A DNA stretch of 64,000 nucleotides from a virus: positions 1-64,000 of IMG/VR virus record IMGVR_UViG_3300037851_000570. One strand, written 5' to 3'. The position numbers were made by a program, and so were the translations under genes. Below are positions 1-64,000 of the stretch, in pieces (positions within the stretch are counted from its first letter, which is position 1; each line of letters starts with the position of its first letter). The notes beneath the pieces are model-generated. The model made no database searches, had not been told where the DNA came from, and saw only the letters and a list, made by a program, of their open reading frames with translations.

Positions 1-819
1 GTGAGCATGCGTGAACTCCTCGATGCCCTGGATGTCGGTCAGCTTGTGCTCGATCATGAAGCGCTTGGCGATCTTGGCCTCCTCGAGCTGGCTCGAGCCC
101 TCGTTGAAGAGCCGCTCGTACAACGCTCGTTCCTCGCGGCAGAGCTTGGTCAGCAAGTCGATGTTGTTCTTGCTGTCGCCCATCCTGGCGAAGTGCTGGA
201 TGCGGAACGAGAGTTGACGATGGGCATCTCGCAGGGCCATCTTGTGGTCGTACTTGGGATTTAGGCCTGCTCGGAAGAGCGCCTGCTGTGCTCCGCACTT
301 GAGTGAGGCGATCAGGTCATCGGCGTTCTCCCAGGTGGCGATCGCACGAATCCACTCGGTCGTGCTCCACGCCATGGGATTCCAGAAGTAGTGCCGGTAG
401 TACTCGATCATCTCGGTGGTCAGGCCGGGGTTGATGCGGAACCGCTTGCTGACCAGCTCGGCGATCCTCTGGTTCGGAACGTCACCCATCAGCAAGATGT
501 TGACGATCTCGGAGATGGGCTTGGCGGGAAGAAGGCCGCTGTAGATCCTGGTGAGATGCTCGTTGGGCTCCCACATATCCGCGATCTTCTCGGCCTTCAT
601 GAAGTCCTTGGTGGACTGGTCCTTGTGATTCGAGAACCGGAACCCCTCGGGGGGCGAGAAGTTGTCTCGGATCTTGTTGAACACCTTCTCGGTCAGTGGA
701 GGTAGGCCCCACTCGTAGAGGATGTCGCCCACCCACTCCCAGGTGACCTGACGCTCTTCATCCTTCCAAGCCTCTGCCAGAAGGAACTTGATGTATCGGC
801 CTGATGGGTGAAAGCACAT
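1..819 (-). CDS. hypothetical protein, 3' end runs off the left window edge (273 codons visible)
   Basis: Absent from the supplied ORF track because it is open-ended. Read by eye on the minus strand: ATG at 819-817, 4 nt after the TGA (825-823) of the upstream 666-aa gene. None of the 273 in-frame triplets down to position 1 is a stop. The translation MCFHPSGRYIKFLLAEAWKDEERQVTWEWVGDILYEWGLPPLTEKVFNKIRDNF... has ordinary protein composition, whereas plus-strand ORFs 1..264 and 391..705 look like antisense artefacts. No family recognised. Confidence 0.6.
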   Translation of the reverse strand, partial: MCFHPSGRYIKFLLAEAWKDEERQVTWEWVGDILYEWGLPPLTEKVFNKIRDNFSPPEGFRFSNHKDQSTKDFMKAEKIADMWEPNEHLTRIYSGLLPAKPISEIVNILLMGDVPNQRIAELVSKRFRINPGLTTEMIEYYRHYFWNPMAWSTTEWIRAIATWENADDLIASLKCGAQQALFRAGLNPKYDHKMALRDAHRQLSFRIQHFARMGDSKNNIDLLTKLCREERALYERLFNEGSSQLEEAKIAKRFMIEHKLTDIQGIEEFTHAH

Positions 820-822
820 GGC

Positions 823-2823
823 TCAGTTCCCCGGCGCCGAATCGCGCTGCTGGAGGGAGCGCAAGCCTCGCAACACGTCTTCCATGGCGACAAGCATGCG
901 CTCGACCGCCACCTCAGGGACCTCCTTGAGGCCGATGCGTACCGCAACCAGCATCTCGGCCAGCTTCGAGGATGCTGACTCCAACGAAGGCAGCAGGTCG
1001 ACGAACGTCGAGACATTCTCGGCGTTGAGGAAGCCAAGGCCCAAGATCTTGTCGGCTGTCAGCGCGTCATCGAGCACCGCGGCTTCCTTGGCCAGGAAGT
1101 AGTTGTGGATCGGTGGGTCGAGCTCGGCGAGCTCCTGGGCGATCTTGACTCGGATGCCTGCCATCTTCTCCGGCACACTGCCCAGCTCCCTCAGGTTTCC
1201 CACCTGGACGAGCTCGCCTTTCTGAGCTCGGGCCAGAGCCTGCTTGCAGAAGCCGGGCTCCATTCCGAGCGCCACCCCCAGGAACATTGCCTTGTCGTGA
1301 TCGATGAACTTGGTGTTGGCCTCTGCGACCTTGGCGATTGCCGGACCACGGAAGCTAAAGACGCCGGAGCGGTCCCCAACGATGCCGACGCGAGCTGTCT
1401 GCTTGGAGCCGAGCTTCGAGAACATAGCCGGCTCGCTGACGAGCTCCGCCTTGCCTCGCAACGGCATCCAGTTGAAGGTTGTCGGCACTACATACTCGTT
1501 CTCCCCGATCTTGACCGGGACCTTGAGGCCCTCACCGAACGAGAAGGTAACGGGCTGACCGAGGTCGTCCTGCCCCTGGTAACGCAGCCCGGCCGGCGTG
1601 CGGAGCGTGCTCTGAACGTTCATGGGCACGAACGCCTTCGCGGTACCATGGTCGATGTAGTACAGCGTCCCGTACCCCTGCGGCACTCCTTTGGGTAGGT
1701 CGGTGGACTTGCCGGCCGGCATGCCAGCAATGTGCTCCTGCACGCAGTGCTGCGAGCCGTTGTTGAACAACGACAGGGGGAGGGGCTGGAGGTCCATACT
1801 GAGCAGCTGTGGGAACACCCAACCGATCATGCTGTTGCCTGTCGAGTCCTGAACCTTCCAGAGCCCGAAGGAATCGGCGACCTTGATCTCCTCGAGCTCC
1901 ATCGTCTCTTTGATGGCGGCGTCGGGGCTCACCGTGATGGTGCCGTCCGCCTCGAGCTGTTGAATCATGTCGGCGTCGCCAGCGAGGTCCTGCGCGACCG
2001 CCATCGGGACCTCTTCCTGTTGCGGGGAAAAGAACTCGCCGTTGGCCCACTTGACCAGCACCCGGTCACTGCCGAGCTTGGTGAGCTGAACGACCGTCGG
2101 CTTGATCTTCTCGGTCACCACCTGTGCGGTCTTCTGAAGGTCCGTCGCCGTCAGGCCCAGCGCCGAACGGAATGCTGCGATCACGCCGGGGTCGGCGTTG
2201 ACGACCGCGGTCTTGAGAGATTCGTCCTGCATGGCGGTCTTGAGGCGCTCGACATGCTCCGGATTGACCTGGCCGTGCAGCATGGGCAGCAGCGGAAGCT
2301 TCTCGATCTCGGCCGACCCCAGCTTGGTGCCGCCACCTCCAAAGCCTCCGTACCCGGCGCGAAGCGGTGGCTGGAGCTCGTTGATGAGCGACGGGTCGAA
2401 AGGCCGCATGCGGGCCACATCGAACGGCTCGGGGCGGAACAGGGCCTCTCGCAGGCGAGCTTCGGTCAGGTGGTGGTACTTCTTTCCACTGAGGAAAATG
2501 TCGAACGGAGAGAGCATCTGCTCCTTGATGATGATCGGGATGTGGGCGACCCCAAGCCCTGATTCCTTGCGCTCCTCGACCGTCATGGCCGACTTGGGGC
2601 GTACCTCGATGGACCCGAAGGCGTAGCCACGCTCCTCGTCGATCTTGTCCAGCACGACCGAGGGTGTGAACTCGCTGAGGCAGGGGCACTGCTTGTAGGC
2701 AGCCTGCATGATCTCCTGCTGCCAGTTGTCCACGTTGTCGCTCATGCGTGTCATCATGCCGGCCAGCTTTTCTTCGCCGCCGAACGTCATGGGCTTGTCG
2801 AGAAAGAGAGGTTGGGTATCCAT
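823..2823 (-). CDS. hypothetical virion-module protein (666 aa)
   Basis: Long ORF on the same strand, starting 9 nt downstream of the spike gene, with high third-position GC. No NTPase motifs. Contains a Gly run (AGYGGFGGGGTKLG). No family recognised by eye, so the structural/ejection role is inferred from position only. Confidence 0.75.
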   Translation of the reverse strand: MDTQPLFLDKPMTFGGEEKLAGMMTRMSDNVDNWQQEIMQAAYKQCPCLSEFTPSVVLDKIDEERGYAFGSIEVRPKSAMTVEERKESGLGVAHIPIIIKEQMLSPFDIFLSGKKYHHLTEARLREALFRPEPFDVARMRPFDPSLINELQPPLRAGYGGFGGGGTKLGSAEIEKLPLLPMLHGQVNPEHVERLKTAMQDESLKTAVVNADPGVIAAFRSALGLTATDLQKTAQVVTEKIKPTVVQLTKLGSDRVLVKWANGEFFSPQQEEVPMAVAQDLAGDADMIQQLEADGTITVSPDAAIKETMELEEIKVADSFGLWKVQDSTGNSMIGWVFPQLLSMDLQPLPLSLFNNGSQHCVQEHIAGMPAGKSTDLPKGVPQGYGTLYYIDHGTAKAFVPMNVQSTLRTPAGLRYQGQDDLGQPVTFSFGEGLKVPVKIGENEYVVPTTFNWMPLRGKAELVSEPAMFSKLGSKQTARVGIVGDRSGVFSFRGPAIAKVAEANTKFIDHDKAMFLGVALGMEPGFCKQALARAQKGELVQVGNLRELGSVPEKMAGIRVKIAQELAELDPPIHNYFLAKEAAVLDDALTADKILGLGFLNAENVSTFVDLLPSLESASSKLAEMLVAVRIGLKEVPEVAVERMLVAMEDVLRGLRSLQQRDSAPGN

Positions 2824-2832
2824 AGAGGTCTC

Positions 2833-3972
2833 CTACATCGTTTTCACTACTTGGGAAACGCATGTCGCGAGAACAGGCTTCATGACCGCGCCCGGTGCAA
2901 AGACTGCTGGGCTTCCAGGGGCCGCGCAGATGATCGAGGCCGATAGAGCGTCGCACAGACCTTCCAACCAGGTCTTGAGCTCTGTCCCCATCACACCCTG
3001 AGAAGCGGCCCCGGCGCCACCCAGCTTGATCGAGGGGGCGTCGATGACATGACCCGTTGACTTCTCGATGATGCTGGCGCCGGCTTCGACGTTGACGTCT
3101 TCAGTCTCGGACTTGAGCGACATGGCCTTGTTGGAGGTCGCCGAGAGCGTTCCAGCTGTAGCCACGACTTCGATGTTGCCTTCCGTAGACTCCACCATGA
3201 TGTTCTTCTTGGCTGTCAGGTTCCAGTCCTTCTCCAGAGACCAAGAAACTGTGCCCTCATTGTCACAGAGCAGGGAGATCATCAGCTTTCTCGAGTCATC
3301 AGCCCCCTGGTCGTACAGGTTGAGCAACAGTGTAGCCGTATCGTTGGGTCCGTGGGAACCGATCGTCAGCTCGGCGAGGTGAAGCTGGTTGTTGGCCTTC
3401 TCCTTGACCTTCAACGAGAACTTGGTCGGCGCTGCTCCATCGATCGTCTGATCGGTACGGTCCGTAATCCAGGTGAGCTCTCCACCTAGAGTGAAGAGCT
3501 CGTAGTTCTCGCAGAAGTCCTTGATGAAGTTGCGGATTGGAATGAACATCCGCTGGGTCATGGGGTTCGCGCCAAGCTGTACGACCCCGCCGCGGCGCAG
3601 GATGACGAAGTTCTCGTCTCTAGTCCTCATCATGATGTCGCCAGGGTTCAAAGTCTGGCGGCCGTTCCGGTAGGTGGCAGTGTCCTCATCGAACGGCGCC
3701 TGGAACCCCAATACAAACGGCGCGGCGAATCTACCCTGGGTCGGTCGGCAGACCCACACCAGACACCCTGGCTCCGGCTGAACGTAGATGCCTTCCCCGT
3801 TCATAAAGTGGAAGTACGGGCTCATCACCTGGATGTCGAAGTACCGCTTGTTGCCGTACTCCGAGATGACGTCGACCGTCCAGTCGTTCACATTGACGTT
3901 GATGATCCGGCCCGTGTCGATCGACGCCGGCACCCACTCGCCCTCTGCGTGTGATCTCTTCCGTGGGTTCAT
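2833..3972 (-). CDS. central tail spike / baseplate hub protein (gpV / gp5 / VgrG-like)
   Basis: 379-aa ORF. The N-terminal OB-fold-like signature is typical of phage spikes (GRIINVNVNDWTVDVISEYGNKRYFDIQVMSPYFHFMNGEGIYVQPEPGCLVWVCRP...PFVLGF). It is followed by a beta-helix-like run of short strands (NIMVESTEGNIEVVATAGTLSATSNKAMSLKSETEDVNVEAGASIIEKSTGHVIDAPSIKLGG). Its ATG (3972-3970) overlaps the RNAP stop (3974-3972) as ATGA. Confidence 0.55.
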   Translation of the reverse strand: MNPRKRSHAEGEWVPASIDTGRIINVNVNDWTVDVISEYGNKRYFDIQVMSPYFHFMNGEGIYVQPEPGCLVWVCRPTQGRFAAPFVLGFQAPFDEDTATYRNGRQTLNPGDIMMRTRDENFVILRRGGVVQLGANPMTQRMFIPIRNFIKDFCENYELFTLGGELTWITDRTDQTIDGAAPTKFSLKVKEKANNQLHLAELTIGSHGPNDTATLLLNLYDQGADDSRKLMISLLCDNEGTVSWSLEKDWNLTAKKNIMVESTEGNIEVVATAGTLSATSNKAMSLKSETEDVNVEAGASIIEKSTGHVIDAPSIKLGGAGAASQGVMGTELKTWLEGLCDALSASIICAAPGSPAVFAPGAVMKPVLATCVSQVVKTM

Positions 3973-6900
3973 CAGTACATCCAGGGCTCTTCTTCCGTAC
4001 CCTTACCAAATTCCTTGGCATAAGCCATCCCAGGAATAGGGTGCGTGCTGTGGAGAGCAGACCGCCACCCCTCAGCAGCAGCATCTAGTACCGTGGCCTT
4101 GAGGTCACGGCTCTGCATACGGGCCAGCCAGTCGGTCTGCATCTCGAGGGGCAGCATGTTGACACCCTGAAGGACATGCTTAACCTGGACCGGCTTCTTC
4201 TTGCCGTGGACAGCAGTGTTGAACGCATGAACCTCGGATGTTGGAATACGGTCCCCAGGAAGCAGAGCCGGGTGGTCCCCTGCATCCAAGACCTCCGAGA
4301 GATTGGTCATGGCCCGAACGAACGTCTCGATGTTGCGCTTCCGAACCGGCCCCTCATTCTTGTAGACATTCCAGATCTCGTCGGTGAGGAACCGCTGGAC
4401 CGTCGGCATGTTGGTGTACTTCAACAGATCAAGGGGGTTCTTGGTGCCGGTAGAGATCGAGTCTCCCGCCTTCACCGAGCCGCCCTTCTTGACAGTGAGC
4501 TCCCGCCCTGCCGGGACGTAGTGGCGCTGACCAGCCACATAGATACTCCAACCACCAGCTGGGTCCTTCTCGACCTTCTCGATCTTGCCGTCGACTGAAG
4601 CCAGAGTCGCGGCTCCAGGTAGTTTCTTCGGAACATTGAGAAGCTGCTCGAGCCGGCGGAACATGCTGGTCGCGCTCGTGCCCTTGGCTCCGACGACACC
4701 TCCAGTATGAAAAGCGTTCATCGCCAACTGGGTGGCGGGTTCACCGAGTGCCTGCGCGGCTATCACTCCGACGTTCGTTCCCTCCTGGAACAGATTGCCG
4801 TTCTCCGACAGACCGTAGCACTTCGCGCACATACCCTTGCCATGCTGACAACGGAGCGGGCTACGGACCGGGACCTCTTTGACCTTGTTGTTCTTCAGTC
4901 GACTCAGGAGGTCGGGCGTGACCAACGTACCGGCCGGGATGGGCTCTTTCTTGTCCGAGAGCTTGATGTCTGAGGCGGTGTAGCGGTCCAAAACATCTCG
5001 GTCGTCGACCGGCATCGAGACACCCTTCTTGGTCCCGCAGTCCTCCCCTACGATCAGCTGGTTCATTGTAGTCTGGACTAGCTGCTTCGACATCTTGCCG
5101 GGAGCCTGGGTGCCCTGAACCCGACCGATAGTTCCCATCCGAGCCCCATGCATCGACGCCCAGTACGATCCGATGTCGAGACCTTCCGAGTAGGATTTGC
5201 CAATAGGGATCGGGACGGGCTTGCCATAGGAGTCGGCCACAAGCAGAGGTGCTACCGTCATCTGCTTGAACTGGTCCCAACTGCCACGAGCCCCCGACTT
5301 GATCCAGTCGTACATCCGGTTCCCGGAGGTCTCGGCTCGAGCCTTGGCGAGCTGGTCGATCTTCTGGCCGGCGTTGACGTAGAGCTCGACGATCTTCTCG
5401 TTCCTCTTGTTGGGCTCTTTGATGCGCTCTCGAATGTGCACCTCTTCCCTGGCCGCGGCCTGAAGAATTGGATCTCGAGACTGATGGTCAGACTCGAAGT
5501 CCTTGAGGCTGATCGACAACCCAGTCGCGTACTCGTTGCCCAAGTCCTTGAGCTTGTCCGAGACCTTCCCGAAGTCCCCCGGCGTTTTGACCGCCACTTC
5601 GGTCAACAAACCCTTGAGGGCCTTGTCGTTGAGCTGGTAGGTCGGGTCGTACAGCAGTCGATTGTCCCGTAGGTCTGGTGGGAGTGCCCGATAGACCATC
5701 AACCTGCCAACCGTGGTCTTGACCGGTGCCGATAGCTTCTCTAGGTCCTGCTCGATACGGTCCAAGGACACCAGGTCAGTCATATTGATCTGGCCGTCCT
5801 TGACAGCTCGCGCAGCCTCCGCCGGCGATGCATACCGCTTGCCAGTGCGTCGCCCTATCTCCGTCATCTTGAACAGCCCCATGGTGGACTCGTGCTTCGG
5901 CTTGAACATCAGGAAGCCGGTACTCGGGCTGAACAGATTGTTGGACGGCATCATCTTGAAGGCCTCTTTGACGGCCTTGGCACTGACTGGAACGAATGCC
6001 GACATCTTGTCGCCGTCGAAGTCAGCGTTGTACCCGATAGTAGCGAGCGGATGGATCTTGACGGCCTTCCCTTCCATGATACGAGGCTTGAACGCCTGCA
6101 CTCCGAACTTGTGGAGCACGGGGTCCCGCTTCAGCATGATCGGCCGTTCTGCAAGCTCAGCTTCAAGAACATCTCTTACGAGCGGATGGTTCTCCCGAAT
6201 CATGACTTGGGCGTCGAGAGGGTTGGTACCCTGCCGGACCATACGCTGGACGACAAAGGGCTTGTAGAGCTCGAGCGCTGCCTTCCGCGGAATCCCTACC
6301 TCGTCGAGGCTCATCGACGGCTCCGGGATGATGACCCCGCGCATCGACAAGTCCTGGCGCTTACCGATGATCTTGTCTTGGAAGAACCCCTCCTTCGGCT
6401 GCTGTCCTTTTCGTCCAGCGATCATCTCGGCGATGGCGTTACGATGACGGCCTTGGTACATCGTGCCTGTCAGATGCAACGCCTTGACGGCGTCATAGAG
6501 CGCAGAGTGCAGGCCTACCTTCTCCTCTTCCGGCATCGCGGGGTCGATGTCCTTGAGCTTCTTGCTGACGACACCTACGTGGTTGTACATACGGTTGATG
6601 TCGTCGTAGTTGATGTCGCCGTTGGGCAGCACCGTGACTGGACGAAAGACAGGGGGAAGCACCGGCACATGCCGCATCGTGTAGGCCTCGGTCGGCTTCA
6701 GGTCAGTGCGCTCCAGAGCCCGTAGGTACTTGAGCTGTTTGTAGGCCTTGTCGAGTTTGCTGGTTCGGAGTGACGGGATCTTGGACTCCAACTCCTTCTT
6801 CATCCCCTTGGTGTCGAGCTTCTGAAGGGCGTGAACGATCGCTGTAGGCCCGGTCTTCCCGTCGAGCTCCTTCTGGCCGGACATGATGCTGCTGTAGGTA

Positions 6901-9900
6901 TTCCTCGTCAGCCCCAACAGCGCCATGACCGAACCTTCGAACGCCGGATTGGGGATGCGATCAGGCAATGTGATGTGCGCCCACTTGTGGCCCATCTGCC
7001 CGCCCTTTTCACTCCAGACAGTCCCCGTGATCTTAGGGTCGAAGATACCGCCCGGCTCCGGTCGCGCGTCTTTGGCCCGCAGAGTGCGCCCGGCGTCCAC
7101 AATCTCGCCGTTGCTCATCTCGAGGGTCTTCTTGTCGGTGAGCGGCTGGAGGATGAGGTCGTTGCCCTCCTTCTTGACGTCGATCCCCATACCCTTCAAG
7201 TAGCCCTCGAACTTCTTGAACACGAATGGGATCTTGGGGGTCGGGACCGAGTCTCCTGACTGGATCTGAGTCCAGAACTCGTCGTTCATGTCCGCTTTGT
7301 AGGACTGCATCTCCCGGATGTTCTCTCGGGCGTTGTGGGCCAGCATGGCGTACAGACCCATCGCGTCCATAGTCTGCGCGCCGTGCGGACCACCCCCGCG
7401 AGGCTGCATGTTGGAGTCGTAGGCGTCTCGAGACCGAGTCTGCAAACCTTTCTCGGCCATGTGGTGAAGCTTGAGGATGTACTGGGGGCCGGTCAGCACT
7501 TCGCCCAGCGACCGCTTGGTCTGCGGGTCAAACAGCTCCTCGGTGTCGCTGAGCCCGTGCTTCTTGAGCTCCGCCTGCAGGTTACGGGTGTAGTCGGTAT
7601 TCTTTGGGTCGAAGTTGTTGACGATGTATGGCTTACCGGTCTTCTCAGCAATACGGCCGGCGGCAGTCTCAAGGGCCTGGCCCAGATTGATACGGGTTGG
7701 GATGCCGGCTGGGTTGAGGATGACCTCAACGGCCTTCCCGTCTTTGGTCTGCGGCATCTGGTTGTCGGGCAGCACCTGGGTGATGACGCCCTTGTTGCCG
7801 TGGCGCCCCACAATCTTGTCACCCACGTCGGCCGAAGATGTGGCCTTCACATAGACGGTGACGTCCTTACCGTGCTTGACGACCCGGGAGACCACCCCAG
7901 GTCCGTCCTTGTCCCATCGGATCTCTCGGGGGCGTACGGGCTTGATGAGCTTCTTGGAGAAGAGACCGAGCTGCTGTTGCTCAGGAGTGACCTGCTCGGT
8001 CTTAAGCACACCGATCAAAATATCGTCTTTGTTGACGACCTGCCCTGGCTTCACGATGGCGTCGTCGTCTAGCTTGGCGGCCTGCTCCTTGGTGACCTGA
8101 CCGGCGGTGTGGGCAATGAACTTCTGCTTGTTGAGGATGGTGTCGGCCTCGACCCGCACCTTCTCACGGAGCATGTGCTCAGACGTCAGCTTCTGGGCTG
8201 CCGACTCCGAGATCACGATGCCGTCCTCGAAGTTGTAGCCACGATAGGGCATGTAGGCGACCCGCAGGTTCGACCCCAGTGCCAGTGTCCCGCCCTTCGT
8301 GAAGTTGGTGTCGGCCACTACTTGACCGGGGTGCACCAGGTCGCCTGCTTGTACCAGTGGATTGGAGTTGAGCACGCTCTTTGGGTCGTTCAACGGGAAG
8401 TCATCGTAGAGCTGGACCTCGTGGCGGTTGCCCTTTTTGTCCCGGATGATGATTCCGTCTCGACTCACCTTTTCGACTTTGCCGTCGACCCTCGAGACAT
8501 GACTGCTGAACTCCCCGATGGCCTGCTCGAACGTCTTGTTGGTGTCGCTCTTTACTTGCACCAGCGGCTTCTCACGGTTGACCAGTGCCACCGACTGCTC
8601 GAGCTGCCTGGAGGCCACCATCGTTCGATTACCCTGGTCGTTCTGGATGAACGGAATCAGGTTGGACGACAGGTCCAGCATGCCTTTGGGTGACGTCAGG
8701 ATATAGTCGACATCCTTCGACGAGATGGCGGTGATGACGCCTTCCGGGTCCGAGACCTTGACGGTGCGGCCCGTCGGCTTGGGCTTTCCGCCCTCCCAGT
8801 CATACTGGTCCGGGAACGCCAGGTTGGATTTCAGAGCCGTGCCGGGGTCAAGCATCACTCGCTTGCCGGTCTTGGCATTGATGACGGGAACCCGAAGCTC
8901 ATTGCCGACCTTCTTGACGGCTGAGGCCAGCTGCAACGTAACGCCAATACGCTCGCTCTCGGGCGTCTGGATCGGATCGAGGAACCCCATGTGGCTGGGG
9001 TTGATGGACTGCGCCTCCAACGACACCTGATGGGCCGACGTAATGCCACCCTCACCGGGAGCCATCAGAGTAGTGCGTCGGTTGCCTGACAGGAAGCTGA
9101 CCGGATTCATCTGGTCGGGCCGCTCAGCAAGAACCGAGCTGACAAAGAAGTTCTTGATGGGGCGACCGAAGATGTCGGGACTCAGAATGTTGCGCACCCG
9201 GTTGTGTTTGTCGAGCGTGTTCGTGATCTTGCGGTGCACGTCCTTCTGGGTCTTCCACTTTTGCAGCCGCTCGTTGATGAGGTCCTCGGCCGAGAAGAGA
9301 TCCTTGAACTGCAGAGAGTCCCGGTCGTCTGGAACGTCCTCTTGCCGTGCTACTCGTAGGATCTTGGACGACCCAGCCAGCAAGGCCTCGCCAGTTACCT
9401 TGTCGTAGGGCTTGCCCAACGTCAGTTGTGTGGAGTCAGGACGGAGCGCCGTCTTGTCGAGCTCGGTCAGCAGGAACTTCTTGGCGGCGTCCAGATTCTC
9501 GGGGAGCTCGTCCTTGAGCGACTTGTAGAAATCCTTGACGGCTTTCTCCTCGTTGACCTTCTTGTTGGCCGACAAGATCTCCTTGCCCCAGTTCTTCTCG
9601 ATGGTGTCGTCGTCGACTCCTAGCACTTTGAGGATTGGATAGACCGGAATCTTGGTGCCTTGGTCGGAGTGCCGAATGATCATCTTCTTCGACGCTGGGT
9701 CGAAGTTCATCTCGAAGCCGGCCCCCTTGGCGAGGTTCCACTGCGACGAGAGCTCACCGTTACCCTTCACACGAGTGTAGACCCCCGACTTCATACGAAA
9801 CAAGTTGTTGACCTGCCACTCGTTGCCGTTGACGATGTAGCTGTACCGACGGGTGATCTTGGGTAGCTGCGCGACGTTCATAACCTGGCGGTCCAACACC

Positions 9901-10148
9901 TTGCCGGTTTGCTTGTCGCGGAGCTCCAACTCTGCACGAATAGGTACCGACCAGGTCCTGCCGGTCAGCTTGGCCAGTTTCTGTGACCGGATGTCGTCGA
10001 TGTCGACCTTGTCCTCGACCCAAACCTTGTTGGCGACAAGAACGTTCTTCTGCCCTTCGATGGGGAAGGAGTTCTTGATGGTGTTGGCAGTGCGATCCTT
10101 GAGGACTTCGAACGCTTCTTGAGGCGCGTAGTGGGCCATCTCATCCAC
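3972..10148 (-). CDS. fused RNA polymerase beta/beta-prime (RpoB-RpoC-like) single polypeptide, 2058 aa
   Basis: Single uninterrupted ORF. The N-terminal ~995 aa carry RpoB landmarks in order: LPKITRRYSYIVNGNEWQV; NPVSFLSGNRRTTLMAPGEGGI...INPSHMGFLDPIQTPESERIG; AYMPYRGYNFEDGIVISE; GDKIVGRHGNKGVITQVLP (GRHGNKG aa 781-787 = nt 7788-7808); GPQYILKLHHMAEKGLQTRS. The C-terminal ~1060 aa carry RpoC landmarks: KWAHITLPDRIPNPAF; VPVLPPVFRP; GKRQDLSMRGVIIPEP; LKRDPVLHKFGVQAFKP; catalytic IGYNADFDGDKMSAF (NADFDGD aa 1374-1380 = nt 6009-6029); GEDCGT...RCQHGKGMCAKCYG; VGVIAAQALGEPATQLAMNAFHTGG. The ORF-track start is GTG at 10148. The ATG at 10139, with AGGGGTGG 5 nt upstream, is the more likely start. 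Confidence 0.9.
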   Translation of the reverse strand: MDEMAHYAPQEAFEVLKDRTANTIKNSFPIEGQKNVLVANKVWVEDKVDIDDIRSQKLAKLTGRTWSVPIRAELELRDKQTGKVLDRQVMNVAQLPKITRRYSYIVNGNEWQVNNLFRMKSGVYTRVKGNGELSSQWNLAKGAGFEMNFDPASKKMIIRHSDQGTKIPVYPILKVLGVDDDTIEKNWGKEILSANKKVNEEKAVKDFYKSLKDELPENLDAAKKFLLTELDKTALRPDSTQLTLGKPYDKVTGEALLAGSSKILRVARQEDVPDDRDSLQFKDLFSAEDLINERLQKWKTQKDVHRKITNTLDKHNRVRNILSPDIFGRPIKNFFVSSVLAERPDQMNPVSFLSGNRRTTLMAPGEGGITSAHQVSLEAQSINPSHMGFLDPIQTPESERIGVTLQLASAVKKVGNELRVPVINAKTGKRVMLDPGTALKSNLAFPDQYDWEGGKPKPTGRTVKVSDPEGVITAISSKDVDYILTSPKGMLDLSSNLIPFIQNDQGNRTMVASRQLEQSVALVNREKPLVQVKSDTNKTFEQAIGEFSSHVSRVDGKVEKVSRDGIIIRDKKGNRHEVQLYDDFPLNDPKSVLNSNPLVQAGDLVHPGQVVADTNFTKGGTLALGSNLRVAYMPYRGYNFEDGIVISESAAQKLTSEHMLREKVRVEADTILNKQKFIAHTAGQVTKEQAAKLDDDAIVKPGQVVNKDDILIGVLKTEQVTPEQQQLGLFSKKLIKPVRPREIRWDKDGPGVVSRVVKHGKDVTVYVKATSSADVGDKIVGRHGNKGVITQVLPDNQMPQTKDGKAVEVILNPAGIPTRINLGQALETAAGRIAEKTGKPYIVNNFDPKNTDYTRNLQAELKKHGLSDTEELFDPQTKRSLGEVLTGPQYILKLHHMAEKGLQTRSRDAYDSNMQPRGGGPHGAQTMDAMGLYAMLAHNARENIREMQSYKADMNDEFWTQIQSGDSVPTPKIPFVFKKFEGYLKGMGIDVKKEGNDLILQPLTDKKTLEMSNGEIVDAGRTLRAKDARPEPGGIFDPKITGTVWSEKGGQMGHKWAHITLPDRIPNPAFEGSVMALLGLTRNTYSSIMSGQKELDGKTGPTAIVHALQKLDTKGMKKELESKIPSLRTSKLDKAYKQLKYLRALERTDLKPTEAYTMRHVPVLPPVFRPVTVLPNGDINYDDINRMYNHVGVVSKKLKDIDPAMPEEEKVGLHSALYDAVKALHLTGTMYQGRHRNAIAEMIAGRKGQQPKEGFFQDKIIGKRQDLSMRGVIIPEPSMSLDEVGIPRKAALELYKPFVVQRMVRQGTNPLDAQVMIRENHPLVRDVLEAELAERPIMLKRDPVLHKFGVQAFKPRIMEGKAVKIHPLATIGYNADFDGDKMSAFVPVSAKAVKEAFKMMPSNNLFSPSTGFLMFKPKHESTMGLFKMTEIGRRTGKRYASPAEAARAVKDGQINMTDLVSLDRIEQDLEKLSAPVKTTVGRLMVYRALPPDLRDNRLLYDPTYQLNDKALKGLLTEVAVKTPGDFGKVSDKLKDLGNEYATGLSISLKDFESDHQSRDPILQAAAREEVHIRERIKEPNKRNEKIVELYVNAGQKIDQLAKARAETSGNRMYDWIKSGARGSWDQFKQMTVAPLLVADSYGKPVPIPIGKSYSEGLDIGSYWASMHGARMGTIGRVQGTQAPGKMSKQLVQTTMNQLIVGEDCGTKKGVSMPVDDRDVLDRYTASDIKLSDKKEPIPAGTLVTPDLLSRLKNNKVKEVPVRSPLRCQHGKGMCAKCYGLSENGNLFQEGTNVGVIAAQALGEPATQLAMNAFHTGGVVGAKGTSATSMFRRLEQLLNVPKKLPGAATLASVDGKIEKVEKDPAGGWSIYVAGQRHYVPAGRELTVKKGGSVKAGDSISTGTKNPLDLLKYTNMPTVQRFLTDEIWNVYKNEGPVRKRNIETFVRAMTNLSEVLDAGDHPALLPGDRIPTSEVHAFNTAVHGKKKPVQVKHVLQGVNMLPLEMQTDWLARMQSRDLKATVLDAAAEGWRSALHSTHPIPGMAYAKEFGKGTEEEPWMY

Positions 10149-10307
10149 CCCTATGCCATCTTCAGCAGTGTGGGCCGCCTAGGCATGTGGAGGAACGTAC
10201 AGACCTCCTATATCTCACGGAAATTCGCATCATGGAAGACGGTATAAGAGAATTGGTAGGGCCCACGTTCGCATTCTTTCAACCCAGTCACTGTTCGGAG
10301 GAATCTA
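10149..10307. promoter_or_regulatory. divergent intergenic region between the RNAP gene and the plus-strand small-gene island (probable promoters, not mapped)
   Basis: 159 nt without a credible ORF, visibly less GC-rich than its flanks, with genes diverging on both sides. Contains the 8-bp palindrome GCCTAGGC (10177-10184). I could not place a convincing -35/-10 pair. Confidence 0.3.
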
Positions 10308-10469
10308 ATGCCGGGTACGAGCGTAACGGACATCTTCGCGGAGGAATTGGATAGCATGGTCAGCGGAGGCTGCCCAGACAACTACGACAACGACAACGAC
10401 GACTACAACTACGAGGACGAAGACAAGGAACGAGACACTCGCCAACAACAGGACGAAGACGACAATTGA
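10308..10469 (+). CDS. very acidic 53-aa protein (hypothetical)
   Basis: Below the ORF-track size cut-off and found by eye. ATG at 10308 is preceded by GGAGGAAT (10297-10304), with TGA at 10467-10469. Translation: MPGTSVTDIFAEELDSMVSGGCPDNYDNDNDDYNYEDEDKERDTRQQQDEDDN, with 19 D/E against 3 K/R. It is the first ORF of the plus-strand island. Confidence 0.4.
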   Translation: MPGTSVTDIFAEELDSMVSGGCPDNYDNDNDDYNYEDEDKERDTRQQQDEDDN

Positions 10470-10694
10470 TGCTGCTGCGCATCTTCGTCCTCGGTCTAGT
10501 TGCGGGCTTCTCAGGGAGGCTCGCGCATGAGATACGTCAGCGGTCCCGGGCCAAGCCCCTACCGGCCGATGCCGGGGGGTCGCCGCCCAATCCAGACGCC
10601 GACTGCGCCAGCTAGGCGCATCGTCACACCAAGAGTCACACTACCCGGCAGACCGCTGTCGCCGCCGGCCGCGGTCTGCCGGGTAGGAGTCTGC

Positions 10695-11294
10695 ATGAGA
10701 TGCGGAGACGAATTCCTGGGCCCGTTCGCCGTCCGCCTCATGCAAGGGAGGATCGAGTACCCAAAAGAACAACCAAACGAACCAAAGTTCACAGCCACGA
10801 AGTTCGGGGACAACGAGCGACTCAAGTGGCTATGCCCGCCCTGCTCGGCTGAATGCAAGATCATTCAGGACGCATGCTGCTTCCGCCCAAGCTCGGTGCT
10901 GGACGGCCTCTCGACCGGCTGGTGCTGTCTGTGCCACCAACCGGTCCAGCCCTACCCCATGAAGAACTGGGGGAGTGCGCTGAGCATAGAACTCGGCCGC
11001 ATGGCGATGAGCACCAAGTCTGGGGCCGAGCAGTTCTACCCGTTCCGGGACAAGGGTTACATCGGCCAGGTGGATTGGCAGTGCTCCACCTGGGAGTTGG
11101 GGTTGGACCTCAACCGTCTGATCGACCCTGATGATGCTCCGGACCCGGACGACTACCAACCCGAACCCGAAGAGGACGATCTCCCTGAGTACGAAGGGTG
11201 CGAGGGGTGTGGGCACTGCGAGTTTTGCCAATACCTGCTGGACACTGGTGACTTCGAAACCTACTTCGAGGAGCTCCGCAGTGAAACTGGGTAG
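10695..11294 (+). CDS. Cys-rich protein with acidic C-terminal region (hypothetical)
   Basis: The ORF track gives 10500..11294, but the first 65 codons are P/R-rich. The ATG at 10695 has GGTAGGAG 5 nt upstream. Product: MRCGDEFLGPF...WLCPPCSAECKIIQDACCF...WCCLCHQ...EGCEGCGHCEFCQYLL, with multiple CxxC pairs and a DPDDAPDPDDYQPEPEEDDLPEYE stretch. Confidence 0.55.
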   Translation: MRCGDEFLGPFAVRLMQGRIEYPKEQPNEPKFTATKFGDNERLKWLCPPCSAECKIIQDACCFRPSSVLDGLSTGWCCLCHQPVQPYPMKNWGSALSIELGRMAMSTKSGAEQFYPFRDKGYIGQVDWQCSTWELGLDLNRLIDPDDAPDPDDYQPEPEEDDLPEYEGCEGCGHCEFCQYLLDTGDFETYFEELRSETG

Positions 11295-11550
11295 GGTTGA
11301 GGGCGGGTACCTGTGCGATGTCTGTGGGGTGCCGCTGACTAGACCACACCCCATCATCCCCGATTCGTCAGGCAAGACCCTGAGGTTCTGCCGCCCCTCG
11401 AATCCACCGAAGCTCGATGACTGCTTCGTCGAGCACTTCCTGAGAGAGTACATCGTTCAGGAGGTTGAGCGGCAGGTCCGTAAAGAGCTGAAGGAGTTGC
11501 TGGAACAAGTGTGCCCGGCGTGCACGTCGCGCTTGCGGCAGTTCAAATAG
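11281..11550 (+). CDS. small zinc-ribbon protein (hypothetical)
   Basis: In-frame GTG at 11281 overlaps the preceding stop (11292-11294). The coherent part, VKLGRVEGGYLCDVCGVPL...RFCRP...LLEQVCPACTSRLRQFK, has CxxC...CxxC. The upstream part of track ORF 11131..11550 is an alternative frame of the previous gene. Confidence 0.5.
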   Translation: MKLGRVEGGYLCDVCGVPLTRPHPIIPDSSGKTLRFCRPSNPPKLDDCFVEHFLREYIVQEVERQVRKELKELLEQVCPACTSRLRQFK

Positions 11551-11556
11551 GAGGTC

Positions 11557-11576
11557 AGAGAGCCCGTTGGCTCTCT
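11557..11576. terminator. hairpin between convergent genes (candidate bidirectional terminator)
   Basis: AGAGAGCC (11557-11564), loop CGTT, GGCTCTCT (11569-11576): a perfect 8-bp stem followed by TTT on the plus strand. It lies exactly between the stop of 11281..11550 (+) and the stop of 11584..12297 (-). Confidence 0.55.
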
Positions 11577-11583
11577 TTAGCCC

Positions 11584-12297
11584 TTAGGCGGTAGCTTGGC
11601 CCGCTTGATAGGCACCGAAGCCAACAGCTGCCGGGATGGCGCCGAGGCCTAGCATCTCGCGAATGCCCATACGCGGTGGCGCAGGGGCTGCTTGAGCTGG
11701 GGCAGCGGGCGCCCCAGCTTGCATGGGAGCCTGCGCGGGGGCAGCCGGCGCTGGCCGCTGCACACGCTGGATGTTCTGTGGTGTCATGGCCATCGGGGGA
11801 GGAGCTTGAATCGGTGCCCGAGGAATGGGAGCCGTGGCTTGCGCCGGCACGGCAGCTTGAGGAGTAGGAGTCGGAGCGCCCGGCATTATCTTGGAGGCCG
11901 TCGGTACATCTGCCCGGCCCAGAACCTTCGTTGTCTCTTGAGAAGGACGAGCGGCAGCTTGGGGTACCTGAGCCTTCGGTACGACCTCTCCCGTCTGCAT
12001 GAACCTCTTCATGTCATGGAGTTTAGGATCGACCTTGCCCTCTTGGAGCATCTTCTCCAGGCCCTGTCGCTTGGCCTCGGCTGCAGCCCGCTGCCTCGCT
12101 ACCAACCCCTCAGACTCCGTAATGGTCTTCTGGAGATTGCCAGCCGAGCCACGCAGCGCACCCATCTCGCCTCTTACAGCTTGATGGGGAGTTTTGGTAA
12201 TGGCACGAAGTCCCGACAACACAAAATCCCCCGCGGGGCCACCACGGGCGATCTTCTCCAGCTCGTCGAGAAAGGCTGAGTACATGTGCGGGTTCAT
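11584..12297 (-). CDS. P/A/Q-rich protein immediately downstream of portal (scaffold-like position; function unknown)
   Basis: 237-aa ORF whose start overlaps the portal stop by 4 nt. The N-terminal motif MYSAFLDELEKIARGG is shared with the 288-aa protein upstream of portal. It has a helical charged centre, a long PAxAP-type low-complexity region and a Gly/Ala-rich hydrophobic C-terminus (LGLGAIPAAVGFGAYQAG). Confidence 0.75.
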   Translation of the reverse strand: MNPHMYSAFLDELEKIARGGPAGDFVLSGLRAITKTPHQAVRGEMGALRGSAGNLQKTITESEGLVARQRAAAEAKRQGLEKMLQEGKVDPKLHDMKRFMQTGEVVPKAQVPQAAARPSQETTKVLGRADVPTASKIMPGAPTPTPQAAVPAQATAPIPRAPIQAPPPMAMTPQNIQRVQRPAPAAPAQAPMQAGAPAAPAQAAPAPPRMGIREMLGLGAIPAAVGFGAYQAGQATA

Positions 12298-14342
12298 ACG
12301 ATTGCCGCCTCCGGCCCTCTTCGTGGGGGGCGTTGCTCTGGCAAAGGCATTCCGGATGACGGACGGTCCGCCCCGGTCGTCGATTGAATCATCTGAAGAA
12401 CCAGCGAGTAGAGCTGCGGGTTCTTCTGTTGCATGCTCGTCATCTCGGCCTGCTTCTCATGGTCGGGGAGCTGATTGAGCCACGAGACCACCTGCTGCGC
12501 GACCATCATGAGGTCCACCTGAGCGCCCTGTTGACCTGCACCCAGTGGGGATGACGCATCGGAAAGCGGGTCCTGCGGCGCCTGATCGCCGCCTTGTGGC
12601 GGCTGCATCATCGAGGTGTCCATTGGCGGGACAGCACCCATCTGGTTCATCTGGCCGATCTGAGCGTTCATCATCTGGCCAGTCGCCATCGGGCTCGCCA
12701 TCCCAGGCTGACCCGAGGCCATCATGCCCTGCTCGGTCATCGCCTTCTGCTGCTCGGGCGGCATGGGGGGAACCTGCTGGTTCATCATGATCTTCTGGGC
12801 CCGACCCTGGTACTTGATGCCGACGAGCTGAGCCTCACCCTGGATGGCCGCCTGCGCGAGGGCCTGAGTGCGCTGGTTCTCCAAGACCATCTTCTGCTCG
12901 AGCTGGATCTGGTCCATCTCGTGTTTGTGATCGCGGTCCACGTCCTCGAGCAGCGTGCGATCCGACACCTTGCCGGCTTGATTGAGCTGCAAGTGGAACG
13001 CGCTGCGCTGTAGGTCGTCGGCCATCTTGAACGCTTTGTAGTGGCAGCCCACCACCTCCCAGCCCAAAAACGCGCCGACGTTCGGCATGATGAAGTCGAG
13101 CACCAACTGCTTGCGCTGTGTACGCTGGTCGAGGAAATGGTTCTCGAGAATGCGCATCGATACGTTGGAGCCGCTGTATTGCATGCCGCCGTAGACGAAC
13201 TCCACCGGCACGCCCATGCCCGCGATGATCTGCTCGGACCAAACCCGGTACTCCTGAGACAGCATGAGCGCCCGGCCTTCCGCGCCGAGGGTCTGCTGGC
13301 CGACCGGGATGGGCATGAGGGGGATGTAGTTGTTGTCGAGGCGCCACCGAATGAGCTCCTGCTCGATCTTGTCGCGCCACTGCGTCAGGTTGACGGTCGA
13401 GTAGACATCGGCTGAGCCCGAGGCGCTCTGTGGGAAAAGCAGGCGCAGAGGTACGATGTGCTCAACCGCGATGGCTTCTTGCGCCTTGCGCAGGACCTGA
13501 AGATAGAAAACGTCCTTGAGGACCGGCAGGATCATGGGCATTCCCCAGCCCTTGTCCTTCTGCGCGATCGTCGGGCGCTTCATGTGGTAGATGTTGTCTC
13601 GGCTGAACAGCAGCGCCTTGTTCTGCCGCAGCGCTTCGATGAACACTTGAGGGATGCGCTCGATGATGTACCGCTTGGCCATCCGGATGTCGTTGGCCAT
13701 TGTCGGTGGGATCGAATAGTAGTACCGGCTCTCCCCTGTCACATCGTTATGCTGCACCGTGATGTACTCAGGGTTCCATCGAATCAGCTTGATGTCTCGA
13801 ACCGACCGGACGTAGTGGTCTCGGACTCGGTACTCCTCATAGGAGCCGCAGCGCGGGCACTCACCAACGAACTTGTACTCTCGGAAGAGGTACTTGCACT
13901 CATCGGCCTTCTGGGTATGGCCGCACCGCTTGCAGATCAGGAGCTTGTAGAAGGGGTACGAGATCGAGATGAAGCAGTTGCCGTAGGTGTTGTAGTCTAG
14001 GCCGGCCTCGACCTCGAACTTCTTGAAGTTCAGAATGGCGCCGAAGAGATTCTCCCACTTCTTGCGGAGAGGCTCGTTGATACTGTCGAACACCAGGTCG
14101 GTGACCGAGTACTCGGCCATCTTGTAGTTGACGGCATTCACCAGCGGGTTGGTCAGGAAGTAGTAGCGGCACCACCGCAGCATCGTCTTGAACGACGACG
14201 GCAGATAGGTGTGCGCAATGTCGAAGAAGGGCGAGGGGTAGCGGATAGCCCCCAGAGCCTCGCTGGTCAGCGAACGGCCACTGTTCCTCGAGAACCGGAG
14301 CCCGCCAGCGGGGCCGAAGCTTAGTGCGTCGAGTTGCGGCAT
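12294..14342 (-). CDS. portal-like protein (682 aa) with zinc-ribbon insertion
   Basis: Called from architecture rather than a diagnostic motif. The supporting points are its size, its place in the virion block, and a Gln/Met/Pro-rich C-terminal tail (MNQQVPPMPPEQQKAMTEQGMMASGQPGM...QIGQMNQMGAVPPMD) like T7-type portal tails. It carries a CKRC...CPRC insertion (aa 137-165). Confidence 0.55.
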   Translation of the reverse strand: MPQLDALSFGPAGGLRFSRNSGRSLTSEALGAIRYPSPFFDIAHTYLPSSFKTMLRWCRYYFLTNPLVNAVNYKMAEYSVTDLVFDSINEPLRKKWENLFGAILNFKKFEVEAGLDYNTYGNCFISISYPFYKLLICKRCGHTQKADECKYLFREYKFVGECPRCGSYEEYRVRDHYVRSVRDIKLIRWNPEYITVQHNDVTGESRYYYSIPPTMANDIRMAKRYIIERIPQVFIEALRQNKALLFSRDNIYHMKRPTIAQKDKGWGMPMILPVLKDVFYLQVLRKAQEAIAVEHIVPLRLLFPQSASGSADVYSTVNLTQWRDKIEQELIRWRLDNNYIPLMPIPVGQQTLGAEGRALMLSQEYRVWSEQIIAGMGVPVEFVYGGMQYSGSNVSMRILENHFLDQRTQRKQLVLDFIMPNVGAFLGWEVVGCHYKAFKMADDLQRSAFHLQLNQAGKVSDRTLLEDVDRDHKHEMDQIQLEQKMVLENQRTQALAQAAIQGEAQLVGIKYQGRAQKIMMNQQVPPMPPEQQKAMTEQGMMASGQPGMASPMATGQMMNAQIGQMNQMGAVPPMDTSMMQPPQGGDQAPQDPLSDASSPLGAGQQGAQVDLMMVAQQVVSWLNQLPDHEKQAEMTSMQQKNPQLYSLVLQMIQSTTGADRPSSGMPLPEQRPPRRGPEAAIV

Positions 14343-14345
14343 CGG

Positions 14346-15212
14346 TTACCCGTAGTGCTTCTGGATACGCTCCAGCTGCTGGGCCGCTTCCTCTGGGGAT
14401 GGAGCGGACACGGCTTGATCCATCGTACCCCCAGCTCTCAGACGGTCAATGACTCTCCCGATACGGCCGCCAGCCTTGCTGGCGAGCCACCAGCCCGCCA
14501 AGCCTGGCACGGGGCCGAGGCCACCAGTGAAGATCATACCACCCAGACCTGCAGCCTCACCCAAGCCACGCTCGACAGCCCCTCCTTCACCTGTAGGAGT
14601 GGCCTTTGGAGCATTGACGATGCTGGGAATCGCCATGGCGCTGAAGCCTGGAATCAGGGCCTTCTGCCCGACCGGCAGGTACTTGGTGATTCGGCCTGCA
14701 CCTGTCACTCCGCGACGTGACAGCTCCTCGGCAGTTCCTCGTACACCGCCGGACGACCATGCCTTGCCCATCGTCTGACTGGGGGCCAAGAGATGCTCAC
14801 CCAGACTGAGTCCGGGAACAAAGCCCTTCAGCGCTGCCTGGCGCTGTTCAGGTGTAGCGCGGGCGGCGAAGTCCTCCAGTCCCCGGAACGTCTCTTTGGC
14901 ACCCTCAGCGACCGGAGTGTTGCGAACCGAGCGACTGAGCCCCGCAACGTTGCTCATCTCGTCCCAACCGGCCTTCAAGCCGGCCAGGGGTTTGGAGGCC
15001 CGGACGCCTAGGCTGATGTCCGAGGGGCCCCAAAGGTTGGTGCGGATCCCTTCGCCAACACGACCCATGGTTTTGACGACAGCTCTCGGCGCCAACTGAG
15101 TCCTGATCCTATCGCCCATGCGAAAGAGCCACTGTGGGGCCCCGGCCTTCTTGATCTGCTCGAGCTCGTCGGCAAATGCCACGAGAGCCCGTTGGTCTAG
15201 TGCGCCGCCCAT
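14346..15212 (-). CDS. Gly-rich virion-module protein (288 aa, hypothetical)
   Basis: ORF ending 4 nt before the portal start. It has the N-terminal motif LVAFADELEQIKKAG and a Gly-rich hydrophobic C-terminal third (GGAVERGLGEAAGLGGMIFTGGLGPVPGLAGWWLASKAGG). Confidence 0.75.
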   Translation of the reverse strand: MGGALDQRALVAFADELEQIKKAGAPQWLFRMGDRIRTQLAPRAVVKTMGRVGEGIRTNLWGPSDISLGVRASKPLAGLKAGWDEMSNVAGLSRSVRNTPVAEGAKETFRGLEDFAARATPEQRQAALKGFVPGLSLGEHLLAPSQTMGKAWSSGGVRGTAEELSRRGVTGAGRITKYLPVGQKALIPGFSAMAIPSIVNAPKATPTGEGGAVERGLGEAAGLGGMIFTGGLGPVPGLAGWWLASKAGGRIGRVIDRLRAGGTMDQAVSAPSPEEAAQQLERIQKHYG

Positions 15213-16072
15213 GCCTTCAGCTCCTCCAGCTGGTCGACCAGCTCCTGCTGGCGCTTCTTCATGTAGTCGTACGCTACCATGAGCTTGGCTGCCTGAACAT
15301 CCTCACTCACGTCGTCCTTGAGAGTGTTTGACTTGGACTCGTCGTTCAAGAGCTGCTCGAACCGAGCCTTTGTTGGCGCGGGGTCTCGGGTCAGGAACCT
15401 GTCGACGGAGCGCCCAGCGTCTTGAGGGACAAAATCAGCGGGCTTGAAGTTGAGGGCCCGGTCGTCCTGAAAACGCGCGGTGCAGAAGTCGCATCGTCCG
15501 TCGATGTCGTCGAGCTCGATGGTTCCACACCTCTTGCACCGGTACTTCGGCTCGGACAAGACCGACTGGGCAAAATCCAAAGGAGGCGGGAGGTATTCGA
15601 CCGCCTCGTCGATGGCACAGGCTGCAATGTATCGGGAGATCTCATCGCCATAGGCTTCGACTCTTATCGTATTGGCAATGTCGACGCCGGCCATGAGCTG
15701 CGAGATCGTGCAGCGTTGGGAGATGTCGAATCGCGGTACGTTGTTGTTGAGGGCCTGGATGATTTTTTCGAAGATGTGCCACTCTTGCCAGAAGCCCACC
15801 GTGGTCGTCAACGTACGGACCGCTTGAATCTTCTGCCAGTTGTTTTCACTGACGGACGTGGCTTTGAATGACTGAAGGATCTCTGACTTCAGAGTCTCGG
15901 CTTCCCACTCGAACCAGTCGGCGCCGAACTTCTCCATGAGCGCGAGGGTCAGAGCCACCGGATGAGCGTCGTGGTAGCTGAAGAACCGTACGATCGGCTC
16001 CAGCGACTGTTGGATAGGGGGTGGAATCTTCGCTGGGTCCATCCCCCATTTGAGGAGGAGGGAGCTCATCAC
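15197..16072 (-). CDS. hypothetical protein with internal zinc ribbon (291 aa)
   Basis: ORF overlapping both neighbours by a few nt, with good third-position GC. It has a CKRCG...CDFC pair near aa 180-200. No family recognised. Confidence 0.75.
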   Translation of the reverse strand: MMSSLLLKWGMDPAKIPPPIQQSLEPIVRFFSYHDAHPVALTLALMEKFGADWFEWEAETLKSEILQSFKATSVSENNWQKIQAVRTLTTTVGFWQEWHIFEKIIQALNNNVPRFDISQRCTISQLMAGVDIANTIRVEAYGDEISRYIAACAIDEAVEYLPPPLDFAQSVLSEPKYRCKRCGTIELDDIDGRCDFCTARFQDDRALNFKPADFVPQDAGRSVDRFLTRDPAPTKARFEQLLNDESKSNTLKDDVSEDVQAAKLMVAYDYMKKRQQELVDQLEELKAWAAH

Positions 16073-17436
16073 ATCCGCATGGCTTCGTTCGTGACGCTGG
16101 CTCCCTCGCTCTGGCCGGCGTGCGACATGTTATCGGCCAAGCGCGCCATCACCCGCTTGTTGGGTAGAGGCAGAGACTCGAACATGGCGATCGGGTCTTT
16201 GATGAACTCCTTGAGGAAGTCGTGGCTGAAGAGCTCCTGGATGCCGGACGTGTGGTTCTCGGACAGGTTGATGAGCTGCTCTCGGGTGAGGCGGTCGGCG
16301 CCCTGCTCCCAGATGACCTCGGCGGTCTTGTCGATGCCGAAGGTCGAATCCCACGGGTTCGGGATCACGCGATCCCAGCCACGGTCCAGGCCGTTCTGGA
16401 CGTCGAATCGACGAAGGCACTCAGCATAGACGTTGGGGTCCAGCGCCGAGCTCTGCTTGAGCAGACCGTCGAGGAACTGGCGGCCCTCACCCGGCGCGCA
16501 GGCGACCTTCCGCATCTCGATGGCGGCGCGAAGGTGGCCGTTGGGCGCTCGAGTCTGGGCGCCAGCTTCTTTGATGTTTTCTTGGATGGGATAGCCGAGC
16601 TGCTTGGCTTTGGCTGCCAGCTTGACGGCGAACTGACGGCGGATCTCGGGGGCCATCCGGATCTGCTCGTTCCTGAAATACTGCTCGGCCTTCTTGACGA
16701 GGTCCCAGGTGTTGATCGGGTAAAGGCGTTGTCCGTTGAGAACGACTGCGTAGTCGCTGTCGTTCATGGGCGTTGCTACCTTGATCTTGGGTCTTGGGCT
16801 TTTGCCGGTGATGTCGATGACTGAAGCCTTTTTGATAGGAATGCGGGAAAGCTGCTCTTTCGCCCGAAGCTTGTGCCACTTTCCACCCTTGGCGACTTCT
16901 TCCATCGTGGGGTTGTACGGCATCTTGGCCCTGATCGCAGGACTGCCAGCGGCTTGTCCAATCAACGCCGCCCTTGTTCGGTCAATGATGTAACGCTTCT
17001 CTGGACTCTGAAGAAGGAACTCAGCACCAGACCACTGGGGAATCTTTCCCCCGAATACTACCTGACGAAGAACCGATGGGAGTTTGGCGACTTTCATCAT
17101 CGCAGCCGGTGGTGTTAGGTCGAACCGCTGACACGCCTCAACCAAACTGGCGGCCGCGACCTTCTGGGCCTCTTCTGGCAACTTGTCGCCGTGCTCCATG
17201 AAGTAGATGACCGACATGGCGGTCGTACCCGCATCGTTGCAGGCGTACTTGTGATGGACGGTCCCCTCATCGAGCGCGACGAGTGCGAAGTCCTCATGGT
17301 TGAGGCGCTCCTTCGGTCGGACACCCGCAGTCTTGATGACTTCTGGGACGGAATCGAGGGTTGGGAAGACCTTTTTCAGTGTTTCCCCACGGTCGTCATA
17401 CCAGTCGAGCGTCACGCCGGCGAGCCTGTTCTTCAT
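16069..17436 (-). CDS. hypothetical virion-module protein (about 455 aa)
   Basis: The track ORF 16069..17460 starts at a TTG. The ATG at 17436 (MKNRLAGVTLDWYDD...) has GAGGA 5 nt upstream and is preferred. It is the first gene of the minus-strand block. No family recognised. Confidence 0.75.
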   Translation of the reverse strand: MKNRLAGVTLDWYDDRGETLKKVFPTLDSVPEVIKTAGVRPKERLNHEDFALVALDEGTVHHKYACNDAGTTAMSVIYFMEHGDKLPEEAQKVAAASLVEACQRFDLTPPAAMMKVAKLPSVLRQVVFGGKIPQWSGAEFLLQSPEKRYIIDRTRAALIGQAAGSPAIRAKMPYNPTMEEVAKGGKWHKLRAKEQLSRIPIKKASVIDITGKSPRPKIKVATPMNDSDYAVVLNGQRLYPINTWDLVKKAEQYFRNEQIRMAPEIRRQFAVKLAAKAKQLGYPIQENIKEAGAQTRAPNGHLRAAIEMRKVACAPGEGRQFLDGLLKQSSALDPNVYAECLRRFDVQNGLDRGWDRVIPNPWDSTFGIDKTAEVIWEQGADRLTREQLINLSENHTSGIQELFSHDFLKEFIKDPIAMFESLPLPNKRVMARLADNMSHAGQSEGASVTNEAMRM

Positions 17437-17605
17437 GATTTTCCTCACCATGCCCCGCAATTTGGGCAGACCCTAGCATACAACCGCCCGCAGGCGATAG
17501 GCACCCCCAACCTAGCCTTCGCCCCTCCTCCTGGGCAACGAAAAACTACCAGGAATGCGGGATAAGTTTTTTGAACATAGGCCCCAATCTAGCCTGGAGG
17601 TTTCG
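17437..17605. promoter_or_regulatory. divergent intergenic region separating the virion block (-) from the early/replication block (+)
   Basis: About 170 nt with no credible ORF and genes diverging on both sides. It contains an A/T-rich patch (AAAAACTACCAGGAATGCGGGATAAGTTTTTTGAACAT) and an imperfect direct repeat rich in the rare CTAG tetranucleotide (see the repeat feature). Confidence 0.35.
17497..17594 (+). repeat. imperfect direct repeat ATAGGC(A)CCC(CC)AAYCTAGCC, two copies 80 nt apart
   Basis: Copy 1 is 17497-17517 (ATAGGCACCCCCAACCTAGCC) and copy 2 is 17577-17594 (ATAGGCCCCAATCTAGCC). A third CTAGC sits at 17473-17477. Copy 2 ends 11 nt before the ATG at 17606. Confidence 0.6.
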
Positions 17606-18100
17606 ATGGACCAGATGGTGAAGGTTTCACAGTGTTTGAACGGAGATCGAGAGCGGGATTGTAGTTGGTGCGATTGCCATCACAGCCGGAACGGCAAGTG
17701 CTGCTTCGGGATTCGGCATGAGTACAATCACCCCGACTGCGACGCCTGCGTCCTGCATCAGGACTGTGCGGCCCTGACTCATGGGTATCGCGCTCAGACC
17801 CAACGCGGCCCGGTGGCCACGTACGCGCCGCCTCGTCCGGTCTACACCAACACGCCGCCACAGCAGCCCTCCGGCCACCAGGTTCGAGTCGCGACTGGAA
17901 CCAGGGCGCCGACGATGGCGAACTACGGGCCGCAGCCCGGCGAGCCCTTGCTGGTGCCCCAGCCCATCCGACCCAAGCCTCTCGAGCTCAACCCAGACGA
18001 CAACCTGTTCACCCGGTTCTGGAAGGTCACGAGCTGGGGCGCCGGCGAGGGATTCTTCGAGATGGCGGTTAACTTCTTCCGCATCCGAAGGCCAGAATAG
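17606..18100 (+). CDS. Cys-rich early protein (hypothetical, 164 aa)
   Basis: The ATG at 17606 has CTGGAGG 5 nt upstream. The N-terminus carries about 10 Cys in 45 residues (CLNGDRERDCSWCDCHHSRNGKCCFGIRHEYNHPDCDACVLHQDC), followed by a Pro-rich middle. It is the first gene of the plus block. Confidence 0.65.
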   Translation: MDQMVKVSQCLNGDRERDCSWCDCHHSRNGKCCFGIRHEYNHPDCDACVLHQDCAALTHGYRAQTQRGPVATYAPPRPVYTNTPPQQPSGHQVRVATGTRAPTMANYGPQPGEPLLVPQPIRPKPLELNPDDNLFTRFWKVTSWGAGEGFFEMAVNFFRIRRPE

Positions 18101-18114
18101 GGCCTACATACGTT

Positions 18115-18531
18115 ATGAGTAGGAGCCAGGCTCGAGATCAGTTTCGTTTAGCGCTTCGTGAGCTGAGGAAGAGGTCCCTCTGGCCCGACGTTGGTGCGTT
18201 CGCCGACCAAGTGGGCCTGAGCCTAGGTGGCTACAAGAAGTACGAAGAGGGCCACCGTCTTCCCAGCAACGAAGTGCTGAACCAGATCTTTGTTCGAGCA
18301 AGATTCCAGGAGCAGGAGCGGCTGGAGATCTACAAGCTCTGGAATCTGGCCAAGGGCGAGCAGGCTGGTGTCACGATAGTGGAGCGCCCGAAGATCGAAG
18401 CCGACAAGCTTACTGCTCGTGTCGTAAGTGAAGCCACCTACATTCTGAAGCAGCGTGGCTTCAAGCTCGATGAAAAGACTGAGAGGATCCTGTTCAATCG
18501 GATCCGGATGCTACTGTCTGCAACGGAGTGA
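18115..18531 (+). CDS. XRE/Cro-CI-type helix-turn-helix transcriptional regulator
   Basis: LRELRKRSLWPDVGAFADQVGLSLGGYKKYEEGHRLPSNEVLNQI matches the HTH_3 layout, with helix-turn-helix followed by the conserved E-x-G-x-x-x-P. About 70 extra C-terminal residues. Confidence 0.75.
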   Translation: MSRSQARDQFRLALRELRKRSLWPDVGAFADQVGLSLGGYKKYEEGHRLPSNEVLNQIFVRARFQEQERLEIYKLWNLAKGEQAGVTIVERPKIEADKLTARVVSEATYILKQRGFKLDEKTERILFNRIRMLLSATE

Positions 18532-18534
18532 ACG

Positions 18535-19929
18535 ATGCTGCGTTTCCATCAGCTGCACCCCCACACCGCCTACGTGAGCAACAATCTGCTGCTCCCGAGG
18601 AGCGCCATCAACGAGGCGGTTGTGAAGGCCGCGCTGACGATCCAACTATCGGACGAGGAGCCGATGTTGGATGAGTTCGGTCAACTCATTGCCATGCGGG
18701 CCGCCACGCTGAAGATGTGGAGCGAGACGGCCCACCATCTCATTGTGCCCCGTGAGTTCCTGAAGGAAGACCAGTACGCCGGGTTCGATTGCCCCTTCGT
18801 GGTGCTTCCCCGACCGGTGTACCCAGTCGCCGGGATTGGAGACCGCATCAGTCTCCGGGACGCCGAGCAGGAAGAGGCCTTCCGCGCCATGATGGGCAGC
18901 GACTGCGGGACGATCAACCTTTCCTGCGGGAAGGGCAAGACCGTCATCGCGCTCAAGGTAGCGGCTGCACTCAACCGCCCGACCATCGTTGTGGTCAACA
19001 CCACCGCGCTGCTCGAGCAGTGGAAAGAGGAGATCTCCCGACACCTCGACGTGTCGAGCATAGGAACCATCCAAGGAACAACATGTGACTGGCAGCACCC
19101 GATCGCGCTGGCCATGGTCCACACGCTGTCCAGTCGCTCGTGGCCGATGGAGTTTCGTCGGTACTTTGGCCTCGTGCTGTACGACGAGGGCCATCACATG
19201 AGCGCCCCGGTGTTCGTCAAGAGTGCCGATCTATTCTACGGACGTCGGTTCTCGCTGACCGCTACGGCGACGAGAACCGACGGGCTGGAGAGAATCTACC
19301 AGTACCACCTGGGGCGCGTCATCCACACCAACCTGAGCCAGGAGCTTGTTCCACACACCTACTTCCATGTCCTGGAGTGGGAGCTGCCGCCAGGGGACCG
19401 GAAGAAGGTCTTGGACAAATACCAAGAGGTCAACACCGCCAAGGTACGGACCTACCTTGGCGGCCTTGATTGGAGGAACGAGATCATCTATCAGCACCTT
19501 CGCGCCGACCTGGCCGAAGGCCGAAAGATCCTGGTACTGAGCCACAGCGTCGAGCATGTGGACCGGCTGCACAGCTACCTCAGTGGGGCTGGAGGCGGGA
19601 TGATCGTCGGGGAGACCCCGCAGGAGAGCCGGATGGCCATCCTGCACAACTGCAACCCGGTGTTCGGGACGTTCCAGTTGGCGAGAGAGGGCCTCAACAA
19701 GCCCTCTCTCGACACGCTCTACATCGTCACCCCGTTCAGCAACCAGAACGACCTCCAGCAGGCATGGGGCAGAATCCAGCGGGTCTACCCCAACAAGCTG
19801 GCGCCGATCGTTCGGGTGTTCGAAGACACGGCGTTGTCGTGCAGCAAGAAGTACTGCAACCACCTGCGGTACACGCTTAGGCGACTTGATTACCCCTACA
19901 CCATCGATACTGGAGGAGACCATGAGTAG
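18535..19929 (+). CDS. superfamily-2 DNA helicase (DEAH/DEGH box)
   Basis: Walker A is LSCGKGKTVIAL, motif II is VLYDEGHHM, SAT-like motif III is LTATATR, and there is a C-terminal RecA-like lobe (ILVLSHSVEHV...FQLAREGLN). Confidence 0.8.
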   Translation: MLRFHQLHPHTAYVSNNLLLPRSAINEAVVKAALTIQLSDEEPMLDEFGQLIAMRAATLKMWSETAHHLIVPREFLKEDQYAGFDCPFVVLPRPVYPVAGIGDRISLRDAEQEEAFRAMMGSDCGTINLSCGKGKTVIALKVAAALNRPTIVVVNTTALLEQWKEEISRHLDVSSIGTIQGTTCDWQHPIALAMVHTLSSRSWPMEFRRYFGLVLYDEGHHMSAPVFVKSADLFYGRRFSLTATATRTDGLERIYQYHLGRVIHTNLSQELVPHTYFHVLEWELPPGDRKKVLDKYQEVNTAKVRTYLGGLDWRNEIIYQHLRADLAEGRKILVLSHSVEHVDRLHSYLSGAGGGMIVGETPQESRMAILHNCNPVFGTFQLAREGLNKPSLDTLYIVTPFSNQNDLQQAWGRIQRVYPNKLAPIVRVFEDTALSCSKKYCNHLRYTLRRLDYPYTIDTGGDHE

Positions 19930-20377
19930 CAGAAAGCCCGACCAGCCCGAGTTCTTCGAGCGTCTGGTCGTCATGACGGCCCAGCACGGCGAGAAGTTCT
20001 TTGGCTGGGTCGCGCACCCAACCGAGGACCCTGAGCAGTACATCGAGTCCCGGATCGCGGAGAAGAAGCCCGTGCTCCTGGAGGACGCTCGCCTGTTGGT
20101 TTCTCAGCTGCAAGTCATGAACGACAGCCGGGGCAACCCGGTGTTGAACAACATGATGCTGCTGATGCCGCTCGACTCCTTCGTCAGCGGCGTCGAGAAC
20201 CTCTGGGTCTACCCCTCGTCCTGGTACTTCCCCAAGAACAACGAGAAGTGCCAAGGCAAGATCAAAGACCTGTTCAGGGCGTGCCTGGAGATGGAACTCG
20301 CCAAGGCTGCCGCCGAGATGAACCTCGTAATTCCAGGGCTTAAGGCTAACCTGCCGCCCCCAGGGAGGATGCAGTAA
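19922..20377 (+). CDS. hypothetical protein (151 aa)
   Basis: The ATG at 19922 has GGAGGAG upstream and overlaps the helicase stop by 8 nt. Its stop overlaps the next start (TAATG). No family recognised. Confidence 0.7.
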   Translation: MSSRKPDQPEFFERLVVMTAQHGEKFFGWVAHPTEDPEQYIESRIAEKKPVLLEDARLLVSQLQVMNDSRGNPVLNNMMLLMPLDSFVSGVENLWVYPSSWYFPKNNEKCQGKIKDLFRACLEMELAKAAAEMNLVIPGLKANLPPPGRMQ

Positions 20378-21126
20378 TGGAGCTCTGGACTCGGGAGTGG
20401 AAGGAGGCCTGCCTCGAAGAGCTACGTGCTGCCTGGTCGGAGTGCCAAGCTTGCCCACTGGCCAACGTGCGCCACAACGTCGTCTTCGGGAGTGGAAATC
20501 CCGAGGCCGACATCCTCTTCGTCGGGGAGGCTCCTGGAGAAGCCGAGGACGAATCGGGGATTCCGTTTCACGGCGACTCCGGGGGCCTGCTCGAGGCGCT
20601 GATGGCAGGTGCAGGCCTGAATCGTGAGGACACCTACATCACCAACCTCATCGCCTGCCGGCCGCCGGGCAACCGGGACCCGCAGAGGGACGAGCGAGAT
20701 CCATGTTGGACACGTCTCAACGAGATCATCTACTTGGTGGACCCGTTGATCGTCGTGCCCATCGGCGCTCAGGCACTCAAAGCTCTAGCGCGCGGCCGGG
20801 ACTGGAGCATCAGGGATTACCAAGGGCATCTCTTCAGCAGTCCATCGTCCAGTTTTCATAGCCCAAGCGACCCCAATGGGCTCGAGGTCCAAGGTCGTCT
20901 GTTCCCCCGGAAGAGGGAGGACAAGCGCGAGGTGTGTCTGACCTACGACATGATCCCGATCGTGCACCCCGCGTTCATTCTTCGCGAGGATGGGTGGGAC
21001 CCCAAGAAGCCCAAGTTCCCGCCCAACGGATGGGCCGTCAAGACCATCCGAACGTTGATCAAGATTCGACAGTACGTCGAGACACTCAAAACCAGGCGCC
21101 TCGATCCACGCAGCGCCGTCCCGTAG
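20377..21126 (+). CDS. udg: uracil-DNA glycosylase, family 4
   Basis: Motif A is GEAPGEAEDESGIPFHGDSGGLL and motif B-like is HPAFILR, in the usual order and spacing for family-4 UDGs. Confidence 0.8.
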   Translation: MELWTREWKEACLEELRAAWSECQACPLANVRHNVVFGSGNPEADILFVGEAPGEAEDESGIPFHGDSGGLLEALMAGAGLNREDTYITNLIACRPPGNRDPQRDERDPCWTRLNEIIYLVDPLIVVPIGAQALKALARGRDWSIRDYQGHLFSSPSSSFHSPSDPNGLEVQGRLFPRKREDKREVCLTYDMIPIVHPAFILREDGWDPKKPKFPPNGWAVKTIRTLIKIRQYVETLKTRRLDPRSAVP

Positions 21127-21137
21127 AGGAGAACAAC

Positions 21138-21683
21138 ATGCCGAGACCGATGCCGGGTGGACCCAAGAAGGTCCAACCCAAACCGAAACCCATGGCTCCC
21201 AATGAGGCCCCCGTGGTCGCCGAGACCAAAGAAGTCCGAGCGGCAAGAGTAGCCGTCGAGGAGTTCACCAGACACTACGCCTTGTTGGTCCAGATGAAGA
21301 AGGAGTGGGAGCAGAGCTTCCCAGAGGCCAACGACGCCCTGCTCGAGATCCGACAGCAGGAAGACCTCGTGCAGGACGCCATCAAGAAGGCCAAGCCGTT
21401 GGTGGCCCTGGCTAAGATGACGATCAAAGACTTCATCGTCCAACGGAAGTGGGAGAAGCCTCACTACGACGACGAAGAGCTCACTCGCATCCTGTCCTCG
21501 CTCGAGAACTGTGGCGATGTCTTCGCCACCCTCATGCAGAATGGGCTGATCACGTCAGTGTCCTTGCAGAAGGACGCTGCGATCGCCTGGTTCGCCCAAA
21601 ACCCGGAGTACGGCAAGGTCTTCGAGTCGGCGTTCCGGGACGAGAAGGAGATGACCCCGGCGGTCACCGTTCCCAAGGTCTAG
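21138..21683 (+). CDS. hypothetical protein (181 aa)
   Basis: The ATG at 21138 has AGAGGAG upstream. The part of the track ORF upstream of it (from 20934) is an alternative frame of the UDG gene. Basic Pro/Lys N-terminus and a helical body. Confidence 0.7.
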   Translation: MPRPMPGGPKKVQPKPKPMAPNEAPVVAETKEVRAARVAVEEFTRHYALLVQMKKEWEQSFPEANDALLEIRQQEDLVQDAIKKAKPLVALAKMTIKDFIVQRKWEKPHYDDEELTRILSSLENCGDVFATLMQNGLITSVSLQKDAAIAWFAQNPEYGKVFESAFRDEKEMTPAVTVPKV

Positions 21684-21692
21684 GAGGTCACC

Positions 21693-22190
21693 GTGCCGGA
21701 ATCTCAGCTCTTTTACATGAGTACCCATCTGACCGACCTGGCCACTCGTCGATGCGAGTGGACTACCCCAGACGGTCTTCAACGACACAGACAGAGGCAG
21801 CAGCCCTTGGCTGACGTGCTTCCCGAGGAGATTATGAGCGCAATCGAACAGTACATCGGTGATGGTGGAGGGCGCGTGTCCGTCGGCGCCGAGCTGTCGC
21901 AGTCCAAGGACTTCTACGGCGCCAAGGCCTTCGTCAACATCTCGCTGTCGTGCAACAACGACCTCGAGACCTGCATGGCAGTCCACGACCTCGTGCAGCC
22001 TACTGTCCGGCAGCTCGTCAACCAGGACGTGCAGATGATGGTCGAGGACCGGGATGCCTATCTGGCGGCGCCCGCGCCTGCCCAGGCGGCTGTCGAGCCT
22101 GGCCGGGTTTCACCTGGACCGCCGGCGGCCACCAGCTCGATGGCGCCAAGGCCCATCAATCCTGTACGTCCTCCAGCCTTCCGGCGGTGA
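21693..22190 (+). CDS. hypothetical protein (165 aa)
   Basis: GTG start with TAGGAGG upstream. Coherent composition with a Pro/Ala-rich tail. Confidence 0.6.
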   Translation: MPESQLFYMSTHLTDLATRRCEWTTPDGLQRHRQRQQPLADVLPEEIMSAIEQYIGDGGGRVSVGAELSQSKDFYGAKAFVNISLSCNNDLETCMAVHDLVQPTVRQLVNQDVQMMVEDRDAYLAAPAPAQAAVEPGRVSPGPPAATSSMAPRPINPVRPPAFRR

Positions 22191-22193
22191 CCG

Positions 22194-22550
22194 ATGTTCA
22201 AGTCACCGGATCGGGTAGTGGCGTATGACGCCGTCATGGCGGCCGAAGGTTCGTTCCGGTTCAATCCTATGCTGCACAAGGAGCCGGAGATCGACATCCT
22301 GATGGTCAACGTGAACAGCGAGACGGGCGTGACTTATGGATCCAGCCCGGCCCGCGCCAACGTGTACAGCCCCAAGACACTGGAGGCCTTTCGGGCCTTC
22401 TTGGAGTCGGCCGAAGAGGATTGGGGACAAGTGTTATTCGGGAGAGGCGAGATCTCGCCCTTCGGTCAAACCCAAAGTCCCAAGAACGTGGCCGAGTCCA
22501 CCGAGGGGCTATCTGCAGGCCTGCCAAAGGGGCTGGGCCAGGGAGAGTGA
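22194..22550 (+). CDS. hypothetical protein (118 aa)
   Basis: ATG 4 nt after the previous stop, in operon context. No family recognised. Confidence 0.6.
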   Translation: MFKSPDRVVAYDAVMAAEGSFRFNPMLHKEPEIDILMVNVNSETGVTYGSSPARANVYSPKTLEAFRAFLESAEEDWGQVLFGRGEISPFGQTQSPKNVAESTEGLSAGLPKGLGQGE

Positions 22551-22553
22551 ACG

Positions 22554-24167
22554 ATGGCGGCTTTGGAGTACCGAATCCTCACCAAGATCTTGGAGTCGGG
22601 AACCCTCGCCGAAGCCAATCGGATGTATCTCAAGGAAGACCACTTCTCAGACCATGACGCCCGGCAGATTTGGAAGTACATCCTGGGGTATTGGTTCAAC
22701 CCCACTACCGCCAGGACACTGCCGACCCTCAGTCGTGTGAGAACGCGATTTCCCGCGTTCATGCCGACAGCCAATCCGGCAGACGATGTCGACTTGCCCG
22801 CGCTCATCTCCGAACTGAAGATGAGAAGGTTCGAAGGTGACGCGCGGGCAATGTCGGACTACTTCCGGGACCTGGTGGAGGAGGATCCTCAGAACGCTGT
22901 TCGAGTCATGAAGAGCGCACTGAGCGAGCTCTCCCTCCGGGTCGAGGGTGTCGGAGACCGCTGCACAGGTCTGCACGACATCGTCCGCATGGCCAGAGAG
23001 CAGTACGATGGCGCGCAATCCGGCATCATCTACGGGATTCCTTGGCCGTGGCAGTGCCTCACCGACGACACTCTTGGCAAAAGAGGTGGCGACTTCACGG
23101 TCTTCTACGGCCGCATGAAGTCGATGAAGACGTGGGTGATGCTCTACTGCGCGATCTTCGACTTCCTTGTGAACAATCGGCGAGTGCTCATCTGGTCACG
23201 AGAGATGAGCGAACGAAAGCTCACCCTTCGAGCTGCGTCTGTCCTAGCCAAGGTCGACTACCAGATGTTCAAATCGGGGCTGCTGCCACCTCGAGTCGAG
23301 GAGCGGACGTTCCACATTCTGGAGAGTCTTCTGACGCGAGACCCGCACGAAGACATGAGCTACGGGGCATCCCGTGGAATACGAGACCTCCTGCTCTTGT
23401 GCGGGCGCGACGCCCCGAAGAGCCTGGCGGAACTGAATCAGTGGGTCGAGAAGTTTCAACCCGACATCCTCTACCTGGACAGCTTCTACCACATGGATTC
23501 CGACCGCTCGGAAGGGATGTCCGAACGGTGGAAGCGCATCGCGGCCCTGGCCGAGGATGTGAAGAACTACGCGGAGGAGCACAACCTACCCATCGTAGCA
23601 GTCCATCAAGCCAACCGGTTGGGTGAGAAGACCTATGGCAACACGTTGGCCGACATGGCTGACGCTGACGTCATCGCGCGAGAAGCAGACCTCATCATTC
23701 GCATCGTCAAGAAGCCCGGCTCGGTCGAGCTCCATGAGGAGGACTACGAGGTCGAGTTCGAGCGCCTGATGCGCAACCGGTTCAGGGTAGCGCCACGCAT
23801 ACCCTACGGGGCTCCGAGAATCGAGCTTCCGTACGATGACCCCCGTCTCCGGATGGATAAAGTCATCGAACGCATCGCCTCCCGGACAGACCAGAACCAA
23901 GCTCGCGTGGGTGCGGAATTGGCCTGTGTTCTCGGTGGTAACCGAGAAGGCGTGCTCAACGCTTTTACCATTAGGGCAATCCCGGGGTACAACTTTGAGC
24001 TCATCGACGACCGGCCCTCCATGAAGGACATCCAGAAGTGGGTCAAGGAGGACGACAAGGCGTCGGACGAAGACGAGGCGAAGCCCAAGAAGGTGAACGT
24101 GAAGCCCAAGGTGACGGTTGAGGACTACTCGAAAGCCGTCCACGACGCCATGAAGGGTGGTGTGTAG
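22554..24167 (+). CDS. DnaB-family replicative helicase
   Basis: DnaB-like N-terminal helical domain (RILTKILESG...EDHFSDHDARQIWKYI), P-loop region FYGRMKSMKTW, Walker B ILYLDSFYHM, and the VAVHQANR motif typical of DnaB/gp4-type helicases. Confidence 0.8.
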   Translation: MAALEYRILTKILESGTLAEANRMYLKEDHFSDHDARQIWKYILGYWFNPTTARTLPTLSRVRTRFPAFMPTANPADDVDLPALISELKMRRFEGDARAMSDYFRDLVEEDPQNAVRVMKSALSELSLRVEGVGDRCTGLHDIVRMAREQYDGAQSGIIYGIPWPWQCLTDDTLGKRGGDFTVFYGRMKSMKTWVMLYCAIFDFLVNNRRVLIWSREMSERKLTLRAASVLAKVDYQMFKSGLLPPRVEERTFHILESLLTRDPHEDMSYGASRGIRDLLLLCGRDAPKSLAELNQWVEKFQPDILYLDSFYHMDSDRSEGMSERWKRIAALAEDVKNYAEEHNLPIVAVHQANRLGEKTYGNTLADMADADVIAREADLIIRIVKKPGSVELHEEDYEVEFERLMRNRFRVAPRIPYGAPRIELPYDDPRLRMDKVIERIASRTDQNQARVGAELACVLGGNREGVLNAFTIRAIPGYNFELIDDRPSMKDIQKWVKEDDKASDEDEAKPKKVNVKPKVTVEDYSKAVHDAMKGGV

Positions 24168-25255
24168 TGCTCGGTGCGGTGGCGGATCAAGTAGCTCTAG
24201 AGAACCTCAAGCGGGTAAAGATCAAAGACGATTTCATCGCTGCTGCATGCCCCTTCCACAAGGGTGGCGAAGAGCGGAGGGCTTCGTTTTGGATCAACCG
24301 CGAGACGGGAGCCTGGGGCTGCTTCGCTTGTCCGAAGCACGGGTCCAGTCTCAAGTGGCTGCTGAAGGAGATGGGGCTCAAGAGCCTCAAGATCCAAGCA
24401 GTCATCGAAGAGGCCGAGGTCGAGGCCAAGAAGACCGAGAAGGTCAGGCAGGCCAAAGCTCGTCTGAAGGCCCGTAAGGACTACAAGGGCGAGCACATCT
24501 TGCCTGACTCACTCCTCGGGGTATTCGACTGGATGCCGCTGGCTCTGGTGGAGCAGGGGTACGCCCCTGAGCTCCTGAAGGAACACGACATCGGCTACGA
24601 CAAGCGAAATGACCGCATCACGTTCCCCATCCGGGACCTGTACGGGAACCTGGTCGGCATTTCAGGCCGTTCTACCCGGCCTGGTGAGGAGCCCAAGTAT
24701 CTGGTTTACAACGGCCGAAGAGCCATCGACGGAAGGGAGGTCATGGGTGAACTTGGAGAGTGGTTTCCCGAATACGCGAACGATGGGATACGCGATCATC
24801 TGTGGCGTATGGACAAGTTCTACCAGCGTCTGTTCGCCACCAACGGTGGTCAGCTTGTGCTGGTTGAAGGCTACAAAGCCGCCCTCTGGATGGTGCAACA
24901 CGGGTGGACGTACACCTGTGCGCTGATGGGCGCCAGAATGTCGGCCACCCAAGAACGCATCATCCGTTCTCTTGGAGCGGAAGTGTTCGTGTTGTTGGAC
25001 AACAACTATGCGGGGCGCTCCGGATCCCGCGACATTTGTCAGAGACTCGCAGTAAGTTCGTTCCCGGTCTATCAGTGCCGGTACCCCGCCGATTGTGGCG
25101 AGAATACCCAACCTGATGACCTCACCGAAACAGAACTCAATGAAGTTCTGAGCAGCGCAACGCGCGCAGGAGGAAGGTTCTATGACAGACAGATACGACA
25201 ATTGGGACGAAAGCATGGCCCAAGACCGGCAGGACAGCCGAAAGTCAAGTGGTAA
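24167..25255 (+). CDS. dnaG: DnaG-type DNA primase (CHC2 zinc finger + TOPRIM)
   Basis: Zinc finger CPFHKGGEERRASFWINRETGAWGCFAC, and TOPRIM elements LVLVEGYKAALWM and VFVLLDNNYAGRSG. The GTG start overlaps the helicase stop. Confidence 0.8.
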   Translation: MLGAVADQVALENLKRVKIKDDFIAAACPFHKGGEERRASFWINRETGAWGCFACPKHGSSLKWLLKEMGLKSLKIQAVIEEAEVEAKKTEKVRQAKARLKARKDYKGEHILPDSLLGVFDWMPLALVEQGYAPELLKEHDIGYDKRNDRITFPIRDLYGNLVGISGRSTRPGEEPKYLVYNGRRAIDGREVMGELGEWFPEYANDGIRDHLWRMDKFYQRLFATNGGQLVLVEGYKAALWMVQHGWTYTCALMGARMSATQERIIRSLGAEVFVLLDNNYAGRSGSRDICQRLAVSSFPVYQCRYPADCGENTQPDDLTETELNEVLSSATRAGGRFYDRQIRQLGRKHGPRPAGQPKVKW

Positions 25256-26393
25256 GAAGTGGTCCTTCTTCCACAAGCTGAACGACGCGCCGGTGCACGT
25301 CCACTTCTCGCACCCTGAGGCTCCGTACATCCACCCGAAGACGATGGCTCGGCTCCCCTACCGGGTCGGCTACCGGCACTTCATCCCCTACGGGGGGAAG
25401 CGCGGAAAGGGCCAGATGCTGGACTGCGGCCGGGCGACCGGTGAGCAGTGCGTTGTCTGCGCCTACGAGAACCCCGAGGGGCACGGGCTTCAGAACATCG
25501 CGCAGCAGACCATCGACCAGAAAGGCGCACAGCCTTACATCGCGGTGGCCGGCTGGATCGAGGAGGAGTTCCATCTGGTCGACGTCTACAACGACCCTCA
25601 GAACCCTGGTGCTGGGACGCACAAGGAGCGGCACCAGTGCACGGTGCGTGGCTGCCAGGAGTGCGCTGACGGCTGGCCCAAGGTCTTCGGCACCCGGTTC
25701 TACACCGAGCTGTCGATTGGTCAGTGGAAGAACGTCATCCACGACCTCGATCGCCAGATCAAGAACAGCCTCTGCCGCTGTGGTGGCAAGCTGGCAGTTC
25801 CGTCGTTCGTGTGTCCGAGATGCCAAGCAGTTCTTGTCGACGTGGCGTTGACCTGCGAGCATTGCCACACGCAGGCCGTTCAGTTCGACTTCACCAACGA
25901 CATGGCGGTGTGCTCGAACTGCCGGAACCAGTGGTCCTCGATCTACACGAACTACCCGGACCTCACCAAGAAGGCGCATGAGAAGTCGAACTGCCCGAAC
26001 TGCCGTGAGCTCATCACGCCGATGCCAGTCCGGGTGTGCTCGACTCCGAACTGCCCCACCGACCCCTACGACATTTTTGATTGCCAGCTCGTGCTCCGCA
26101 TGAGTGGTGTCGAGAAGGACCGGAAGTTGGTGGTGGACTCCTGCAACATCCAAGAGCCGGATGCCCGGCTCTTCGACCCAGCGTTCCAGGGCGGCGACGC
26201 CATGGCAGCCAACGTGGCCGAGAGCCACAGGAAGCCACTGGATTTGAGCCAACTCCTCAAGGCCCCGACGGCTGACGAGCAGGCCAAGATGCTGCGGTTG
26301 ATGAACCCCTTCAATGTCTCCGGGCGTGTAGCTGGCGCGAGCGACTACCCGAAGTACGCTCGTGAGAGCCGGGACACCGAGGCAGTCGAGTAG
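25182..26393 (+). CDS. gp32-like single-stranded DNA-binding protein with inserted zinc-ribbon array (tentative)
   Basis: His-Cys3 pattern YRHF...LDCGRATGEQCVVC, and downstream KVFGTRFYTELSIGQWKNVIHDL, which resembles T4 gp32 KVFKYRFGKKIWDKINAMI. It sits between primase and polymerase. Aa 198-291 carry four CxxC pairs. The start may instead be the ATG at 25215. Confidence 0.5.
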   Translation: MTDRYDNWDESMAQDRQDSRKSSGKKWSFFHKLNDAPVHVHFSHPEAPYIHPKTMARLPYRVGYRHFIPYGGKRGKGQMLDCGRATGEQCVVCAYENPEGHGLQNIAQQTIDQKGAQPYIAVAGWIEEEFHLVDVYNDPQNPGAGTHKERHQCTVRGCQECADGWPKVFGTRFYTELSIGQWKNVIHDLDRQIKNSLCRCGGKLAVPSFVCPRCQAVLVDVALTCEHCHTQAVQFDFTNDMAVCSNCRNQWSSIYTNYPDLTKKAHEKSNCPNCRELITPMPVRVCSTPNCPTDPYDIFDCQLVLRMSGVEKDRKLVVDSCNIQEPDARLFDPAFQGGDAMAANVAESHRKPLDLSQLLKAPTADEQAKMLRLMNPFNVSGRVAGASDYPKYARESRDTEAVE

Positions 26394-26710
26394 TGGGGTG
26401 GACCAAGCACCCCTATGCTGTGGACCAGTATAGGGGTGCGCGGTCCGAAGCTCTCCGTCAGTGTAAGAAGCTTGCCAAGGCGCTGAGCGAAGAGCTCGAA
26501 GGGCCGACTGACATTCACGGCATGGCCGTGCGTGAGCTGGGGGAAACTCTGCACGCTGAACTGCGACGGTTCATGCGGCTGCGAGAAGCAGTTGGTGGGG
26601 ACCACGACGTAGACATCGGGACCTACGTACATCTTGTCCTCACCTCGTTCTACTCATTCAAATGGAGGAAGCATGCCTGTCACGTTGAACCTGAGCGTGC
26701 CCAACCCTGA
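26393..26710 (+). CDS. possible small ORF in the SSB-polymerase gap (doubtful)
   Basis: GTG start with only moderate third-position GC. It would overlap the polA start by 38 nt, and its first 45 nt form a perfect 10-bp hairpin. The helical middle (ALRQCKKLAKALSEELEG) is the only supporting evidence. Confidence 0.25.
   Translation: MGWTKHPYAVDQYRGARSEALRQCKKLAKALSEELEGPTDIHGMAVRELGETLHAELRRFMRLREAVGGDHDVDIGTYVHLVLTSFYSFKWRKHACHVEPERAQP
26407..26439. repeat. perfect 10-bp inverted repeat (hairpin) just after the SSB stop
   Basis: GCACCCCTAT (26407-26416), a 13-nt spacer, then ATAGGGGTGC (26430-26439). There is no T-run after it. Confidence 0.8.
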
Positions 26711-28982
26711 GTTCATCGACACCGATGAGCAGGCTCAGGACTTCCTGGGCTTGTGTCTTCACAAAGTCGCGACTGAGCCCGGGGAGTTCATCGGATTCGA
26801 TACCGAGACCACGGGTAAGAAGATGCCCTTCACGGTCGGGACCAAGAAGCCGCTGGACTGGATGTCTGACCTCGTCACCTTCTGGAGTCTGTCGTTCGTC
26901 GATCGAGGTGTGCCTCGGAGGTTCTGTCTACGTGGAGAACACTTCCGAGGATTCGCGCCTCTCTTGGAGAATCCGGACGCTTGGTTCGCAGGTTGGAACG
27001 CCAAGTACGACGGGCACGTCTCCTGGAACATGGGCATCAACATCTGGAACGCACACGTCGTCGACGGCCTGGCGTTGATCGGCATGCACGATGAGAACCG
27101 AATCCAGCGGGGCCTGAAGGCCTGTGCAGAAGACTTGTGCGGGCTCCCGATGACCAAGTACCAGGACCTATTCGGAGACCGAGACGAGCAGGGGAACAAG
27201 ATCAAGGAGTACGAGACCAGCCTGCACGACCTCCCGATCGGAAAGGTCATCGACTACGCCTCGTACGACGCCTATGCTCATCTGGTAGCATGCTGCTGGT
27301 TGCGGGACCGCCTGTTGGCCGCACCCATCAACAACAAGTTGGACGAGCAAGGGAACTATCAGTACACCCTTTGGCACTACTTTCTGGACATGGAGGTCGA
27401 TATCACCAGAGTGCTGTGGCGCATCGAGCGGCGCGGCATGCCTGTGGATCTCGATTACCTGAAGGCCCAGGTGCCAATCATCAGCAACCAGATCTTGGAG
27501 CTCGAGCAGGAAATCAACCGGGCCGCCGGCAGACCGATCAATGTCCAGGCGCACCAGCAGTTGTCCAAATACTTCTTCAACAGCCGCAGCGATGGTGGAT
27601 TGGGGCTGACGCCGGTCAAGATGACACCGGGGAACATACCCTCTGTCGATGAAGAAGTCATGGGGCTTCTGACCGCGTCCGGCCACGAGGTGGCGCAGAA
27701 GATTGTCGCGTGTCGGAAGCTCTACAAGATCAAGAGCACCTACATCGACACTCTGATTGCTCTGGCCAGCTACTACGATGACCACCGCATCCATCCGAAC
27801 TTCAATCAGTTCGGTGCTAGGACCGGTCGGTTCTCGACAGATGTGCCGAACAGCCAGAACTTCCCGCGCCCCGACAACGACGAGTTCGGGATCCGGAAGG
27901 CGTTCAAAGCACCTGACGGGTTCAAGTTCATCGTCCCCGACTACGAGCAGTTGGAGATGAGGATCATGGCCCACATGTCGGGCGACCCCAAGATGATCGC
28001 GGCCATCCAAGAGGGGAAGGACCTCCACTCCTTCACGGTCTCGCTCATCGAAGGGTTGCCCTACGAGGCTGTGGTCGCCGCGAAGAAAGCTGAATCCCCG
28101 ACTCCGGAGCAGAAGAAGCTGAAGGGTCTTCGGCAGGACTACAAGGCCATCGGCTTTGGCATCATTTACGGTGCGGGTCCACCGAAGATTGCTCAGCAGA
28201 TCGACATTCCCGAAGAGGAGGTGGCCGCCAAGAGAGAGGAGATGAAGAGGTCAGACAACCGACTTCACAAGAAGTTCGAGAGCAAGAAGAAGAGAAACCC
28301 GCTGCTGACCAGCGACCAGATCTACACGCATCTGGCCCGGGAGGCGATTGCGGCCGACAAGATCGCGTCGTACTTCGCCGCGTTCCCAAACGTCAAGCAG
28401 TACATGGACCAGGTGCCAGAGGAGTGCCGGACCTTGATGGTTCAGGACTTCTGGGGCAAACCCCGGTTTCGACCGAGCGACCCCGTAACCGGCATTCCCA
28501 TCATGGATAGCGCGAAGTACGACTGGGACACCACGCTCACATCCGACGATTCGGACCCTGCGTGGATGCCCGGTGCCATCAACCTGACCCGCACAGGTCA
28601 CACCAAGGAGTTCGGCATAGTCCAGACGTTGTGCGGACGATACAGAAGGCTGGAGGACATCACACACACGAGCTACCTGCACCGAGGCGAAGCAGAACGC
28701 CAGGCAGTCAACACGACCATCCAAGGCTCGGCTTCAGACATCATCAAAGCCGCAATGTTGAGGATCGAGAACAATCGCCGGCTCAAAGAGCTGGTGGTCG
28801 AGATGGTCAACCAGGTGCACGACGAACTGGTCCTCACATGTCCTGAGGAGAATGTCGAGGAGGCGTCCAAGATCGTCAAAGAGTGCATGGAGCACCCGTT
28901 TGCTATGGGAAAGGAGGCCCTGGTGGTCCCCCTGCCCGTTGACCTGAAGGTAGTTGATCGTTGGAACGAGGCCAAAGGATGA
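26673..28982 (+). CDS. polA: family-A DNA polymerase with 3'-5' exonuclease domain
   Basis: Exo I is IGFDTETTG, motif A is DYEQLEMRIMAH, motif B is RQDYKAIGFGIIYG and motif C is QVHDELV. The ATG at 26673 has GGAGGA 4 nt upstream. Confidence 0.9.
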   Translation: MPVTLNLSVPNPEFIDTDEQAQDFLGLCLHKVATEPGEFIGFDTETTGKKMPFTVGTKKPLDWMSDLVTFWSLSFVDRGVPRRFCLRGEHFRGFAPLLENPDAWFAGWNAKYDGHVSWNMGINIWNAHVVDGLALIGMHDENRIQRGLKACAEDLCGLPMTKYQDLFGDRDEQGNKIKEYETSLHDLPIGKVIDYASYDAYAHLVACCWLRDRLLAAPINNKLDEQGNYQYTLWHYFLDMEVDITRVLWRIERRGMPVDLDYLKAQVPIISNQILELEQEINRAAGRPINVQAHQQLSKYFFNSRSDGGLGLTPVKMTPGNIPSVDEEVMGLLTASGHEVAQKIVACRKLYKIKSTYIDTLIALASYYDDHRIHPNFNQFGARTGRFSTDVPNSQNFPRPDNDEFGIRKAFKAPDGFKFIVPDYEQLEMRIMAHMSGDPKMIAAIQEGKDLHSFTVSLIEGLPYEAVVAAKKAESPTPEQKKLKGLRQDYKAIGFGIIYGAGPPKIAQQIDIPEEEVAAKREEMKRSDNRLHKKFESKKKRNPLLTSDQIYTHLAREAIAADKIASYFAAFPNVKQYMDQVPEECRTLMVQDFWGKPRFRPSDPVTGIPIMDSAKYDWDTTLTSDDSDPAWMPGAINLTRTGHTKEFGIVQTLCGRYRRLEDITHTSYLHRGEAERQAVNTTIQGSASDIIKAAMLRIENNRRLKELVVEMVNQVHDELVLTCPEENVEEASKIVKECMEHPFAMGKEALVVPLPVDLKVVDRWNEAKG

Positions 28983-29431
28983 ACGTGATGGACCTCGCCC
29001 AGCGGGTGGCGCTAAGTGTTGGCACTACCCGCAAGGTGGCCTATGGATTCGTCCAAGAAGCCATCGACCAAATGATCGCGGCCCTAAATTCCGGAGAAAC
29101 CATCAGCCTCCGGGGTCTGGGCCGCTTTCATTGGCGGCTCGTTTCGAGAGCCACCGTAATCACAGGACGGAGGCGCCGGAGCTATGCGCCTGGTATGAAG
29201 CTCCGGTTCACTCCGTCCAGGCGTCTCCGACGAAGGAGGAAGAGGAAGATGGGCGACAACGAAGGAATGACCAAGCTGGGAGTAGTGCTCGATGACCAGA
29301 AGACGAAGACCGCGGACTCCGATCCGCAGACTGCGGAGCGTGTTTGTCCAGTCTGCGGCAAGACTCTGGACGATGCTGGAGCGTGTCCAGAACACGGCAC
29401 AGAGCCTTTTGAACCAGATACCGCGCCGTAG
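28979..29431 (+). CDS. HU/IHF-like DNA-binding protein with C-terminal zinc ribbon
   Basis: MNVMDLAQRVALSVGTTRKVAYGFVQEAIDQMIAALNSGETISLRGLGRFHWRLVSR...APGMKLRFTPSRRL follows the HU/IHF fold pattern. It is followed by a basic run (RRRRKRK) and CPVCGKTLDDAGACPEHG. There is an ATGA overlap with the polA stop. Confidence 0.7.
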   Translation: MNVMDLAQRVALSVGTTRKVAYGFVQEAIDQMIAALNSGETISLRGLGRFHWRLVSRATVITGRRRRSYAPGMKLRFTPSRRLRRRRKRKMGDNEGMTKLGVVLDDQKTKTADSDPQTAERVCPVCGKTLDDAGACPEHGTEPFEPDTAP

Positions 29432-29918
29432 CAGTACGACGGTCGACGGCTACGGTTGTCTGAGTTGCGGTCTGGTCTACAGCGTGGACGTCTACGCGAT
29501 AGCGCCCGGCGACGCGCTCGACGGGCTGACCCACTGCCCGTTCTGCGGGGCGCCCCGAACAAAGCACCTCGGTACTCTGCCCTCACTGGTAGAGGACGAG
29601 GGGAAGTACTTTCTGATGGACGACGAGGGGTTTGGAACCGGCCCCTACGACGACGAGACTGCCGCCCGAAATGGGCTCATCGACTGGTTCAAAGGGAAGG
29701 AACAACATGCGCGGGAAAAAGAAAGAGGCGGCCGCCTCATCCTCCTCCGAAACCTCCCCCGGGCCGAAGAAGCACCGGGTCGCAGGCCCAAAGAGGGAGA
29801 CCAAAACCGAGAAGACCCCCGACCAGCAGAACTCGAGGGAGCTGGCCGAGGGGTTTGTGCACGGCATGCAGACGAACTCGAGATACCGGGGGAAGGTCCA
29901 GGTAAGCTTCGCGAGTGA
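29409..29918 (+). CDS. small zinc-ribbon protein (start and effective end uncertain)
   Basis: A good coding signal runs only from about 29440 to 29700 (GYGCLSCGLVYSVDVYAIAPGDALDGLTHCPFCGAPR...GLIDWFKGKE). Candidate starts are TTG 29409 or ATG 29373. The frame stays open to 29918, overlapping the RecA-like gene out of frame. Confidence 0.45.
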   Translation: MNQIPRRSSTTVDGYGCLSCGLVYSVDVYAIAPGDALDGLTHCPFCGAPRTKHLGTLPSLVEDEGKYFLMDDEGFGTGPYDDETAARNGLIDWFKGKEQHAREKERGGRLILLRNLPRAEEAPGRRPKEGDQNREDPRPAELEGAGRGVCARHADELEIPGEGPGKLRE

Positions 29919-31062
29919 TTTCGCGTCGCCGTATCACATCCGCCGGCCGACCGGCGTCCTGGGGCTCGACCTGGCGCTGGGCGGCGGCTTCGCGGCCGGG
30001 GGCCCTGCCCAGGTGTTTGGGCCCGGCTCAGCCGGCAAGACCCACCTGGTCTTCCGTACTGCCGGCGAGATCCAAAAGAACTACGGGGACGACGCGGTCG
30101 TTGGCATTGCCTGTTCGGAGATCCGGTTGGACAAGGGCTTCGCCAGACGTTCCGGTTTCTGCGTGGCGTACGAGGACAGCGAGATCGAGGCCTACGACGC
30201 CATCCGGATTGCCAACGGGAATCCGCCCTACACCGACGAAGAGAAGGCAGACCTGCGGCGGCAAGTCGGACAGGTAATCGTACTGACAGGCATCAATGGG
30301 GCCGAGCTCCTCGACTCCACGATCGACTTCCTGCAGTACTTCAAGAGCCGCGCCCAGTTGCTCATCGTCGAGTCGTTGGGTGCTCTTTTGACACCCGAGC
30401 AGGAGGACAAGGACGTCGGCGAGAAGACCTACGGTGGCAGCGCCGGCATCATCACGCGCTGGCAGAACAAGTCGTACCCCCAGTTCATGCTCGACCAGGA
30501 CGACGGGAGGCCCTTGGAGACCACCATCATGGGCATCAACCAGGTGCGCGCCAACATGAGCGGTGGGCCACATGGTCCGCAGACCAGAGCTGCTGCAGGA
30601 GCTTGGTCGTGGATTCATGCGCAGCTGGCTAACGTCGAGCTGAAGGTCGGCGAGCCTCTGTGGGCTGACTCCGCCCACACATCCAAGACCGGTCATGTGG
30701 TCAAGTGGGACATCAAGAAGGGCAAAGCTGGGACGCATGACGGCATTAGGGGTGAATACCTCTGGCACCACATGCCCCAGTACAACCCTGTCCTGTGGTC
30801 AGAGGTCGAGGCGACCAAAACCGAGTACGGGATCGATGTCGTACGGGACATCGTCGAGACAGCCCGCAGGATGAACGTCGTTCGGCTCGGCGGCGCCTAC
30901 TTGACGTTCGAGGACGAGGTGAAGCCTCTCCGCATTCAGGGAGACCGCAACACCCCGGCGACCGAAAAGCTGGCCCAGATGCTGGCCAACGACCTCGAGC
31001 TGGAGCAGCGTGTCAGGGTGGCATGCCTCAAGGCATCCAAGCTGGCCGTGAGCTACCGATGA
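29707..31062 (+). CDS. RecA-superfamily recombination ATPase
   Basis: GVLGLDLALGGGFAAGGPAQVFGPGSAGKTHLV (RecA-type L1/Walker A context) and Walker B LLIVESLGAL. It has a basic, low-complexity N-terminal 70 aa. The ATG at 29707 has AAGGGAAGGA upstream, and third-position GC is far higher in this frame than in the overlapping one. Confidence 0.75.
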   Translation: MRGKKKEAAASSSSETSPGPKKHRVAGPKRETKTEKTPDQQNSRELAEGFVHGMQTNSRYRGKVQVSFASDFASPYHIRRPTGVLGLDLALGGGFAAGGPAQVFGPGSAGKTHLVFRTAGEIQKNYGDDAVVGIACSEIRLDKGFARRSGFCVAYEDSEIEAYDAIRIANGNPPYTDEEKADLRRQVGQVIVLTGINGAELLDSTIDFLQYFKSRAQLLIVESLGALLTPEQEDKDVGEKTYGGSAGIITRWQNKSYPQFMLDQDDGRPLETTIMGINQVRANMSGGPHGPQTRAAAGAWSWIHAQLANVELKVGEPLWADSAHTSKTGHVVKWDIKKGKAGTHDGIRGEYLWHHMPQYNPVLWSEVEATKTEYGIDVVRDIVETARRMNVVRLGGAYLTFEDEVKPLRIQGDRNTPATEKLAQMLANDLELEQRVRVACLKASKLAVSYR

Positions 31063-31574
31063 GGATGCGCTGCCATCGCTGCGGCTGGAGCGATTCAGTC
31101 GACCCAGCCGTTGTAGCTCGTCGTCGTCGGGCAGGCCTCGACCCTGGGATGCGGTGCCCGAGTTGCGGCTCGACTGCGGAACCCGACGACGGGGGAAAGC
31201 GAGCTGCCATTCGAGAGAACCTGAAGCGGAGTCGGCAACAGGAGACTAGGGTGGCGAAGCGCGAGGGGGCCCGGAGGCAGCCTGCTTCCGGGTCCCGTCC
31301 GGGCTATGAGGGGGACGTCCGCAAGCTCGGCGCGTACCGAGGGGAGTGCAAGTTCACCCGAGCGCAATCATACTCTCTGAAGCTCGAGACTCTTCGAGAG
31401 CTAGAGATGCAGGCCAACTACGGGGAACTCCCGGTTCTGGACATCGAGTTCCAAGTGGGCCCGCTCCACTGGCGCTATGTTGTCCTGCCAGAGTGGGCCT
31501 ACGAGATGCTCATGACCGAAGCCGGGCGGAGAGGAGACCAAATCAGTGACCGACAGCCTCAAAACGATAGATGA
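31059..31574 (+). CDS. Hjc-like PD-(D/E)XK Holliday-junction resolvase with N-terminal zinc ribbon (tentative)
   Basis: CHRC...CPSC is followed by ETRVAKREGARRQPASGSRPGYEGDVRKLGAYRGECKFT, giving the E...ASGS...D...E-x-K order seen in archaeal-type Hjc. There is an ATGA overlap with the RecA-like stop. Confidence 0.5.
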   Translation: MRMRCHRCGWSDSVDPAVVARRRRAGLDPGMRCPSCGSTAEPDDGGKRAAIRENLKRSRQQETRVAKREGARRQPASGSRPGYEGDVRKLGAYRGECKFTRAQSYSLKLETLRELEMQANYGELPVLDIEFQVGPLHWRYVVLPEWAYEMLMTEAGRRGDQISDRQPQNDR

Positions 31575-32367
31575 CCTCGAATGGGCCCAGCAGAACAACT
31601 CTGCGCTCATCGAGCACTACCTGGGTCAGGTGACGGTCCTAGAGGACCTGAAGAAGTACCTGCGGTGGTTGGACGACAACGAAGTAACGACCACCGTGAA
31701 GTCCAAGCTGAAGAGGTACAAGCTCAGGGCCAAAGGGATCCATCCGTCCTCAGCCTGCAAGAAAAACGTCTGCCTGCTCAAGCTCTACTACGAGTGCACC
31801 AATGAGCTGAAGCCTGCCAAGACGTTCGACCCCAAGGCCCAGCTCACGTGGGACATTGGCACCATGTTGCACGACATGATGCAGGTGCACTTCACGGCCA
31901 TGTACCAGGAGCAGTTCCAGTTCGAGGTGCCGTTGAAGTACGGCCACATCAAGAGCAGTACGGACGGGATCTTCGAGTTCGACAACTACCGGTTCATCCT
32001 CGAGATGAAGTCCATCAAAGAGGGTGGGAACTTTGGTTGGGAGACCATCCAAGCCAAGCCCATGGAGGACAACGTCCGTCAGGCGCACTTCTACATGTGG
32101 CTGGCCAACATCCCGATGGCCCTTTTGCTCTACATCAACAAGAACGGCAGCGAGTTCCGCGAACACGCCATCCTGTTCGACCACGCGCTGTGGGCCGACA
32201 TCGAACAGAACGTCCTCACGCCGGTCATTGCGGCCGCCTACGAGAACGGGCCCAAGGTCCCGGCTCGACCGGGCTGGCACTGCCGGTGGTGTGACTTCTC
32301 GCATTCCTGTCCCGAGAAAGGAGGTAAGAAAGATGCCGATTCTGACTGGGCCGAAGAGGGGTCCTGA
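31546..32367 (+). CDS. Cas4/RecB-family PD-(D/E)XK exonuclease with Fe-S cysteine cluster
   Basis: D...ExK core (DGIFEFDNYRFILEMKS), QhxxY motif (QAHFYMW), one N-terminal Cys (SACKKNVC) plus a C-terminal CRWCDFSHSC (C-x2-C-x5-C). GTG start with GAGGAG upstream. Confidence 0.7.
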   Translation: MTDSLKTIDDLEWAQQNNSALIEHYLGQVTVLEDLKKYLRWLDDNEVTTTVKSKLKRYKLRAKGIHPSSACKKNVCLLKLYYECTNELKPAKTFDPKAQLTWDIGTMLHDMMQVHFTAMYQEQFQFEVPLKYGHIKSSTDGIFEFDNYRFILEMKSIKEGGNFGWETIQAKPMEDNVRQAHFYMWLANIPMALLLYINKNGSEFREHAILFDHALWADIEQNVLTPVIAAAYENGPKVPARPGWHCRWCDFSHSCPEKGGKKDADSDWAEEGS

Positions 32368-33145
32368 CGGTGGGCTCAATACCGACGTTGGTGAGGTCGA
32401 GGCTATGGAGCGGTACAGCTACGCTCCGCGCATCGACGAGATCCTCGAGAGCTATGGGGTGACCGCGCCCCCTCGACCGATGCTGGACGAGGAACACCAG
32501 CAATGGATCCCTGGTCTCGTAGCAGGCCAGTACTTCAACGGAAGGCTGCCGACTATCATCCGCAAGATGACACTCGACCAGTTGTCCGTGCTTCACTCTC
32601 TGTTCTCGGGCTACTTTGCCTACCTGGCCTTTGTGACCAACAAGGCCGCGGCCGAGAGGTCCGAGTCCTTGAGGAAGAAGGAGTTCCTCTGGTCGTACAT
32701 CCGGGACTCCATCAAGCGGGCGCTCGACCCCGAGACCGGAAAGCGCCCAACCGACCAGAGTGCGAGTGATGCTACCCGCCACGACATCCGATTCGTGACC
32801 GCCAGCGCCGACTATGACGTGAAGAACTGCGTCTACGAGACGTTGACGGGCATGTTGAAGATCGCCGAGCAGGACATGAGAGTCATCTCGCGCGAGATCA
32901 CCATCCAGCAGATGAAGCTCTTCGAAGGCTACAAGGGTTCTAACCCGATGATGGAAGCCGCACGACGAGCTGGCCGAGCGGCCTTTGTGGAGGACGTTCA
33001 TGCCGACATGGCCGAAGAATGCGCCCGGGACTTCAATCCGGGTCGGCCCGCCCCCAGGGGCGCCTACCATCCATCGGGCGCCGAGCCCGAGGGTGGCACC
33101 CGTCCCCCACCAGCTGGGCGAACGCCGATCACCCGGCGCCGTTGA
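32333..33145 (+). CDS. hypothetical protein (270 aa)
   Basis: The ATG at 32333 has AAAGGAGGT 7 nt upstream. The first 103 codons of the track ORF 32024..33145 are an alternative frame of the nuclease gene. No family recognised. Confidence 0.7.
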   Translation: MPILTGPKRGPDGGLNTDVGEVEAMERYSYAPRIDEILESYGVTAPPRPMLDEEHQQWIPGLVAGQYFNGRLPTIIRKMTLDQLSVLHSLFSGYFAYLAFVTNKAAAERSESLRKKEFLWSYIRDSIKRALDPETGKRPTDQSASDATRHDIRFVTASADYDVKNCVYETLTGMLKIAEQDMRVISREITIQQMKLFEGYKGSNPMMEAARRAGRAAFVEDVHADMAEECARDFNPGRPAPRGAYHPSGAEPEGGTRPPPAGRTPITRRR

Positions 33146-33641
33146 GTCCATCAGGCTGACGCTACCGCTGCCTCCCACGACGAATCACATCTATGTGAGG
33201 ACTCGTGGTGGCAGCATGGCGCTCACCGAAGAGGCCTCTCGGTTCCGGGAGAACGTCAAAGCCGAGGTAGTCCGGCAACTCGCCCAGGTGGCCCGGCTGC
33301 CGGTCGGCCAAGAGGTGGTGTACCGCATCACCCTGCACGCCTACTTCGACCAGCTCGAGAACCCTGGCTGGTTCAAGACCCTGACGAAGGGCCCGAGGAA
33401 AGGCGAAAGGGATGCGAAGAGCCGGTATAAGGCTCTTGATATCGACAACCGAATTAAGTTTCTGCAGGACTGCGTGGTCCGCAGCGTCGGTATCCCCAAC
33501 GACAGCCAGGTCTTCGAGAGCCACCAGATCAAGCTCGAAGACCCCGACAAGCCCCGGGCCGAGGTGCTCATCGAGGTGAGGCCTTGGTCCGACTATTTCC
33601 CGAAAGGAGGACGATATGGCCCTCAAACTACCGGCCGTTGA
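33093..33641 (+). CDS. rusA: RusA-like crossover junction endodeoxyribonuclease
   Basis: LTLPLPPTTNHIY and DIDNRIKFLQDCVV match the RusA N-terminal strand and the catalytic D-x-D-N region. The start is uncertain: in-frame GTG 33093, ATG 33000 or TTG 32985, all overlapping the upstream gene. Confidence 0.7.
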   Translation: MAPVPHQLGERRSPGAVESIRLTLPLPPTTNHIYVRTRGGSMALTEEASRFRENVKAEVVRQLAQVARLPVGQEVVYRITLHAYFDQLENPGWFKTLTKGPRKGERDAKSRYKALDIDNRIKFLQDCVVRSVGIPNDSQVFESHQIKLEDPDKPRAEVLIEVRPWSDYFPKGGRYGPQTTGR

Positions 33642-33951
33642 GGTCAACTTCGACGAGCTCAACCACTCGGAGCTCGTCCTGCTGGCAAATTGGAACCAGC
33701 TGGGGGCCACAAGAGCAAACACAAGAGAGGAGATCATTCAGGCGCTCGAGATCATGCAGCCCCTCAATACTCCGGCCGCTTTCCGAGATGAGGCCGAACG
33801 ATTGAGTGCGTGGATCAATCTCCACTGGAACGTGTTCCAGATGCAGGTGGGCAAGAGAGTATGCCCCAACTGCGATCAATGCAGCGACCTCCAGAATCTG
33901 GAGTGCTACCGGCTCAACAGGTCGAGGCTGGAGGTTGTTCGACATGGATGA
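33616..33951 (+). CDS. hypothetical protein (111 aa)
   Basis: The ATG has GAAAGGAGGA upstream. It has a CPNCDQC...C Cys cluster near the C-terminus. Confidence 0.65.
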   Translation: MALKLPAVEVNFDELNHSELVLLANWNQLGATRANTREEIIQALEIMQPLNTPAAFRDEAERLSAWINLHWNVFQMQVGKRVCPNCDQCSDLQNLECYRLNRSRLEVVRHG

Positions 33952-35239
33952 GCCCCGACAGCTCTGCCTGTACTGCAGTGGCTTCGTTCACTGCCCGCAT
34001 CTGGCCGACACGGCCGGTAAGCTCATCGAGCAGGCCATCATCACCGATGAGAACAGCGGCAGCTGCGCAGACTGGCGCCCTCTCACCGCCCAGAAGCGAA
34101 TGGTCAGAGAGGAGATGTACAAGAAGCTCGGTCTGGGCTATCTGCGCTGCATCCATTCCGAGCTGCCCGATAGAGAGGACACCCTCGAGAGGGAGGAAGA
34201 TGAGGACGCGAGGTATGAGATGATCATGGGTTTGGAGAGACCAGACTTCTACGGGATGCTCTACCAGGGTATCACGTCAACGGAGCGCGACGCGCAGCTC
34301 CGTTTCCAGACCGACGAGAACGGCCAGGTCAAGATGGCAGTCGGCCCGGACGGGACCCAGTTCCCCCTAGTTCGTCCGCAGTACGAGCTCAGTGGCTACG
34401 CGATGGACCCCAACGGGCCCATCAAGCTGCCACGCAACGCCATGCTCGCCAACGTCAGCGAGCTCATCGAGAACATCATCAAGGTCGAGGTGAGTCTCGG
34501 CCTCGTGACCAAGGTGAAGAAACCCAAGGCGCAGGAAGAGGCGCCACAACCCGAAGAAAGGGAGACCCAAGATATGCCCGCTACCAAAGGAACCCCAGTG
34601 CAGACCCGTGTGACCCAGAACCGCCCAGCCGGTGTCGCGCCGACTCCCGCAGGGGTCCGCCCTCCCGGTCCGGCTGCCGGCCGCCGCGCCAGTCCCAAGC
34701 CCCCGGGCCCCGCCGCCCAGGCTCAGGCACCGGCACAAGCACCGGCGCCCGCCCAGGCCCCTGTGCCACAGAGCATGCCGCGGCCCGCGGGCCCTGGCGG
34801 GGGTCGTGTGTCCAACCCGGTACGTCGTGGCGGCCCGCCGGCGCCCGTTCAGGCCCCGCAGCCAGCGCAAGCCCAGGTCGAGGCCCCCGGCCTGGACCCC
34901 GACAACCTGGCGGCCATGATCAGCAACGTGGTGGTGGCCAGAGTCGCCGAGGATCTCGCCACGAAGATGGGCGAGGTATTGGCAGCCATCGAGCACGCCA
35001 AGAACCAGATGCTCGAAGGCATCGGGTACCACTACGACATGGCCGCGCAGACTCAAGGCACGTACCAGTACGCCCGGCAGAACGACAAGGGCGACTACGT
35101 GGTAGACGACCAGGGCGTCGTCATCTACGACCCGCTGCCGCTTGTCAGCCGCAAGAAGGGTGGCATCCTCAGCTTCGCCGACGGGTCGGCCTACACGGCT
35201 CCGGACGAGCCGGAAGGCGGTCAGCCCCAGGGGGAATAG
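33944..35239 (+). CDS. hypothetical protein with N-terminal Cys/His cluster and long P/A/Q linker (431 aa)
   Basis: The ATG at 33944 (GGAGG upstream) overlaps the previous stop. The N-terminus is CLYCSGFVHCPH...C, and the middle is PAAQAQAPAQAPAPAQAPVPQ low complexity. Confidence 0.75.
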   Translation: MDEPRQLCLYCSGFVHCPHLADTAGKLIEQAIITDENSGSCADWRPLTAQKRMVREEMYKKLGLGYLRCIHSELPDREDTLEREEDEDARYEMIMGLERPDFYGMLYQGITSTERDAQLRFQTDENGQVKMAVGPDGTQFPLVRPQYELSGYAMDPNGPIKLPRNAMLANVSELIENIIKVEVSLGLVTKVKKPKAQEEAPQPEERETQDMPATKGTPVQTRVTQNRPAGVAPTPAGVRPPGPAAGRRASPKPPGPAAQAQAPAQAPAPAQAPVPQSMPRPAGPGGGRVSNPVRRGGPPAPVQAPQPAQAQVEAPGLDPDNLAAMISNVVVARVAEDLATKMGEVLAAIEHAKNQMLEGIGYHYDMAAQTQGTYQYARQNDKGDYVVDDQGVVIYDPLPLVSRKKGGILSFADGSAYTAPDEPEGGQPQGE

Positions 35240-35307
35240 CCGAGGCCCCGTTCTACGGGGCACAAGAGATCGAGGACATCATCTTACGGTCTGAGGAGAT
35301 CTCCAGG

Positions 35308-35421
35308 ATGTCGCTGGCAGACCTCCAGGCCTTGGCCGACCAAGTGGGAGTCGGGTACACCGGCCTCGATGAAGAGGCGCTTCGAGCCAAGCTGGTTCTC
35401 GAGGGAGAGCCAGTAGCGTGA
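35308..35421 (+). CDS. 37-aa HeH/SAP (Rho-N-like) mini-protein (tentative)
   Basis: Found by eye. The ATG at 35308 has GAGGAG 9 nt upstream. The product MSLADLQALADQVGVGYTGLDEEALRAKLVLEGEPVA fits the helix-extension-helix pattern. It is followed at once by a strong terminator. Confidence 0.4.
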   Translation: MSLADLQALADQVGVGYTGLDEEALRAKLVLEGEPVA

Positions 35422-35427
35422 AACCCC

Positions 35428-35463
35428 GCCCCGCCCAGGCGATCCTGGGCGGGGCTTTTCTTT
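35428..35463 (+). terminator. strong intrinsic terminator
   Basis: GCCCCGCCCAGG (35428-35439), loop CGAT, CCTGGGCGGGGC (35444-35455): a perfect 12-bp GC-rich stem followed by TTTTCTTT (35456-35463). Confidence 0.8.
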
Positions 35464-35472
35464 GGAGACCAC

Positions 35473-35823
35473 ATGGCAACACCACCGCTCCGCGGACCAG
35501 ATGGCCCTGAAGAGCCGTTGGAGGACGAAGACCTCGAAGAGGAGGCGCTCCCAGACCGACGAGATCCATGGAACGACCGGCAACGTCGAGCGCTAGATGC
35601 CGTCCTCGAAGAGCGCCGGTACCAGAAGAGCCGCTGGCCGAACGACCATCTGCATACCCCGTCCGACTGGGTCAGCATCTTGACCGTTTGGCTTGGCAAG
35701 CTGGCGTCCGAAGCGCCGCCGTACCGCGGCACTGACGACCCGAAAGCTCTGGAGGCCTTCCGAAAGAGGCTCACTCAGCTGACGGCCATCGGGCTGGCAG
35801 CCCGAGAGGTGCTCGAGCCATGA
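35473..35823 (+). CDS. hypothetical protein (116 aa)
   Basis: ATG 10 nt after the terminator T-tract, with an acidic N-terminus. The ERRYQKSRWPNDHLHTPSDWVSILTVWLGKL stretch faintly resembles MazG-like all-alpha pyrophosphohydrolases but lacks their acidic EExxE motif. Confidence 0.65.
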   Translation: MATPPLRGPDGPEEPLEDEDLEEEALPDRRDPWNDRQRRALDAVLEERRYQKSRWPNDHLHTPSDWVSILTVWLGKLASEAPPYRGTDDPKALEAFRKRLTQLTAIGLAAREVLEP

Positions 35824-36158
35824 AGCGCGGCACCTGCATGCTCAAAAAAGAGCAGGACAAGCTCTTCAAGCTGGTGAAGACGTACCTGTACACCAGGAAT
35901 GCCGAAGCCGATCCGACGGCATTTTACCAGTACAAGATCAAAACCAAAGCGGGGATCTTGCTGGTTTCATTCGGGAAAAACCAGGGCGCGATCTTCTGCC
36001 GATTCGATGATCCGGACGCTGCCCTGAAGATCATGACGGACTACACGTCCCGGGTACGGTTGAACACCATCTCGGGCAAGTGGAACTTCCACTTCGGCCG
36101 TACACCCGCCGACGATGCATTCCAGGTCTTCAAGGGAGAGCTCGACAGGGTCTTGTGA
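35820..36158 (+). CDS. hypothetical protein (112 aa)
   Basis: ATGA overlap with the previous gene. Lys-rich with somewhat lower GC. It is the last gene of the plus block. Confidence 0.65.
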   Translation: MKRGTCMLKKEQDKLFKLVKTYLYTRNAEADPTAFYQYKIKTKAGILLVSFGKNQGAIFCRFDDPDAALKIMTDYTSRVRLNTISGKWNFHFGRTPADDAFQVFKGELDRVL

Positions 36159-36164
36159 AACGCG

Positions 36165-36192
36165 GGGGCGTGGAGGCGCCCCTGCTTTTCTT
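36165..36192. terminator. intrinsic terminator between convergent blocks
   Basis: GGGGCG (36165-36170), a 6-nt loop, CGCCCC (36177-36182), then TGCTTTTCTT. It lies between the stop of 35820..36158 (+) and the stop of 36197..36706 (-). Confidence 0.6.
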
Positions 36193-36196
36193 AGCC

Positions 36197-36706
36197 CTAT
36201 CGCGTACCTATGTAGATCCCGACCCCCACAGCACCGATGACAGCCCCGACGATTCCGACCACGTAGGGCCAGATGGCGCCACCCGAGCACTTGACCAGCT
36301 CCTTCTCACAGGTCTCGAGATTGCCCTCCACACGCTCACAGCGGCCCGCCAAGACCCTCTTGTCGTTCTCCAGGGTCGAGATGACCTGGTCCTTGGCGTC
36401 GAGCTGCTCTACGCGCTGCCTGTCGATCCTCTGGTAGGTCAGAATGTCGACCCGCAGCTTGACAAGCTCGGCGTCGAACTTGGCGAGTTCCAGGTATTCC
36501 TCGAGCAAGTAGTAGCGGGCCGGTCCCACATCCTGGACCTTGCCGAAATGGCCTGGGGGAAGGAGCTGGAAGGTCACGACCGTCTGGGCGTGGGCCTCCG
36601 AGATGCAGGACCGCCAGAGGAACCCCGTGACCGCCACAAACGACAGCGGCAGCAAAATCCACGGGTTCTCGTACCAGAGGGTCCTACGGTTTTGGGTCAC
36701 GCGCAT
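36197..36706 (-). CDS. membrane protein: N-terminal hydrophobic segment, coiled coil, C-terminal TM anchor (169 aa)
   Basis: WILLPLSFVAVTGFLW near the N-terminus, a heptad-like charged middle, and a C-terminal AIWPYVVGIVGAVIGAVGVGIYIG. It overlaps the upstream gene by 23 nt. Confidence 0.7.
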   Translation of the reverse strand: MRVTQNRRTLWYENPWILLPLSFVAVTGFLWRSCISEAHAQTVVTFQLLPPGHFGKVQDVGPARYYLLEEYLELAKFDAELVKLRVDILTYQRIDRQRVEQLDAKDQVISTLENDKRVLAGRCERVEGNLETCEKELVKCSGGAIWPYVVGIVGAVIGAVGVGIYIGTR

Positions 36707-37121
36707 CGACGACCACCAGCTGGTCCCAGGACGAGATGCTGGACAGCTCTTTGACGTACTCCTCGTGCATTACCTGACGAGCGCCCATCTCGCTCTTGAG
36801 CTCTGTGATTTGGGTTTCGATGTCCTTGATGACTTCCTGGGCGTCTCGCCGGGCCGTCTCGTTGTCGGCCAGCTTGGCGTTCTCCTTTGCCTGCCGCTCA
36901 TCCTCGAGCTGCTTCCGCAGCTTCCTGGCAGTCTCGGCCGCGGCGCGCTTGGTCAGCGCCATCTTGATGCCCAGGACCGCGAGGATGATGACGAAGAGCG
37001 AGAGGAAGAACAGGGTGACCGGCCAGGATGACGGAGAGCCCCCTTCGCCCGAGCCGGCCACCGAGTCCAAGATCTTCTGCAGACCGGACTTCTCGTCCGG
37101 CTTGTCGGTCTGGGCTGGCAT
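36684..37121 (-). CDS. single-pass membrane protein with coiled-coil domain (145 aa)
   Basis: TM segment WPVTLFFLSLFVIILAVLGIKMAL followed by a highly charged helical region (KLRKQLEDERQAKENAKLADNETARRDAQEVIKDIETQITELK). Confidence 0.7.
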   Translation of the reverse strand: MPAQTDKPDEKSGLQKILDSVAGSGEGGSPSSWPVTLFFLSLFVIILAVLGIKMALTKRAAAETARKLRKQLEDERQAKENAKLADNETARRDAQEVIKDIETQITELKSEMGARQVMHEEYVKELSSISSWDQLVVVDARDPKP

Positions 37122-37721
37122 CTACTTGGCCGGTTCGGCTGGCTTCTTCTGGACTAGGTTGACGATGACGTCGAAGAGCTCGTGGACCGAGATGGCCAAC
37201 GGGCCCGAGACTCCCAGCATGATAGCGCTCGTCCAGCTCTCGCCGGCAGCAAAGTGCGAGACCAGCGCGACCACGATGCCCAACGAGAGCGTCGTGATGC
37301 GTAGGGCTGCCTTGCCCTTCTTGCCCTTCCAGAACTCGCTCGTGAACTTGACGCAGCTGAGCAGAATCTTGAAGACGGCGGCCAGCAGTGCCATGAGTGC
37401 CAAACGGGCAGCGTGCTTGTCGCCTTCCTTCTTCTCGGCCTGGTACGCCTTGACGGCGTCGGCCACGCCCTTGGCGTCGGTCACGATGTCGTTGACCGTG
37501 ACCTTGTCGCCTTCGACTTTCACGACCGCTGGAGCCTCGACCGGAGCGGCCGGGGTCTCGGGAACGGCAACCGCCGGAGCCGGCGTCGGAGCAACCGCAG
37601 GAGCGGCAACGACCGTGGTTGCAGGAGCCGCCGGAGTCACCGCAGGCGCTGCGGGCTCCTGCGCGTAGGCCAGGACCGAGAGCGTCAGGGCAAAGACGGA
37701 TACGAACAGGGCGGGTCTCAT
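37122..37721 (-). CDS. secreted/membrane protein with signal peptide, P/A linker and 2-3 TM segments (199 aa)
   Basis: MRPALFVSVFALTLSVLAYA-QE signal-like N-terminus, then a PAAPAVTPAAPA linker, then ARLALMALLAAVFKILLSCV, ITTLSLGIVVALVSHFAAG and AIMLGVSGPLAISV. Confidence 0.7.
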   Translation of the reverse strand: MRPALFVSVFALTLSVLAYAQEPAAPAVTPAAPATTVVAAPAVAPTPAPAVAVPETPAAPVEAPAVVKVEGDKVTVNDIVTDAKGVADAVKAYQAEKKEGDKHAARLALMALLAAVFKILLSCVKFTSEFWKGKKGKAALRITTLSLGIVVALVSHFAAGESWTSAIMLGVSGPLAISVHELFDVIVNLVQKKPAEPAK

Positions 37722-37739
37722 AGATCTCTCCTTTCGCGC

Positions 37740-38216
37740 CTAGACGGTAGGGCGCGGGGCAGGGGCCGGCCGCCGCGGGGGGCCGGGTCTCTTCTCGGGT
37801 TTGGGGGCATCGGTTGTCTCGGGCGCGGCCTCGGCCGCGGCTTCGGGCTGGTCCGGCGTGGGCGGTGCATCAACCTTCGGCGCCACCTCCGGCGAGGGAA
37901 TCGGAGCTCCCTGGGGCGGCGCACCCATCGGGGCATCATCTTCGAACTTCAGGGAGGCCATGTAGTCGAGGAACCCATTGGCCCGACCCTGAGAGTCGGC
38001 GGCCTGGAGCTCGAGAGAGCGGACCCGCGCTTCCAGCTGGCGGATCTGGTCCCTCAGTTGACTGGTCTCTTGCTGGATGCGTTCGAGCCGACGGGACTCG
38101 ACGACGTACTTGCCGGCCAACCGGCGCTCGTCCTTTGTCAGGCGGCTCGGGTCGCCCTCGAGCTGCTTGATGACGTTCTGCACGTACATCTGGATGTCTT
38201 GTTGACTGGCTGGCAT
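37740..38216 (-). CDS. coiled-coil protein with P/A-rich tail (158 aa)
   Basis: The RLERIQQETSQLRDQIRQLEARVRSLELQ heptads are followed by PPQGAPIPSPEVAPKVDAPPTPDQPE. There is an AGGAGA RBS for the next gene in the 18-nt gap. Confidence 0.7.
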   Translation of the reverse strand: MPASQQDIQMYVQNVIKQLEGDPSRLTKDERRLAGKYVVESRRLERIQQETSQLRDQIRQLEARVRSLELQAADSQGRANGFLDYMASLKFEDDAPMGAPPQGAPIPSPEVAPKVDAPPTPDQPEAAAEAAPETTDAPKPEKRPGPPRRPAPAPRPTV

Positions 38217-38261
38217 GCTGGTCTCCCTTGAATGGTAGTTTTGGCCTGGCCTGGGTCTATC

Positions 38262-38615
38262 TCATTCGATGGTGCCTGACAAGATGCCCTTGTCGAGCAA
38301 CCACTCGTACAGCACTCGCTTGACCCCGGCGTAGATGACGTGGTCCTCGTCGACAGTCGTGGCCTCGGCGATCATGTCATCGTAGTCGGTTGTGGCCGGC
38401 CCGGGCTCCGAGGGGGCGTTCTGGATGATGTGCAGCACATCAGGGGAGGATTTGCCTCGGACCCACGCGCCGGCTACCTCGTCGCCATACTGAAAGATGA
38501 ACTCGATGAACTTGGCCTCGGTATCGACCGTGACCCGCACGATCTTGGCGCGGGGGTAGGTGTGTCCAGGGTCACTGTCACCGGGGTCGTAAGAAGTCGT
38601 AAGCAGCAGGGGCAT
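38262..38615 (-). CDS. small protein downstream of the fibre gene (117 aa), paralog of 42431..42760
   Basis: MPLLLTTSYDPGDSDPGHTYPRAKIVRVTVD aligns with MEIILTTPIEPGTLDPGTTYDRVRILNFSVD of the other copy. Each lies immediately 3' of a giant fibre gene. Confidence 0.7.
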   Translation of the reverse strand: MPLLLTTSYDPGDSDPGHTYPRAKIVRVTVDTEAKFIEFIFQYGDEVAGAWVRGKSSPDVLHIIQNAPSEPGPATTDYDDMIAEATTVDEDHVIYAGVKRVLYEWLLDKGILSGTIE

Positions 38616-38623
38616 CGTTCACC

Positions 38624-41600
38624 TCAGCTAATCATAGCATCGTTCCACATGTCGTAGCCGTAGAAGTAGCACCGAAGCCCGCCCACCATGTACATGTCGG
38701 TGCCGGCCGCATCTCCGCAGTTGACCTCGATCCAGTACTGGTTGCCCGCCGTGAACGTGACAGAGAGACCGGTGAAGAGAGCTGTGCTGGTCCACCAGCC
38801 TGTTCCTCGAGTGTCAGTGTACGTCGCCAGGACCGTCGCGTTGGAGCTGCTATTCCAAGCCCGGGTGTTCAGCGTCCAGGTGCAGGTTGAGGCCGTCCAC
38901 TTGTAAAGAGAGGCGTAGACCTCGAGCAGAACATGACCGGATGGAGCATGGAGGGGCTGGTACCAGAGACCCGGGTCATCGAGCCCCTGCCACCGATAAC
39001 CGAATGACCTCTTTCCTGTGTTCGGGGTGCTGCCGTCGCCACCGACGAACATCGGCCAGTAGTACCGGTAGTAATAGTCGGCATTTGTAGCCTTGAAGCT
39101 GCCAAGAGTTGGGGCCTCGATCGTCACAAGCGAGCGCCACAGAGAGCCGTGATAGAACGCCACCTCGCTGAGAGAGACCGCTGTGCCAGCTGTGCCCGTA
39201 GTTCCATAGCGGAACGTCAGGTTCGACCCGCCCGACGTCGTCGATAGTTGATGCACATAGCCGGTGTTGATGCGGATCCAGTTGGCGCCGTTGAAGTAAC
39301 AGTTGAAGCTGAAATTCTTCTCGCCACCGTCGTGGAAGCCCCCTATGGCCCCGATACGGATGGTGTCAGAGCTTCCTGGGTTGAGTGTCAGGACTGTGTT
39401 GCCGGCGTTCTGTGCCCGAAAGGTATGGGCTGTAGCGTCGTAGTAGATCGAGCTACCAGCCGAGGGGCCTCCGATCTCGATGTTCGCCCCTGCTCCCGCC
39501 GAACTGCCGCCAGAGAGAAACAGGATGCTGTTGTCGACATTTCGGCAAATTCCGTTCGGGTGCCCAACTTGGATGGTTGCATCGGCCTTGAGAAACAGTA
39601 CCTGGTAGCCGTAGTAGCCAAGCGACATGTAGTTGTTCGTGCTTCCGTCTCCGGCGTGATACCAGCCAATCTCTCCAGTGTTGAGCGAGCTGTCTTCTTT
39701 ACCAATGTGAACGAAGTGGGTGTGGCCGTTCGTGATGTTCGGAGAATAGAAGCGGGCAAGCCGCAACCCCGACCAACTGGCAAACGTGTTGTTGACCTGG
39801 AAAGCGGTATCGTTTCCCCAGAAGTTTTTGTCTCCGACTATCACCTGTCCGTTGTACCGAACGGCCATGCGATCTGTATTCGACGTGCCGAAAACGAGAT
39901 CTCCGGCGTCGACTGTCTTGATGGTCAGCTCGCCGGTTCCTCTTGACGCCAAATAGCGCTCCGCATTGGCACCCGCCGGGGCGAGCAGACACAAGCTCCA
40001 ATCCGTGTAGGTGTCGTCGGAGCGGAGCCAAAGCTGGGAGAGGCGGTCTCCTGACGAGTTGTGACCAATCTTCAGCGAGCTGGTCGCCGACGCGGCTGTT
40101 GGCCCCAATACCGTGGTCCCGAACGAATAGACTGTGTCCTCCGAGACTGCGAAGACGTTGACGCTGTCGACCCACCACTCATGCCAGTTCAGAGCCCGGT
40201 CGTAATAGTAGAAGTCGTCAGCATCAGCATAGAAAATCGGGTTGCCGCTGGACTTTGCAATCTTGAAGTTGGCATCGCTGACAAAAGAGTGAGTCCCCGA
40301 CGTTACAGTCGACGTGGCGATGAGATTGATGGTAGAGCCATAGATGTCGACGTTTCCACTTCCGGCTGCCAGGAGCTTGAGGTTGCAGCTCAATGGTGAG
40401 TAGTTGGCCGCCGCAATCGTGAAAGTCGTCCATGTCGGATCTACCAGGCTGTCAGATTCCTGATAGAAAACCAGCCTCCCGTAGACGGGCGTAACACCCG
40501 ACGTCAGAGTCGGTCCTTGAAAGTGGATTCCTGCCTGCTCGCCATTAGGGGTAACGGCACCCACGGGCAGAAAGGTTAACTGCCGGCTTTGTGGCTTACC
40601 CACCAGGGTATGGTAGTCCTGGGAGAAGTTGAGGCCGTACGTCCAGTCTGTGTCCAGTCGAACTTCCAGGAACGTACCACCCGCGGGCGTGAATCGGCTT
40701 GCCCCAACTCCGATTTGGTTCGCTCGAACAACGGTGTGGTGTCCACCCTCGTCGTGCTCGTTCTCCAGCCGATAGTCCAGGTCCTCCAGGCTCAACCGAT
40801 TGTCGTTGTAGAGAATGTCCAAGTATGACGAAGACGAGGGCCCCTGAATGCGTCGGAGCACCTCCTGCATGTGAGCATCGGTCTCCTGCTGGTACTTGAG
40901 CGGGACCGAGGCAAACGCTGTGGGGTCGCTGGAGATCTCGTTGAGGTTCGACTGCTGACGGTAGAGAACTCGGTACGTCCCGGTCGGCACCGGGAACGTC
41001 AGCTCGACGTAGGGTTTGTAGTAGAAGTCTCCATTGTACCGAAGGTCGAACGTGCCGAGACTGACGCCCGAAGGGTTCAGGATGACCGGACCGAAGTCCA
41101 AGGTCATGAGCTCGACGGTCGTCTTGTTGACGATCTTCGATACTCGATAAGTGCCGTCGTTGTTGTAGGGGGTCGTGCCGCTATGGCCCGCGAGCACGAT
41201 CTTGTCGCCCACGATCGCCTGAGTCGTGAAGTCCAAACCCGAACCCGAACAGATGATTCGGTTGTTGAAGTCGATTCTGGTAACCGTACCCGCCTTCTTG
41301 GAACCTGAGAGCTGCTCAACCCGACTGCCACCTGGCCCGGTCAAAAGCTGGTTGGCCCGAACCATCGAAGCCACGTAGCTCAAGACCTTGCCGTCCGTTA
41401 CGGCAATGCTCAGCGGGTAGCGAACTCCGTCTGGGCCGACATTCCGAATGGCAACCTGATTGTTCGAGATCCAACGAAGGATCTTGAGCCGATGGCCTTG
41501 TAGCCCCGACATCCCGGCGTCATCACTGAGAACGTAGATGTCATCTTTCGGGTCGGTGCTGAGAAAAGCGCCCGTGCAGGTGACCAACTGCTCACCCGTA

Positions 41601-42427
41601 GCCGCCTCAATCGAGAACGTCATGCTGAGGCCAGACGAACGGACATCCTCATCCTCTTTGACGGCCTCGTCGCCGTTGGAGTCGAGGATCGAGATGACGT
41701 TCTCGAGGTCTTCTGGCAGAGGGCTGGGGGTCGGCCCAGTGTAGACGACGTCGTCGATGTAGAACCCGGCGCCGGGGGTTGGGACCGTGACTTCAGCGAC
41801 CTTGGCCATCTGCTTCTTGCGCAGCAGACTGTTGCTGAAGTCGGAGTTGAGAGCCACCTGCATGACGGCCCGGTTGATGGTCCGGGCCTCCAGGTCCTCA
41901 CCCTCCGCCATGATGAGCTGGCCCGGGTAGACGACCTGGCGAGAGGGGTCGTACTGCTCCGAAGAAGCGAGCTCTCCACCACGGCTTTCGGTCTCGGGGT
42001 AGAGCCCCAAAGTGTAGAGCGGTTCTCCGGACGAGACGCTGTCGGTAGAAAGCTTCAGGGTGCTGCCACTACCAACAGTCGGGCTCTCGAGACGAAGAAA
42101 ACCGCCGTCCCGGCGGGCGATGTCCGCCCCGATGTTCGGGTCAGCGTTGCTCAGAACATTGATCTCGTCGACCACGTCGTCGAGGTCGAGAGGGTCTACA
42201 CCTGCCGAGAACGTCACCAGCAGGCTGTAGGAGTCCACCTCAACGTAGAAGCTCTGCGCTCGGACCGCAAACCCCGAGGCCGTCTCCTTCTGGACCCCCA
42301 AGATGGTCGCGCGGTTTCGAAGAACCCGAGGAACAAGCGCCACGTCTCCCGGAGTCGAGAAGTTCGGCAGGATCGGCCAGCCGCCGATCAGTTGTGGAGC
42401 CTCAACGTAGGAGAACGGCATCGTCAT
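38624..42427 (-). CDS. tail fibre / receptor-binding protein (1267 aa)
   Basis: The N-terminal ~590 aa are paralogous to the 1518-aa protein (for example GGWPILPNFSTPGD...ATILGVQKETASGF...DGGFLRLESPTVGSGSTLKL versus GSWPILPPYSSGGT...ATILGVQRETPAGF...DNGFLRLTSPRAGASSYLRI). The composition is Gly/Ser/Thr/Asn-rich and beta-rich. Confidence 0.75.
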   Translation of the reverse strand: MTMPFSYVEAPQLIGGWPILPNFSTPGDVALVPRVLRNRATILGVQKETASGFAVRAQSFYVEVDSYSLLVTFSAGVDPLDLDDVVDEINVLSNADPNIGADIARRDGGFLRLESPTVGSGSTLKLSTDSVSSGEPLYTLGLYPETESRGGELASSEQYDPSRQVVYPGQLIMAEGEDLEARTINRAVMQVALNSDFSNSLLRKKQMAKVAEVTVPTPGAGFYIDDVVYTGPTPSPLPEDLENVISILDSNGDEAVKEDEDVRSSGLSMTFSIEAATGEQLVTCTGAFLSTDPKDDIYVLSDDAGMSGLQGHRLKILRWISNNQVAIRNVGPDGVRYPLSIAVTDGKVLSYVASMVRANQLLTGPGGSRVEQLSGSKKAGTVTRIDFNNRIICSGSGLDFTTQAIVGDKIVLAGHSGTTPYNNDGTYRVSKIVNKTTVELMTLDFGPVILNPSGVSLGTFDLRYNGDFYYKPYVELTFPVPTGTYRVLYRQQSNLNEISSDPTAFASVPLKYQQETDAHMQEVLRRIQGPSSSSYLDILYNDNRLSLEDLDYRLENEHDEGGHHTVVRANQIGVGASRFTPAGGTFLEVRLDTDWTYGLNFSQDYHTLVGKPQSRQLTFLPVGAVTPNGEQAGIHFQGPTLTSGVTPVYGRLVFYQESDSLVDPTWTTFTIAAANYSPLSCNLKLLAAGSGNVDIYGSTINLIATSTVTSGTHSFVSDANFKIAKSSGNPIFYADADDFYYYDRALNWHEWWVDSVNVFAVSEDTVYSFGTTVLGPTAASATSSLKIGHNSSGDRLSQLWLRSDDTYTDWSLCLLAPAGANAERYLASRGTGELTIKTVDAGDLVFGTSNTDRMAVRYNGQVIVGDKNFWGNDTAFQVNNTFASWSGLRLARFYSPNITNGHTHFVHIGKEDSSLNTGEIGWYHAGDGSTNNYMSLGYYGYQVLFLKADATIQVGHPNGICRNVDNSILFLSGGSSAGAGANIEIGGPSAGSSIYYDATAHTFRAQNAGNTVLTLNPGSSDTIRIGAIGGFHDGGEKNFSFNCYFNGANWIRINTGYVHQLSTTSGGSNLTFRYGTTGTAGTAVSLSEVAFYHGSLWRSLVTIEAPTLGSFKATNADYYYRYYWPMFVGGDGSTPNTGKRSFGYRWQGLDDPGLWYQPLHAPSGHVLLEVYASLYKWTASTCTWTLNTRAWNSSSNATVLATYTDTRGTGWWTSTALFTGLSVTFTAGNQYWIEVNCGDAAGTDMYMVGGLRCYFYGYDMWNDAMIS

Positions 42428-42430
42428 GGG

Positions 42431-42760
42431 CTATCCAATCGCTCCTGCGAACTCAGGAACGGCGGTTTGGATCGCAATGCAGGCAACGCGCGCCAGCTCC
42501 GGCCCGAACCTGGAATCTGGCAGAAGCGGCGAGTCGAAGACCTCACTGTACAGGGGAGCGCTGCTATCCGTGATCTCCACAGTCTTGGGCCTCAGAACCC
42601 CTTTTCGCCACTCCCCATCGACTCTGCGACCAAGCTCCATCGTGACATGAATCCTGCGAACGAGCGGATCCACCGAAAAGTTCAAGATCCTGACACGGTC
42701 GTAGGTCGTGCCGGGGTCCAAGGTTCCAGGCTCGATGGGTGTGGTCAGAATGATCTCCAT
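42431..42760 (-). CDS. small protein downstream of the fibre gene (109 aa), paralog of 38262..38615
   Basis: See 38262..38615. It shares the same position relative to its fibre gene. Confidence 0.7.
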   Translation of the reverse strand: MEIILTTPIEPGTLDPGTTYDRVRILNFSVDPLVRRIHVTMELGRRVDGEWRKGVLRPKTVEITDSSAPLYSEVFDSPLLPDSRFGPELARVACIAIQTAVPEFAGAIG

Positions 42761-42768
42761 GAGAACCT

Positions 42769-43071
42769 CTATGCCTCTTGCAGAGCTGCGACCTGGGCCT
42801 TCAGCGTCTCCACCTCTTCGTAGAGTCGCTGCATGATTTTTGTCAACACGCTGATGTAGGGCATCGGGGCAACGGTCTTCCGGTCCCAGGTTGCAACCAG
42901 GTCCGGCGCGTCCTCAGCGATGAACCCCGCGAAATCGGTCTTCCAGTTCCCCGCCGGAACGGGGTTGAACTCGGGCTTGTAGTTGTACACCGACGGGGTC
43001 AGAGACAGAAATACCGACTTGGCCTCGTCGTAATCAAGCTCCCGGATGTTCTCCTTGTGGTCTCGGCTCGA
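42769..43071 (-). other. peptidase-S74-like intramolecular chaperone auto-processing domain (C-terminal ~100 aa of the 1518-aa fibre)
   Basis: S-S-R-D-H-K-E-N-I begins at nt 43071. The Ser-to-Lys spacing of five residues matches that of endosialidase/tail-spike chaperone domains. Confidence 0.65.
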
Positions 43072-46000
43072 CGCGCTGTTGAAGTTGCCCGAGATATCCC
43101 AGTTGCCAGCAGTTGCCTGGTGCTTCATGAGATAGCGGGTTGCGCCACTCGGTGGGGTGTAGAGATGGATGTCGTACGCAACTCCTGTGGTCGCCCCGCC
43201 GTTGACATTCTGGATCTGGATACCGTAACCACGCCCATCAGAGCCTGCTGTGGCCCCAACGTTGTTGATGTTGATTCCAAAAGCGCTGCCGCTGGTGTTC
43301 CGGGCAATGATCATGCCGACGTAGAGACCAGCCGCATTCGAGTTCCCTTGGCAGTCGTAAACGTAATACCCGTAGCTGTTGGTGGAATAGGTCGAGCTGG
43401 GCCCCTTTCCAATGTAGAAGAACGCGGCGCCATAAGAGCCTGAGGTCCCAAAAACGGATTTACCCTCAAGAACCGTTGCGTAGGCCCCCATTGCCACGCC
43501 GTACGAGTTGATATCGTGGCCTTGCCAATAGATGGCTCGGTAGTTCCACCCAGCGCTGGTCGACTGGTCCGGACGAATGAATATGGCGCCGTAGGTCCCA
43601 GCACTTCCGCTTCCGCTGTATTTCGTTTTGATTTGAATTGCGTTCGCGTAGGTGAAGTCGGTAGGCCCGCCTCCTCCATTTGCATATGCGTTCAGATTGA
43701 TGTCGAGGCCTGAAAAGTTGGTGACAGTGAAATCGTATCCGCCGTCTGTCGACATCGTCGCGTTGATGCGCTGCGCGGTGATCTCGTCGAAGACAGTATT
43801 GTCGTCCATCGTTGCATGGCGATCACACTCGATGAACAGCCCAACGCATGAGCCCGTGTTCGGAGCCACGATGTTGGCGTATCCCATTTGGATATGGCCG
43901 GCGTAGACAACCGAACCCGGGAACATGACCTGCTCATTACGACTCAAAAAGAAATACGAGTTCAACGGATCCCCAGAAGTAGATCCGGGGCCAATGCACA
44001 CCGCCTCCCACTCTCCGCTGGACACCCCAGGCACCAGACAGATGTCTCCGTGCTCTCCGTTGTACGGAGAGTCGTAGGGGCCATAGTTGGTGATGAAGAG
44101 CTTGCCGTTGCCGCGGTTCGACAAGTAGGTGTTGCCGTTCGCGCCACCCTGGCGGAGCAAACGAAGGCTATAGGTCGTGTACGTACTGTTCGTAACCAGG
44201 TCGAGGTACGACAGCGCGTCGGTCGTCTGCCGGCCGCCAATGCGGAGAAGACTCTCTGATCCAGCCGTCTCGTTGGCGATACGAGCCGCGTTGTTGACGT
44301 CCAGCGTGTAGCTAGAGTTGAACGCGACATCCTTTGAGGTGAACCCAACAGCCAGACGGCCCGAGTCGGTATCGACAACAACAGGATAGAGAGAGTTTCC
44401 GGAGTCCAAGTAGAAGTTGCCACCGGACTGGATGCCGAACAGCAGCTCCTCAGCGGCCGTGGTCGACCGCAGTCGCAGCATATTGCCGTAGGTCTTGAGA
44501 ATGTTGATCGTCGAGTCGGTAGTTGAGGTCTGGTTCTGGAAAGTCGTGTTGGCACCGGCCGACAAATCGAACTCGACGTCGGTGTTGAAAGCCTCATCTT
44601 GGAACTGAAACTTCCTGGTCCCGGTGGTCGACAGAGCCAAACGCGGAACCCACGCTGCCCCGTCGAAGTACTCGAAGACGTCTCTCGTCAAAAGGCCGGT
44701 GGTTGCGTCGACCCCCATCACAAGCCGGTACCGAGGAGAACCAATTCCGTCCACCACACCACTGGTGTGCTCTGAGCCTCCTGGTCGCCACACCATAACG
44801 GCTGTGTCACGCCCGTAGAGGGCCCCCCACATGTCGGTCGTGTAGCCGTCGGCTTTCACCATCAGTGGGGCGAACTGGGCATTAGCGTCCCGACCGCTGC
44901 CACCCACCAAAAGATCACTGCCAATCCAGTTGACTGTGTCAGACCCATTCAACGCGGTTGAAAGACCCGTAAAGCTGCTCGTTGTCAGCGTCGTAGGGTC
45001 CACTGAAGCCGCTGTCCACCCCGCTCCCGTGTCGATGAAAGTGTTCTTGGATGGTCCGCTGTCGATTGGAAAGACCTGCCAGTACCACGTCGTTTCGCCG
45101 TCTTTCTTGCGGAAGAGTGCCCAAGCGCCTCCGGCCGTGTGACCTTGGTAGGTGCTCCAGCGGATCTTCACGATCCGAGTATTGGAGGTGGCGATGACTG
45201 CTGGGTATTCGTCCGAGCTTGGGCAGTAACCACCCTTCGCATCCCGCATGGCGACCCGATACCGGTATGTGCCGGACGGAAGAGTACTACCGTACGTCAC
45301 AACCGATGCCACCAACGATGTGCTCTTCCCCTCAAAAGCAAAGGTCCCTGCTGTCGGTAGTGTGACGTGGTACAACGGGTAGCTGTTTGCCACATCTCCG
45401 AAGCTCGCGTAGCCACCTCCTGACAAAGCAAACAGGTTGTCGGTGTCGGAGTAGTTCCGCAGCCTGACCTTGATGTCCGTTACAGAATCGGTGGGGCCAT
45501 TCCGAACGGTAATAGTCTCGTCGTCGAGACCCGGTTCCATGTTAATGCGGTCCGGCCGGATGACGGTGTGCCGGCCAGACTCGCTGCTGTGCTCGTTCCA
45601 GAAGAGATTGAAGATGTTCTCGAGGTTGTTGTCGCGGTCTCCGTAGAGATAGTCCGTGATGGTCGTCGCCGACGGGCCGATGATCGCCAAGATGGCCTTT
45701 TGGACGTTCTCGTCGAGCTCCTGGTTGTACCGGACTCCCGAGCCAACAAGCGCCACCGGGTCATCGGTCGCGTCACGAAGGTTGCTCATGCCCAGATAAA
45801 CGACTTTGATCGGCTGACTCGGGCCCGGGATGGCGCCGTTAGGGAATGCCTTCAGCTGAATCCAGGGGTTCTCCCAGAACTTACCGTCCGTCGTGACCTC
45901 AATGTCGCCCAGGTAGCCGCCGATATCGGGATTGAGGTAGACCGGCCCGAAGTCCTCGGAGGCTAGCTCCAGGGTCTCTTTGTCGATGATGGCCGTAACC

Positions 46001-47325
46001 CGATAGAACCCGTTGTTGCCGTACGGGTCATCGGGAGCCGCCGAAGACCACTCAACCAAGTCCCCTTCACGCACCGGATTGGCCGACAGGAAGTTGGCGC
46101 CGCTGCAGAATACCCGATTGTTCTTCTCGATCCTCGTGATTGCAATCGAGGCGTGCTTCACTCCTTTGAGGTACTCGACTCGCTGCGCTCCCACCTGTTC
46201 GGACGGCTTGTCGTAAATGCCATCGACGAGACAGCGGACCGTCAAGACTTGTTTCACCGACGCCGTGCGCGCCGTTTCGTTGATCTCGTACTTGGCCCCG
46301 GTAGTTGGGTCGACCGGGTTGACGATGACCTCGGTCGCACTGTGGTATGTAATGACCTTCAGGAGCTTGTTGTTCAGCGGTGACACTAGGTCGGTGCCCT
46401 TGATGTAGTAGTCCCCCGTCCCATGCGCAGGAAGGAACGGCCCGCTGGCACATGTCACCTTCTGGTACTTCTTGTCGGAATCCCAGGCGAAGACGTAGTT
46501 GGAGTACGCCGTGCCAGCAACCTCGATCTCATTCTCCTTCATGAGCTCATTGCCGTCGGCGTCGAGAATCGCAAACCACTTCTCCAACACCGCGGTGCCG
46601 GGGCCCGATACGTCGCCGGTGTAGACCCAGCCAGAGAGTTGGATGCCCTCAGGATCTGGAGACCGGACCGTATAGTTGACGTCGTTCTCGACCCGGACGG
46701 CCACACGCTTCTTGTCGAGCAAGAACCCAGCCCGATCGCTGTTGATGCCAAGCTGGTAGGTCATCCGGTTGAACACTTGGGACTCGAAGGGCTCGCCCTC
46801 CATCCACGACAGTTGGCCAGGGTTTGCAACCTGCCGGTCTGGGTCGATGTGCTGCGCTTGGCGGATCTGGCCGCCACGAGCTTCGGTCTTGGCAAACAGC
46901 CCGAGCTCCACTAGGACACTGGTCCCTGAGGCCGGCAGCGTCTCGATCCTCAAGTAGCTCGACGCCCCTGCCCTAGGGCTGGTGAGCCGCAAGAAGCCGT
47001 TGTCCTTAGAGGCAACGACCTCGTTCATGCAGGCCCCAGAGTTGATACGGGTCACCACCTCATCGAGGGTCCAAGGGTCTGGGTCCACAAACGAGATGGT
47101 TCGCTGCACCGGAGCGCCGCCGCCCGAGGGGTCGATCCACACATAGAAGGACTTGCCGCTGAGATTGAAGCCAGCAGGGGTTTCGCGCTGCACACCCAGG
47201 ATGGTGGCTCGGGGGTCGAGTGTTCTGGGAAGGACGTAGGGGGTGCCACCCGAGCTGTACGGAGGGAGAATGGGCCAGGAGCCCATCAGGGTGCCAACAT
47301 CTACATGTCCGAACGGTGCTGGCAT
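42769..47325 (-). CDS. tail fibre / tailspike-like protein with C-terminal intramolecular chaperone (S74-like) domain (1518 aa)
   Basis: The N-terminal ~600 aa are paralogous to the 1267-aa fibre. The C-terminus, SSRDHKENIRELDYDEAKSVFLSLTPSVYNYK...FIAEDAPDLVATWD...LYEEVETLKAQVAALQEA, matches the self-cleaving chaperone domain pattern (Ser...Lys dyad context, then a terminal coiled coil). Confidence 0.8.
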   Translation of the reverse strand: MPAPFGHVDVGTLMGSWPILPPYSSGGTPYVLPRTLDPRATILGVQRETPAGFNLSGKSFYVWIDPSGGGAPVQRTISFVDPDPWTLDEVVTRINSGACMNEVVASKDNGFLRLTSPRAGASSYLRIETLPASGTSVLVELGLFAKTEARGGQIRQAQHIDPDRQVANPGQLSWMEGEPFESQVFNRMTYQLGINSDRAGFLLDKKRVAVRVENDVNYTVRSPDPEGIQLSGWVYTGDVSGPGTAVLEKWFAILDADGNELMKENEIEVAGTAYSNYVFAWDSDKKYQKVTCASGPFLPAHGTGDYYIKGTDLVSPLNNKLLKVITYHSATEVIVNPVDPTTGAKYEINETARTASVKQVLTVRCLVDGIYDKPSEQVGAQRVEYLKGVKHASIAITRIEKNNRVFCSGANFLSANPVREGDLVEWSSAAPDDPYGNNGFYRVTAIIDKETLELASEDFGPVYLNPDIGGYLGDIEVTTDGKFWENPWIQLKAFPNGAIPGPSQPIKVVYLGMSNLRDATDDPVALVGSGVRYNQELDENVQKAILAIIGPSATTITDYLYGDRDNNLENIFNLFWNEHSSESGRHTVIRPDRINMEPGLDDETITVRNGPTDSVTDIKVRLRNYSDTDNLFALSGGGYASFGDVANSYPLYHVTLPTAGTFAFEGKSTSLVASVVTYGSTLPSGTYRYRVAMRDAKGGYCPSSDEYPAVIATSNTRIVKIRWSTYQGHTAGGAWALFRKKDGETTWYWQVFPIDSGPSKNTFIDTGAGWTAASVDPTTLTTSSFTGLSTALNGSDTVNWIGSDLLVGGSGRDANAQFAPLMVKADGYTTDMWGALYGRDTAVMVWRPGGSEHTSGVVDGIGSPRYRLVMGVDATTGLLTRDVFEYFDGAAWVPRLALSTTGTRKFQFQDEAFNTDVEFDLSAGANTTFQNQTSTTDSTINILKTYGNMLRLRSTTAAEELLFGIQSGGNFYLDSGNSLYPVVVDTDSGRLAVGFTSKDVAFNSSYTLDVNNAARIANETAGSESLLRIGGRQTTDALSYLDLVTNSTYTTYSLRLLRQGGANGNTYLSNRGNGKLFITNYGPYDSPYNGEHGDICLVPGVSSGEWEAVCIGPGSTSGDPLNSYFFLSRNEQVMFPGSVVYAGHIQMGYANIVAPNTGSCVGLFIECDRHATMDDNTVFDEITAQRINATMSTDGGYDFTVTNFSGLDINLNAYANGGGGPTDFTYANAIQIKTKYSGSGSAGTYGAIFIRPDQSTSAGWNYRAIYWQGHDINSYGVAMGAYATVLEGKSVFGTSGSYGAAFFYIGKGPSSTYSTNSYGYYVYDCQGNSNAAGLYVGMIIARNTSGSAFGININNVGATAGSDGRGYGIQIQNVNGGATTGVAYDIHLYTPPSGATRYLMKHQATAGNWDISGNFNSASSRDHKENIRELDYDEAKSVFLSLTPSVYNYKPEFNPVPAGNWKTDFAGFIAEDAPDLVATWDRKTVAPMPYISVLTKIMQRLYEEVETLKAQVAALQEA

Positions 47326-47334
47326 TCGTGACTC

Positions 47335-47928
47335 CTAGACGAACCGGAACTCCCAACGCACTTCGAGCGTGAAGTCTACCGTTTTCGAGAGCCCATCGAA
47401 AGCCTTGTAGGCGATGACGGCGTTGATGCCCCGCGTCGGATCCAGCATGGTGGCCGCTGGGGCCCCGATGGGGTCGTAGCTCACGTCATCGACCGCGCCG
47501 TTGTTGGCCGGGCTGACGTCTGCATAGAGCGCCGCTTCGGTGATGTTGACCGGGACACCTGCGATCGTGATCTCGGTGGTGCCGAACTCCTTGATGAATC
47601 GGGCTGACGTACTGGTAGGGAACTCAACCGTCTGAATCGGCCGGAGATAGTCGGTTGGAGTGGCCAGGACAGGGGTTGCGAGCTGCGCGACCGTTGAGGC
47701 TTCGAGCTGTGACCCAGTGCCAAGTCCCATCCACCGGACTCGGCGGTTGGTGTACGCGATGTCGGTGCCGCTGATGGTGCTCCACGCGATGAGTCTCGCC
47801 AGCCAGTTCTTGCCGCTGGTCGTGAAGACGTTGTGGCCTTCTCGATGAGAGCCTGGAACCAGCTTTCCGCGCTCTCGCATCAGCAGCCAGATGTTGGATT
47901 CGACCGCGATGTCGTCTCTGATTCTCAT
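47335..47928 (-). CDS. small fibre-associated beta-protein (197 aa), paralog of 47936..48697
   Basis: The ATG at 47928 (GAGGT upstream) lies after the upstream stop at 47936-47938, and the track start at 47967 overlaps it. LLMRERGKLVPGSHREGHNVFTTSGKNWLARLIAW...RVRWMGLGTGSQLE aligns with RLLARERGKIVPGSLREGHNVFTVWGRQWMAYLSAW...RVRWLQLGQGTQLE. Confidence 0.7.
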   Translation of the reverse strand: MRIRDDIAVESNIWLLMRERGKLVPGSHREGHNVFTTSGKNWLARLIAWSTISGTDIAYTNRRVRWMGLGTGSQLEASTVAQLATPVLATPTDYLRPIQTVEFPTSTSARFIKEFGTTEITIAGVPVNITEAALYADVSPANNGAVDDVSYDPIGAPAATMLDPTRGINAVIAYKAFDGLSKTVDFTLEVRWEFRFV

Positions 47929-47935
47929 GAGTACC

Positions 47936-48697
47936 TCACACAAACTTGAAGTCCCATTGGACCTCAAGCTCGAAGTCCGGAGTCTTCACCAGAGGCTCGA
48001 AGGTCTTGTACGCTACCACGGGCAGCGGGTCATCCAAACCAAACGGTCCGACCCCGCTACCAGCCAGACTCCAAGCGACACTGGGGTTGTTGGTATCGTC
48101 TCCCGTCCCGTACGCAGCCTCGAGCTCGACGCTGGTTTCGCTCAGCACTCGACGGATGGCGTAGCTCCCATCGTGGTCGGACCCCGTGATGGCGAGCCGG
48201 TACTGCTCCAGCACGACGAGCATTTGACTGACCCCGGTAACTACCGCGCGGTCGGCCTTCCAATCGATGCTACAAACACCCGCGGGGGCCGGCGCGATAG
48301 CGGCCGAGAGCCCGGCCTCCTGCAAAAGAGCAGAGCTGCCCGGAGAAGTCTCGTCCAGGCTGGCAGAAAAGCGCACGCCGAATTGAAAGGGGAACGAAAC
48401 CGAGACCAGCTTCCCGTAGTACGGAGTCGGGTCCAGTGCCAATGGGCTCACCAAGTTGAGCGCGTCCTTCTCTTCCAACTGGGTGCCCTGCCCGAGCTGT
48501 AGCCACCGAACCCGCAGATCGTGGTGCGGGGTCTCAGTCGGAACCGGGATGAGGTCCGGGTCAGCTATCGACTTCCAGGCAGAGAGGTAGGCCATCCACT
48601 GACGGCCCCATACGGTGAAGACGTTATGGCCCTCCCGCAAAGAGCCTGGCACGATCTTTCCGCGTTCCCGCGCCAGCAGCCGGAAGTTCGCCGTCAT
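47936..48697 (-). CDS. small fibre-associated beta-protein (253 aa), paralog of 47335..47928
   Basis: See above. Both end in a similar F-[ET]-L-E-V-[RQ]-W-[ED]-F-[RK]-F-V C-terminus. Confidence 0.7.
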   Translation of the reverse strand: MTANFRLLARERGKIVPGSLREGHNVFTVWGRQWMAYLSAWKSIADPDLIPVPTETPHHDLRVRWLQLGQGTQLEEKDALNLVSPLALDPTPYYGKLVSVSFPFQFGVRFSASLDETSPGSSALLQEAGLSAAIAPAPAGVCSIDWKADRAVVTGVSQMLVVLEQYRLAITGSDHDGSYAIRRVLSETSVELEAAYGTGDDTNNPSVAWSLAGSGVGPFGLDDPLPVVAYKTFEPLVKTPDFELEVQWDFKFV

Positions 48698-49074
48698 GCG
48701 CTTCTCCGCTGGACGACAAACTTGTAGTCGGCACTGTCGATCGTAAGGGTCTCGTACACGGTCAACGTTGTAGCGCCAACCGCCTCGATTGTCAGCTCTT
48801 TCCCGTCGTTTGCCTCCCCTGTTGCCTCAAGCCGCACCTTGTCACCCTTCCGGACATTCAGCTGCCGGGGGGAGGCCACGGCATCAGCTGGTCCGAGAAA
48901 CGAGTATGCCGTCCCCGAGAAGGAGCCGTGGCGATTCAAGGTGTGGGCGCCCCCGACGACCAGGTAGTTGTTGTTCAGCCCATCGCCTCGTAGGCCGATC
49001 TCAAACCACTCTGTGGGGGCGAGCTCCGAGGCGCGCTCAAAGAAAGAGCGGTGCAGGGTGTGCTCGTAGCTCAT
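48694..49074 (-). CDS. hypothetical structural protein (126 aa)
   Basis: Overlaps both neighbours by 4 nt. It contains one copy of the GD-x-h-x-h...G-x-x-h-x-h motif (RKGDKVRLEATGEANDGKELTIEAVGATTLTVYE) that recurs in the giant proteins. Confidence 0.65.
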   Translation of the reverse strand: MSYEHTLHRSFFERASELAPTEWFEIGLRGDGLNNNYLVVGGAHTLNRHGSFSGTAYSFLGPADAVASPRQLNVRKGDKVRLEATGEANDGKELTIEAVGATTLTVYETLTIDSADYKFVVQRRSA

Positions 49075-52000
49075 GGCACCCCCAGTAGCTTCATGGTGGC
49101 GACCCCCGGTGAGGGGTCAGAGGTGACCGATGGGTTGTCCACAACGACCACACCGCATGAGATGTAGTCGGTGATCAAAAAGATCCCGTCGTTCACCCCA
49201 CCCGGAGAATCCGAGATGCTAAGGTACGTACCGACCATACCCGGGCTGAAGGCATCTCCTACCAGTGACGGAGTCTCACCCGTAATCTGGACCCGGAACG
49301 TCGATGAACCGCCATGGTAGTTCGGCCAAACGTTGTGCCACACCGCGCGCTGCAACCGAGGACGTACGACTCTTCCCGGCACTCCAAAAAGCGCCGACAA
49401 TGCGGGTTTCGTCCCATCCAGTCTCTTGAGCTGAAGCTGCGTCTCGGAGATCTCCAGCGAGTCCGGCAGAACTAGCCAGCCAACCGCGCCGTTGTGGCTG
49501 TCGGCCCCCGTACTGAAAGTGCTGTAGACCTTGAGCGACGTCGCGCTCACAAACCCTGTGACGCGGAAACGGCCGTTGTGGTCAGAGTTGGTCAGCTCCA
49601 AGAACTTCCCGACGTCGTCTACAGTACGGCCCGTAAGACCAGTGACTGTAGCTTCGCTGGTCGCCCAAGTGATGCTGGCAGCCGCGCCCCCGACCTCGAG
49701 ACCGTCGATGACGTATTCCTCCTTCTGGTTCTCCAGCACCAGGTGGTCTCCCGGCATCACGTTGTTGGATTTGAACAAGGCACTGGTGCCAGTCACGAGC
49801 CCGCTGGCCGAAACATCCAGAGTCGCGTAGGCGAGCAGGGTCGCACACTGTCGCCGGATGACCGAAGCGGTAAGCCCGGTGCCATACTCGAACAGGTCTA
49901 CGTCAAGAGCTGGCCCCTGTGTCTCTACGGGCTCCGACAAGGGGGCGGCCCTCAAAAGCTTCAGAACGGTAGGGCTCACGACCTCTTTGATCTCGTAGTT
50001 CACCGGGTTCATGACACCGGCGCCTGGCTGGCCCTGATGGATGTGGAGAAGGTCCCCCTCGATGCGAGAAGGGCCAACAAGGGCCTGCTCGGCACGTACC
50101 AGGGAACCCCAGCCAGACGCTGAGGTTGCCAGAACATCGCTCCCATCATCGCTGGTAGCCAGATCTCGGACCGTCTTCAACACCCGGGTGTGGTAGGGGC
50201 GAGAGTTGAGATGCCACAGCGTCACGCCCTGGTGGTTGTCGTCGGTGGCTCGATTGGTAGCCTCCAGTCCAGTGACGTTGTCGTAGAACTTGAGACGGAT
50301 GGCGCCACCGACCTCGTCCTCGACGCTGATATCGTCTTCCAGGGAGTGCAGAAGAGTGGCGATGACTCGGGTGTAGGTTGGCTTGATGGCCTTCACGAAG
50401 TCCAATGCAAACTGAACGTCGTCTGAATCGAACACCGCGCTGTCGACCACGATTTTGAAGACGAAGTACTTCAGCACCTCCAGACCATAGAGTGACCGCG
50501 TCCACCAGTCCGGGACCTTGACGTAGTCCTGAACGTCAACACCCTTGCAGATCGGCACAAACGCCTCGAGCGTATCGCCGACCGTGTAGGCGACGCCGGT
50601 GGCCGGGTTGATCTCCAGGCCTACGGCCATCGGGTAGAAGTAGATCCTCCGATTCCCGGTGAGCTTCCAGTTGTTGTCCAGGTCCTCTACCAGCACACGC
50701 CCGAAGGAATCCCCGTCGCTGTTGGTGGTGAAGTCCTCCTGGTGCTCGAGGATTAGACCCTTCTCTTCTGTGAAGGGCAGGCCCAACAAAATCTGCATGC
50801 CAAGACGGATGTTGTTGACCGTCGGGCCATTGGCATACGAGAAGATCAGACCTTTGACCGCGCTGAGATATGGAGCCCGAGTCTGCTTCGCATTGAGGTC
50901 ATCCTGCTTCAGGTTGACCAAGCGACCGAAGTTCTCCTCTACTCGGTCCGAGTTGTCCAAGAGCGCGAGCTCGGCCCAGAAGTCCTCCGGAGAATGCGCT
51001 TTCGGGGAGAACAGCCCGCTGACAAACCGTACCATCCCCTCTTCGACCGTGTAGTCCAAGTTCTCGAGCAGAATCGTCGGGGGGTCGGCCGGGGTCTCCT
51101 GAAGAGCTGGCAAGCTCACCAGACTCTTGTCGATGGCCGTCGCACGGTTGTGGATGACCTGCTTAGCCTTCATCGAGAACTTGTAGGGGCCGAAGTTTCG
51201 CTGCGCGAGATTGATGCCTGGTGGAAGGAACGAGATGAAGGTCTCGGCGAATGCCGAGACATCCTGATCCGAGGCCTGGCCGGGCACCAGACGAAGGTCT
51301 TGAACCAGCTGCTTGAACAGGTCTCGCTCGACATCCATCCCCGAACGGTTCCGCTCCACCCAAGAGATCGCTGGGTTTCCGCTGTCGGCCCCAGAAGCCA
51401 AGGGGTTACGAATCGTTACGCTCGTCTCGTCGATGAACGAGAGGATCTTGTAGGTGCCGGGGTTGTCACCGTTGAGAATCTGTAGAGAGCCACCGATGCT
51501 GGTAGGCAGCATACCGGTCAGGCCACTGACCGTCACGACTCCACCGGATGCTACGATGCTGGCCGCGGCGCCCGAGTTGGTCGAGGCCGCCAGATCTTCG
51601 GTCGTGAACTCGAAAGCAAGGCGATCCCCCGCGGCTCCCACGACCCTGGCCCGGAGCTCGGCACTGAGCTTGACGTCGTTGCGGGTAACCTCGAGAACCA
51701 GCACATCCCCTTCCGACACCCCTCGCGCCTGGAATTGCGCGCCTGGCACATGCAGCAAGTGTGAAAGACGCCAAGAGGCCCCGACAACCCCGTCGGGAAG
51801 AGTGGCGTTTCGAAGGAACACTACGGAGTAGGGGCGCCCGATGATGAAGGATTGACTGGTCTCAGCTTGGAAGCTGGGAAGGGGACCACCCGGTGGGTCC
51901 GTTAGGTATGCCACTGCAACTTGGGTCGTCGAGACGCTCTTGACCAAGTAGGTGCCGGCGTTCTCGCCGCTTCGAATGACCAGGCGGTCGCCTGCCTGCA

Positions 52001-52937
52001 CACCATCAGCCACAAAGTCAGTAGGGAGCTCTACCGTGCCGACCGACGACAGAATGTTGGTCCCCAGAGCCGTGTCGCCGTCGTTGTTGGTAGAGAGCAG
52101 CAGGCCTTTGTTGGCAACCCGCTCGATGATGTGGCCGACGCCATCGACGCACAGAAGCCGACCTTTGGCGCCGAAGTTGCCGTTGAGGTTCGTAAAGTCG
52201 GTGCGGTCACCGTCTCCGGGTTGTCCGAGCGGGACGTAGAAGACCGATGTGGCACCAGTCCCAGGCGTCTGGCCGATGTTGCCGGTGCGGCCGTTGGTGC
52301 CGGCGTCAGTCTTGCCGACGATGATGCGCTGGTCCTTGTAGGGCGTGAGGTCCGTACGCATCGACACACGCTGCCAACGGCGCTGCTTGACCGGCTGGAT
52401 AGAGGCCAGGGACTTGTTGAGATCGTGGTCCCACAGCGTCAGGAGCTCCGAGCCGATGAGCTGCAGAACCCCCGACCAGATCGTGGTGATCTTCTCCCGA
52501 TCCTCGACCAGCGCCCAGAAGTCCGAGATGTAGTTCCAGAGAAACTGCGCATCCGGGACGATGTTCTCCCCAACTGGGACCTGGCAGTACTGGATGAAGA
52601 TCGAGGCCGTGACCGGCAGGCTGGCGTACTCGCCATCGTCTACTACGAGCTCGACTACATAGTTGCCGACTTTGTCGGGGATGAACGATACCGCCGACGA
52701 CCGAGGACGAAGAACCTTGAAGCCGGTATCTTCGACGGTGCTGCCGATAGGCACCTGTCGAAAGTTCCAGTAGTAGTTCAGGGGTCGCTTCTCGGGGTCG
52801 TAGCTCTTCCGACCGTCCAGCTGAACGATGGATCCTAAGAGCGCGGTGATGTTGGTGCGGGCCAGAACAGCTACCGGCGACTCGTCGGCAGGGCCGTACG
52901 TGTACGTCGTGAACTTCTGTCCCGATACTGGTGACAT
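49071..52937 (-). CDS. large tail/baseplate-associated protein with N-terminal PKD/Ig-like domain (1288 aa)
   Basis: LDGRKSYDPEKRPLNYYWNFRQVPIGSTVEDTGFKVLRPRSSAVSFIPDKVGNYVVELVVDDGEYAS follows the PKD-domain pattern. There are several copies of the GDxhxhxxGxNxGxYxh motif. Confidence 0.75.
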   Translation of the reverse strand: MSPVSGQKFTTYTYGPADESPVAVLARTNITALLGSIVQLDGRKSYDPEKRPLNYYWNFRQVPIGSTVEDTGFKVLRPRSSAVSFIPDKVGNYVVELVVDDGEYASLPVTASIFIQYCQVPVGENIVPDAQFLWNYISDFWALVEDREKITTIWSGVLQLIGSELLTLWDHDLNKSLASIQPVKQRRWQRVSMRTDLTPYKDQRIIVGKTDAGTNGRTGNIGQTPGTGATSVFYVPLGQPGDGDRTDFTNLNGNFGAKGRLLCVDGVGHIIERVANKGLLLSTNNDGDTALGTNILSSVGTVELPTDFVADGVQAGDRLVIRSGENAGTYLVKSVSTTQVAVAYLTDPPGGPLPSFQAETSQSFIIGRPYSVVFLRNATLPDGVVGASWRLSHLLHVPGAQFQARGVSEGDVLVLEVTRNDVKLSAELRARVVGAAGDRLAFEFTTEDLAASTNSGAAASIVASGGVVTVSGLTGMLPTSIGGSLQILNGDNPGTYKILSFIDETSVTIRNPLASGADSGNPAISWVERNRSGMDVERDLFKQLVQDLRLVPGQASDQDVSAFAETFISFLPPGINLAQRNFGPYKFSMKAKQVIHNRATAIDKSLVSLPALQETPADPPTILLENLDYTVEEGMVRFVSGLFSPKAHSPEDFWAELALLDNSDRVEENFGRLVNLKQDDLNAKQTRAPYLSAVKGLIFSYANGPTVNNIRLGMQILLGLPFTEEKGLILEHQEDFTTNSDGDSFGRVLVEDLDNNWKLTGNRRIYFYPMAVGLEINPATGVAYTVGDTLEAFVPICKGVDVQDYVKVPDWWTRSLYGLEVLKYFVFKIVVDSAVFDSDDVQFALDFVKAIKPTYTRVIATLLHSLEDDISVEDEVGGAIRLKFYDNVTGLEATNRATDDNHQGVTLWHLNSRPYHTRVLKTVRDLATSDDGSDVLATSASGWGSLVRAEQALVGPSRIEGDLLHIHQGQPGAGVMNPVNYEIKEVVSPTVLKLLRAAPLSEPVETQGPALDVDLFEYGTGLTASVIRRQCATLLAYATLDVSASGLVTGTSALFKSNNVMPGDHLVLENQKEEYVIDGLEVGGAAASITWATSEATVTGLTGRTVDDVGKFLELTNSDHNGRFRVTGFVSATSLKVYSTFSTGADSHNGAVGWLVLPDSLEISETQLQLKRLDGTKPALSALFGVPGRVVRPRLQRAVWHNVWPNYHGGSSTFRVQITGETPSLVGDAFSPGMVGTYLSISDSPGGVNDGIFLITDYISCGVVVVDNPSVTSDPSPGVATMKLLGVP

Positions 52938-55900
52938 TAGGTGGTGTCTCCCAACTCTAACAGCACATTCACCGAGTGCTCAACCCGAGCCTTCAGTTCT
53001 TCTTCAGAAAGCGCCGGGAGGAACGAGAAGTCAAACCCTCTCGAGATCGATAGCGACACATGACTCCATTGACTGACGGTCTTGATACTGTCAGCCGCCT
53101 TGTGCCCAAAAACAACTCTTGGAGTTCCCCCGGACGACGGAGCAAAAGAGCAGAGGTCTGTGTTGAGCTCGATGACGGGCCGCACGGAGTCGTCGACAAA
53201 AAGCCGTGTCTTTCCTCCAATCGTCTTGATCATCCGATAGAGGTGGAACATAGACCAGTCCAGGGGAACGAATGTACCCACCGAGCTAGGTACCCCAGAT
53301 CGGATGGCTAGCAAGGACTCCTCGTCATCCGAAGAGAGGGCCAAGAACACAATTTTGCCGTACGGAGGTCCGGCGTCTGCAAAGCATAGTCGGAGCTCGT
53401 TGGTGTCGTCGACAACCGCAACCACCATTCCAGTCAACGAGCGTATCGGGTTTAGCTCTTCGCCTACCTCGTAAGAGACAACCCGAGCTCGAAACTCGAG
53501 AGCAAAACCAGAATCGGCCTGCAGACCGGACGTGTAGTTCTTCCTGATACGGATGCTATCCGCGTCCGTTGTATCGGCCAGCTCAATATACTCGCGGTCC
53601 GGTGACACGGTGGTGGAGCCCGCTCCTTCGGGAACCCAGTCAGCCGGAAGTGGATCGTCTGTAGAGCGAACCATCGAGATGTTGCACGAGTACCGCAGAG
53701 CTGACAGCCGAAGTCGAGCGAGAGCCCCGCCTGGGGTCGCGTTGTGCAGGAACCCGAGCCCTGGTCCTGGGAGGGTCGTCACGGGGAGAGCCGAGTACGC
53801 AACGCTCAAAACGTACTCAGGCTTCAGCCCTTCGCCCAACACCAATCGGTAGAGATCAACTGTGCCGGCTGGGTTAAAGACGATGCGGTAAAAAACCTCA
53901 ACTTCGAAGTTTTGGACGACGGCCGAGTAGGAGTTCAGCAACTCGGGGTGGGCGGAGTCCGCCAAGAGCCCAACGTACTGGGTGCCGGAGTTCGTCTGGA
54001 GGAACCCCAACCGCGTACACCTGTCTCCGTCATCTATGAAGAACTCGACCCCGGAAGACTCCACTCCGCTCGCCAGCTCGAGTGCCTTCACCGAAACCTT
54101 GAAGTCGAAGACCGTGATATTGGGAAGCGCCAACTCCGTTCTCGTAAACCCGATGCTCTTCCCCATCGTGGTGCGGTCGACGACCAGCTGTCCGGCCTCG
54201 AGATGGTAGGCACCACCAACTCCACCCGGAAAGGTGCTGGGTAAAGGCTTCCAAGGCTGCTCGGCCTTCTCGGGCACCGCCGTTGGGAGGTACTCGACCA
54301 AGCTGTCGGTTCGGAGAAACCCAGTAACTCCTCCCGAGAAGAGGCCAGATTCCACAACGCATTCTGTGTAGTTGTAGAAGGCGACAAACTTCCATCGGCT
54401 GATGCTCTGAGAGGTCGTGCCGCCTACATGCCCAAAGAATGCCCAAGGCGTGTTCTCTCGAATCTCCTCAGCTGGAAGATCCGGGAAGTCACCAACCAAA
54501 CCGGAAACCAGAAGCCGGTCCTCAACATCACCATCTCCAGAGCTCACGTAGAGCCGCACTCGATCCCTCGCAGGATCCCACAATAGCTTGTAGGTCAGAT
54601 AGAGGTCATCCCACGGCAAGTCTTTGGCATAGGACAAGTTTGGTGGAGTGGTCACCAGCCGACCAGCGCTCTGGACAACGACACCCGTAGCAAAGAAGTA
54701 CGTTCCACCGTTGTAGAGCTTGACCGATATGCCCTTGTTGCCTGCCATCAGGCCAAAAGCTACACCGGTGAAGCCGTCAGGGGCCGTAGCGACCTCGGAG
54801 GCTTTCAGTTTCAACTTCACTTCCATCATCAGAGGGGACTCGGTTTCGGCTGGGGCCTCGAGCCCACCAAAAAAGTACGTGGCCTCCTGCAATACAATTG
54901 GGAACTCGAGCTTGGAGAGAACCAGTGCCCCGTCGATGTCGATCTCTCGGGTGGCGCCCCGATCTGGAGTAGTTCCACCGAACTCCTCCAGGTAGAAATG
55001 GACATCCTGATAATCTTCAGGACGGGAGCCGCCGTCATAATGACACCGCCCTGTCCCGAAGTACGCTCTCACGGCCGCTCGGTCTATCTCGGCCAACGCC
55101 GCCCTGGCTGAGAACCGGAAAGGCTCCAGGGTCCCAACAGCCGATCCCGGTTGTGGAGTCCTATTGACAGCTTGCGGAGCGTCGCTGACAGCCGCAACAC
55201 CACCCCAAGTCATAGCTGTCAATGCGGTAGTTGGGGTGATTCGCTGTGCCTCTGCTTCTGCACCCAGCTCAATCAAACTGTCGGCATCGGCCGTTCTTAC
55301 AACTTCTGGCTCGGCATCAGCATCAAACGAGAACTCCGTGTCGGCGGCAACATTCTCGAAAGTCGCAGCCTTGAGCTCTGTACCCAACAGCATCAACAGC
55401 GTCTGTGAATAGATGGGAGACTGCGGGTAGCCGGGCTCGTTCTTCTGATCAAAGCTGTACGACGGGCTGGCCACCGAAACAGGGGCTAGTCCCGAGAAGA
55501 TGTACGGGTAGTGATTGGATCCGCTGGTGCCGTAACCGGCACCATAGATCGTGCTGTATCGGTCGATTCCCGCTACAGTGTCACGAATCCGGTGGTAAGC
55601 GAAGGTCCCACCAAACCGCGCACGGGAACGAGCGAAGTAGAACAGGTATTCATTAACCTCCGGCGAGACAGCCGGAGCTCCTGATTCCAGAGTATTCCAC
55701 GTTCCAGTGTTGAAAAACTGTTGGTCTCCCGCTGTAAGCTCTGCTTTCCAAGTCTTCAGGCTACTGAGGCAGATCACAAAGATGCTGGACCGAGAGATCG
55801 TCGGGTAGCTCGCTGAGTCTTTCCTAGCGCCTTCGATCCCAAAAGTCGTGGATACCGCCGAGGGGGCAGCCAAGTATTTCGCTACGCAAAGGTGCGTACT

Positions 55901-58897
55901 TTGCCCCACTGTGAGGCCGTCGAAGTACACGGTTTCGGCTTCGACATCTACGTCGTCCCTCTGCAGTCGAACACGACTTTCTCCCGCATTCTGCCCGGAG
56001 TCATAGAGTGTCAGACTGGCCAGAACCAAGTAGTCGCTGGTCCCATCCGGTGTGAACGTCAACGAGGTATGACGTAGGAAAGTCGGGTGCAGAGGGCTCG
56101 ACGCTGGAGTTGTATTTTCAGCGTATAGCCACCCTTTGTTGCTTTCGGGAAACTCGGTCGGGTAGGCGTCGAGGTCGATGGCGACAAGTCGGATGTCGGT
56201 GACGTAAGTACTGATTGACGAGATAGCGTGCTTCTGCCCATAGAGCTGCAGCCCGTCGCCGGACCCTGTTCCTGTAATCCGTGCCATCATGAAAGCAGGG
56301 ACCAGGCTTGTGGAGTCGTGAGACTCTTGGCTGGTAGTGACCGCAGCACCGTTGAATCGCAGTTGGGTCGCACAATACTCTGAGGTCTTACCGAAGACCG
56401 CCTGAGAAAAAGTCGCCAAGACAAGATGACGGTGCCCGTTTGCAAGCTTGAAGCCGGGAATCGTTGCCAACAACAACCATGAGGGGGAGTTCGGGAACGC
56501 GCTCGAGGCCCCATTCGTCTGAGTTTGAGCGTAGGGTAGGAACTTTCTTGTTTGAGCAGTGTACTTGACCTCGGTTGAAACAGCCGCCAGGACCCCGTAG
56601 TAGATGTACTGCGGGGAGCTCCCCGAGGTATTGCGCTGGATTTGAAGTTCGTAGCTATCGGACCCTTTTGCCACGTCCAACGTTGCGATTGCCGGACCAT
56701 AGAAGTCGCCGATGTCCGATGTGTTGCTAAACTGCTGGGTATCGAGAACAGTAGACGCCGGGCCTCGAAGCAGCCTCTTGTTGAGAAGATCTCCACTGGT
56801 GACCCAGTAGTACGCCTGTATGAAGTTGAAGACTAGGAAGTTGTCTCCTACCGACGCCAAAGAAGGTGTCACCGAGCCGATCGACTGCCAATCGGTACTT
56901 GGAGTAGTGATCACGGGAGAGCCATTGTAGAGGGCTGCGTGCTTTACGAAAGTGTCGAGCCGAATAACAATGACCCGAGAGTAATCGATGAAGCCGCTTG
57001 ACCCGGCCCCCAAGTACCCGTCGTAACTTATTCTGGTGGGGGTTGGAATTGGTCTTTTGAGAGTCCACATCTCCAGATTGACGTACTTTTCATTCCCATC
57101 GGCTTGGTGGACGCGATAGGTCAACATTCCTCCCGTATCGAAACCGATCCCGAAATAAGCATGCGTTAAGAGAGCTATGTTTCGGGCGCGACCAACCCCG
57201 ATTATCAAGTAGTCGCTCACTCCATCGGGAGTAAACGTCAGAGAGCAGTGCGGAGTTCTAGTAGTGTTTAGAGTAACTGCTGTGTCGTTTGATGCCCACT
57301 GCCACCCATTCACACTATCTTGCGGAAAATCAGTGCCGTTCACATCAAGGTCGATTGCCACGACCCTGAGATTCCGAATCGCTCCCATGACCGAACTGGA
57401 GTACGCCGACAGAGTAATTCCAGTGCCCGACCCTGTACCGGTAATGCGCTCCATGCAATGAGAGGCCGTGTACTCGGCGTGGCCCAGCTTCATGGTCTGT
57501 TCAGTAGCCAGCAAGGTCGATCCGTTGAAGTTGAGCCTCCAGGACAAGAGCCCAGCATTCGATTGCTTAATCTCGGCGTAGGCCAACACCAAGTAGCGGT
57601 GTCCGTCAATCAGTTTGTAGCCCGGGATCGTGACGTAATCGACGTATGAAGTCGTCATCGTGCCGCCGCTGCCGGTGGCTGTGATGACGGGCAGGTAGGT
57701 CTTGGCCTGCGGGGCGTACTCAACCTCGGCCTTTAGAGCGACCAAGGTGTGCTGGTAGAAGTACGCCGGCTCATTCGTGATAGCGTCACGCTTGAACTGA
57801 AGCTCGTAGCTGTTGGCCCCATTGGCGGTGTCAAGCGTACAGAAGAATGGTCCGTGGTTGTCCCAGGTGTAGCGGTGCCAGCAGGATGACCCGATGACTG
57901 CTTGGGTGGCACCAGGATTCCGTAGAACCTGTTCACTGATGGTTCCCAGCTCACTTTGCCAGTAGTTCGCTCGGATATGCGAGAAGATCAAGAACTGGTC
58001 TCCTGCAACTGCAGCAGGAGATGGTGTGATAGACGTGGCAGACTGCCAGGACGTGCCGGTCGTGTACGCCGGGTTGTTCGTTGTTCCTGCTCGTTTGGTG
58101 AAGGTGTCGAGCCGAAGAACCAGGACGTGTGCCCCGGTCAACGCAACGCTGGATGAGGCACTTACCCGCGCCGTCAACGAGACGACCGTTGGAGACTTGG
58201 GGAAGCGGATCACCTTGGGAGAAATGAGCGTGATGTAGTCGTCGCAGCTGTAAGCTGTCCCGAAAACTTGGTAGTAGTCCGAGTTGGATGGAGCCCCGTC
58301 CACCCCGACACCAAGGTAGACCACAGGATTGTCGCTCGCCCCAGGATGAACCGTTCCGCTGACAATAACCAGGTAGTCGCCGCCGTCCGGGGTGAACTGT
58401 GGTGTAGAGGCGTAGGAGGCCCACGAAGTCGTGAGGGTTTGGCTGCCGTCGTTCGCAGCCCACAACCAACCGTTCGCGCTCTGTTGTGGAAGATCGGTGT
58501 TGTTGACATCAAGGTCAACGGCAACGATTCGAAGATTGCGGATCTGCCCTCCAGCTAAAGACGGGCAATAGGCACCAAGCTGAAGTCCAGACCCGGAGCC
58601 GCTCGGGAGCTGATAGAGCTCATGTGTCTGGCAAGAGAGAAACCGCCCGTAGGAGTCGAAGTTGTACGGACGGTTGACCTGCGGCAGTTCGACCCCGTTG
58701 TACCGGACGCTGGCCCGCACCGTGTAGTCCGAACCTCCGTAGGTCCCTACCGACTGCAACTCGCAGTATGACAAGATCAGGTAGCGATGCCCCACCGTGA
58801 ACGAGGTATCCGGGATCGTCAGATACGGAGTCCACGAGGTTCCGGGCGAGTAGGTGCCGGCATCGGATGCCTGGTGGACTGGAAGGGTTGTCGCCAT
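52937..58897 (-). CDS. giant adhesin-like fibre protein (1986 aa): nine tandem beta-sandwich-like domains followed by LamG-like jelly-roll region
   Basis: Aa 1-1178 are three ~390-aa super-repeats, each made of three ~130-aa subdomains. The C-terminal 800 aa contain three segments ending in the W/F-h-h...LY/LF-V-D-type pattern (RVRLYVSSGDG; TVDLYRLVLGEG; KTRLFVDDSVRPV). Confidence 0.8.
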   Translation of the reverse strand: MATTLPVHQASDAGTYSPGTSWTPYLTIPDTSFTVGHRYLILSYCELQSVGTYGGSDYTVRASVRYNGVELPQVNRPYNFDSYGRFLSCQTHELYQLPSGSGSGLQLGAYCPSLAGGQIRNLRIVAVDLDVNNTDLPQQSANGWLWAANDGSQTLTTSWASYASTPQFTPDGGDYLVIVSGTVHPGASDNPVVYLGVGVDGAPSNSDYYQVFGTAYSCDDYITLISPKVIRFPKSPTVVSLTARVSASSSVALTGAHVLVLRLDTFTKRAGTTNNPAYTTGTSWQSATSITPSPAAVAGDQFLIFSHIRANYWQSELGTISEQVLRNPGATQAVIGSSCWHRYTWDNHGPFFCTLDTANGANSYELQFKRDAITNEPAYFYQHTLVALKAEVEYAPQAKTYLPVITATGSGGTMTTSYVDYVTIPGYKLIDGHRYLVLAYAEIKQSNAGLLSWRLNFNGSTLLATEQTMKLGHAEYTASHCMERITGTGSGTGITLSAYSSSVMGAIRNLRVVAIDLDVNGTDFPQDSVNGWQWASNDTAVTLNTTRTPHCSLTFTPDGVSDYLIIGVGRARNIALLTHAYFGIGFDTGGMLTYRVHQADGNEKYVNLEMWTLKRPIPTPTRISYDGYLGAGSSGFIDYSRVIVIRLDTFVKHAALYNGSPVITTPSTDWQSIGSVTPSLASVGDNFLVFNFIQAYYWVTSGDLLNKRLLRGPASTVLDTQQFSNTSDIGDFYGPAIATLDVAKGSDSYELQIQRNTSGSSPQYIYYGVLAAVSTEVKYTAQTRKFLPYAQTQTNGASSAFPNSPSWLLLATIPGFKLANGHRHLVLATFSQAVFGKTSEYCATQLRFNGAAVTTSQESHDSTSLVPAFMMARITGTGSGDGLQLYGQKHAISSISTYVTDIRLVAIDLDAYPTEFPESNKGWLYAENTTPASSPLHPTFLRHTSLTFTPDGTSDYLVLASLTLYDSGQNAGESRVRLQRDDVDVEAETVYFDGLTVGQSTHLCVAKYLAAPSAVSTTFGIEGARKDSASYPTISRSSIFVICLSSLKTWKAELTAGDQQFFNTGTWNTLESGAPAVSPEVNEYLFYFARSRARFGGTFAYHRIRDTVAGIDRYSTIYGAGYGTSGSNHYPYIFSGLAPVSVASPSYSFDQKNEPGYPQSPIYSQTLLMLLGTELKAATFENVAADTEFSFDADAEPEVVRTADADSLIELGAEAEAQRITPTTALTAMTWGGVAAVSDAPQAVNRTPQPGSAVGTLEPFRFSARAALAEIDRAAVRAYFGTGRCHYDGGSRPEDYQDVHFYLEEFGGTTPDRGATREIDIDGALVLSKLEFPIVLQEATYFFGGLEAPAETESPLMMEVKLKLKASEVATAPDGFTGVAFGLMAGNKGISVKLYNGGTYFFATGVVVQSAGRLVTTPPNLSYAKDLPWDDLYLTYKLLWDPARDRVRLYVSSGDGDVEDRLLVSGLVGDFPDLPAEEIRENTPWAFFGHVGGTTSQSISRWKFVAFYNYTECVVESGLFSGGVTGFLRTDSLVEYLPTAVPEKAEQPWKPLPSTFPGGVGGAYHLEAGQLVVDRTTMGKSIGFTRTELALPNITVFDFKVSVKALELASGVESSGVEFFIDDGDRCTRLGFLQTNSGTQYVGLLADSAHPELLNSYSAVVQNFEVEVFYRIVFNPAGTVDLYRLVLGEGLKPEYVLSVAYSALPVTTLPGPGLGFLHNATPGGALARLRLSALRYSCNISMVRSTDDPLPADWVPEGAGSTTVSPDREYIELADTTDADSIRIRKNYTSGLQADSGFALEFRARVVSYEVGEELNPIRSLTGMVVAVVDDTNELRLCFADAGPPYGKIVFLALSSDDEESLLAIRSGVPSSVGTFVPLDWSMFHLYRMIKTIGGKTRLFVDDSVRPVIELNTDLCSFAPSSGGTPRVVFGHKAADSIKTVSQWSHVSLSISRGFDFSFLPALSEEELKARVEHSVNVLLELGDTT
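55364..58897 (-). repeat. protein-level tandem repeat array, 3 x (A-B-C) domains
   Basis: Super-repeat boundaries are about 58897-57713, 57712-56543 and 56542-55364. Anchors: GHRYLILSY / GHRYLVLAY / GHRHLVLAT; RIVAVDLDVNNTD / RVVAIDLDVNGTD / RLVAIDLDAYPTE; QFTPDGGDYLVIV / TFTPDGVSDYLII / TFTPDGTSDYLVL; VLVLRLDTF / VIVIRLDTF. The copies are diverged (roughly 30-40 % identity by eye), so there is no DNA-level repeat. Confidence 0.75.
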
Positions 58898-58900
58898 CGG

Positions 58901-59287
58901 TCAGTCGCAGGTGATGGTCATCTGCCCCGTGGGGATTCGAAGAATGTCTCCCGATTCGATCAGCTTCGAAGGGGTCAGCGTACCGAAGATCACTGGCGTG
59001 GCGCCGTCATACAAGACCCACCACCCCAATGTCCCCCAGCTGCCATTCGCAGTGGGGAACGTGAAGTCGGCACCGTTCGTCTTCGGGCCTCCCAGGGGGG
59101 CATTGGGGAAGTTGGCGGTGTTGTTGGTGATAGACACCCTGGCGTAGCCGCCTCCGCTCGGTTCTGTGATTCCAGAACCATTCTCCTGTGGCTCAGTAGT
59201 CGATGCTGCAAGGCTAAACGAGGCGGGTGTACCGCTGCCGAACAGATTGTCCAGAACCACGGTTTCATATGCGTTGAACAGACTCAT
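58901..59287 (-). CDS. small conserved phage beta-protein adjacent to fibre genes (128 aa)
   Basis: MSLFNAYETVVLDNLFGSGTPASFSLAASTTEPQENGSGITEPSGGGYARVSITNNTANF... has the layout of a small-protein family frequently encoded beside tail-fibre genes. That family link is from memory and has not been searched. GGAGGG RBS. Confidence 0.7.
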   Translation of the reverse strand: MSLFNAYETVVLDNLFGSGTPASFSLAASTTEPQENGSGITEPSGGGYARVSITNNTANFPNAPLGGPKTNGADFTFPTANGSWGTLGWWVLYDGATPVIFGTLTPSKLIESGDILRIPTGQMTITCD

Positions 59288-59344
59288 CGAACCCTCCAGA
59301 GCCCAGCCTTGACGGCCTGGGTCAATGCCTTCTATGATTCAGGC

Positions 59345-59689
59345 ATGTTCGAGCCCATGGACCCGGACCTTGCCCACGCACTCATCGAACAAGAGCCCGA
59401 TGTTCTTTCCGAAGCCATCAAGAAAGAAACCGAGCTCTACGCCAACATCGCGTGCCCAATGTGTTACCAGAATGGGGCCGAAAAGAGAATTCCCCCTCCG
59501 AGGTTCGAGATCTCGACCGACGGGCTGCCCATGCTGCGCAACTCGGCGCTCCTGACCAGCCGGCCACTGCCCGCGGGCTATGCCCACTGTCTGCACTGCG
59601 GTACGGACTTCGACCCCCATAGCGGCCTCATTCGTCAAACTGAAGCATCCATCATTGCTGATCCAGACTCAGACCCTCGCCAACCCTAG
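59345..59689 (+). CDS. zinc-ribbon protein on the opposite strand inside the fibre block (114 aa)
   Basis: The ATG at 59345 lies in a 364-nt stretch with no minus-strand ORF, and third-position GC is high. The product MFEPMDPDLAHALIEQEPDVLSEAIKK...CPMC...CLHC has CxxC...CxxC. Its last 38 nt overlap the 3' end of the convergent giant gene. Confidence 0.5.
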   Translation: MFEPMDPDLAHALIEQEPDVLSEAIKKETELYANIACPMCYQNGAEKRIPPPRFEISTDGLPMLRNSALLTSRPLPAGYAHCLHCGTDFDPHSGLIRQTEASIIADPDSDPRQP

Positions 59690-62600
59690 CGAAAAACGCC
59701 GAGATCCGGCCGGTCCCATGGTAGGGGACTGAATTGAGCCCGCCGAGCTGGTCCTCGGTCCGGTCTACCACCAGGTTACGGTCCAGATCGTGCGTCACCG
59801 CCGTCAGCTGGACGGGGTGCTTCACGTAGTCCGCCCCACGACGGGTGAGGAACGCCTCCAGGTCCGACACCTGAAGCTGCGCTTCAGCACCCAAAGTATT
59901 GATGTAATCCTCGAGCGTCGGACCCAGAACGTCCGGCGACGCCCCGCCGCTGTAGACGAAGTTCACGTAGACGTAAGACGGCAAGAAATGCCGCGCCAGT
60001 GGATTGGCGTTGATGGGGCGGTCGGTATCAGACCTCAAGAGGTCATGGACCAGGCGAGTGACTACCGAGGTCTCGTACTTCACCTTCAAGTTCCGACCGC
60101 TGACCTCGCTTCGGTTCTCCGGGCTGTCGCTGTTGCCCACCGGTAGGAATCTGCGGTCGAACGCCAACGACACCTCTTCGAACGGTGAGAATGTCTTAAC
60201 GCTGTTGTCGACCGTGTAGGTGTAGCCGTCGATCGTTACCAGGCCATCGTCCTCGAGAACGAGCCGAGAGCTTCGCTCCAAGTTGTACTCATCCCCCGAA
60301 CCGTCAGACTCCACCTGGATATCGGCGTAGTAGAACGACCCGTCGAAGTTCTCCTGCATCTCGGTTGAGCTGATACGGAAGATCTTCTGCCGCAAGAGAC
60401 GGTAGAGCGACATCGTTCCAGGGTAGAGTTTTCCGTTGGAGCTCTCGAACCCCGAAACGGTCAGCATCTTACGAGCGCCATGAATACCGCCGCGAACCCG
60501 GAATGGGTTGCCGGTAACCAGAACCTGGAAGTTGTTGCTGGTGTTGTTGACGATGTCGACGTATGTCGCTCCGACGGACGCGATTGGGTAGACCCCCCTG
60601 TTGGGGCCGCTCAGCACCTCCAACCGATCGCCTGCCACTACGCCTGTCAGGCTACCGGTCCCGTCAGTTCTCGTCATCCTGATATTGCCCGCCCCCGGAT
60701 TGGAGGTCGTGCCGCTCATGACGATGTCCAGCCCCGGCGGTGCCTTGTAGACAGACCCCACTTCAGACACCTCAACCTGTGTCGCCACCGAAGCGTAGAT
60801 GTGGAAGGGTTGTTCGATGTTCTCATCGGACTCTGTCCGGAGCCACGAGAATCGCCCGATGCCGAAACAATCGAAGTCACTGAACCCTGTCCCTTCGATG
60901 TTGTTCGGTGCCCAATCAAGAGTGACGCGGCCTACCGATGGGTACGCCTGGATCTCGTATGCCCCATCGATGTCGTCTCTCGTCGACTCGAAGATCGTGA
61001 TCCAGTGCCCCTCCGTACTGCCGAGCGCCCCAGCGTCTGCGGGGTCGTACAGGTCCGTGGTGCCGGTGCCGGCGTAGAAGCGTTGATTCGCCCACGACTG
61101 CCGCGGCGTTGTGTCCTGGCCCTTGATGGTTTGTGTAGTTGAGGTCAGCACCCGGCTGAGCCGCAGAGCCTTCGCGCTCTCGACAGTCTCAACAACGTAC
61201 TCACCAGCATCCGGCCCACTCTCGATCTTGAGGGTTTGTCCCGGCAGCGGGTAGACCCGGTTCATCGCCTGGAAGTCGATCAGCGAGTTGGATGGCACCT
61301 CCACCCGGTTGCTCCCCGAGACTGTCCGCAGCCCCGCGGGCTTCCCGAAGACTCCGAGCTCCTCGAAGGTCGAGCAGATCGACGAGGCTCCGACTCCCGT
61401 GGGAATCGTGAGACCGTCGGGGTTGTCGATCGTGGCGTTGAGGCCCGAAAGCCCAATCACTCGAAAGAACTGCCCGTCGCTGTCGAGACGGATCCACCGG
61501 TTGACATAAACACCAGTCGACGACCCCAGCACTACCGTCGTCGTACCGTTCCAAGTGGCGGTGGCCCCCATAGCGGTGACGGTTCGGAAGGGCAACTGCT
61601 CCTTCATTTCCAGGATATCGCCTTCGACGAGCTCGAGGCCAAACACATCCGGGTGGTCATCGCTGGTCAGCTCGACGATGGACTGGAAGTCCCCCGAACC
61701 GCCAACAGGTTCCAGCGTGCGGGTCACCCGGATGTCCCGGAGCTCGGTGTCAGTAGACCCCGGCGAGGGAAGCAGGGTGAATCCATCGACCTGCGAGAAG
61801 CGGAACCTTCTCGGGGTGCCGGCTTCATCGAACACCATACGGGCGCCATTCAGCCCCGTGGGGATTTCGACCGACGTTGGGTTCAGGAAGTAGAGGCGCA
61901 CGAATCCCGAGGACGGCAGCCCGATCGTGTAGTGGACACCAGTCGTCAAGCTGACGAACGGAGTGCCACCATCCGCCTGTACGGCCACCTGAAGGACATG
62001 AGCGCTTGGAACGGCCGCGACCGTGTAGGTTCCGGCGTTATTGGTGTTGATGACATTCAGACGATAGCCCGCAACCACGCCTTCGGCCGTGAAGTCGACA
62101 TCGTCGTCCTGCAGGTAGTAGTCCCCGAGACCCCCGGTTTGGGTAACACCCCGGTAGCTCTCGACCTGCACACCTTCCGCTCGGTTGGAGAACAGACCCA
62201 ATGCCCGAATGTCGATGTAGTCCCCGTAGGGGATGATGATACCGGTGGGCTGCGAGTTGGAGTCCAGAAGCTCGACGTCCTTGACGCGAACCAATGGCCG
62301 CTCGATGCCGGTGAAGGCTCGATAGATTGAGAACTTCTGCGAGAAGCCCGTGTTGAGAGGTGCGGAATCCAGCGTCAGCTCGGTTCCAGTTACCAGCGAG
62401 ATGCCGTACTTGCCTTTGTTGTCACCCTCCAAGATCTCGAGAGTATCGCCGGAAGCAACGCCCGCCAGCAGGAAGTTCGTCACACCACCGGAGCTGGCTG
62501 TGGTGCTGCCTGCGACCGTGTTGAGGTCCAGACCCAAAAAGATGGTGCCGAGCGGGATCTTGACGACTTTGGGGGCCACCAAGTCGACGTTCAGTTCATC

Positions 62601-64000
62601 GTCCAGACGATAGCGAAGACCACTTCCATCACCGGTGCCTGAAGGGGTGGCGTTCTTGGTCAGGTTCCGGTCGAGCAGCAAGGTATCGTCGTTGTTCAGA
62701 GAGTCGAGGATCCGGCGAATTGTGTAGATGCCCGCGTCTTCCCCGGTCTCGATGACGACTGAGTCTCCAATCTCGGCGACCCCAGTGTCCTCCAGGTCGG
62801 TGAAGTCGCACCCGGTCTTCAGACCCCAGGAGTTCGTTCGAGAAGCATCCCGATCCCGCACCAGAGGCTTGGAAGTCGTCTTCTCGACCACTCGGATGTT
62901 GGTGTCGAACGAAAGGTTGATGTTCAGATTGTACGCTGACCCTGATTCCTCGTTGGTCAGTTTCACCTTGAGGCGGACGCACCGCTCGGCGGGGCCGCTA
63001 TGGGCGGTTGTGTACTCCTCGTCCATGACCTCCAAGATCTCGAGAGTCGCCTGTCGGCCAGTAGTGAGAATCTGGATGTAGCGGCCGACATCGTCGGACG
63101 TGAACTTCCACGGGACTGTGTCGCTATCAGCCCCGGGGTCACTTCCACCGCCAGGGCTTGGCAGGTACTGCTTGACCAAGACCTCGTTGTTGGTGGCCAA
63201 CGCGACACCGAACCGGTCCATACCGGTCCGCATCAAGACATCGCCTAAAGCCTCAGTGATGTAGATGAACTTGTCGTCCTCACCGCCAAACGTCTCGAGG
63301 TCCACGCCGAAGTGCAGTGGCTCTCCGTCCCGAATACCCTCCAGCGTGATCTCCTTCTGGGTCGGTTGGCCGGCACGGACGTAGACGTCCAGCATGCCCC
63401 CGATGTGTGCCTCACCGCTGGTGAACTGAATTTCGCCTTGCTGGGTAGTTGGCTGAAGGATGCCACCTGGGATGTCAGACAGTGTAATGATCTCCTCCGC
63501 CCGCCGAAGTGCGAACTGCCCATCGATGTTGCCAACGATCTGCTCGGATACCCGGATTTGGGAAGCCGAGATGATTTCCGCCACCGTGAGGACCTGAAGA
63601 CTACCGGTGGTCAGCAGGTCGCTGAGAATAACCGTATCGCCGACCTTGACCCCCGCGGTGATGAAGGAGTTGTAGATGTCTCCCCCAGCGGTCATCAGGG
63701 CATAGGGGGATCCGATATCCAAGTCCACGTAGTAGGTGCCATCCGCACCCGCACCAAGGAAGTAGGCGTATGGAGCAGATTCGCCGCTACCCTTGATGAT
63801 GTCGCGTTCCATCTCGACGTCACCAAAACCGATGGTCTGGATGAGACGGATGCTCTCAAAGACGTCGGTCAGACGAGCGTTGATGCCACGGAACGTCACC
63901 AGGGACTTTTCGGTCAGGCTGTTCTCGACTCTTTCGATGAACTCGGTCGTCGTCTCTTTGTTGGCCCCCTCTTCGAAACTGGCCTTGTTGGTGACCTTGA
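59652..64000 (-). CDS. giant tail/baseplate-associated protein, 5' end beyond the right window edge (at least 1449 codons)
   Basis: The track lists 59652..63899 from an internal GTG. I read the frame upstream of 63899 and it stays open to position 64000 (...KVTNKASFEEGANKETTTEFIERVENSLTEKSLVTFRGINARL...). There are six or more copies of the GDxhxhxxGxNxGxYxh motif. Confidence 0.75.
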   Translation of the reverse strand, partial: KVTNKASFEEGANKETTTEFIERVENSLTEKSLVTFRGINARLTDVFESIRLIQTIGFGDVEMERDIIKGSGESAPYAYFLGAGADGTYYVDLDIGSPYALMTAGGDIYNSFITAGVKVGDTVILSDLLTTGSLQVLTVAEIISASQIRVSEQIVGNIDGQFALRRAEEIITLSDIPGGILQPTTQQGEIQFTSGEAHIGGMLDVYVRAGQPTQKEITLEGIRDGEPLHFGVDLETFGGEDDKFIYITEALGDVLMRTGMDRFGVALATNNEVLVKQYLPSPGGGSDPGADSDTVPWKFTSDDVGRYIQILTTGRQATLEILEVMDEEYTTAHSGPAERCVRLKVKLTNEESGSAYNLNINLSFDTNIRVVEKTTSKPLVRDRDASRTNSWGLKTGCDFTDLEDTGVAEIGDSVVIETGEDAGIYTIRRILDSLNNDDTLLLDRNLTKNATPSGTGDGSGLRYRLDDELNVDLVAPKVVKIPLGTIFLGLDLNTVAGSTTASSGGVTNFLLAGVASGDTLEILEGDNKGKYGISLVTGTELTLDSAPLNTGFSQKFSIYRAFTGIERPLVRVKDVELLDSNSQPTGIIIPYGDYIDIRALGLFSNRAEGVQVESYRGVTQTGGLGDYYLQDDDVDFTAEGVVAGYRLNVINTNNAGTYTVAAVPSAHVLQVAVQADGGTPFVSLTTGVHYTIGLPSSGFVRLYFLNPTSVEIPTGLNGARMVFDEAGTPRRFRFSQVDGFTLLPSPGSTDTELRDIRVTRTLEPVGGSGDFQSIVELTSDDHPDVFGLELVEGDILEMKEQLPFRTVTAMGATATWNGTTTVVLGSSTGVYVNRWIRLDSDGQFFRVIGLSGLNATIDNPDGLTIPTGVGASSICSTFEELGVFGKPAGLRTVSGSNRVEVPSNSLIDFQAMNRVYPLPGQTLKIESGPDAGEYVVETVESAKALRLSRVLTSTTQTIKGQDTTPRQSWANQRFYAGTGTTDLYDPADAGALGSTEGHWITIFESTRDDIDGAYEIQAYPSVGRVTLDWAPNNIEGTGFSDFDCFGIGRFSWLRTESDENIEQPFHIYASVATQVEVSEVGSVYKAPPGLDIVMSGTTSNPGAGNIRMTRTDGTGSLTGVVAGDRLEVLSGPNRGVYPIASVGATYVDIVNNTSNNFQVLVTGNPFRVRGGIHGARKMLTVSGFESSNGKLYPGTMSLYRLLRQKIFRISSTEMQENFDGSFYYADIQVESDGSGDEYNLERSSRLVLEDDGLVTIDGYTYTVDNSVKTFSPFEEVSLAFDRRFLPVGNSDSPENRSEVSGRNLKVKYETSVVTRLVHDLLRSDTDRPINANPLARHFLPSYVYVNFVYSGGASPDVLGPTLEDYINTLGAEAQLQVSDLEAFLTRRGADYVKHPVQLTAVTHDLDRNLVVDRTEDQLGGLNSVPYHGTGRISAFFARVGEGLSLDQQ

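Follow-up and report, generated by a model that had tools for sequence, protein, structure and literature searches.

Here we describe a phage gene that encodes, in one polypeptide, counterparts of both large subunits of the bacterial RNA polymerase (RNAP). The gene lies in a 64-kb stretch of viral DNA (the window, 64,000 nucleotides), and it is virtually certain that it is a real fused RNAP gene belonging to the phage. Its minimal beta subunit runs head-to-tail, with no linker between, into a minimal beta' subunit, giving a core enzyme made of one polypeptide (Table 1). The joining of beta and beta' places both double-psi beta-barrels, the bridge helix, the trigger loop and the clamp within a single chain. 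Our preferred reading, which we regard as reasonably probable, is that this single-chain bacterial-type RNAP core is made with the virion proteins, packaged and brought into the cell with the DNA.

Table 1. Positions in the window of the fused RNAP gene, its modules and motifs, and the neighbouring features
Feature	Coordinates	Strand	Remarks
666-aa conserved gene, function unassigned	823..2823	-	Comes after the spike-like gene in every syntenic relative examined
379-aa gene, probable central spike (gpV/gp5/VgrG-like)	2833..3972	-	ATG overlaps the RNAP stop codon (TGATG)
Fused beta-beta' RNAP gene	3972..10139	-	2055 codons from ATG at 10139; TGA stop 3972-3974
Beta'-like module	3975..7163	-	aa 996-2058; aligns with bacterial beta', ~E. 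coli 160 to 1347
GEPATQ, trigger loop start	4728..4745	-	No SI3 insertion following FHTGG
Second zinc site of beta', kept	4812..5039	-	C1704 (DCGT), C1767, C1774/C1777 (CAKCYG)
NADFDGD	6009..6029	-	Catalytic Mg2+-binding motif of beta', aa 1374-1380
Beta/beta' junction	7128..7226	-	FVFKKFEGYLKGMGIDVKKE-GND-LILQPLTDKK
Beta-like module	7164..10139	-	aa 1-995; aligns with cyanobacterial beta residues 71-1057
GRHGNKG	7788..7808	-	Beta double-psi beta-barrel active-site lysine motif, aa 781-787
Divergent intergenic stretch preceding the RNAP gene	10140..10307	.	168 nt, 51% GC
Portal protein, 682 aa	12294..14342	-	Upstream of the RNAP gene, same strand

The original prediction of one unbroken 2058-codon open reading frame (ORF) holding both large subunits agrees with the ORF, its motifs and the order of its Pfam domains. 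A single ORF with no internal stop spans positions 3972 to 10148 and encodes 2058 aa counted from the first in-frame GTG; the predicted extent of this ORF stands, but the strand has been corrected to minus and the start has been moved to the ATG at 10139 (codon 4 of the GTG ORF), giving a 2055-aa product. This ATG is almost certainly the true start, because all of the 39 full-length homologues examined in full begin at or within a few residues of the aligned methionine and because a Shine-Dalgarno-like stretch, GGGGTGG, is found upstream. The closest homologues have the N-terminus MAHY.... Residue numbers of the RNAP protein are counted throughout from the GTG at 10148. Apart from the RNAP gene, the ORFs overlapping positions 3000-11000 are all of 379 aa or less, and none in another frame within the gene exceeds 277 aa.

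At the junction, the C-terminal helix and strand of beta lead directly into a segment weakly aligned with E. coli beta' ~29-67. The segment FVFKKFEGYLKGMGIDVKKE occupies aa 975-994, LILQPLTDKK aa 998-1007 and PEPGGIFDP aa 1030-1038, and AlphaFold models the region as a helix (974-986), a strand (989-994), a turn and a second strand (997-1002), in other words a beta-hairpin built from the C-end of beta and the N-end of beta'. The claim that the fusion is linker-free near aa 995 is upheld by an alignment without gaps across 40 homologues (43-77% identity), in which K993, G995, P1002 and D1005 are invariant. The junction is also spanned by 150 of the 150 best cluster representatives at 50% identity and by IMG/VR relatives down to 27% identity, and it is found, again gap-free, in the cultured Salmonella phage Arash and Vibrio phage D69. 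As some related phage RNAPs have beta and beta' in two genes (the mReC contigs, L053 and L055-L057), it could be argued that a sequencing error in assembly or gene calling has merged adjacent rpoB-like and rpoC-like genes. However, the identical in-frame junction recurs in 39 independent homologues from different samples as well as in the cluster representatives, IMG/VR contigs and cultured phages, and the junction DNA is in frame, stop-free and without a homopolymer run. The chance of an artefact in the window is therefore negligible, and the recurrence in independent homologues effectively rules it out for the whole family.

Both halves of the protein are RNAP-like, a point that the original prediction had left to profile searches and structural superposition. 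RpoB-type and RpoC-type Pfam domains follow each other in the order expected for beta and then beta': Rpb2_2 (weak), Rpb2_3 and Rpb2_6 (E 1e-60), followed by Rpb1_1, Rpb1_2 (E 3e-28), Rpb1_4 (weak) and Rpb1_5 (E 2e-24). The match to PF00562 (E 1e-60) covers aa 553-912, while PF00623 and PF04998 are matched in the beta' half. At the sequence level, the PDB matches were bacterial beta' at E 3e-121 and bacterial beta at E 4e-89, the latter aligning residues 62-992 with 71-1057; the identity of the two halves to bacterial beta and beta' is ~22-27%. Two AlphaFold models were obtained (pLDDT 82.5 and 83.2, pTM 0.73), and Foldseek searches of the PDB matched the beta half to bacterial beta (E 2e-74, TM 0.71-0.75) and the beta' half to bacterial beta' (E ~1e-62, TM 0.78-0.85, rmsd 4.6 A), so that both halves superpose on the bacterial folds with TM values of 0.7-0.85.

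In length, the fused protein falls ~25% short of E. coli beta and beta' combined. The earlier inference that lineage-specific insertions must be missing was correct, as the SI1, SI2 and SI3 regions are all absent, and so is the beta' zinc ribbon. In the beta module, SI1 (E. coli 232-425) is exchanged for ~62 aa and SI2 (E. coli 933-1047) is lacking; the beta' module has neither the N-terminal Cys4 zinc ribbon nor SI3 (E. coli 950-1138) nor the C-terminal tail. For the ribbon (E. coli C70, C72, C85 and C88), no cysteine was found within aa 995-1092 in the query or in 39 aligned homologues, and E. coli beta' 68-159 is matched by merely ~40 residues of the phage protein. The elements kept, relative to the E. 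coli map, are the bridge helix, the trigger loop, the clamp helices, the flap tip and the second zinc site, whose C1704, C1767, C1774 and C1777 are equivalent to E. coli C814, C888, C895 and C898. GRHGNKG, which aligns to E. coli beta 1062-1068, and NADFDGD were both found at the residues originally given for them. The deletion of the zinc ribbon and several domains could suggest that the protein is a dead RNAP relic kept as a structural or DNA-binding virion protein. Such a relic is very improbable, however, because there is little or no variation in NADFDGD, GRHGNKG, the bridge helix, the trigger loop or the second zinc site among sequences down to 43% identity, a pattern of purifying selection on catalysis. 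The fused RNAP is predicted, with high confidence, to be catalytically active.

The source of the window is a large, uncultivated tailed phage. This is indicated by window genes for a portal, for a spike-like protein and for a tail fibre that bears a Peptidase_S74 chaperone, and by the terminase in syntenic relatives. The RNAP gene lies between the portal gene and the spike-like gene. The portal is 32% identical to Arash portal gp204 (E 3e-88), and the 379-aa gene probably encodes a central spike, on weak matches (best E 0.003). A 237-aa gene and small opposite-strand ORFs stand between the portal and RNAP genes in the window. The block running from portal to RNAP, spike-like gene and TerL is conserved in relatives at 44-69% identity, and TerL of three syntenic relatives is a GpA_ATPase (PF05876), lambda-type; neither TerL nor the capsid gene lies inside the window. 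A single RNAP copy was seen in the 64-kb window. The replication module of the window comprises a family-A polymerase, a DnaB-type helicase, a primase and a UvsX-like recombinase, which fits only loosely the earlier description of a T7/N4-style module.

Fusions of rpoB and rpoC are known in Helicobacter and Wolbachia as full-size enzymes with alpha2 and omega, encoded in ribosomal-protein operons, and an E. coli beta::beta' tether was reportedly engineered by Severinov et al. in 1997. The cellular fusions and the tether share the topology of the phage protein, from the beta C-terminus to the beta' N-terminus. These two ends adjoin in the connector of the enzyme, making fusion possible, and such fusions occur in a few bacteria (PMC10770324 supplement). 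One relative, 50% identical to the window RNAP, lies on a contig binned in a cyanobacterial metagenome-assembled genome, which could likewise be taken to mean that the window is bacterial chromosome carrying a cellular fusion. This reading has almost no probability left, given the portal, spike-like protein and tail fibre in the window, the large terminase in syntenic relatives and the phage replication module. No tRNA gene was found in the 64-kb window, and the scanned ORFs flanking the RNAP gene gave no match to a ribosomal-protein family. Unlike the full-size cellular fusions, moreover, the window RNAP is compact, lacks the zinc ribbon and lies in a phage morphogenesis block; a context of the rplL-rpoBC-rpsL type is absent, its neighbours being instead portal, spike-like and unknown-function genes. 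The low identity to bacterial beta and beta', ~25% to any bacterial enzyme, also argues against a cellular origin, as does the grouping of the fused proteins with phage sequences in 92% of bootstraps of a neighbour-joining tree.

Judged by homology, the fused RNAP is not a one-off but a member of a very large, conserved metagenomic family, with contigs of up to 215 kb from many environments. The best 150 clusters at 50% identity are all fused, an abundance that gives the family relevance to a sizeable part of the uncultivated phages. The tree just mentioned is a crude one, built on the beta core only; in it, fused sequences form one clade (92% bootstrap) and separate-gene phage sequences, one mReC contig among them, form a second, distinct clade beside it (100%). 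The mReC enzymes (of multisubunit-RNAP-encoding Caudovirales; Weinheimer & Aylward 2020) occur in uncultivated tailed phages and resemble the window RNAP in having compact bacterial-like beta and beta' subunits and an NADxDGD motif, one subtype combining a beta of ~1000-1050 aa with a beta' of ~900-970 aa (PMC7481178). They differ from it in that beta and beta' are in different genes, in the table rows covered, whereas the window has a single ORF; the TerL associated with them is PF03237 and the capsid T4-like PF07068 (PMC7481178), the TerL of three relatives of the window being PF05876. An mReC contig of 149,482 bp is a distant relative (L057, 26% identity).

The other phage enzymes of the beta/beta' lineage stand further off. 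The phiKZ and AR9 RNAPs work without recognisable alpha or omega, and one set is packaged, but their build is the opposite of a fusion, each of beta and beta' being cut into two or three polypeptides, with two paralogous enzymes per genome (PMC7598289, PMC7824862); the window has one chain, of which one copy was seen. The crAss-like gp66, YonO, and gp64 and gp96 of P23-45 carry both barrels in one polypeptide, as in the window, and gp66 and gp96 are virion-delivered; their likeness to beta and beta' is, however, confined to the DxDxD region, whereas that of the window RNAP extends over nearly the whole length in Pfam, PDB and fold comparisons. Phage RNAPs of the cellular lineage have so far been of many pieces (phiKZ, AR9), of two genes (mReC) or very divergent single chains (gp66, YonO, P23-45). 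The fused family fills the gap between these forms, being a single chain that can still be aligned residue by residue with bacterial beta and beta' although all lineage-specific insertions and the zinc ribbon have been stripped away. It offers a tractable minimal model for asking what the bacterial core can do without, whether a tether might stand in for the alpha-dimer assembly platform and how a virion could deliver a 228-kDa enzyme. It may also yield a compact, orthogonal transcription tool, probably insensitive to rifampicin.

How the enzyme might work can be proposed from its architecture and from Arash. The covalent junction may replace or ease the alpha-dimer-dependent assembly of beta and beta', and the chances that the fused RNAP works without alpha and omega appear evenly balanced. 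The kept clamp helices and flap-tip helix, together with the sigma-70-family protein carried in Arash virions, suggest that promoter recognition would be left to another protein of the phage, most likely a sigma-like factor. Scans of ORFs in the 64-kb window, and of the 10 kb to each side of the gene in three relatives, turned up no homologue of sigma, alpha or omega; the 64 kb searched compare with a probable genome size of 140-215 kb. Insensitivity to rifampicin is predicted from the residues E, G and T, which stand in place of E. coli Q513, H526 and S531. If the RNAP is produced alongside virion proteins, packaged and delivered with the DNA, phage transcription would become independent of the host RNAP.

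By analogy with Arash, the odds of virion packaging are slightly better than even. Mass spectrometry of Arash virions gave the RNAP gp206 the top spectral count (3516) and also detected the beta'C part gp216 and the sigma factor gp10 (PMC10585845); gp10 is a genuine member of the sigma-70 family. In contrast, the RNAP may be a non-virion enzyme, its gene transcribed early by the host RNAP and its unpackaged product then transcribing middle and late phage genes, a strategy that resembles those of T7 or the phiKZ nvRNAP. The gene has its own upstream region of 168 nt, with the lowest GC content among the intergenic regions of the window; in the window, as in two of the three syntenic relatives examined, small opposite-strand genes stand between the RNAP gene and the portal operon. 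Because of this intervening DNA, synteny does not fix the timing of RNAP expression. In the Arash work, furthermore, the authors themselves allow that enzymes present in abundance might be carried along in the particle preparations (PMC10585845). A non-virion role nevertheless seems unlikely to us. The gene is always within the head and tail morphogenesis block, it overlaps the start of the spike-like gene in the window and, in one relative (L007), just a 42-codon ORF separates it from the portal gene ahead of it on the same strand. A sigma-70-like promoter was searched for in the 168-nt region and was not found.

A broader version of the packaged-core reading is that a very large, uncharacterised clade of tailed phages had the full fusion as its ancestral state and that the packaged core is self-sufficient, free of alpha and omega; we put this forward tentatively and consider it doubtful rather than likely. 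One chain of 228 kDa would be stored close to the portal, travel down the tail together with the DNA and refold without an assembly platform; aided by a sigma-like factor of the phage, the refolded chain would then transcribe the genome as it enters. Were this to be true, the enzyme would be the smallest known complete RNAP of the bacterial lineage and a natural experiment in RNAP assembly.

Salmonella phage Arash and Vibrio phages D69, D148 and D181 (30-33% RNAP identity) are the only relatives in culture that were found, and experiments are feasible now with Arash. The analogy with Arash has its limits, its RNAP being merely ~33% identical, with the catalytic motif AADYDGD and a non-canonical GRHGNKG, whereas the window protein has NADFDGD and a canonical GRHGNKG. 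The Arash-type TerL is 29-35% identical to that of the relatives of the window, and the RNAP gene of Arash and D69 is one small gene from the portal, a shorter interval than in the window. Their junction-bearing genes go under no other annotation than 'RNA polymerase subunit beta' or 'hypothetical', and the Arash paper labels the proteins 'subunit beta' and 'beta'' with no mention of a fusion (PMC10585845). We found no publication on a fused bacterial-type phage RNAP, but cultured phages already carry the same junction, and the novelty originally claimed survives in a weakened form. The accompanying view that phage enzymes go the other way, towards division, is partly true: Arash and the Vibrio phages have a beta-beta' junction homologous to that of the window, but their beta' is cut ~80 residues past the catalytic motif and continues in a second gene (1525 + ~606 aa). 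Arash gp206 accordingly ends near aa 1460 of the query, while the window ORF runs on uncut to the beta' C-terminus. Some Arash-type genomes have homing endonucleases between the two RNAP genes.

The uninterrupted frame claimed in the original prediction is borne out by our ORF listing, in which a single minus-strand ORF of 2058 codons, counted from the first in-frame GTG, contains no internal stop. The largest other ORF overlapping positions 3000-11000 encodes 379 aa and the largest other-frame ORF within the RNAP gene encodes 277 aa. A 6.2-kb open frame in DNA of 60% GC is therefore not a chance feature. With residues numbered from this GTG, the signature motifs lie exactly where they had been placed (GRHGNKG at aa 781-787 and NADFDGD at aa 1374-1380), as do FVFKKFEGYLKGMGIDVKKE at aa 975-994, which resembles the end of beta, and LILQPLTDKK at aa 998, which resembles the start of beta′. 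Translation very probably begins at the ATG at 10139, giving a product of 2055 aa, because the 39 full-length homologues whose sequences were read completely all begin at the aligned methionine or a few residues away and because a purine-rich GGGGTGG stretch lies upstream of this ATG. The closest homologues open with MAHY.

Pfam searches of the 2058-aa product recovered beta domains (Rpb2_2, weak; Rpb2_3; Rpb2_6, E 1e-60) followed by beta′ domains (Rpb1_1; Rpb1_2, E 3e-28; Rpb1_4, weak; Rpb1_5, E 2e-24) in the canonical order. Among PDB sequences, the first 995 residues gave an almost full-length match to a cyanobacterial beta subunit (62-992 against 71-1057, E 4e-89), whereas matches to archaeal and eukaryotic second-largest subunits were much weaker (1e-24 to 1e-31); the second half matched bacterial beta′ (E 3e-121), in an alignment that begins near residue 170 and reaches the C terminus. 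Two overlapping AlphaFold models, covering aa 1-1100 and aa 960-2058, were computed from a 40-sequence alignment (pLDDT 82.5 and 83.2; pTM 0.73). Foldseek placed the first with bacterial beta (E 2e-74, TM 0.71-0.75) and the second with bacterial beta′ (TM 0.78-0.85, rmsd about 4.6 A); the halves were predicted separately, and these matches describe each half and not their mutual arrangement. The viral structures in BFVD gave no close match, the best being giant-virus RPB2 proteins (TM about 0.55). Our results show one chain with every catalytic element of the bacterial core and, according to the models, a bacterial fold in each half.

The compactness of the enzyme had been attributed to missing lineage-specific insertions, and alignment of E. 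coli beta and beta′ onto an HMM built for the family agrees with this. Segments 55-231, 426-932 and 1048-1338 of E. coli beta were matched; residues 232-425, which include SI1, are absent, with about 62 residues in their place, and SI2 (933-1047) is missing. For beta′, segments 160-949 and 1139-1347 were matched and 29-67 aligned weakly. SI3 in the trigger loop (950-1138) and the C-terminal tail beyond region H are absent, while residues 68-159, including the Cys4 zinc ribbon, give way to about 40 residues that contain no cysteine in the query or in the 39 aligned homologues. The second zinc site (C1704, C1767, C1774 and C1777) is kept, as are the GRHGNKG lysines, NADFDGD, the bridge helix, the trigger loop (GEPATQ...FHTGG), the lid and rudder region, the flap-tip helix and the clamp helices, whose tip is six residues shorter. 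In the rifampicin pocket, the equivalents of E. coli Q513, H526 and S531 are E, G and T, and D516 is unchanged. Given the established positions of rifampicin resistance, the enzyme is predicted to be insensitive to rifampicin.

A junction without a linker had been claimed, and it stands: aa 975-1014 align without a single insertion or deletion across 40 sequences (identity 43-77%), with K993, G995, P1002, D1005 and G1014 invariant. In both models a helix (974-986) leads into one strand (989-994), which a tight GND turn connects to a second (997-1002). The junction is thus modelled as a structured hairpin and not as a linker; its first strand closes beta and its second opens beta′, consistent with the known closeness of these two termini within the bacterial RNAP connector (PMC10770324, supplement). 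The junction DNA is in frame and free of homopolymer runs. Internal re-initiation to yield a separate beta′ was considered and rejected, because an AAGGAGG is present with no start codon in reach, the next ATG lying some 17 codons downstream.

The fusion is widespread. Searching 5.8 billion proteins with a word index yielded 598 matches, of which the best 120 were all fused; these measured 2042-2115 aa, or more where inteins or homing-endonuclease domains were present, and lay on contigs of up to 215 kb. Contigs of the family include ERZ27247960 k141_3102354 (143 kb), ERZ26696514 ctg302199 (162.5 kb) and JAXOUH010049212.1 (215 kb). An exhaustive HMMER search with a 751-residue junction-spanning fragment, from the beta barrel to the beta′ NADFDGD, gave the same picture, the best 150 cluster representatives at 50% identity, none with an E value above 1e-152, all being single proteins across the junction. 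Three architectures emerged from a scan of IMG/VR: full fusions of about 2020-2160 aa, with identity down to 27%; beta joined to an N-terminal part of beta′ (1436-1509 aa), ending 70-100 residues past the catalytic motif; and beta as a separate gene (about 1007-1069 aa). As the junction recurs in relatives from both the protein databases and IMG/VR, an assembly artefact is ruled out as its source at the level of the family. Inteins or homing-endonuclease domains (PF14528, PF05204, PF14890, PF03161) occur in many homologues (P0004, P0005, P0031, P0130, P0149 and others) and raise the length of the protein to up to 4739 aa; the copy in the window is free of inteins.

The novelty of a fused phage RNAP, as first proposed, stands in part. 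The mReC study identified both subunits on 97 phage contigs; the table rows that we consulted assign beta and beta′ to different genes, and the text names fusion for crAss-like phages only (PMC7481178). Reviews of jumbo-phage RNAPs describe split enzymes only (PMC7598289, PMC7824862), and the P23-45 paper speaks of "derivatives with fused DPBB domains" and of fusion "in some bacteria", leaving the present family undescribed (PMC10770324). A literature search that covered few of the subscription journals turned up no account of a bacterial-type phage RNAP with beta and beta′ fused. The gene is not unique, however, but one member of a large, conserved family that is catalogued and uncharacterised, and cultured phages already hold a related partial fusion, which has gone unremarked. 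In 50,697 phage records, the RNAP was matched best by proteins of Vibrio phages D181, D148 and D69 and of Salmonella phage Arash (identity 30-33%); megablast of 25 kb of window DNA against the same records found nothing, and no identical protein occurs in the index of contigs. In these cultured phages, a gene of about 1525 aa comprises beta and beta′ as far as query aa 1460 or so and a second gene of about 606 aa the remainder, with a junction that aligns gap-free with ours. Unlike the window RNAP, the Arash (gp206) and D69 proteins read AADYDGD in place of NADFDGD, and their GRHGNKG motif is not canonical. In D181 and D148, the region that matches the RNAP carries annotated homing endonuclease genes.

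We computed a neighbour-joining tree from 536 columns of the beta core, with E. coli as the root and 200 bootstrap replicates; the method is crude and the tree concerns the beta half only. It united all fused proteins (bootstrap 92%) and separated a clade of separate-gene phages, among them one contig from the mReC study (100%). One full-fusion lineage (L045) fell outside every other fused sequence (100%), and the Arash-type partial fusions formed one group (56%). The simplest reading of this topology would be one ancient fusion, after which beta′ was split in the Arash lineage.

Features of the window
Feature	Position	Strand	Remarks
379-aa gene	directly downstream of RNAP		ATG overlaps RNAP stop codon (TGATG)
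RNAP ORF	3972-10148	-	counted from first in-frame GTG
53-codon ORF	10308-10469	+	divergent from RNAP gene; rich in N, D, Y, E
Portal-like protein, 682 aa	12294-14342		32% identity to annotated Arash portal, E 3e-88
Replication block	17.5-36 kb	+	SF2 helicase, DnaB-type helicase, primase, family-A polymerase, UvsX-like recombinase, resolvases, Cas4-like nuclease
HTH_3/HTH_31 protein, 138 aa	18115-18531	+	just upstream of SF2 helicase
Polymerase ORF, 249 aa	20377-21126	+	PHROG polymerase profile positions 477-586
Polymerase ORF, 782 aa	26634-28982	+	PHROG polymerase profile positions 653-1234
1518-aa ORF	42769-47325	-	C-terminal Peptidase_S74 intramolecular chaperone; marks tail fibre or spike
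1986-aa ORF	52937-58897	-	
97-nt direct repeat	57284-57380 / 58448-58544		within 1986-aa ORF; 72% identity

The portal, the spike-like protein and the tail-fibre chaperone show the element to be a tailed phage. The 379-aa product is probably spike-like: of four orthologues, three match Phage_base_V (best E 0.003) and two DUF2345, and the PDB gave weak matches to VgrG and gp5. In relatives with RNAP identities of 69%, 50% and 44%, the same order recurs: proteins of 463, 291 and 288 aa, the portal, a 237-aa protein, further on the RNAP with the 379- and 666-aa proteins, and then RNase HII and TerL (GpA_ATPase), the TerL of the relatives being 29-35% identical to that of Arash. The 666-, 463-, 291-, 288- and 237-aa neighbours had no match in Pfam or PHROG, nor did the 666-aa family in a PDB profile search. 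In one of these relatives the RNAP gene lies downstream of the portal on the same strand with only a 42-codon ORF between, and in Arash and the Vibrio phages it likewise follows the portal after one small gene. The RNAP gene lies in the morphogenesis block.

The 168-nt region 5′ of the RNAP gene (10140-10307) is poorer in GC than any other intergenic region of the window (51% against about 60%). No sigma-70-like promoter was found there, and no repeated intergenic motif in the window; TTCTCTTATACC, a short stretch common to the window and two relatives, was dropped as a promoter motif because the window shows no enrichment for it (3 matches, with 1.6 expected). Pfam gave no match to sigma, alpha or omega among the window ORFs scanned or the relatives' flanks, a small part of each genome. 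The Arash sigma factor gp10, a sigma-70 family protein (Sigma70_r3, E 9e-9), had no tblastn match in the relatives L003-L007 or in the window, which holds 64 kb of a genome of about 140-215 kb.

The tether would turn assembly of the two halves into an intramolecular event and may render the alpha dimer unnecessary. An engineered E. coli beta-beta′ tether is reportedly a precedent for tethered assembly, and the phiKZ and AR9 enzymes are a precedent for function without alpha (PMC7598289, PMC7824862). Virion mass spectrometry of Arash gave gp206 the top count (3516 spectra) and also detected gp216, the C-terminal part of beta′ (1210 spectra), and gp10, with carry-over of abundant enzymes conceded to be possible (PMC10585845). 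This proteome is the sole experimental hint of packaging and concerns a 33%-identical enzyme. The main alternative, that the RNAP is made early and not packaged, seems to us possible, if rather unlikely. We favor packaging: the fused RNAP would be made together with virion proteins, enter the particle and be delivered with the DNA, where it could start host-independent, probably rifampicin-insensitive transcription. A separate, probably sigma-like factor may provide promoter specificity through the kept clamp helices and flap tip. Overall, the original observation is confirmed and its interpretation supported.

The contig of the 50%-identical relative (L007; CBDHHL010000046.1, 162,553 bp) is binned in a Leptolyngbyaceae cyanobacterium MAG; either a phage contig was mis-binned here, or the placement hints at the hosts that the family infects. 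ARAGORN found no tRNA and no tmRNA in the whole 64-kb window. Five ORFs of 1267-1986 aa, with almost no database matches, fill 38-64 kb. The family-A DNA polymerase is apparently split into two ORFs, with the DnaB-type helicase and primase genes between them. The 138-aa HTH protein is conserved in L003 and is a candidate regulator of transcription of the replication module.

Follow-up and report, generated by a model that had tools for sequence, protein, structure and literature searches.

Organisation of the locus

The window, by which we mean the whole stretch of 64,000 nucleotides that was analysed, is part of the ~200-kb genome of an uncultured tailed phage. The possibility that it represents a complete 64-kb genome was rejected, as ORFs cross both of its ends; one of its proteins (666 aa) is found in identical form on a contig of 202,100 bp. 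Neither tRNAs nor Rfam families were found. A leftward unit (− strand), flanked by the portal operon and the terminase gene, encodes in this order a single-chain β-β′ RNA polymerase (RNAP, 3972–10139), a central-spike-like protein (2833–3972), proteins of 666 aa (823–2823), 309 aa and 188 aa, and an SNF2 helicase. The N-terminal 272 codons of the 309-aa protein occupy positions 1–818 (− strand), and its ORF leaves the window at the left end. Past this point the order can be read from L009, a contig identical to the window, where the 309-aa and 188-aa proteins and the helicase are succeeded by a reversed RNase HII gene and TerL.

The 666-aa protein has 152 homologues, lies after the spike in 76 of 76 loci and was modelled by AF2 with a pLDDT of 80. 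The fold search with this model gave no match in the PDB, and in BFVD it matched nothing but a phage homologue that is itself uncharacterised; sequence and profile searches of the PDB with the 666- and 463-aa proteins were empty, and neither Pfam nor PHROGs matched the 666-, 207-, 237-, 288-, 291- and 463-aa ORFs. For the giant proteins, Pfam and PHROGs returned a Peptidase_S74 match only, plus weak PKD and PHROG matches. No sheath, tube or baseplate gene was recognised within the window, and no α, ω or σ was found by Pfam within its 64 kb.

Upstream of the RNAP gene, a non-coding, AT-rich island (10140–10307), of which the window has only two, is the divergent control region of the leftward RNAP gene and a rightward cassette of three small genes (10308–11550, + strand). 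These genes (10308–10469, ~10500–11294 and ~11281–11550) code for a 53-aa acidic, a ~255-aa Cys-rich and a ~89-aa zinc-ribbon-like protein, respectively, and reversed small genes are also present upstream of the RNAP in the related contigs L008, L010 and L011. An 8-bp hairpin (11557–11576; dG −17.4 kcal/mol, z −2.1) lies where the cassette and the portal operon converge, and is possibly a bidirectional terminator with a weak T-run. The head operon itself (11584–17451, − strand), recognised by tblastn and conserved order, consists of overlapping genes for the 463-, 291- and 288-aa proteins, the portal and the 237-aa protein. The portal gene (12294–14342) matches the Arash portal in tblastn (4e-84), as well as that of Bacillus phage G. 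Since the + strand cassette and the hairpin separate it from the portal operon, the RNAP gene is the first of its own unit. An earlier note on this DNA had correctly placed it outside the early/replication block (which is on the + strand, at 17606–36158) and downstream of the portal. Its location within the portal/virion operon does not hold, given the three + strand genes and the hairpin that intervene. The further proteins proposed after the spike are not supported as a virion module; we find there the 666-aa protein with no annotated fold, the SNF2 helicase, the reversed RNase HII gene and TerL.

The single-chain RNA polymerase

The RNAP ORF comprises 2058 codons (3972–10148, − strand) with a listed GTG start at 10148. 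The start is likely the ATG at 10139, giving a protein of 2055 aa, which is also the gene call of L009. The fusion claimed earlier is confirmed by its layout, with β at residues ~1–1040 followed by β′ at ~1050–2055. Pfam matches were obtained for both halves (β: Rpb2_6, 1.4e-60, and Rpb2_3, 2.3e-8; β′: Rpb1_2, 2.9e-28, and Rpb1_5, 1.7e-24), and bacterial β′ chains in the PDB match residues ~1092–2030 with E values of 1e-100 to 3.5e-121. As read from the translation, the catalytic motifs are intact: the lysine-bearing GNKG segment of β is present (GRHGNKGV), as are the metal-binding NADFDGD loop (YNADFDGD), the bridge helix (SGARGSWDQFKQM) and the trigger loop (GEPATQLAMNAFHTGG) of β′. The PDB β′ alignments start near β′ residue 170, and cysteines are absent between the end of β and residue ~1092; as the β/β′ junction contains no cluster of cysteines, the β′ zinc-binding domain is missing. 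At the N-terminus, the alignment with relatives begins at residue ~4. In the rifampicin pocket, five key positions differ from the E. coli enzyme, which we take from a by-eye alignment to be Q513E, F514R, H526G, S531T and L533M (E. coli numbering), and because of these differences the RNAP is predicted to be, and probably is, insensitive to rifampicin.

The fused form is a family trait. The best 150 representatives at 50% identity all cross the β/β′ junction, and the 120 closest clusters (1729–2944 aa) each contain β and β′ domains. At 50% identity, the family forms at least 150 clusters, and its contigs reach ~215 kb. Among annotated phage records, the nearest are those of Arash, the Vibrio D phages and Acinetobacter MD-2021a (28–33% identity).

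The spike-like protein and its junction with the RNAP

The 379-aa product of 2833–3972 (− strand) is, on profile and modelling evidence, a central-spike-like protein with a β-rich N-terminal domain and a C-terminal β-helix. Against the PDB, its profile matches the β-helix of VgrG (E = 0.0015) and that of T4 gp5 (0.1–0.5) over residues 220–318; in Pfam it matches DUF2345 (E = 0.0036), and its relatives match Gp5_C/DUF2345. The AF2 model (pLDDT 74.7) was compared with known structures using Foldseek, and each of the 28 best matches (to E 0.011) is a spike or a baseplate spike chain, among them the eCIS spike (7aef_q, 4e-6) and those of phi92 (3pqi), R2 pyocin (4s37), VgrG1, P2 gpV, Mu and P1. 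The match probabilities are 0.97–1.00, with 23 of the 28 at 1.00. The TM-scores by query are low (0.17–0.27), which is expected because a monomer model stands for an interdigitated trimer. A tblastn search of cultured-phage records with the spike gave no match.

The gpV/gp5/VgrG-like spike announced by the earlier note is thus supported by the VgrG profile match and by top Foldseek matches that are all central spikes. The coupling of stop and start that it described is real as an overlap, but this is of 1 nt at base 3972 (TGATG, the A of TGA being the A of ATG) and not a 4-nt ATGA. Among 62 non-redundant loci, the RNAP-spike junction is overlapping or spans at most 30 nt in 34 (exactly 1 nt is shared in 14, another overlap is seen in 2 and a gap of ≤30 nt in 18), while 0.3–1.9 kb is inserted in 21; in L011, four genes lie between the two. 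No conserved promoter motif was found in the 3′ end of the RNAP gene, ahead of the spike, in any of 61 relatives. The sequence CTTATGCC at 4024, inside the RNAP 3′ end, was considered as a spike promoter and rejected, being absent from all 61.

The order RNAP, spike, 666-aa protein goes beyond chance, being found in 75 of the 75 related IMG/VR loci having upstream sequence, with RNAP identities of 35–69%. The portal lies 1–1.8 kb upstream of the RNAP in these loci; a ribonucleotide reductase is inserted between the two in L010. What flanks the conserved block varies, with a ligase, a peptidase or a helicase downstream: the RNAP unit of L008 carries a DNA ligase and that of L010 a C39 peptidase. 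The linkage of portal and RNAP extends to the cultured phages Arash and Vibrio D69, D148 and D181 (~30% identical).

Promoters and mRNA leader

Direct-repeat and intergenic k-mer searches of the window alone gave no promoter motif, which emerged only from the comparison of relatives. The upstream element of the predicted RNAP promoter is CTTATACC (10241–10248, − strand). Of 54 non-redundant loci, 32 have it 43–153 nt ahead of the RNAP ATG and one more has it at −291, for a chance expectation of 0.04 per locus and with a strand ratio of 82:1. It is followed by a predicted σ70-like core (10194–10222, − strand) made of TTCCGT (10222–10217), a 17-nt spacer and TACGTT (10199–10194). This genome has a degenerate −35; relatives have TTGACC or TTGACA, and near-consensus cores are seen in L010 (TTGACA-18-TACCCT) and L011 (TTGACC-17-TATCAT). 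The CTTATACC motif had first been taken for a −10 (TATAAG) serving the rightward genes; the 82:1 bias and the σ70-like core on the RNAP strand argue against this. The composite pattern consists of CTTATACC, a stretch of about 20 nt, a −35-like hexamer, a spacer of 17–18 nt and TAnnnT.

A promoter of the same class precedes the head operon (17509–17566, − strand), with CTTATCCC at 17566–17559, TTGCCC at 17538–17533, an 18-nt spacer and TAGGTT at 17514–17509. The composite is also found upstream of the homologue of the 463-aa protein in L004, L010 and L011, and in three divergent genomes the RNAP unit has it in common with the portal/head operon. Over 1.7 Mb, it matches 20 times on the structural strand and never on the opposite one, and all 20 matches are upstream of either the RNAP or the 463-aa head gene. 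In L009, the upstream element also occurs 34 nt ahead of TerL, counted from the start as called. We therefore predict that the RNAP unit and the portal/head operon are driven by one promoter type. The number of E. coli-consensus promoters between 17 and 37 kb is 0 for 3.3 expected, which is weak evidence that early genes may be transcribed independently of the host RNAP. The mRNA leader of the RNAP contains a conserved stem-loop (10152–10185, − strand; 13–46 nt upstream of the ATG). Its inner 5-bp stem persists in each of 10 relatives out of 10, and 4 of the 5 pairs show changes on both sides.

Is the RNAP carried in the virion?

The organisation of the locus raises the question of whether the RNAP is carried in the virion and delivered to the cell, a proposal that the earlier note drew from gene order only, and for and against which we find the case evenly balanced. 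According to it, RNAP and spike would be translated in a coupled manner from a single mRNA, and the RNAP, made together with the head and tail-tip proteins, would be packaged into the particle, probably along with the SNF2 helicase. It would then enter the cell with the DNA and start phage transcription, newly made RNAP taking over later. This is favoured by the invariant RNAP-spike-666-aa order (75 of 75 loci, down to 35% RNAP identity) with its tight junctions (34 of 62), and by the promoter class that the RNAP unit and the portal/head operon have in common.

The strongest support for packaging comes by analogy, from the particle proteomics of the distant cultured relative Arash. In gradient-purified particles of this phage, the RNAP chain Gp206 is the most detected protein (128 unique peptides/3516 spectra) and the RNAP chain Gp216 the fifth (40/1210), to be compared with 38/1148 for the helicase Gp217 and 32/877 for the portal (PMC10585845). 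Calculated from these data, both RNAP chains and the helicase have more spectra per residue than the portal. The particle list numbers 116 proteins, ribonucleotide reductases among them, and the authors of the list allow for carry-over of abundant proteins (PMC10585845); because of these reductases, contamination is possible. The reach of the analogy is also limited because Arash and the window share only portal, RNAP and helicase at the sequence level.

A reading that we take seriously while leaning against it is that the RNAP is a non-virion enzyme, following the logic of T7 or of the non-virion RNAP of phiKZ. The host RNAP would read the promoter at 10194–10222 soon after infection, the RNAP made de novo would transcribe the middle and late genes, and the proximity of spike and portal would reflect conserved core order and shared timing. 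Early synthesis without packaging is possible because the RNAP has its own promoter, conserved across the clade, with a −35 and −10 that the host σ70 holoenzyme could read. Immediately ahead of the −35 lies an A/T-rich stretch that looks like an UP element, the kind of site recognised by the host α subunit. The RNAP always heads its unit, behind the reversed cassette, and its N-terminus carries no obvious targeting extension. The unit also encodes non-structural enzymes (SNF2 helicase, DNA ligase, C39 peptidase), which weakens packaging because these are not necessarily virion parts, and packaging is further limited by the absence of a detected σ factor in the window through which a packaged core might locate promoters. 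On this reading, however, the head genes would also be early, since the portal/head operon has the same promoter class, and the spike, which has no conserved promoter of its own, would be an early product like the RNAP. The abundance of the Arash RNAP chains and helicase relative to the portal in purified particles also speaks against it.

A bolder version of virion delivery, which we regard as unlikely, is that a widespread clade of uncultured ~200-kb phages packages a complete, bacterial-type single-chain β-β′ RNAP with a RapA-like SNF2 ATPase and injects them ready-made, in a poxvirus-like manner, to read σ70-style promoters, perhaps via a captured host or phage σ; the RNAP-spike pairing would then serve tail-tip loading and delivery, as VgrG spikes are encoded beside their cargo. 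Conserved gene order may also be the phylogenetic inertia of a core gene block, and an adjacency merely inherited in a slowly rearranging portal-to-terminase block, silent on function and timing and with the 1-nt overlap as ordinary packing, would agree with the overlapping or abutting genes frequent elsewhere in the window (16069/16072, 15197/15212, 12294/12297, 52937) and with the third of relatives (21 of 62) that tolerate 0.3–1.9 kb at the junction, four genes in the case of L011, which also limits the packaging reading; we nevertheless consider it very unlikely, as the order is kept in 75 of 75 loci although the flanking content varies, and as the portal-RNAP linkage persists in Arash and D69 with almost nothing else recognisably common.

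To our knowledge, the proven virion RNAPs are single-subunit T7-like, extremely divergent two-barrel, or split multisubunit sets. If packaged, the RNAP described here, a near-bacterial core fused in one chain, would be the simplest natural cellular-type RNAP, and an example of a phage bringing a cellular-style transcription machine into the cell. As a single chain, it could be expressed as one protein and might assemble without an α subunit. The family being large, a rule for its expression and delivery would cover many environmental phages; the common promoter offers a testable template, with Arash and Vibrio phage D69 as cultured proxies.

Comparison with known systems

The rpoB-rpoC fusions of Helicobacter and Wolbachia also join β to β′ in natural gene order. 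They are full-size cellular cores that still use α and ω, whereas the window RNAP has ~2055 aa and is without the β′ zinc-binding domain. Among phages, Arash (a myovirus) is the most similar: its bacterial-type β/β′ RNAP (Gp206/Gp216) comes right after the portal, with β fused to the N-terminal part of β′, and the RNAPs of Arash, D69, D148 and D181 are 30–33% identical to the window protein over 70–94% of its length. The nearby SNF2-type helicase Gp217 is homologous to that of the window's RNAP unit (6e-46). Arash differs in having two RNAP chains (1525 and 606 aa) instead of one, in the absence of a reversed cassette, with portal, small ORF and RNAP overlapping in one operon, and in its annotated σ factors Gp10 and Gp196, the latter without a homologue in the window or in L008–L011. 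No spike homologue was detectable in Arash by tblastn, hhalign of the spike profile against Gp220 gave nothing, and that of the 666-aa profile against Gp218 was marginal (probability 9.5%).

The mReC (Weinheimer and Aylward 2020) are likewise metagenomic tailed phages, with deep-branching bacterial-like β/β′ genes found with standard RNAP profiles; in the portions of that paper considered here, "fused" and "fusion" are used only of crAssphage, and "virion" and "packaged" appear nowhere in the paper (PMC7481178). In phiKZ and AR9, a two-barrel multisubunit-type RNAP is packaged and injected, infection is rifampicin-independent and the RNAP genes are accompanied by that of an SNF2 helicase (PMC7824862, PMC13282480). 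Their β/β′ equivalents are highly divergent and split into four or five polypeptides, with a second, non-virion RNAP set and no σ factor involved, while the window RNAP is one chain, close to the bacterial enzymes (E 1e-121 to β′). The crAss-like phi14:2 gp66 is, like the window protein, one very large two-barrel polypeptide encoded among structural genes, and is packaged in the virion (bioRxiv 10.1101/2020.03.07.982082). The crAss enzymes escape RNAP sequence profiles (PMC7481178), in contrast to the strong β and β′ Pfam matches obtained here. The N4 vRNAP and the RNAP of Thermus phage P23-45 are virion-delivered and encoded among late/structural genes. The "fourth solution" of the earlier note overstated the novelty of a packaged fusion, as its list of precedents omitted the tape-measure-fused P23-45 virion RNAP and the Arash data. 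The N4 enzyme is of the single-subunit T7-like type and that of P23-45 is covalently fused to the tape measure, while the window RNAP and its spike are separate proteins.

RNA polymerase and spike genes

ORF analysis of the window identified a 2058-codon ORF on the minus strand (3972-10148) which codes for a bacterial-type single-chain beta-beta' RNA polymerase (RNAP). The start codon was placed at the ATG at 10139, because relatives align from residue 4 onwards and the same gene is called with 2055 aa on an identical contig. Pfam places beta domains (Rpb2_6, 1.4e-60, and Rpb2_3) in the N-terminal part and beta' domains (Rpb1_2, 2.9e-28, and Rpb1_5, 1.7e-24) after them. Both catalytic segments, GRHGNKG and NADFDGD, are present in the translation, as are the bridge helix and the trigger loop. 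Residues ~1092-2030 align with bacterial beta' (matches up to 3.5e-121), starting near residue 170 of the bacterial proteins. The stretch of ~80 residues that links beta to the beta' alignment has no cysteine, and the beta' zinc-binding domain is therefore missing. In a by-eye comparison, five classic positions of the rifampicin pocket (E. coli numbering) differ, and the enzyme is predicted to be insensitive to rifampicin. Fusion of the two subunits is common: each of the 150 best representatives at 50% identity extends across the beta/beta' junction, and most are ~2000-2100 aa or longer, the few shorter entries being possibly fragments. A total of 685 RNAP clusters score <1e-50, many with inteins, on contigs of up to 215 kb. 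Many homologues reach 2400-2940 aa and contain LAGLIDADG, Hom_end or intein-splicing domains, and in the related loci L003 (7029-15500, 880-5784) and L004 both the RNAP and portal genes are split in frame by ~1-kb insertions. Judging from these sequences, both genes seem to carry inteins often in this clade.

The junction with the next gene (2833-3972, minus strand) reads ...TGG ATG TAC TGA TGA ACC..., the RNAP stop codon TGA ending at 3972, where the next ATG begins. The overlap described in the earlier note thus exists, as a 1-nt TGATG and not as a 4-nt ATGA. That note had also assigned the 379-aa product as a spike, which holds at the level of the fold. The protein itself has a weak match to DUF2345, and DUF2345 or Gp5_C is found in some of its 269 relatives; a profile built from 43 sequences matches the beta-helix of a T6SS VgrG (E=0.0015) and that of T4 gp5. 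When its AlphaFold model (pLDDT 74.7) was searched against the PDB, the top matches were only central spikes (Algoriphagus eCIS spike, phi92 gp138, R2 pyocin spike, phi812, VgrS/VgrG1, P2 gpV, Mu and P1), so its designation as spike-like stands at fold level, as judged from the predicted structure.

Conservation of gene order

The first five IMG/VR loci all have the RNAP, the spike and the 666-aa protein (823-2823, minus strand, in the window) in this order. A search with the spike profile gave 76 loci, and in each of the 75 with upstream sequence an RNAP (35-69% identity) lies directly upstream of the spike on the same strand, with the homologue of the 666-aa protein following. The portal is found 1-1.8 kb upstream of the RNAP in every locus whose flank extends far enough. 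Among 62 non-redundant RNAP/spike junctions, 14 are exact 1-nt overlaps, as in L010 (44% identity; a 215,519-bp NCBI contig, GCA_034680565.1 / JAXOUH010049212.1), 2 are other overlaps, 18 are gaps of 0-30 nt and 7 are gaps of 31-120 nt, while 21 contain 0.3-1.9 kb of extra small ORFs; L011 has four genes at this place. The flanks differ among the relatives, with a ribonucleotide reductase between portal and RNAP in L010, and a ligase, C39 peptidase or helicase downstream.

Genomic context

An operon of overlapping genes (11584-17451) codes for 463-, 291- and 288-aa proteins, the portal, in fourth place, and a 237-aa protein. The portal (12294-14342, minus strand) matches the one annotated in Salmonella phage Arash (4e-84) and also that of Bacillus phage G. 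The plus-strand replication block (17606-36158) encodes an SNF2/ResIII helicase, UDG, DnaB, primase, PolA, RecA-like, RusA and a PD-(D/E)XK nuclease. At its end, converging with the minus-strand block, are two strong canonical intrinsic terminators (35428-35455 and 36162-36185, plus strand), with GC stems of 12 and 10 bp followed by T-runs. Very large proteins, one with a tail-fibre chaperone domain, are encoded on the minus strand at 36-64 kb. The run at 38624-63899 comprises ORFs of 1267, 1518, 1288, 1986 and >1415 aa, almost without database matches; among them, only the 1518-aa protein has the C-terminal Peptidase_S74 chaperone domain, which is typical of tail fibres or spikes, and the 1986-aa gene holds internal direct repeats of ~1.15 kb (56027-58544).

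As ORFs cross both ends of the window and an identical 666-aa protein is found on a contig of 202,100 bp, the window is part of a genome of ~200 kb. On the identical Logan contig L009, the 666-aa gene is followed by genes for 309-aa and 188-aa proteins, a 767-aa SNF2 helicase, a 133-aa protein, a reversed RNase HII and TerL. The helicase (L009 13583-15886) lies just past the left end of the window, within the RNAP unit, and may be a RapA-like partner of the RNAP, a role proposed for phiKZ-like phages (PMC7824862).

Transcription units and promoters

The earlier note had placed the RNAP in a virion/ejection operon, downstream of the portal region. The RNAP is not part of the portal operon, as three plus-strand genes (10308-11550) intervene, with an 8-bp hairpin at their convergent junction with the portal operon. 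They code for a very acidic, D/E/N-rich protein of 53 aa, whose gene has a strong GGAGG ribosome-binding site, a Cys-rich protein of ~255 aa and a Cys-rich, zinc-ribbon-like protein of ~89 aa, all of which may act as early regulators or as a DNA mimic. Their reversed orientation is conserved in relatives, their sequence detectably so only where the RNAP is at least 54% identical; small reversed genes are also found upstream of the RNAP in L008, L010 and L011. Since these genes and the hairpin separate it from the portal operon, the RNAP heads its own unit, which starts from 10140-10307; this 168-bp stretch and one other are the only non-coding AT-rich islands of the window. The observation of the earlier note is confirmed in part. 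The RNAP mRNA leader contains a stem-loop (10152-10185, minus strand), 13-46 nt before the ATG, which is kept in 10/10 close relatives; both partners have changed in 4/5 of its inner pairs, and an outer stem covaries in part. It might stabilise the mRNA or serve in autoregulation.

Comparison of the loci reveals a motif, TTAT[ACG]CC (usually CTTATACC), ahead of the RNAP ATG: of 54 non-redundant loci, 32 have it at a distance of 43-153 nt and a further one at -291; 0.04 are expected per locus, and the opposite orientation never occurs. Over 1.7 Mb of loci, CTTATACC is present 82 times on the structural strand versus once on the other, and in L009 the motif is also found 34 nt ahead of the called TerL start. 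A sigma70-like core follows ~18-25 nt downstream (TTGACC/TTGACA or TTGCCA, 17-18 nt, TAnnnT), for example TTGACA-18-TACCCT in L010 and TTGACC-17-TATCAT in L011 upstream of the RNAP. The composite pattern has 20 matches, all on the structural strand and all ahead of one of two genes, the RNAP or the 463-aa gene that opens the portal operon (the latter at window 17566 and in L004, L010 and L011). Thus, the RNAP/spike unit and the portal/head operon share one predicted promoter class. The window's predicted RNAP promoter consists, on the minus strand, of CTTATACC (10248-10241), N18, TTCCGT, N17 and TACGTT (10199-10194). A look-alike at 4024, within the RNAP 3' end, was considered as a spike promoter and rejected: it is absent from 61/61 relatives, and the spike is therefore without a conserved promoter of its own. 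A fourth copy of CTTATACC on the minus strand (33423-33431) falls inside the plus-strand RusA gene, where no minus-strand gene is close, and has probably arisen by chance. No E. coli-consensus sigma70 promoters were found in the 20-kb replication block (17001-37000), against 3.3 +/- 1.9 expected.

Possible virion delivery and comparison with known systems

The annotated phages nearest to the RNAP are Vibrio phages D69, D148 and D181 and Salmonella phage Arash (30-33% identity). In these, one operon of overlapping genes holds the portal, a single small ORF and a beta+beta'N fusion of 1525-1527 aa, and beta'C is a separate ORF after the fusion; in Arash it is adjoined by the SNF2-type helicase Gp217, homologous to that of the RNAP unit studied here (6e-46). 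In gradient-purified Arash particles, the RNAP chain Gp206 was the top-detected protein (128 unique peptides, 3516 spectra), with the other chain, Gp216, at 40/1210, Gp217 at 38/1148, the portal at 32/877 and sigma Gp10 at 24/467 (PMC10585845). The list comprises 116 proteins, ribonucleotide reductases among them, and its authors see two possible reasons, a function in early transcription or the carry-over of proteins that are abundant (PMC10585845). Coming from a distant relative, these data suggest but do not prove RNAP packaging in the present phage.

The proposal of a virion-delivered RNAP, made in the earlier note from gene order, is partly supported: the synteny in 75/75 loci, the common promoter class and the detection in Arash particles fit it, while the RNAP's own promoter, which looks host-readable, speaks against it. 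We give about even chances to an RNAP that is produced along with head and tail-tip proteins and travels in the particle, probably accompanied by the SNF2 helicase. The same promoter favours a non-virion enzyme made early, a reading that we hold to be somewhat less probable; the common promoter class, the absence of a conserved spike promoter and the Arash data weigh against it. That the RNAP-spike order reflects pure phylogenetic inertia seems improbable, the order being constant and the flanks variable.

In the available text of the paper on RNAP-encoding Caudovirales (mReC; PMC7481178), fused or fusion is applied only to crAssphage, and the words virion and packaged are never used. In the available parts of a 2026 jumbo-phage review and a 2021 comparative study, the only virion RNAPs described are split ones. 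Known packaged RNAPs include those of N4, the crAss-like gp66, those of phiKZ/AR9 and the tape-measure-fused enzyme of P23-45.

Follow-up and report, generated by a model that had tools for sequence, protein, structure and literature searches.

Fiber I of phage GP4 and the collar whiskers of phage Bas63 share a bead-on-rope architecture, in which gp80-type dimers are threaded on a "rope" polypeptide (PMC12609058). PDB entry 8jou contains 10 chains of GP4 gp80, and 20-aa repeats are found in all of the proteins encoded by the genes that follow the gp80 homologues in GP4, Bcep22, phiM5, PVJ1, and cta39025. In systems of this type, each bead corresponds to roughly one short beta-strand repeat (~20 aa) of the rope, and the rope is held by an Ig-like collar or fiber-adaptor ring. 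A second type of fiber end is known from phage 7-7-1, where trimeric jelly-roll knobs tip both the long and the short fibers (PMC12796354).

Here, we describe a gene for a 1986-aa protein located in a 64-kb window, by which we mean the whole stretch of DNA analyzed (positions 1 to 64,000 of the IMG/VR virus record IMGVR_UViG_3300037851_000570). The locus resembles GP4 fiber I (PDB 8jou) and the collar whiskers of Bas63 and Sf14 in that a gp80 homologue stands immediately upstream of a protein with 20-aa repeats. It differs in that GP4-type rope proteins are small (200 to 340 aa) and place the rope first, whereas here three predicted knobs of 390 aa precede the rope-like segment and a module of 745 aa follows it. 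The length of the segment differs as well, with 3 or 4 repeats here versus ~10 in GP4 and ~20 in the relative P0012. Furthermore, unlike in GP4 and Bas63, no homologue of an Ig-like collar or adaptor protein was detected in the 64-kb window: with the 93-aa adaptor of GP4 and gp63 of Bcep22, which are fast-diverging proteins, as tblastn queries, no match better than E = 0.05 was obtained in this part of the ~202-kb genome. On balance, we favor the reading that the 1986-aa protein is a component of a phage virion fiber, with three tandem pseudo-trimeric knobs, a rope-like linker, and probably a lectin-like module, which together would form a monomeric bead-on-rope fiber. The established part of this explanation comprises the repeat hierarchy, the homology of the domains, the distribution of the family, the gene neighborhood, and the gene fusion.

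Gene layout and repeat hierarchy

According to the ORF list and the translation, one single ORF spans positions 52937 to 58897 on the minus strand and encodes all 1986 aa, that is, the three knob units, the rope-like linker, and the C-terminal module. The ATG start at 58897 is backed by the N terminus MATTLP..., which is common to the homologue P0002, while the database call (P0001) begins 46 codons downstream and leaves domain A truncated. Super-repeat 1 (S1) covers aa 1 to 399 (57701 to 58897, minus strand), with subdomains A at 58499 to 58897, B at 58085 to 58498, and C at 57701 to 58084. It is followed on the same strand by S2, aa 400 to 784 (56546 to 57700; A, 57335 to 57700; B, 56933 to 57334; C, 56546 to 56932), and by S3, aa 785 to 1182 (55352 to 56545; A, 56159 to 56545; B, 55742 to 56158; C, 55352 to 55741).

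The first-pass annotation of this DNA had divided aa 1 to 1178 into three super-repeats of ~390 aa, with boundaries near aa 395 and 785, and our comparisons lead to the same division. In the MAFFT alignment, the super-repeats end at aa 399/400, 784/785, and about 1182. When the 1986-aa protein was cut into thirds and these were compared by BLASTP, S1 (aa 1 to 395) and S2 showed 36.9% identity across 396 aa (E = 5.5e-60), S1 and S3 26% across 337 aa (E = 3.7e-15), and S2 and S3 41% across 160 aa (E = 1.9e-27), S3 being the most diverged of the three. Self-BLAST of the undivided protein returned the identity match alone, and the C-terminal 800 aa matched none of the three super-repeats in BLASTP. 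In the DNA, leftover repeats of 72 to 78% identity recur at a spacing of 1152 to 1179 nt, in agreement with the length of the super-repeats.

The motif (T/S)-W...P...G-(D/H)-x-(Y/F)-L-(I/V), with which each subdomain had been said to start, was located in the translation, for example, as TSWTPYLTIPDTSFTVGHRYLIL, TSWASYASTPQFTPDGGDYLVIV, and TSWQSATSITPSPAAVAGDQFLIF, and so were the hydrophobic end strands RIVAVDLDV, VLVLRLDTF, and LVALKAEVEY. The relatedness of A, B, and C is weak when judged from three-sequence profiles of the window copies (A-B, P = 0.003; B-C, 0.056; A-C, 0.25). With family profiles, instead, the domains align in register and match at 99.3% for A-B (E = 2e-20), 98.6% for B-C (E = 1e-15), and 97.8% for A-C (E = 1e-12), and in the relative P0031 all three domain pairs match even by plain BLASTP (E = 2e-9 to 2e-11). 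At the level of sequence profiles, the homology of A, B, and C is decisive with the family profiles but not significant with the window copies alone. Each window subdomain profile matches its own position only, in every super-repeat, which agrees with the (A-B-C)x3 order proposed earlier, and the family unit HMM recognizes S2 and S3 with i-E values of 6e-82 and 1.3e-72, respectively. The earlier view that the array holds nine copies of one fold is likewise upheld by the common strand pattern of the modeled S1 domains, by the profile homology of A, B, and C, and by the full-length homology of S2 and S3 to S1. The first-pass annotation did not extend to the predicted folding of each triplet into one compact knob, to the gp80 and rope fiber context, or to the joining of the array to a C-terminal module that has a gene of its own elsewhere.

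Distribution of the triplet among relatives

Clustered at 50% identity, the family has no fewer than 344 members, whose representatives match the triplet at E ≤ 1e-3. Exactly one unit is present in 118 of the best 150 of these 344, two in 4, and three in 2. In 131 of the best 150, the unit is terminal or makes up the whole protein: it is N-terminal in 68, it lies at the extreme C terminus of 11 giant proteins, and 52 proteins contain nothing but units. Units within a protein are closer to one another than to the units of other proteins, which indicates that triplet expansions were independent between lineages. The earlier proposal that a triplet, and not a single domain, was duplicated is thus borne out by the relatives, and from these sequence comparisons we conclude that the triplet is the ancestral module and that its duplication as a whole took place more than once, in separate lineages. 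In the 1986-aa protein, an ancient and widespread single-chain pseudo-trimer module would have been duplicated twice in tandem, presumably long ago given the identity of 25 to 37% between copies. The family offers a clear example of hierarchical duplication, leading from a domain to a fixed triplet and from there to tandem arrays, independently in several lineages.

Across relatives, the units share 15 to 20% identity and are fused to Ig, LamG, GH17, or DUF2341 domains, and their genes belong to the structural regions of various phages, among them SU10-like and Mu-F/HK97-type ones. No model for the triplet was found in Pfam, PHROG, and NCBIfam, whether the query was the full protein, a part of it, or one of its relatives, and a word-index homology search with the full-length protein returned only the protein itself. 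When 50,697 phage genomes were searched by tblastn with the whole protein, P0069, and P0012, no match was obtained, so the family is essentially metagenomic. The family profile built in this analysis could help to name hundreds of phage proteins and giant surface proteins now listed as "hypothetical".

A conserved N-terminal module combined with variable C termini is the classic signature of a virion anchor and not of a receptor-binding head. The 68 N-terminal units among the best 150, which are conserved and followed by variable Ig, LamG, and glycosidase domains, fit this pattern, and the same fold and family could accordingly be read as a virion-proximal anchor or as an element contacting the capsid or neck, with the lectin-like C-terminal module binding the host. 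This arrangement, which we deem unlikely but worth serious attention, would also be in line with the siphophage-like contigs that place the pair of Gp80 and unit genes between capsid and head-tail connector genes, with GP4 fiber I, which points up to the capsid, and with the up-whiskers of Bas63, which contact capsid decoration proteins (PMC12609058). However, units only 15 to 20% identical are unusually diverged for an anchor fitting a conserved partner, and three tandem copies of an anchor would be without obvious use. The 11 giant proteins with units at the extreme C terminus and the 52 made of units only also argue against an anchor, as does the fact that TNF/C1q-like and jelly-roll fiber-tip knobs typically bind, as in the fibers of phage 7-7-1. 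In the monomeric fiber that we favor, the three knobs would instead be heads at the fiber end that adhere to polymers of the host surface, and their nonequivalent, diverged domains could offer several different binding grooves.

Predicted fold of one triplet

The AF2 model of S1, built on an alignment of 48 sequences, has a pLDDT of 88.2 and a pTM of 0.91 (pLDDT 86 to 88 in all five models) and shows three consecutive 8-strand beta-sandwich domains with the same strand pattern. Each domain is predicted to be an all-beta sandwich of the jelly-roll type of ~130 aa, and the three domains of a triplet would lie next to one another in a compact TNF/C1q-type pseudo-trimer formed from a single chain; the fold class, initially guessed to be Ig-like, jelly-roll, or carbohydrate-binding, can thereby be narrowed at the level of the model. 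The sole whole-chain match that Foldseek found in the PDB is 4zch, an engineered single-chain APRIL-BAFF-BAFF trimer (TMq 0.52 to 0.54, rmsd 7.6 Å). The predicted pseudo-threefold packing is based on the pTM and on this one moderate match. In BFVD, the top match is A0A6J5RA88, a phage protein of 401 aa (TM 0.78), and giant-virus proteins of ~373 to 404 aa (TM 0.63 to 0.64) and a 425-aa phage "C1q domain-containing protein" (TM 0.61) are also matched.

Domains of the TNF/C1q-like superfamily are jelly-roll beta-sandwiches of about 130 to 150 aa, three of which form a compact, bell-shaped head around a threefold axis. The predicted unit resembles TNF and C1q trimers in its ~130-aa all-beta sandwiches, three of which would be packed in TNF style, and it resembles fiber-tip knobs of the TNF/C1q type in its location at the terminus of fiber-like proteins. 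Unlike in TNF and C1q trimers, the subunits are covalently linked, diverged paralogues, and the knob would be monomeric with nonequivalent faces. Moreover, the model has eight strands per domain, and no match to Pfam TNF (PF00229) or C1q (PF00386) was detected in the window protein, in 10 single-unit relatives, or in 63 longer relatives. A search of PDB sequences with the family profile gave noise only.

Three jelly rolls per chain, arising from internal triplication, are also known from the STIV C381 triple jelly-roll turret protein (4ind) and the nepovirus capsid protein (4v5t). In contrast to the unit described here, these proteins build icosahedral capsids or turrets and not fiber modules, they have no sequence relation to it, and the whole-chain superposition on STIV C381 is poor (TMq about 0.19; 4ind, 3j31_P). 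All PDB matches of the S1 model other than 4zch were at the single-domain level (TMq ≤ 0.27), and membership in the STIV triple jelly-roll, nepovirus coat, IBDV VP2, or Cry-toxin groups was rejected on this basis.

These further Foldseek matches are mostly single beta-sandwich domains (CBM22, Cry-toxin, reelin, and GH101). Taken together with a model alignment of 48 sequences only and with a packing judged from the pTM and Foldseek, they would suit nine independent CBM- or Ig-like beads on a flexible string, whose compact packing would be an AlphaFold artifact and whose triplet period would reflect duplication history only. We consider this improbable. The pTM of 0.91 for a 399-aa chain of three domains implies a confident interdomain geometry, distant members and look-alikes that were modeled independently in BFVD can be superposed along their full length (TM 0.61 to 0.78), and the triplet is kept as a unit in 118 of the best 150 relatives, many proteins being exactly one triplet, which is unexpected for free shuffling of single domains. 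The array does share with Hoc-like and other Ig, PKD, or CBM arrays the occurrence of beta-sandwich repeats of ~100 to 130 aa in a giant phage structural protein; those arrays, however, grow by single domains into extended strings, whereas here a fixed triplet is predicted to form one globule and expansion involves whole triplets.

Gp80-like neighbor and rope-like linker

The Gp80-like gene (58901 to 59287, minus strand; 128 aa) ends 3 nt ahead of the 1986-aa gene, with the junction TGA-ccg-ATG. Its product is a homologue of the GP4 fiber I protein gp80 (Pfam PF23140 Gp80, E = 4.7e-22), and a PDB sequence search with it gave noise only. A Gp80 gene stands directly upstream of the unit gene in 5 of the 10 gene contexts examined, and the pair seen in the window recurs in L002, L004, L007, and L016. 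In those five Gp80 contexts, the unit is immediately followed by a region with a 20-aa period, P0012 having ~20 repeats and P0016 ~18, while no such region was found in P0035, P0026, and P0069, which have no Gp80 upstream.

In the 1986-aa protein, the linker at aa 1187 to 1246 (55160 to 55339, minus strand) contains three 20-aa repeats, TEFSFDADAEPEVVRTADAD / SLIELGAEAEAQRITPTTAL / TAMTWGGVAAVSDAPQAVNR, and a fourth, starting at aa 1167, is possible. It shows the motif phi-x-phi-(G/D)-(A/G)-x-A, and its hydrophobic period of 20 aa is that of the GP4 rope protein and of P0012. When scored with a repeat PSSM derived from relatives only, aa 1187 ranks first in the 1986-aa protein and second among ~27,000 window-ORF positions, and its score is reached by 0 of 20,000 shuffles. 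The same PSSM is unspecific, given that a Gly/Ser-rich stretch of a 1267-aa protein scores higher and that GP4's own rope ties with an Ala/Ser-rich tract; because it also scores Gly/Ala/Ser-rich sequence, the assignment of aa ~1187 to 1246 to a rope-type segment is suggestive only. The similarity of the P0012 repeats to the GP4 rope is not significant (E = 1.1).

Giant genes lie nearby, among them the adjacent gene of 1518 aa with a Peptidase_S74 fiber chaperone, and genes for an RNA-polymerase beta-like protein, DnaB, PolA, and a helicase are also present in the window; judging from this gene content, the setting is a fiber gene cluster of an uncultured phage of ~200 kb. That the protein might be a classical homotrimeric tail fiber or spike, in which the units of three chains interdigitate and the gp80-like neighbor is functionally unrelated, is highly improbable even though most phage fibers are trimers and S74 is a trimerization chaperone, since neither a coiled coil nor a beta-helix nor an S74 chaperone is present in the 1986-aa protein itself, the model predicts a unit complete in itself, and the Gp80 gene, only 3 nt away, co-occurs with the unit and with 20-aa-repeat proteins in five independent contexts.

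In the preferred reading of a monomeric bead-on-rope fiber, the co-transcribed upstream gene would supply the bead protein of the gp80 type, and the linker of ~60 to 80 aa, with its 3 or 4 repeats of 20 aa, would have the period of the rope polypeptides that carry gp80-type bead dimers. We infer the function of the rope, the location in the virion, and the ligand binding of the 1986-aa protein. As a rope fiber is one polypeptide, its terminal knob cannot arise by trimerization of three chains; three jelly rolls encoded in one chain would solve this problem, and the triplet would explain how a knob caps the recently described gp80 beads-on-a-rope fibers. We put forward, more tentatively, the possibility that the triplet is a natural single-chain trimer of the TNF/C1q type which evolved as a head for non-trimerizing rope fibers. 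It might then represent a large, unannotated class of monomeric receptor-binding modules with three nonequivalent grooves per knob, and the three diverged knobs and the lectin-like module could let one polypeptide recognize several different host surface structures. Homotrimers are the usual description of phage receptor-binding proteins, and tools for host-range prediction and fiber engineering assume so. A widespread triplet forming a trimer-like head from one chain would, if true, break this assumption and add a monomeric architecture.

C-terminal module and gene history

The C-terminal module (aa 1241 to 1986; 52940 to 55177, minus strand) has homologues in P0152, a stand-alone gene product of 744 aa, and in P0151 and P0153, with 38 to 48% identity. 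It has no Pfam match even at E ≤ 10, and a PDB sequence search with its profile gave noise only. Its AF2 model, based on a 4-sequence alignment, is poor (pLDDT 51), and the Foldseek matches of this model, taken as a hint, all belong to one kind, namely, legume lectins, botulinum toxin Hc-N, neurexin LNS, and the sialidase lectin domain. A parallel architecture is found in the relative P0035, where the unit is coupled to Laminin_G_3/Toxin_R_bind_N. As far as the model can be followed, the module probably consists of several lectin domains of the concanavalin-A-like/LamG type.

The first-pass annotation had given a GC content of 52 to 55% for this gene against 60 to 70% elsewhere and had taken this as a hint of a different history. 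The GC content is indeed lower, but the gap was overstated, the values being 56.5% for the whole gene, 56.1% for the nine-domain array, and 59.8% for the window, and only 3% or less of all 3.5-kb windows have a GC content as low as that of the array. A different history is suggested independently by a break in synteny and by a divergence that exceeds that of the flanking genes. The synteny break and the dip in GC3 (0.657 versus 0.74 to 0.79 in neighboring genes) are compatible with a mobile fiber module but are no proof of an origin by horizontal transfer.

Because a related phage encodes the C-terminal ~745 aa on their own, the gene described here is a fusion, which is supported by synteny with L007 and L009 and provides an example of gene fusion in a jumbo-phage fiber cluster. 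Among the three super-repeats, S3 is the copy nearest to the single-unit protein of the related phage L007.

Repeat hierarchy of the 1986-aa protein

According to the ORF list and its translation, the 1986-aa protein is encoded by a single minus-strand ORF, 52937-58897, whose ATG at 58897 lies 3 nt past the stop of the upstream gene. The N-terminus read from this ATG, MATTLPVHQASDAGTY, is near-identical to that of the homologue P0002. In the public gene call, P0001 (1940 aa), the start lies 46 codons further in, leaving the first domain (A) truncated; the longer start (region 58760-58897, minus strand) gives a complete domain A and agrees with the P0002 N-terminus.

When the protein was split in thirds and the parts were compared by BLASTP, the super-repeats S1, S2 and S3 matched one another (S1/S2, 36.9% identity over 396 aa, E=5e-60; S1/S3, 26% over 337 aa, E=4e-15; S2/S3, 41% over 160 aa, E=2e-27), with no similarity to the C-terminal 800 aa of the same protein. 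Alignment places the super-repeat boundaries at aa 399/400, 784/785 and about 1182. At the DNA level the repeats survive only as remnants, 72 to 78% identical, confined to the most conserved motifs and spaced 1152 to 1179 nt apart, and the duplications are therefore old.

Each super-repeat comprises three sub-domains, A, B and C, of 122 to 139 aa, all of which carry the start and end motifs described in the first-pass annotation. Taken from the window alone, A, B and C are colinear at a weak statistical level (P=0.003, 0.056 and 0.25). Relatives decide the matter: position-specific profiles of each, excised from a single-unit alignment of 48 sequences, align in register (A-B, 99.3%, E=2e-20; B-C, 98.6%, E=1e-15; A-C, 97.8%, E=1e-12). 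By plain BLASTP, all domain pairs match in the homologue P0031 (E=2e-9 to 2e-11), as do domains 1-2 (E=9e-12) and 2-3 (E=3e-9) in P0069, and an HMM of the window B domain matches all three positions in several relatives. The array of nine related domains proposed from the sequence alone is thus borne out by the super-repeat comparison and the family-profile homology, and we consider the 3 x 3 hierarchy in aa 1-1182 practically certain.

The triplet as the unit of duplication

When 1.84 billion cluster representatives were searched with a profile built from S1, S2 and S3, 344 proteins matched at E<=1e-3, 57 of them at E<=1e-10. Among the best 150 of the 344, exactly one complete three-domain unit is found in 118, two in 4 and three in 2, namely the 1986-aa protein and P0003; 52 consist of the unit(s) only, while the unit is N-terminal in 68, C-terminal in 11 and internal in 19. 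Units of one protein score 63 to 190 bits against each other in the window protein, 275 to 521 bits in P0003/P0005 and 675 bits in P0064, versus 20 to 80 bits between units of different proteins. Since units are closer within a protein than between proteins, whole triplets were duplicated independently several times, which upholds the earlier reading that the triplet, not the single domain, was duplicated. The single unit of P0002 is about as close to S1 (183 bits) as S2 is (190 bits).

The unit family is large and unannotated: its members matched no Pfam, PHROG or NCBIfam model, tblastn with the 1986-aa protein, P0069 and P0012 found none in 50,697 GenBank phage genomes, and all cluster members looked up are metagenomic proteins without a name. 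On one 58-kb contig (L018), the unit occurs at the C-terminus of and inside 3000- to 3700-aa proteins (P0014, 5001-14102, and neighbour genes) rich in He_PIG Ig domains, beta-helix and Disaggr repeats. As this contig is not phage-like in appearance, the unit may also be used by cellular giant adhesins.

Predicted fold of the unit

AlphaFold2 modelling of S1 with the 48-sequence alignment yielded an all-beta structure (mean pLDDT 88.2, all five models 86 to 88; pTM 0.91) with eight strands per domain in the same length pattern. In Foldseek searches, the top PDB matches of this model were both chains of 4zch, an engineered single-chain APRIL-BAFF-BAFF heterotrimer, with TMq 0.52 to 0.54 over about 430 columns. 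Every other PDB match had TMq <=0.27 and covered one domain; these single-domain matches include Cry toxins, CBM22, reelin, IBDV VP2, the STIV triple jelly-roll protein and a nepovirus coat protein. Among predicted viral structures, a 401-aa protein of an uncultured phage (TM 0.78), giant-virus proteins of 373 to 404 aa (TM 0.63 to 0.64) and a 425-aa phage "C1q domain-containing protein" (TM 0.61) were matched. On the strength of the model and these matches, each super-repeat is most likely one compact knob, in which three jelly-roll-type domains would pack like the subunits of a TNF/C1q trimer; no sequence link of the unit to the TNF or C1q families was found.

STIV C381 and nepovirus coat proteins likewise hold three jelly rolls in a single chain, as predicted for the unit. 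Jelly-roll TNF/C1q-like trimeric heads on phage fibres are already known, for example in phage 7-7-1 (PMC12796354), and so are gp80 beads-on-rope fibres. In family databases and the searched literature we found no natural single-chain pseudo-trimer as a fibre module, no tandem triplication of one and no coupling of one to rope fibres.

Association with Gp80 and a candidate rope segment

Directly upstream of the 1986-aa gene lies a 128-aa Gp80-like gene (58901-59287, minus strand; Pfam PF23140 "Podophage GP4 fiber I protein gp80", E=4.7e-22), 64% identical to the Gp80-like gene of the related phage L007. PDB entry 8jou contains ten chains of GP4 gp80. The Bas63 structure paper (PMC12609058) describes GP4 Fiber-1 and its Bas63/Sf14 whisker homologues as dimers strung "like beads on a string" along an extended rope polypeptide; the beta-sandwiches of the dimers are incomplete on their own and are completed by the rope, which in GP4 carries five dimers.

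The GP4 gene after gp80 (L005, 2206-3183) encodes 325 aa with about ten 20-aa repeats, and the genes following the gp80 homologue are built alike in Bcep22 (gp61; L011, 4428-5168), phiM5 (phiM5_18; L012, 4375-4971), PVJ1 (PVJ1_58; L013, 4402-5427) and the metagenomic phage cta39025 (L014, 4871-6052). Every cultured or complete phage that was examined showed this rope-type periodicity in the gene following its gp80 homologue; these genes are labelled no more specifically than hypothetical or virion-associated, or are wrongly called "portal" protein. The gp80-like protein of cta39025 (L014, 4001-4783; 260 aa), annotated "b-glycanase", is a tandem duplicate with two Gp80 domains in one chain, which would make it the bead dimer in covalent form.

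In five of the ten gene neighbourhoods examined for the unit family (the window, L002/P0012, L004/P0004, L007 and L016/P0016), a Gp80 gene lies directly upstream, and the same five show a 20-aa-period region right behind the unit; P0012 has ~20 repeats there and P0016 ~18. P0035, P0026 and P0069 have neither an upstream Gp80 gene nor a 20-aa-period region after the unit. In the 1986-aa protein, 20-aa periodicity is seen in aa 1187-1246, perhaps from 1167 (TEFSFDADAEPEVVRTADAD / SLIELGAEAEAQRITPTTAL / TAMTWGGVAAVSDAPQAVNR), where hydrophobic autocorrelation is highest at lag 20, which is also the case for the GP4 rope and for P0012. A rope PSSM built from relatives' repeats only scores aa 1187 highest in the protein (21.2 bits versus 6.7 for the best unrelated site) and second-highest among about 27,000 positions of the window's long ORFs, and none of 20,000 shuffles reaches this score; the PSSM is not specific, Gly/Ala/Ser-rich tracts scoring as well. 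For this reason, assigning aa 1187-1246 to a rope segment is treated as a well-motivated inference. A Gly/Ser-rich stretch (aa ~973-1032) of the 1267-aa protein scores 25.2, above the 21.2 of the candidate rope segment, probably a compositional effect.

The C-terminal module and gene fusion

The C-terminal module (aa ~1241-1986) has three homologues with 38 to 48% identity, one of which, P0152, is a stand-alone 744-aa protein on a 197-kb contig. In L007 the gene order is big1 (1639 aa), C-module (744), big2 (1129), Gp80 (130), unit protein (627), a 194-aa protein and S74 fibre, the unit protein consisting of one unit, rope-like repeats and a small C-terminal domain. The window reads big1 (1415), Gp80 (128), the 1986-aa protein with three units, candidate rope and C-module, big2 (1288), 253, 210, S74 fibre (1518) and 1267. 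Synteny with L007 and a second related phage, L009, indicates that the 1986-aa gene is a fusion of a Gp80-linked unit protein with the C-module, accompanied by unit triplication.

The AlphaFold2 model of the C-module is poor (pLDDT 51), yet all its Foldseek matches share the concanavalin-A-like fold (legume lectins, botulinum toxin Hc-N, neurexin LNS and the Vibrio sialidase lectin domain). Together with the architecture of P0035, where a unit is joined to Laminin_G_3/Toxin_R_bind_N domains, these matches make a lectin-like C-module plausible, if unproven. Relative to L009, the C-module shows 48% identity versus 73% and 67% for flanking genes, and GC3 of the 1986-aa gene is 0.657 versus 0.74 to 0.79 in neighbouring genes, which fits a fast-evolving or exchanged host-recognition cassette. 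The main rival to receptor binding by the knobs assigns host binding to this module and takes the knobs as anchors or capsid/neck contacts; we propose the knobs as receptor-binding elements only tentatively.

That the 1986-aa protein is a Gp80/rope-associated virion fibre is the reading we moderately favour. A rope fibre would be one polypeptide with bead dimers, at whose end a trimeric head could not arise by three-chain association; a single-chain pseudo-trimer would lift this constraint, which would explain why the triplet is kept as an indivisible unit and placed at protein termini. The protein would then be a monomeric fibre of three parts: three terminal knobs, possibly of different specificities given their divergence to 25 to 37% identity; a short stalk to which about two Gp80-like dimers would lend stiffness; and the lectin-like module, which would be a virion protein in its own right in relatives.

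Genomic setting

The window covers 64 kb of a 202-kb contig of an uncultured phage and codes for a 2058-aa multisubunit-RNA-polymerase beta-like protein, a DnaB-like helicase, a second helicase and a family-A DNA polymerase with at most ~31% identity to any entry in 50,697 phage records. Several phage "RNA polymerase beta subunit" PHROGs have matches distributed over the 2058-aa protein (3972-10148, minus strand), which is a fused multisubunit-type RNA polymerase, a kind typical of jumbo phages. The 1986-aa gene stands in a run of giant minus-strand genes (1415, 1986, 1288, 1518 and 1267 aa), and a Peptidase_S74 fibre chaperone domain forms the C-terminus of the 1518-aa protein; the run is therefore a fibre/adhesin gene cluster.

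The TAA of the 1986-aa gene overlaps the ATG of the 1288-aa gene (TAATG, at 52937), and the Gp80-like TGA lies 3 nt from the ATG of the 1986-aa gene (58895-58903), so that all three genes are probably translated together from a single transcript. The 1288-aa protein (49071-52937, minus strand) is 67% identical to the 1288-aa protein of L009 and has, close to the N-terminus, a weak PKD match that falls short of the Pfam cut-off (E=1e-3). Two small paralogous minus-strand genes, 47936-48697 (253 aa) and 47335-47967 (210 aa), separate the 1288-aa gene from the 1518-aa gene and have homologues at the same position in L007 and L009; they carry no family annotation and may encode fibre assembly or adaptor proteins. 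The 1518-aa (42769-47325) and 1267-aa (38624-42427) proteins, both minus-strand, resemble each other over an N-terminal region of ~600 aa (35% identity, E=6e-93), diverge from there on, and look like two alternative fibres on one anchor type.
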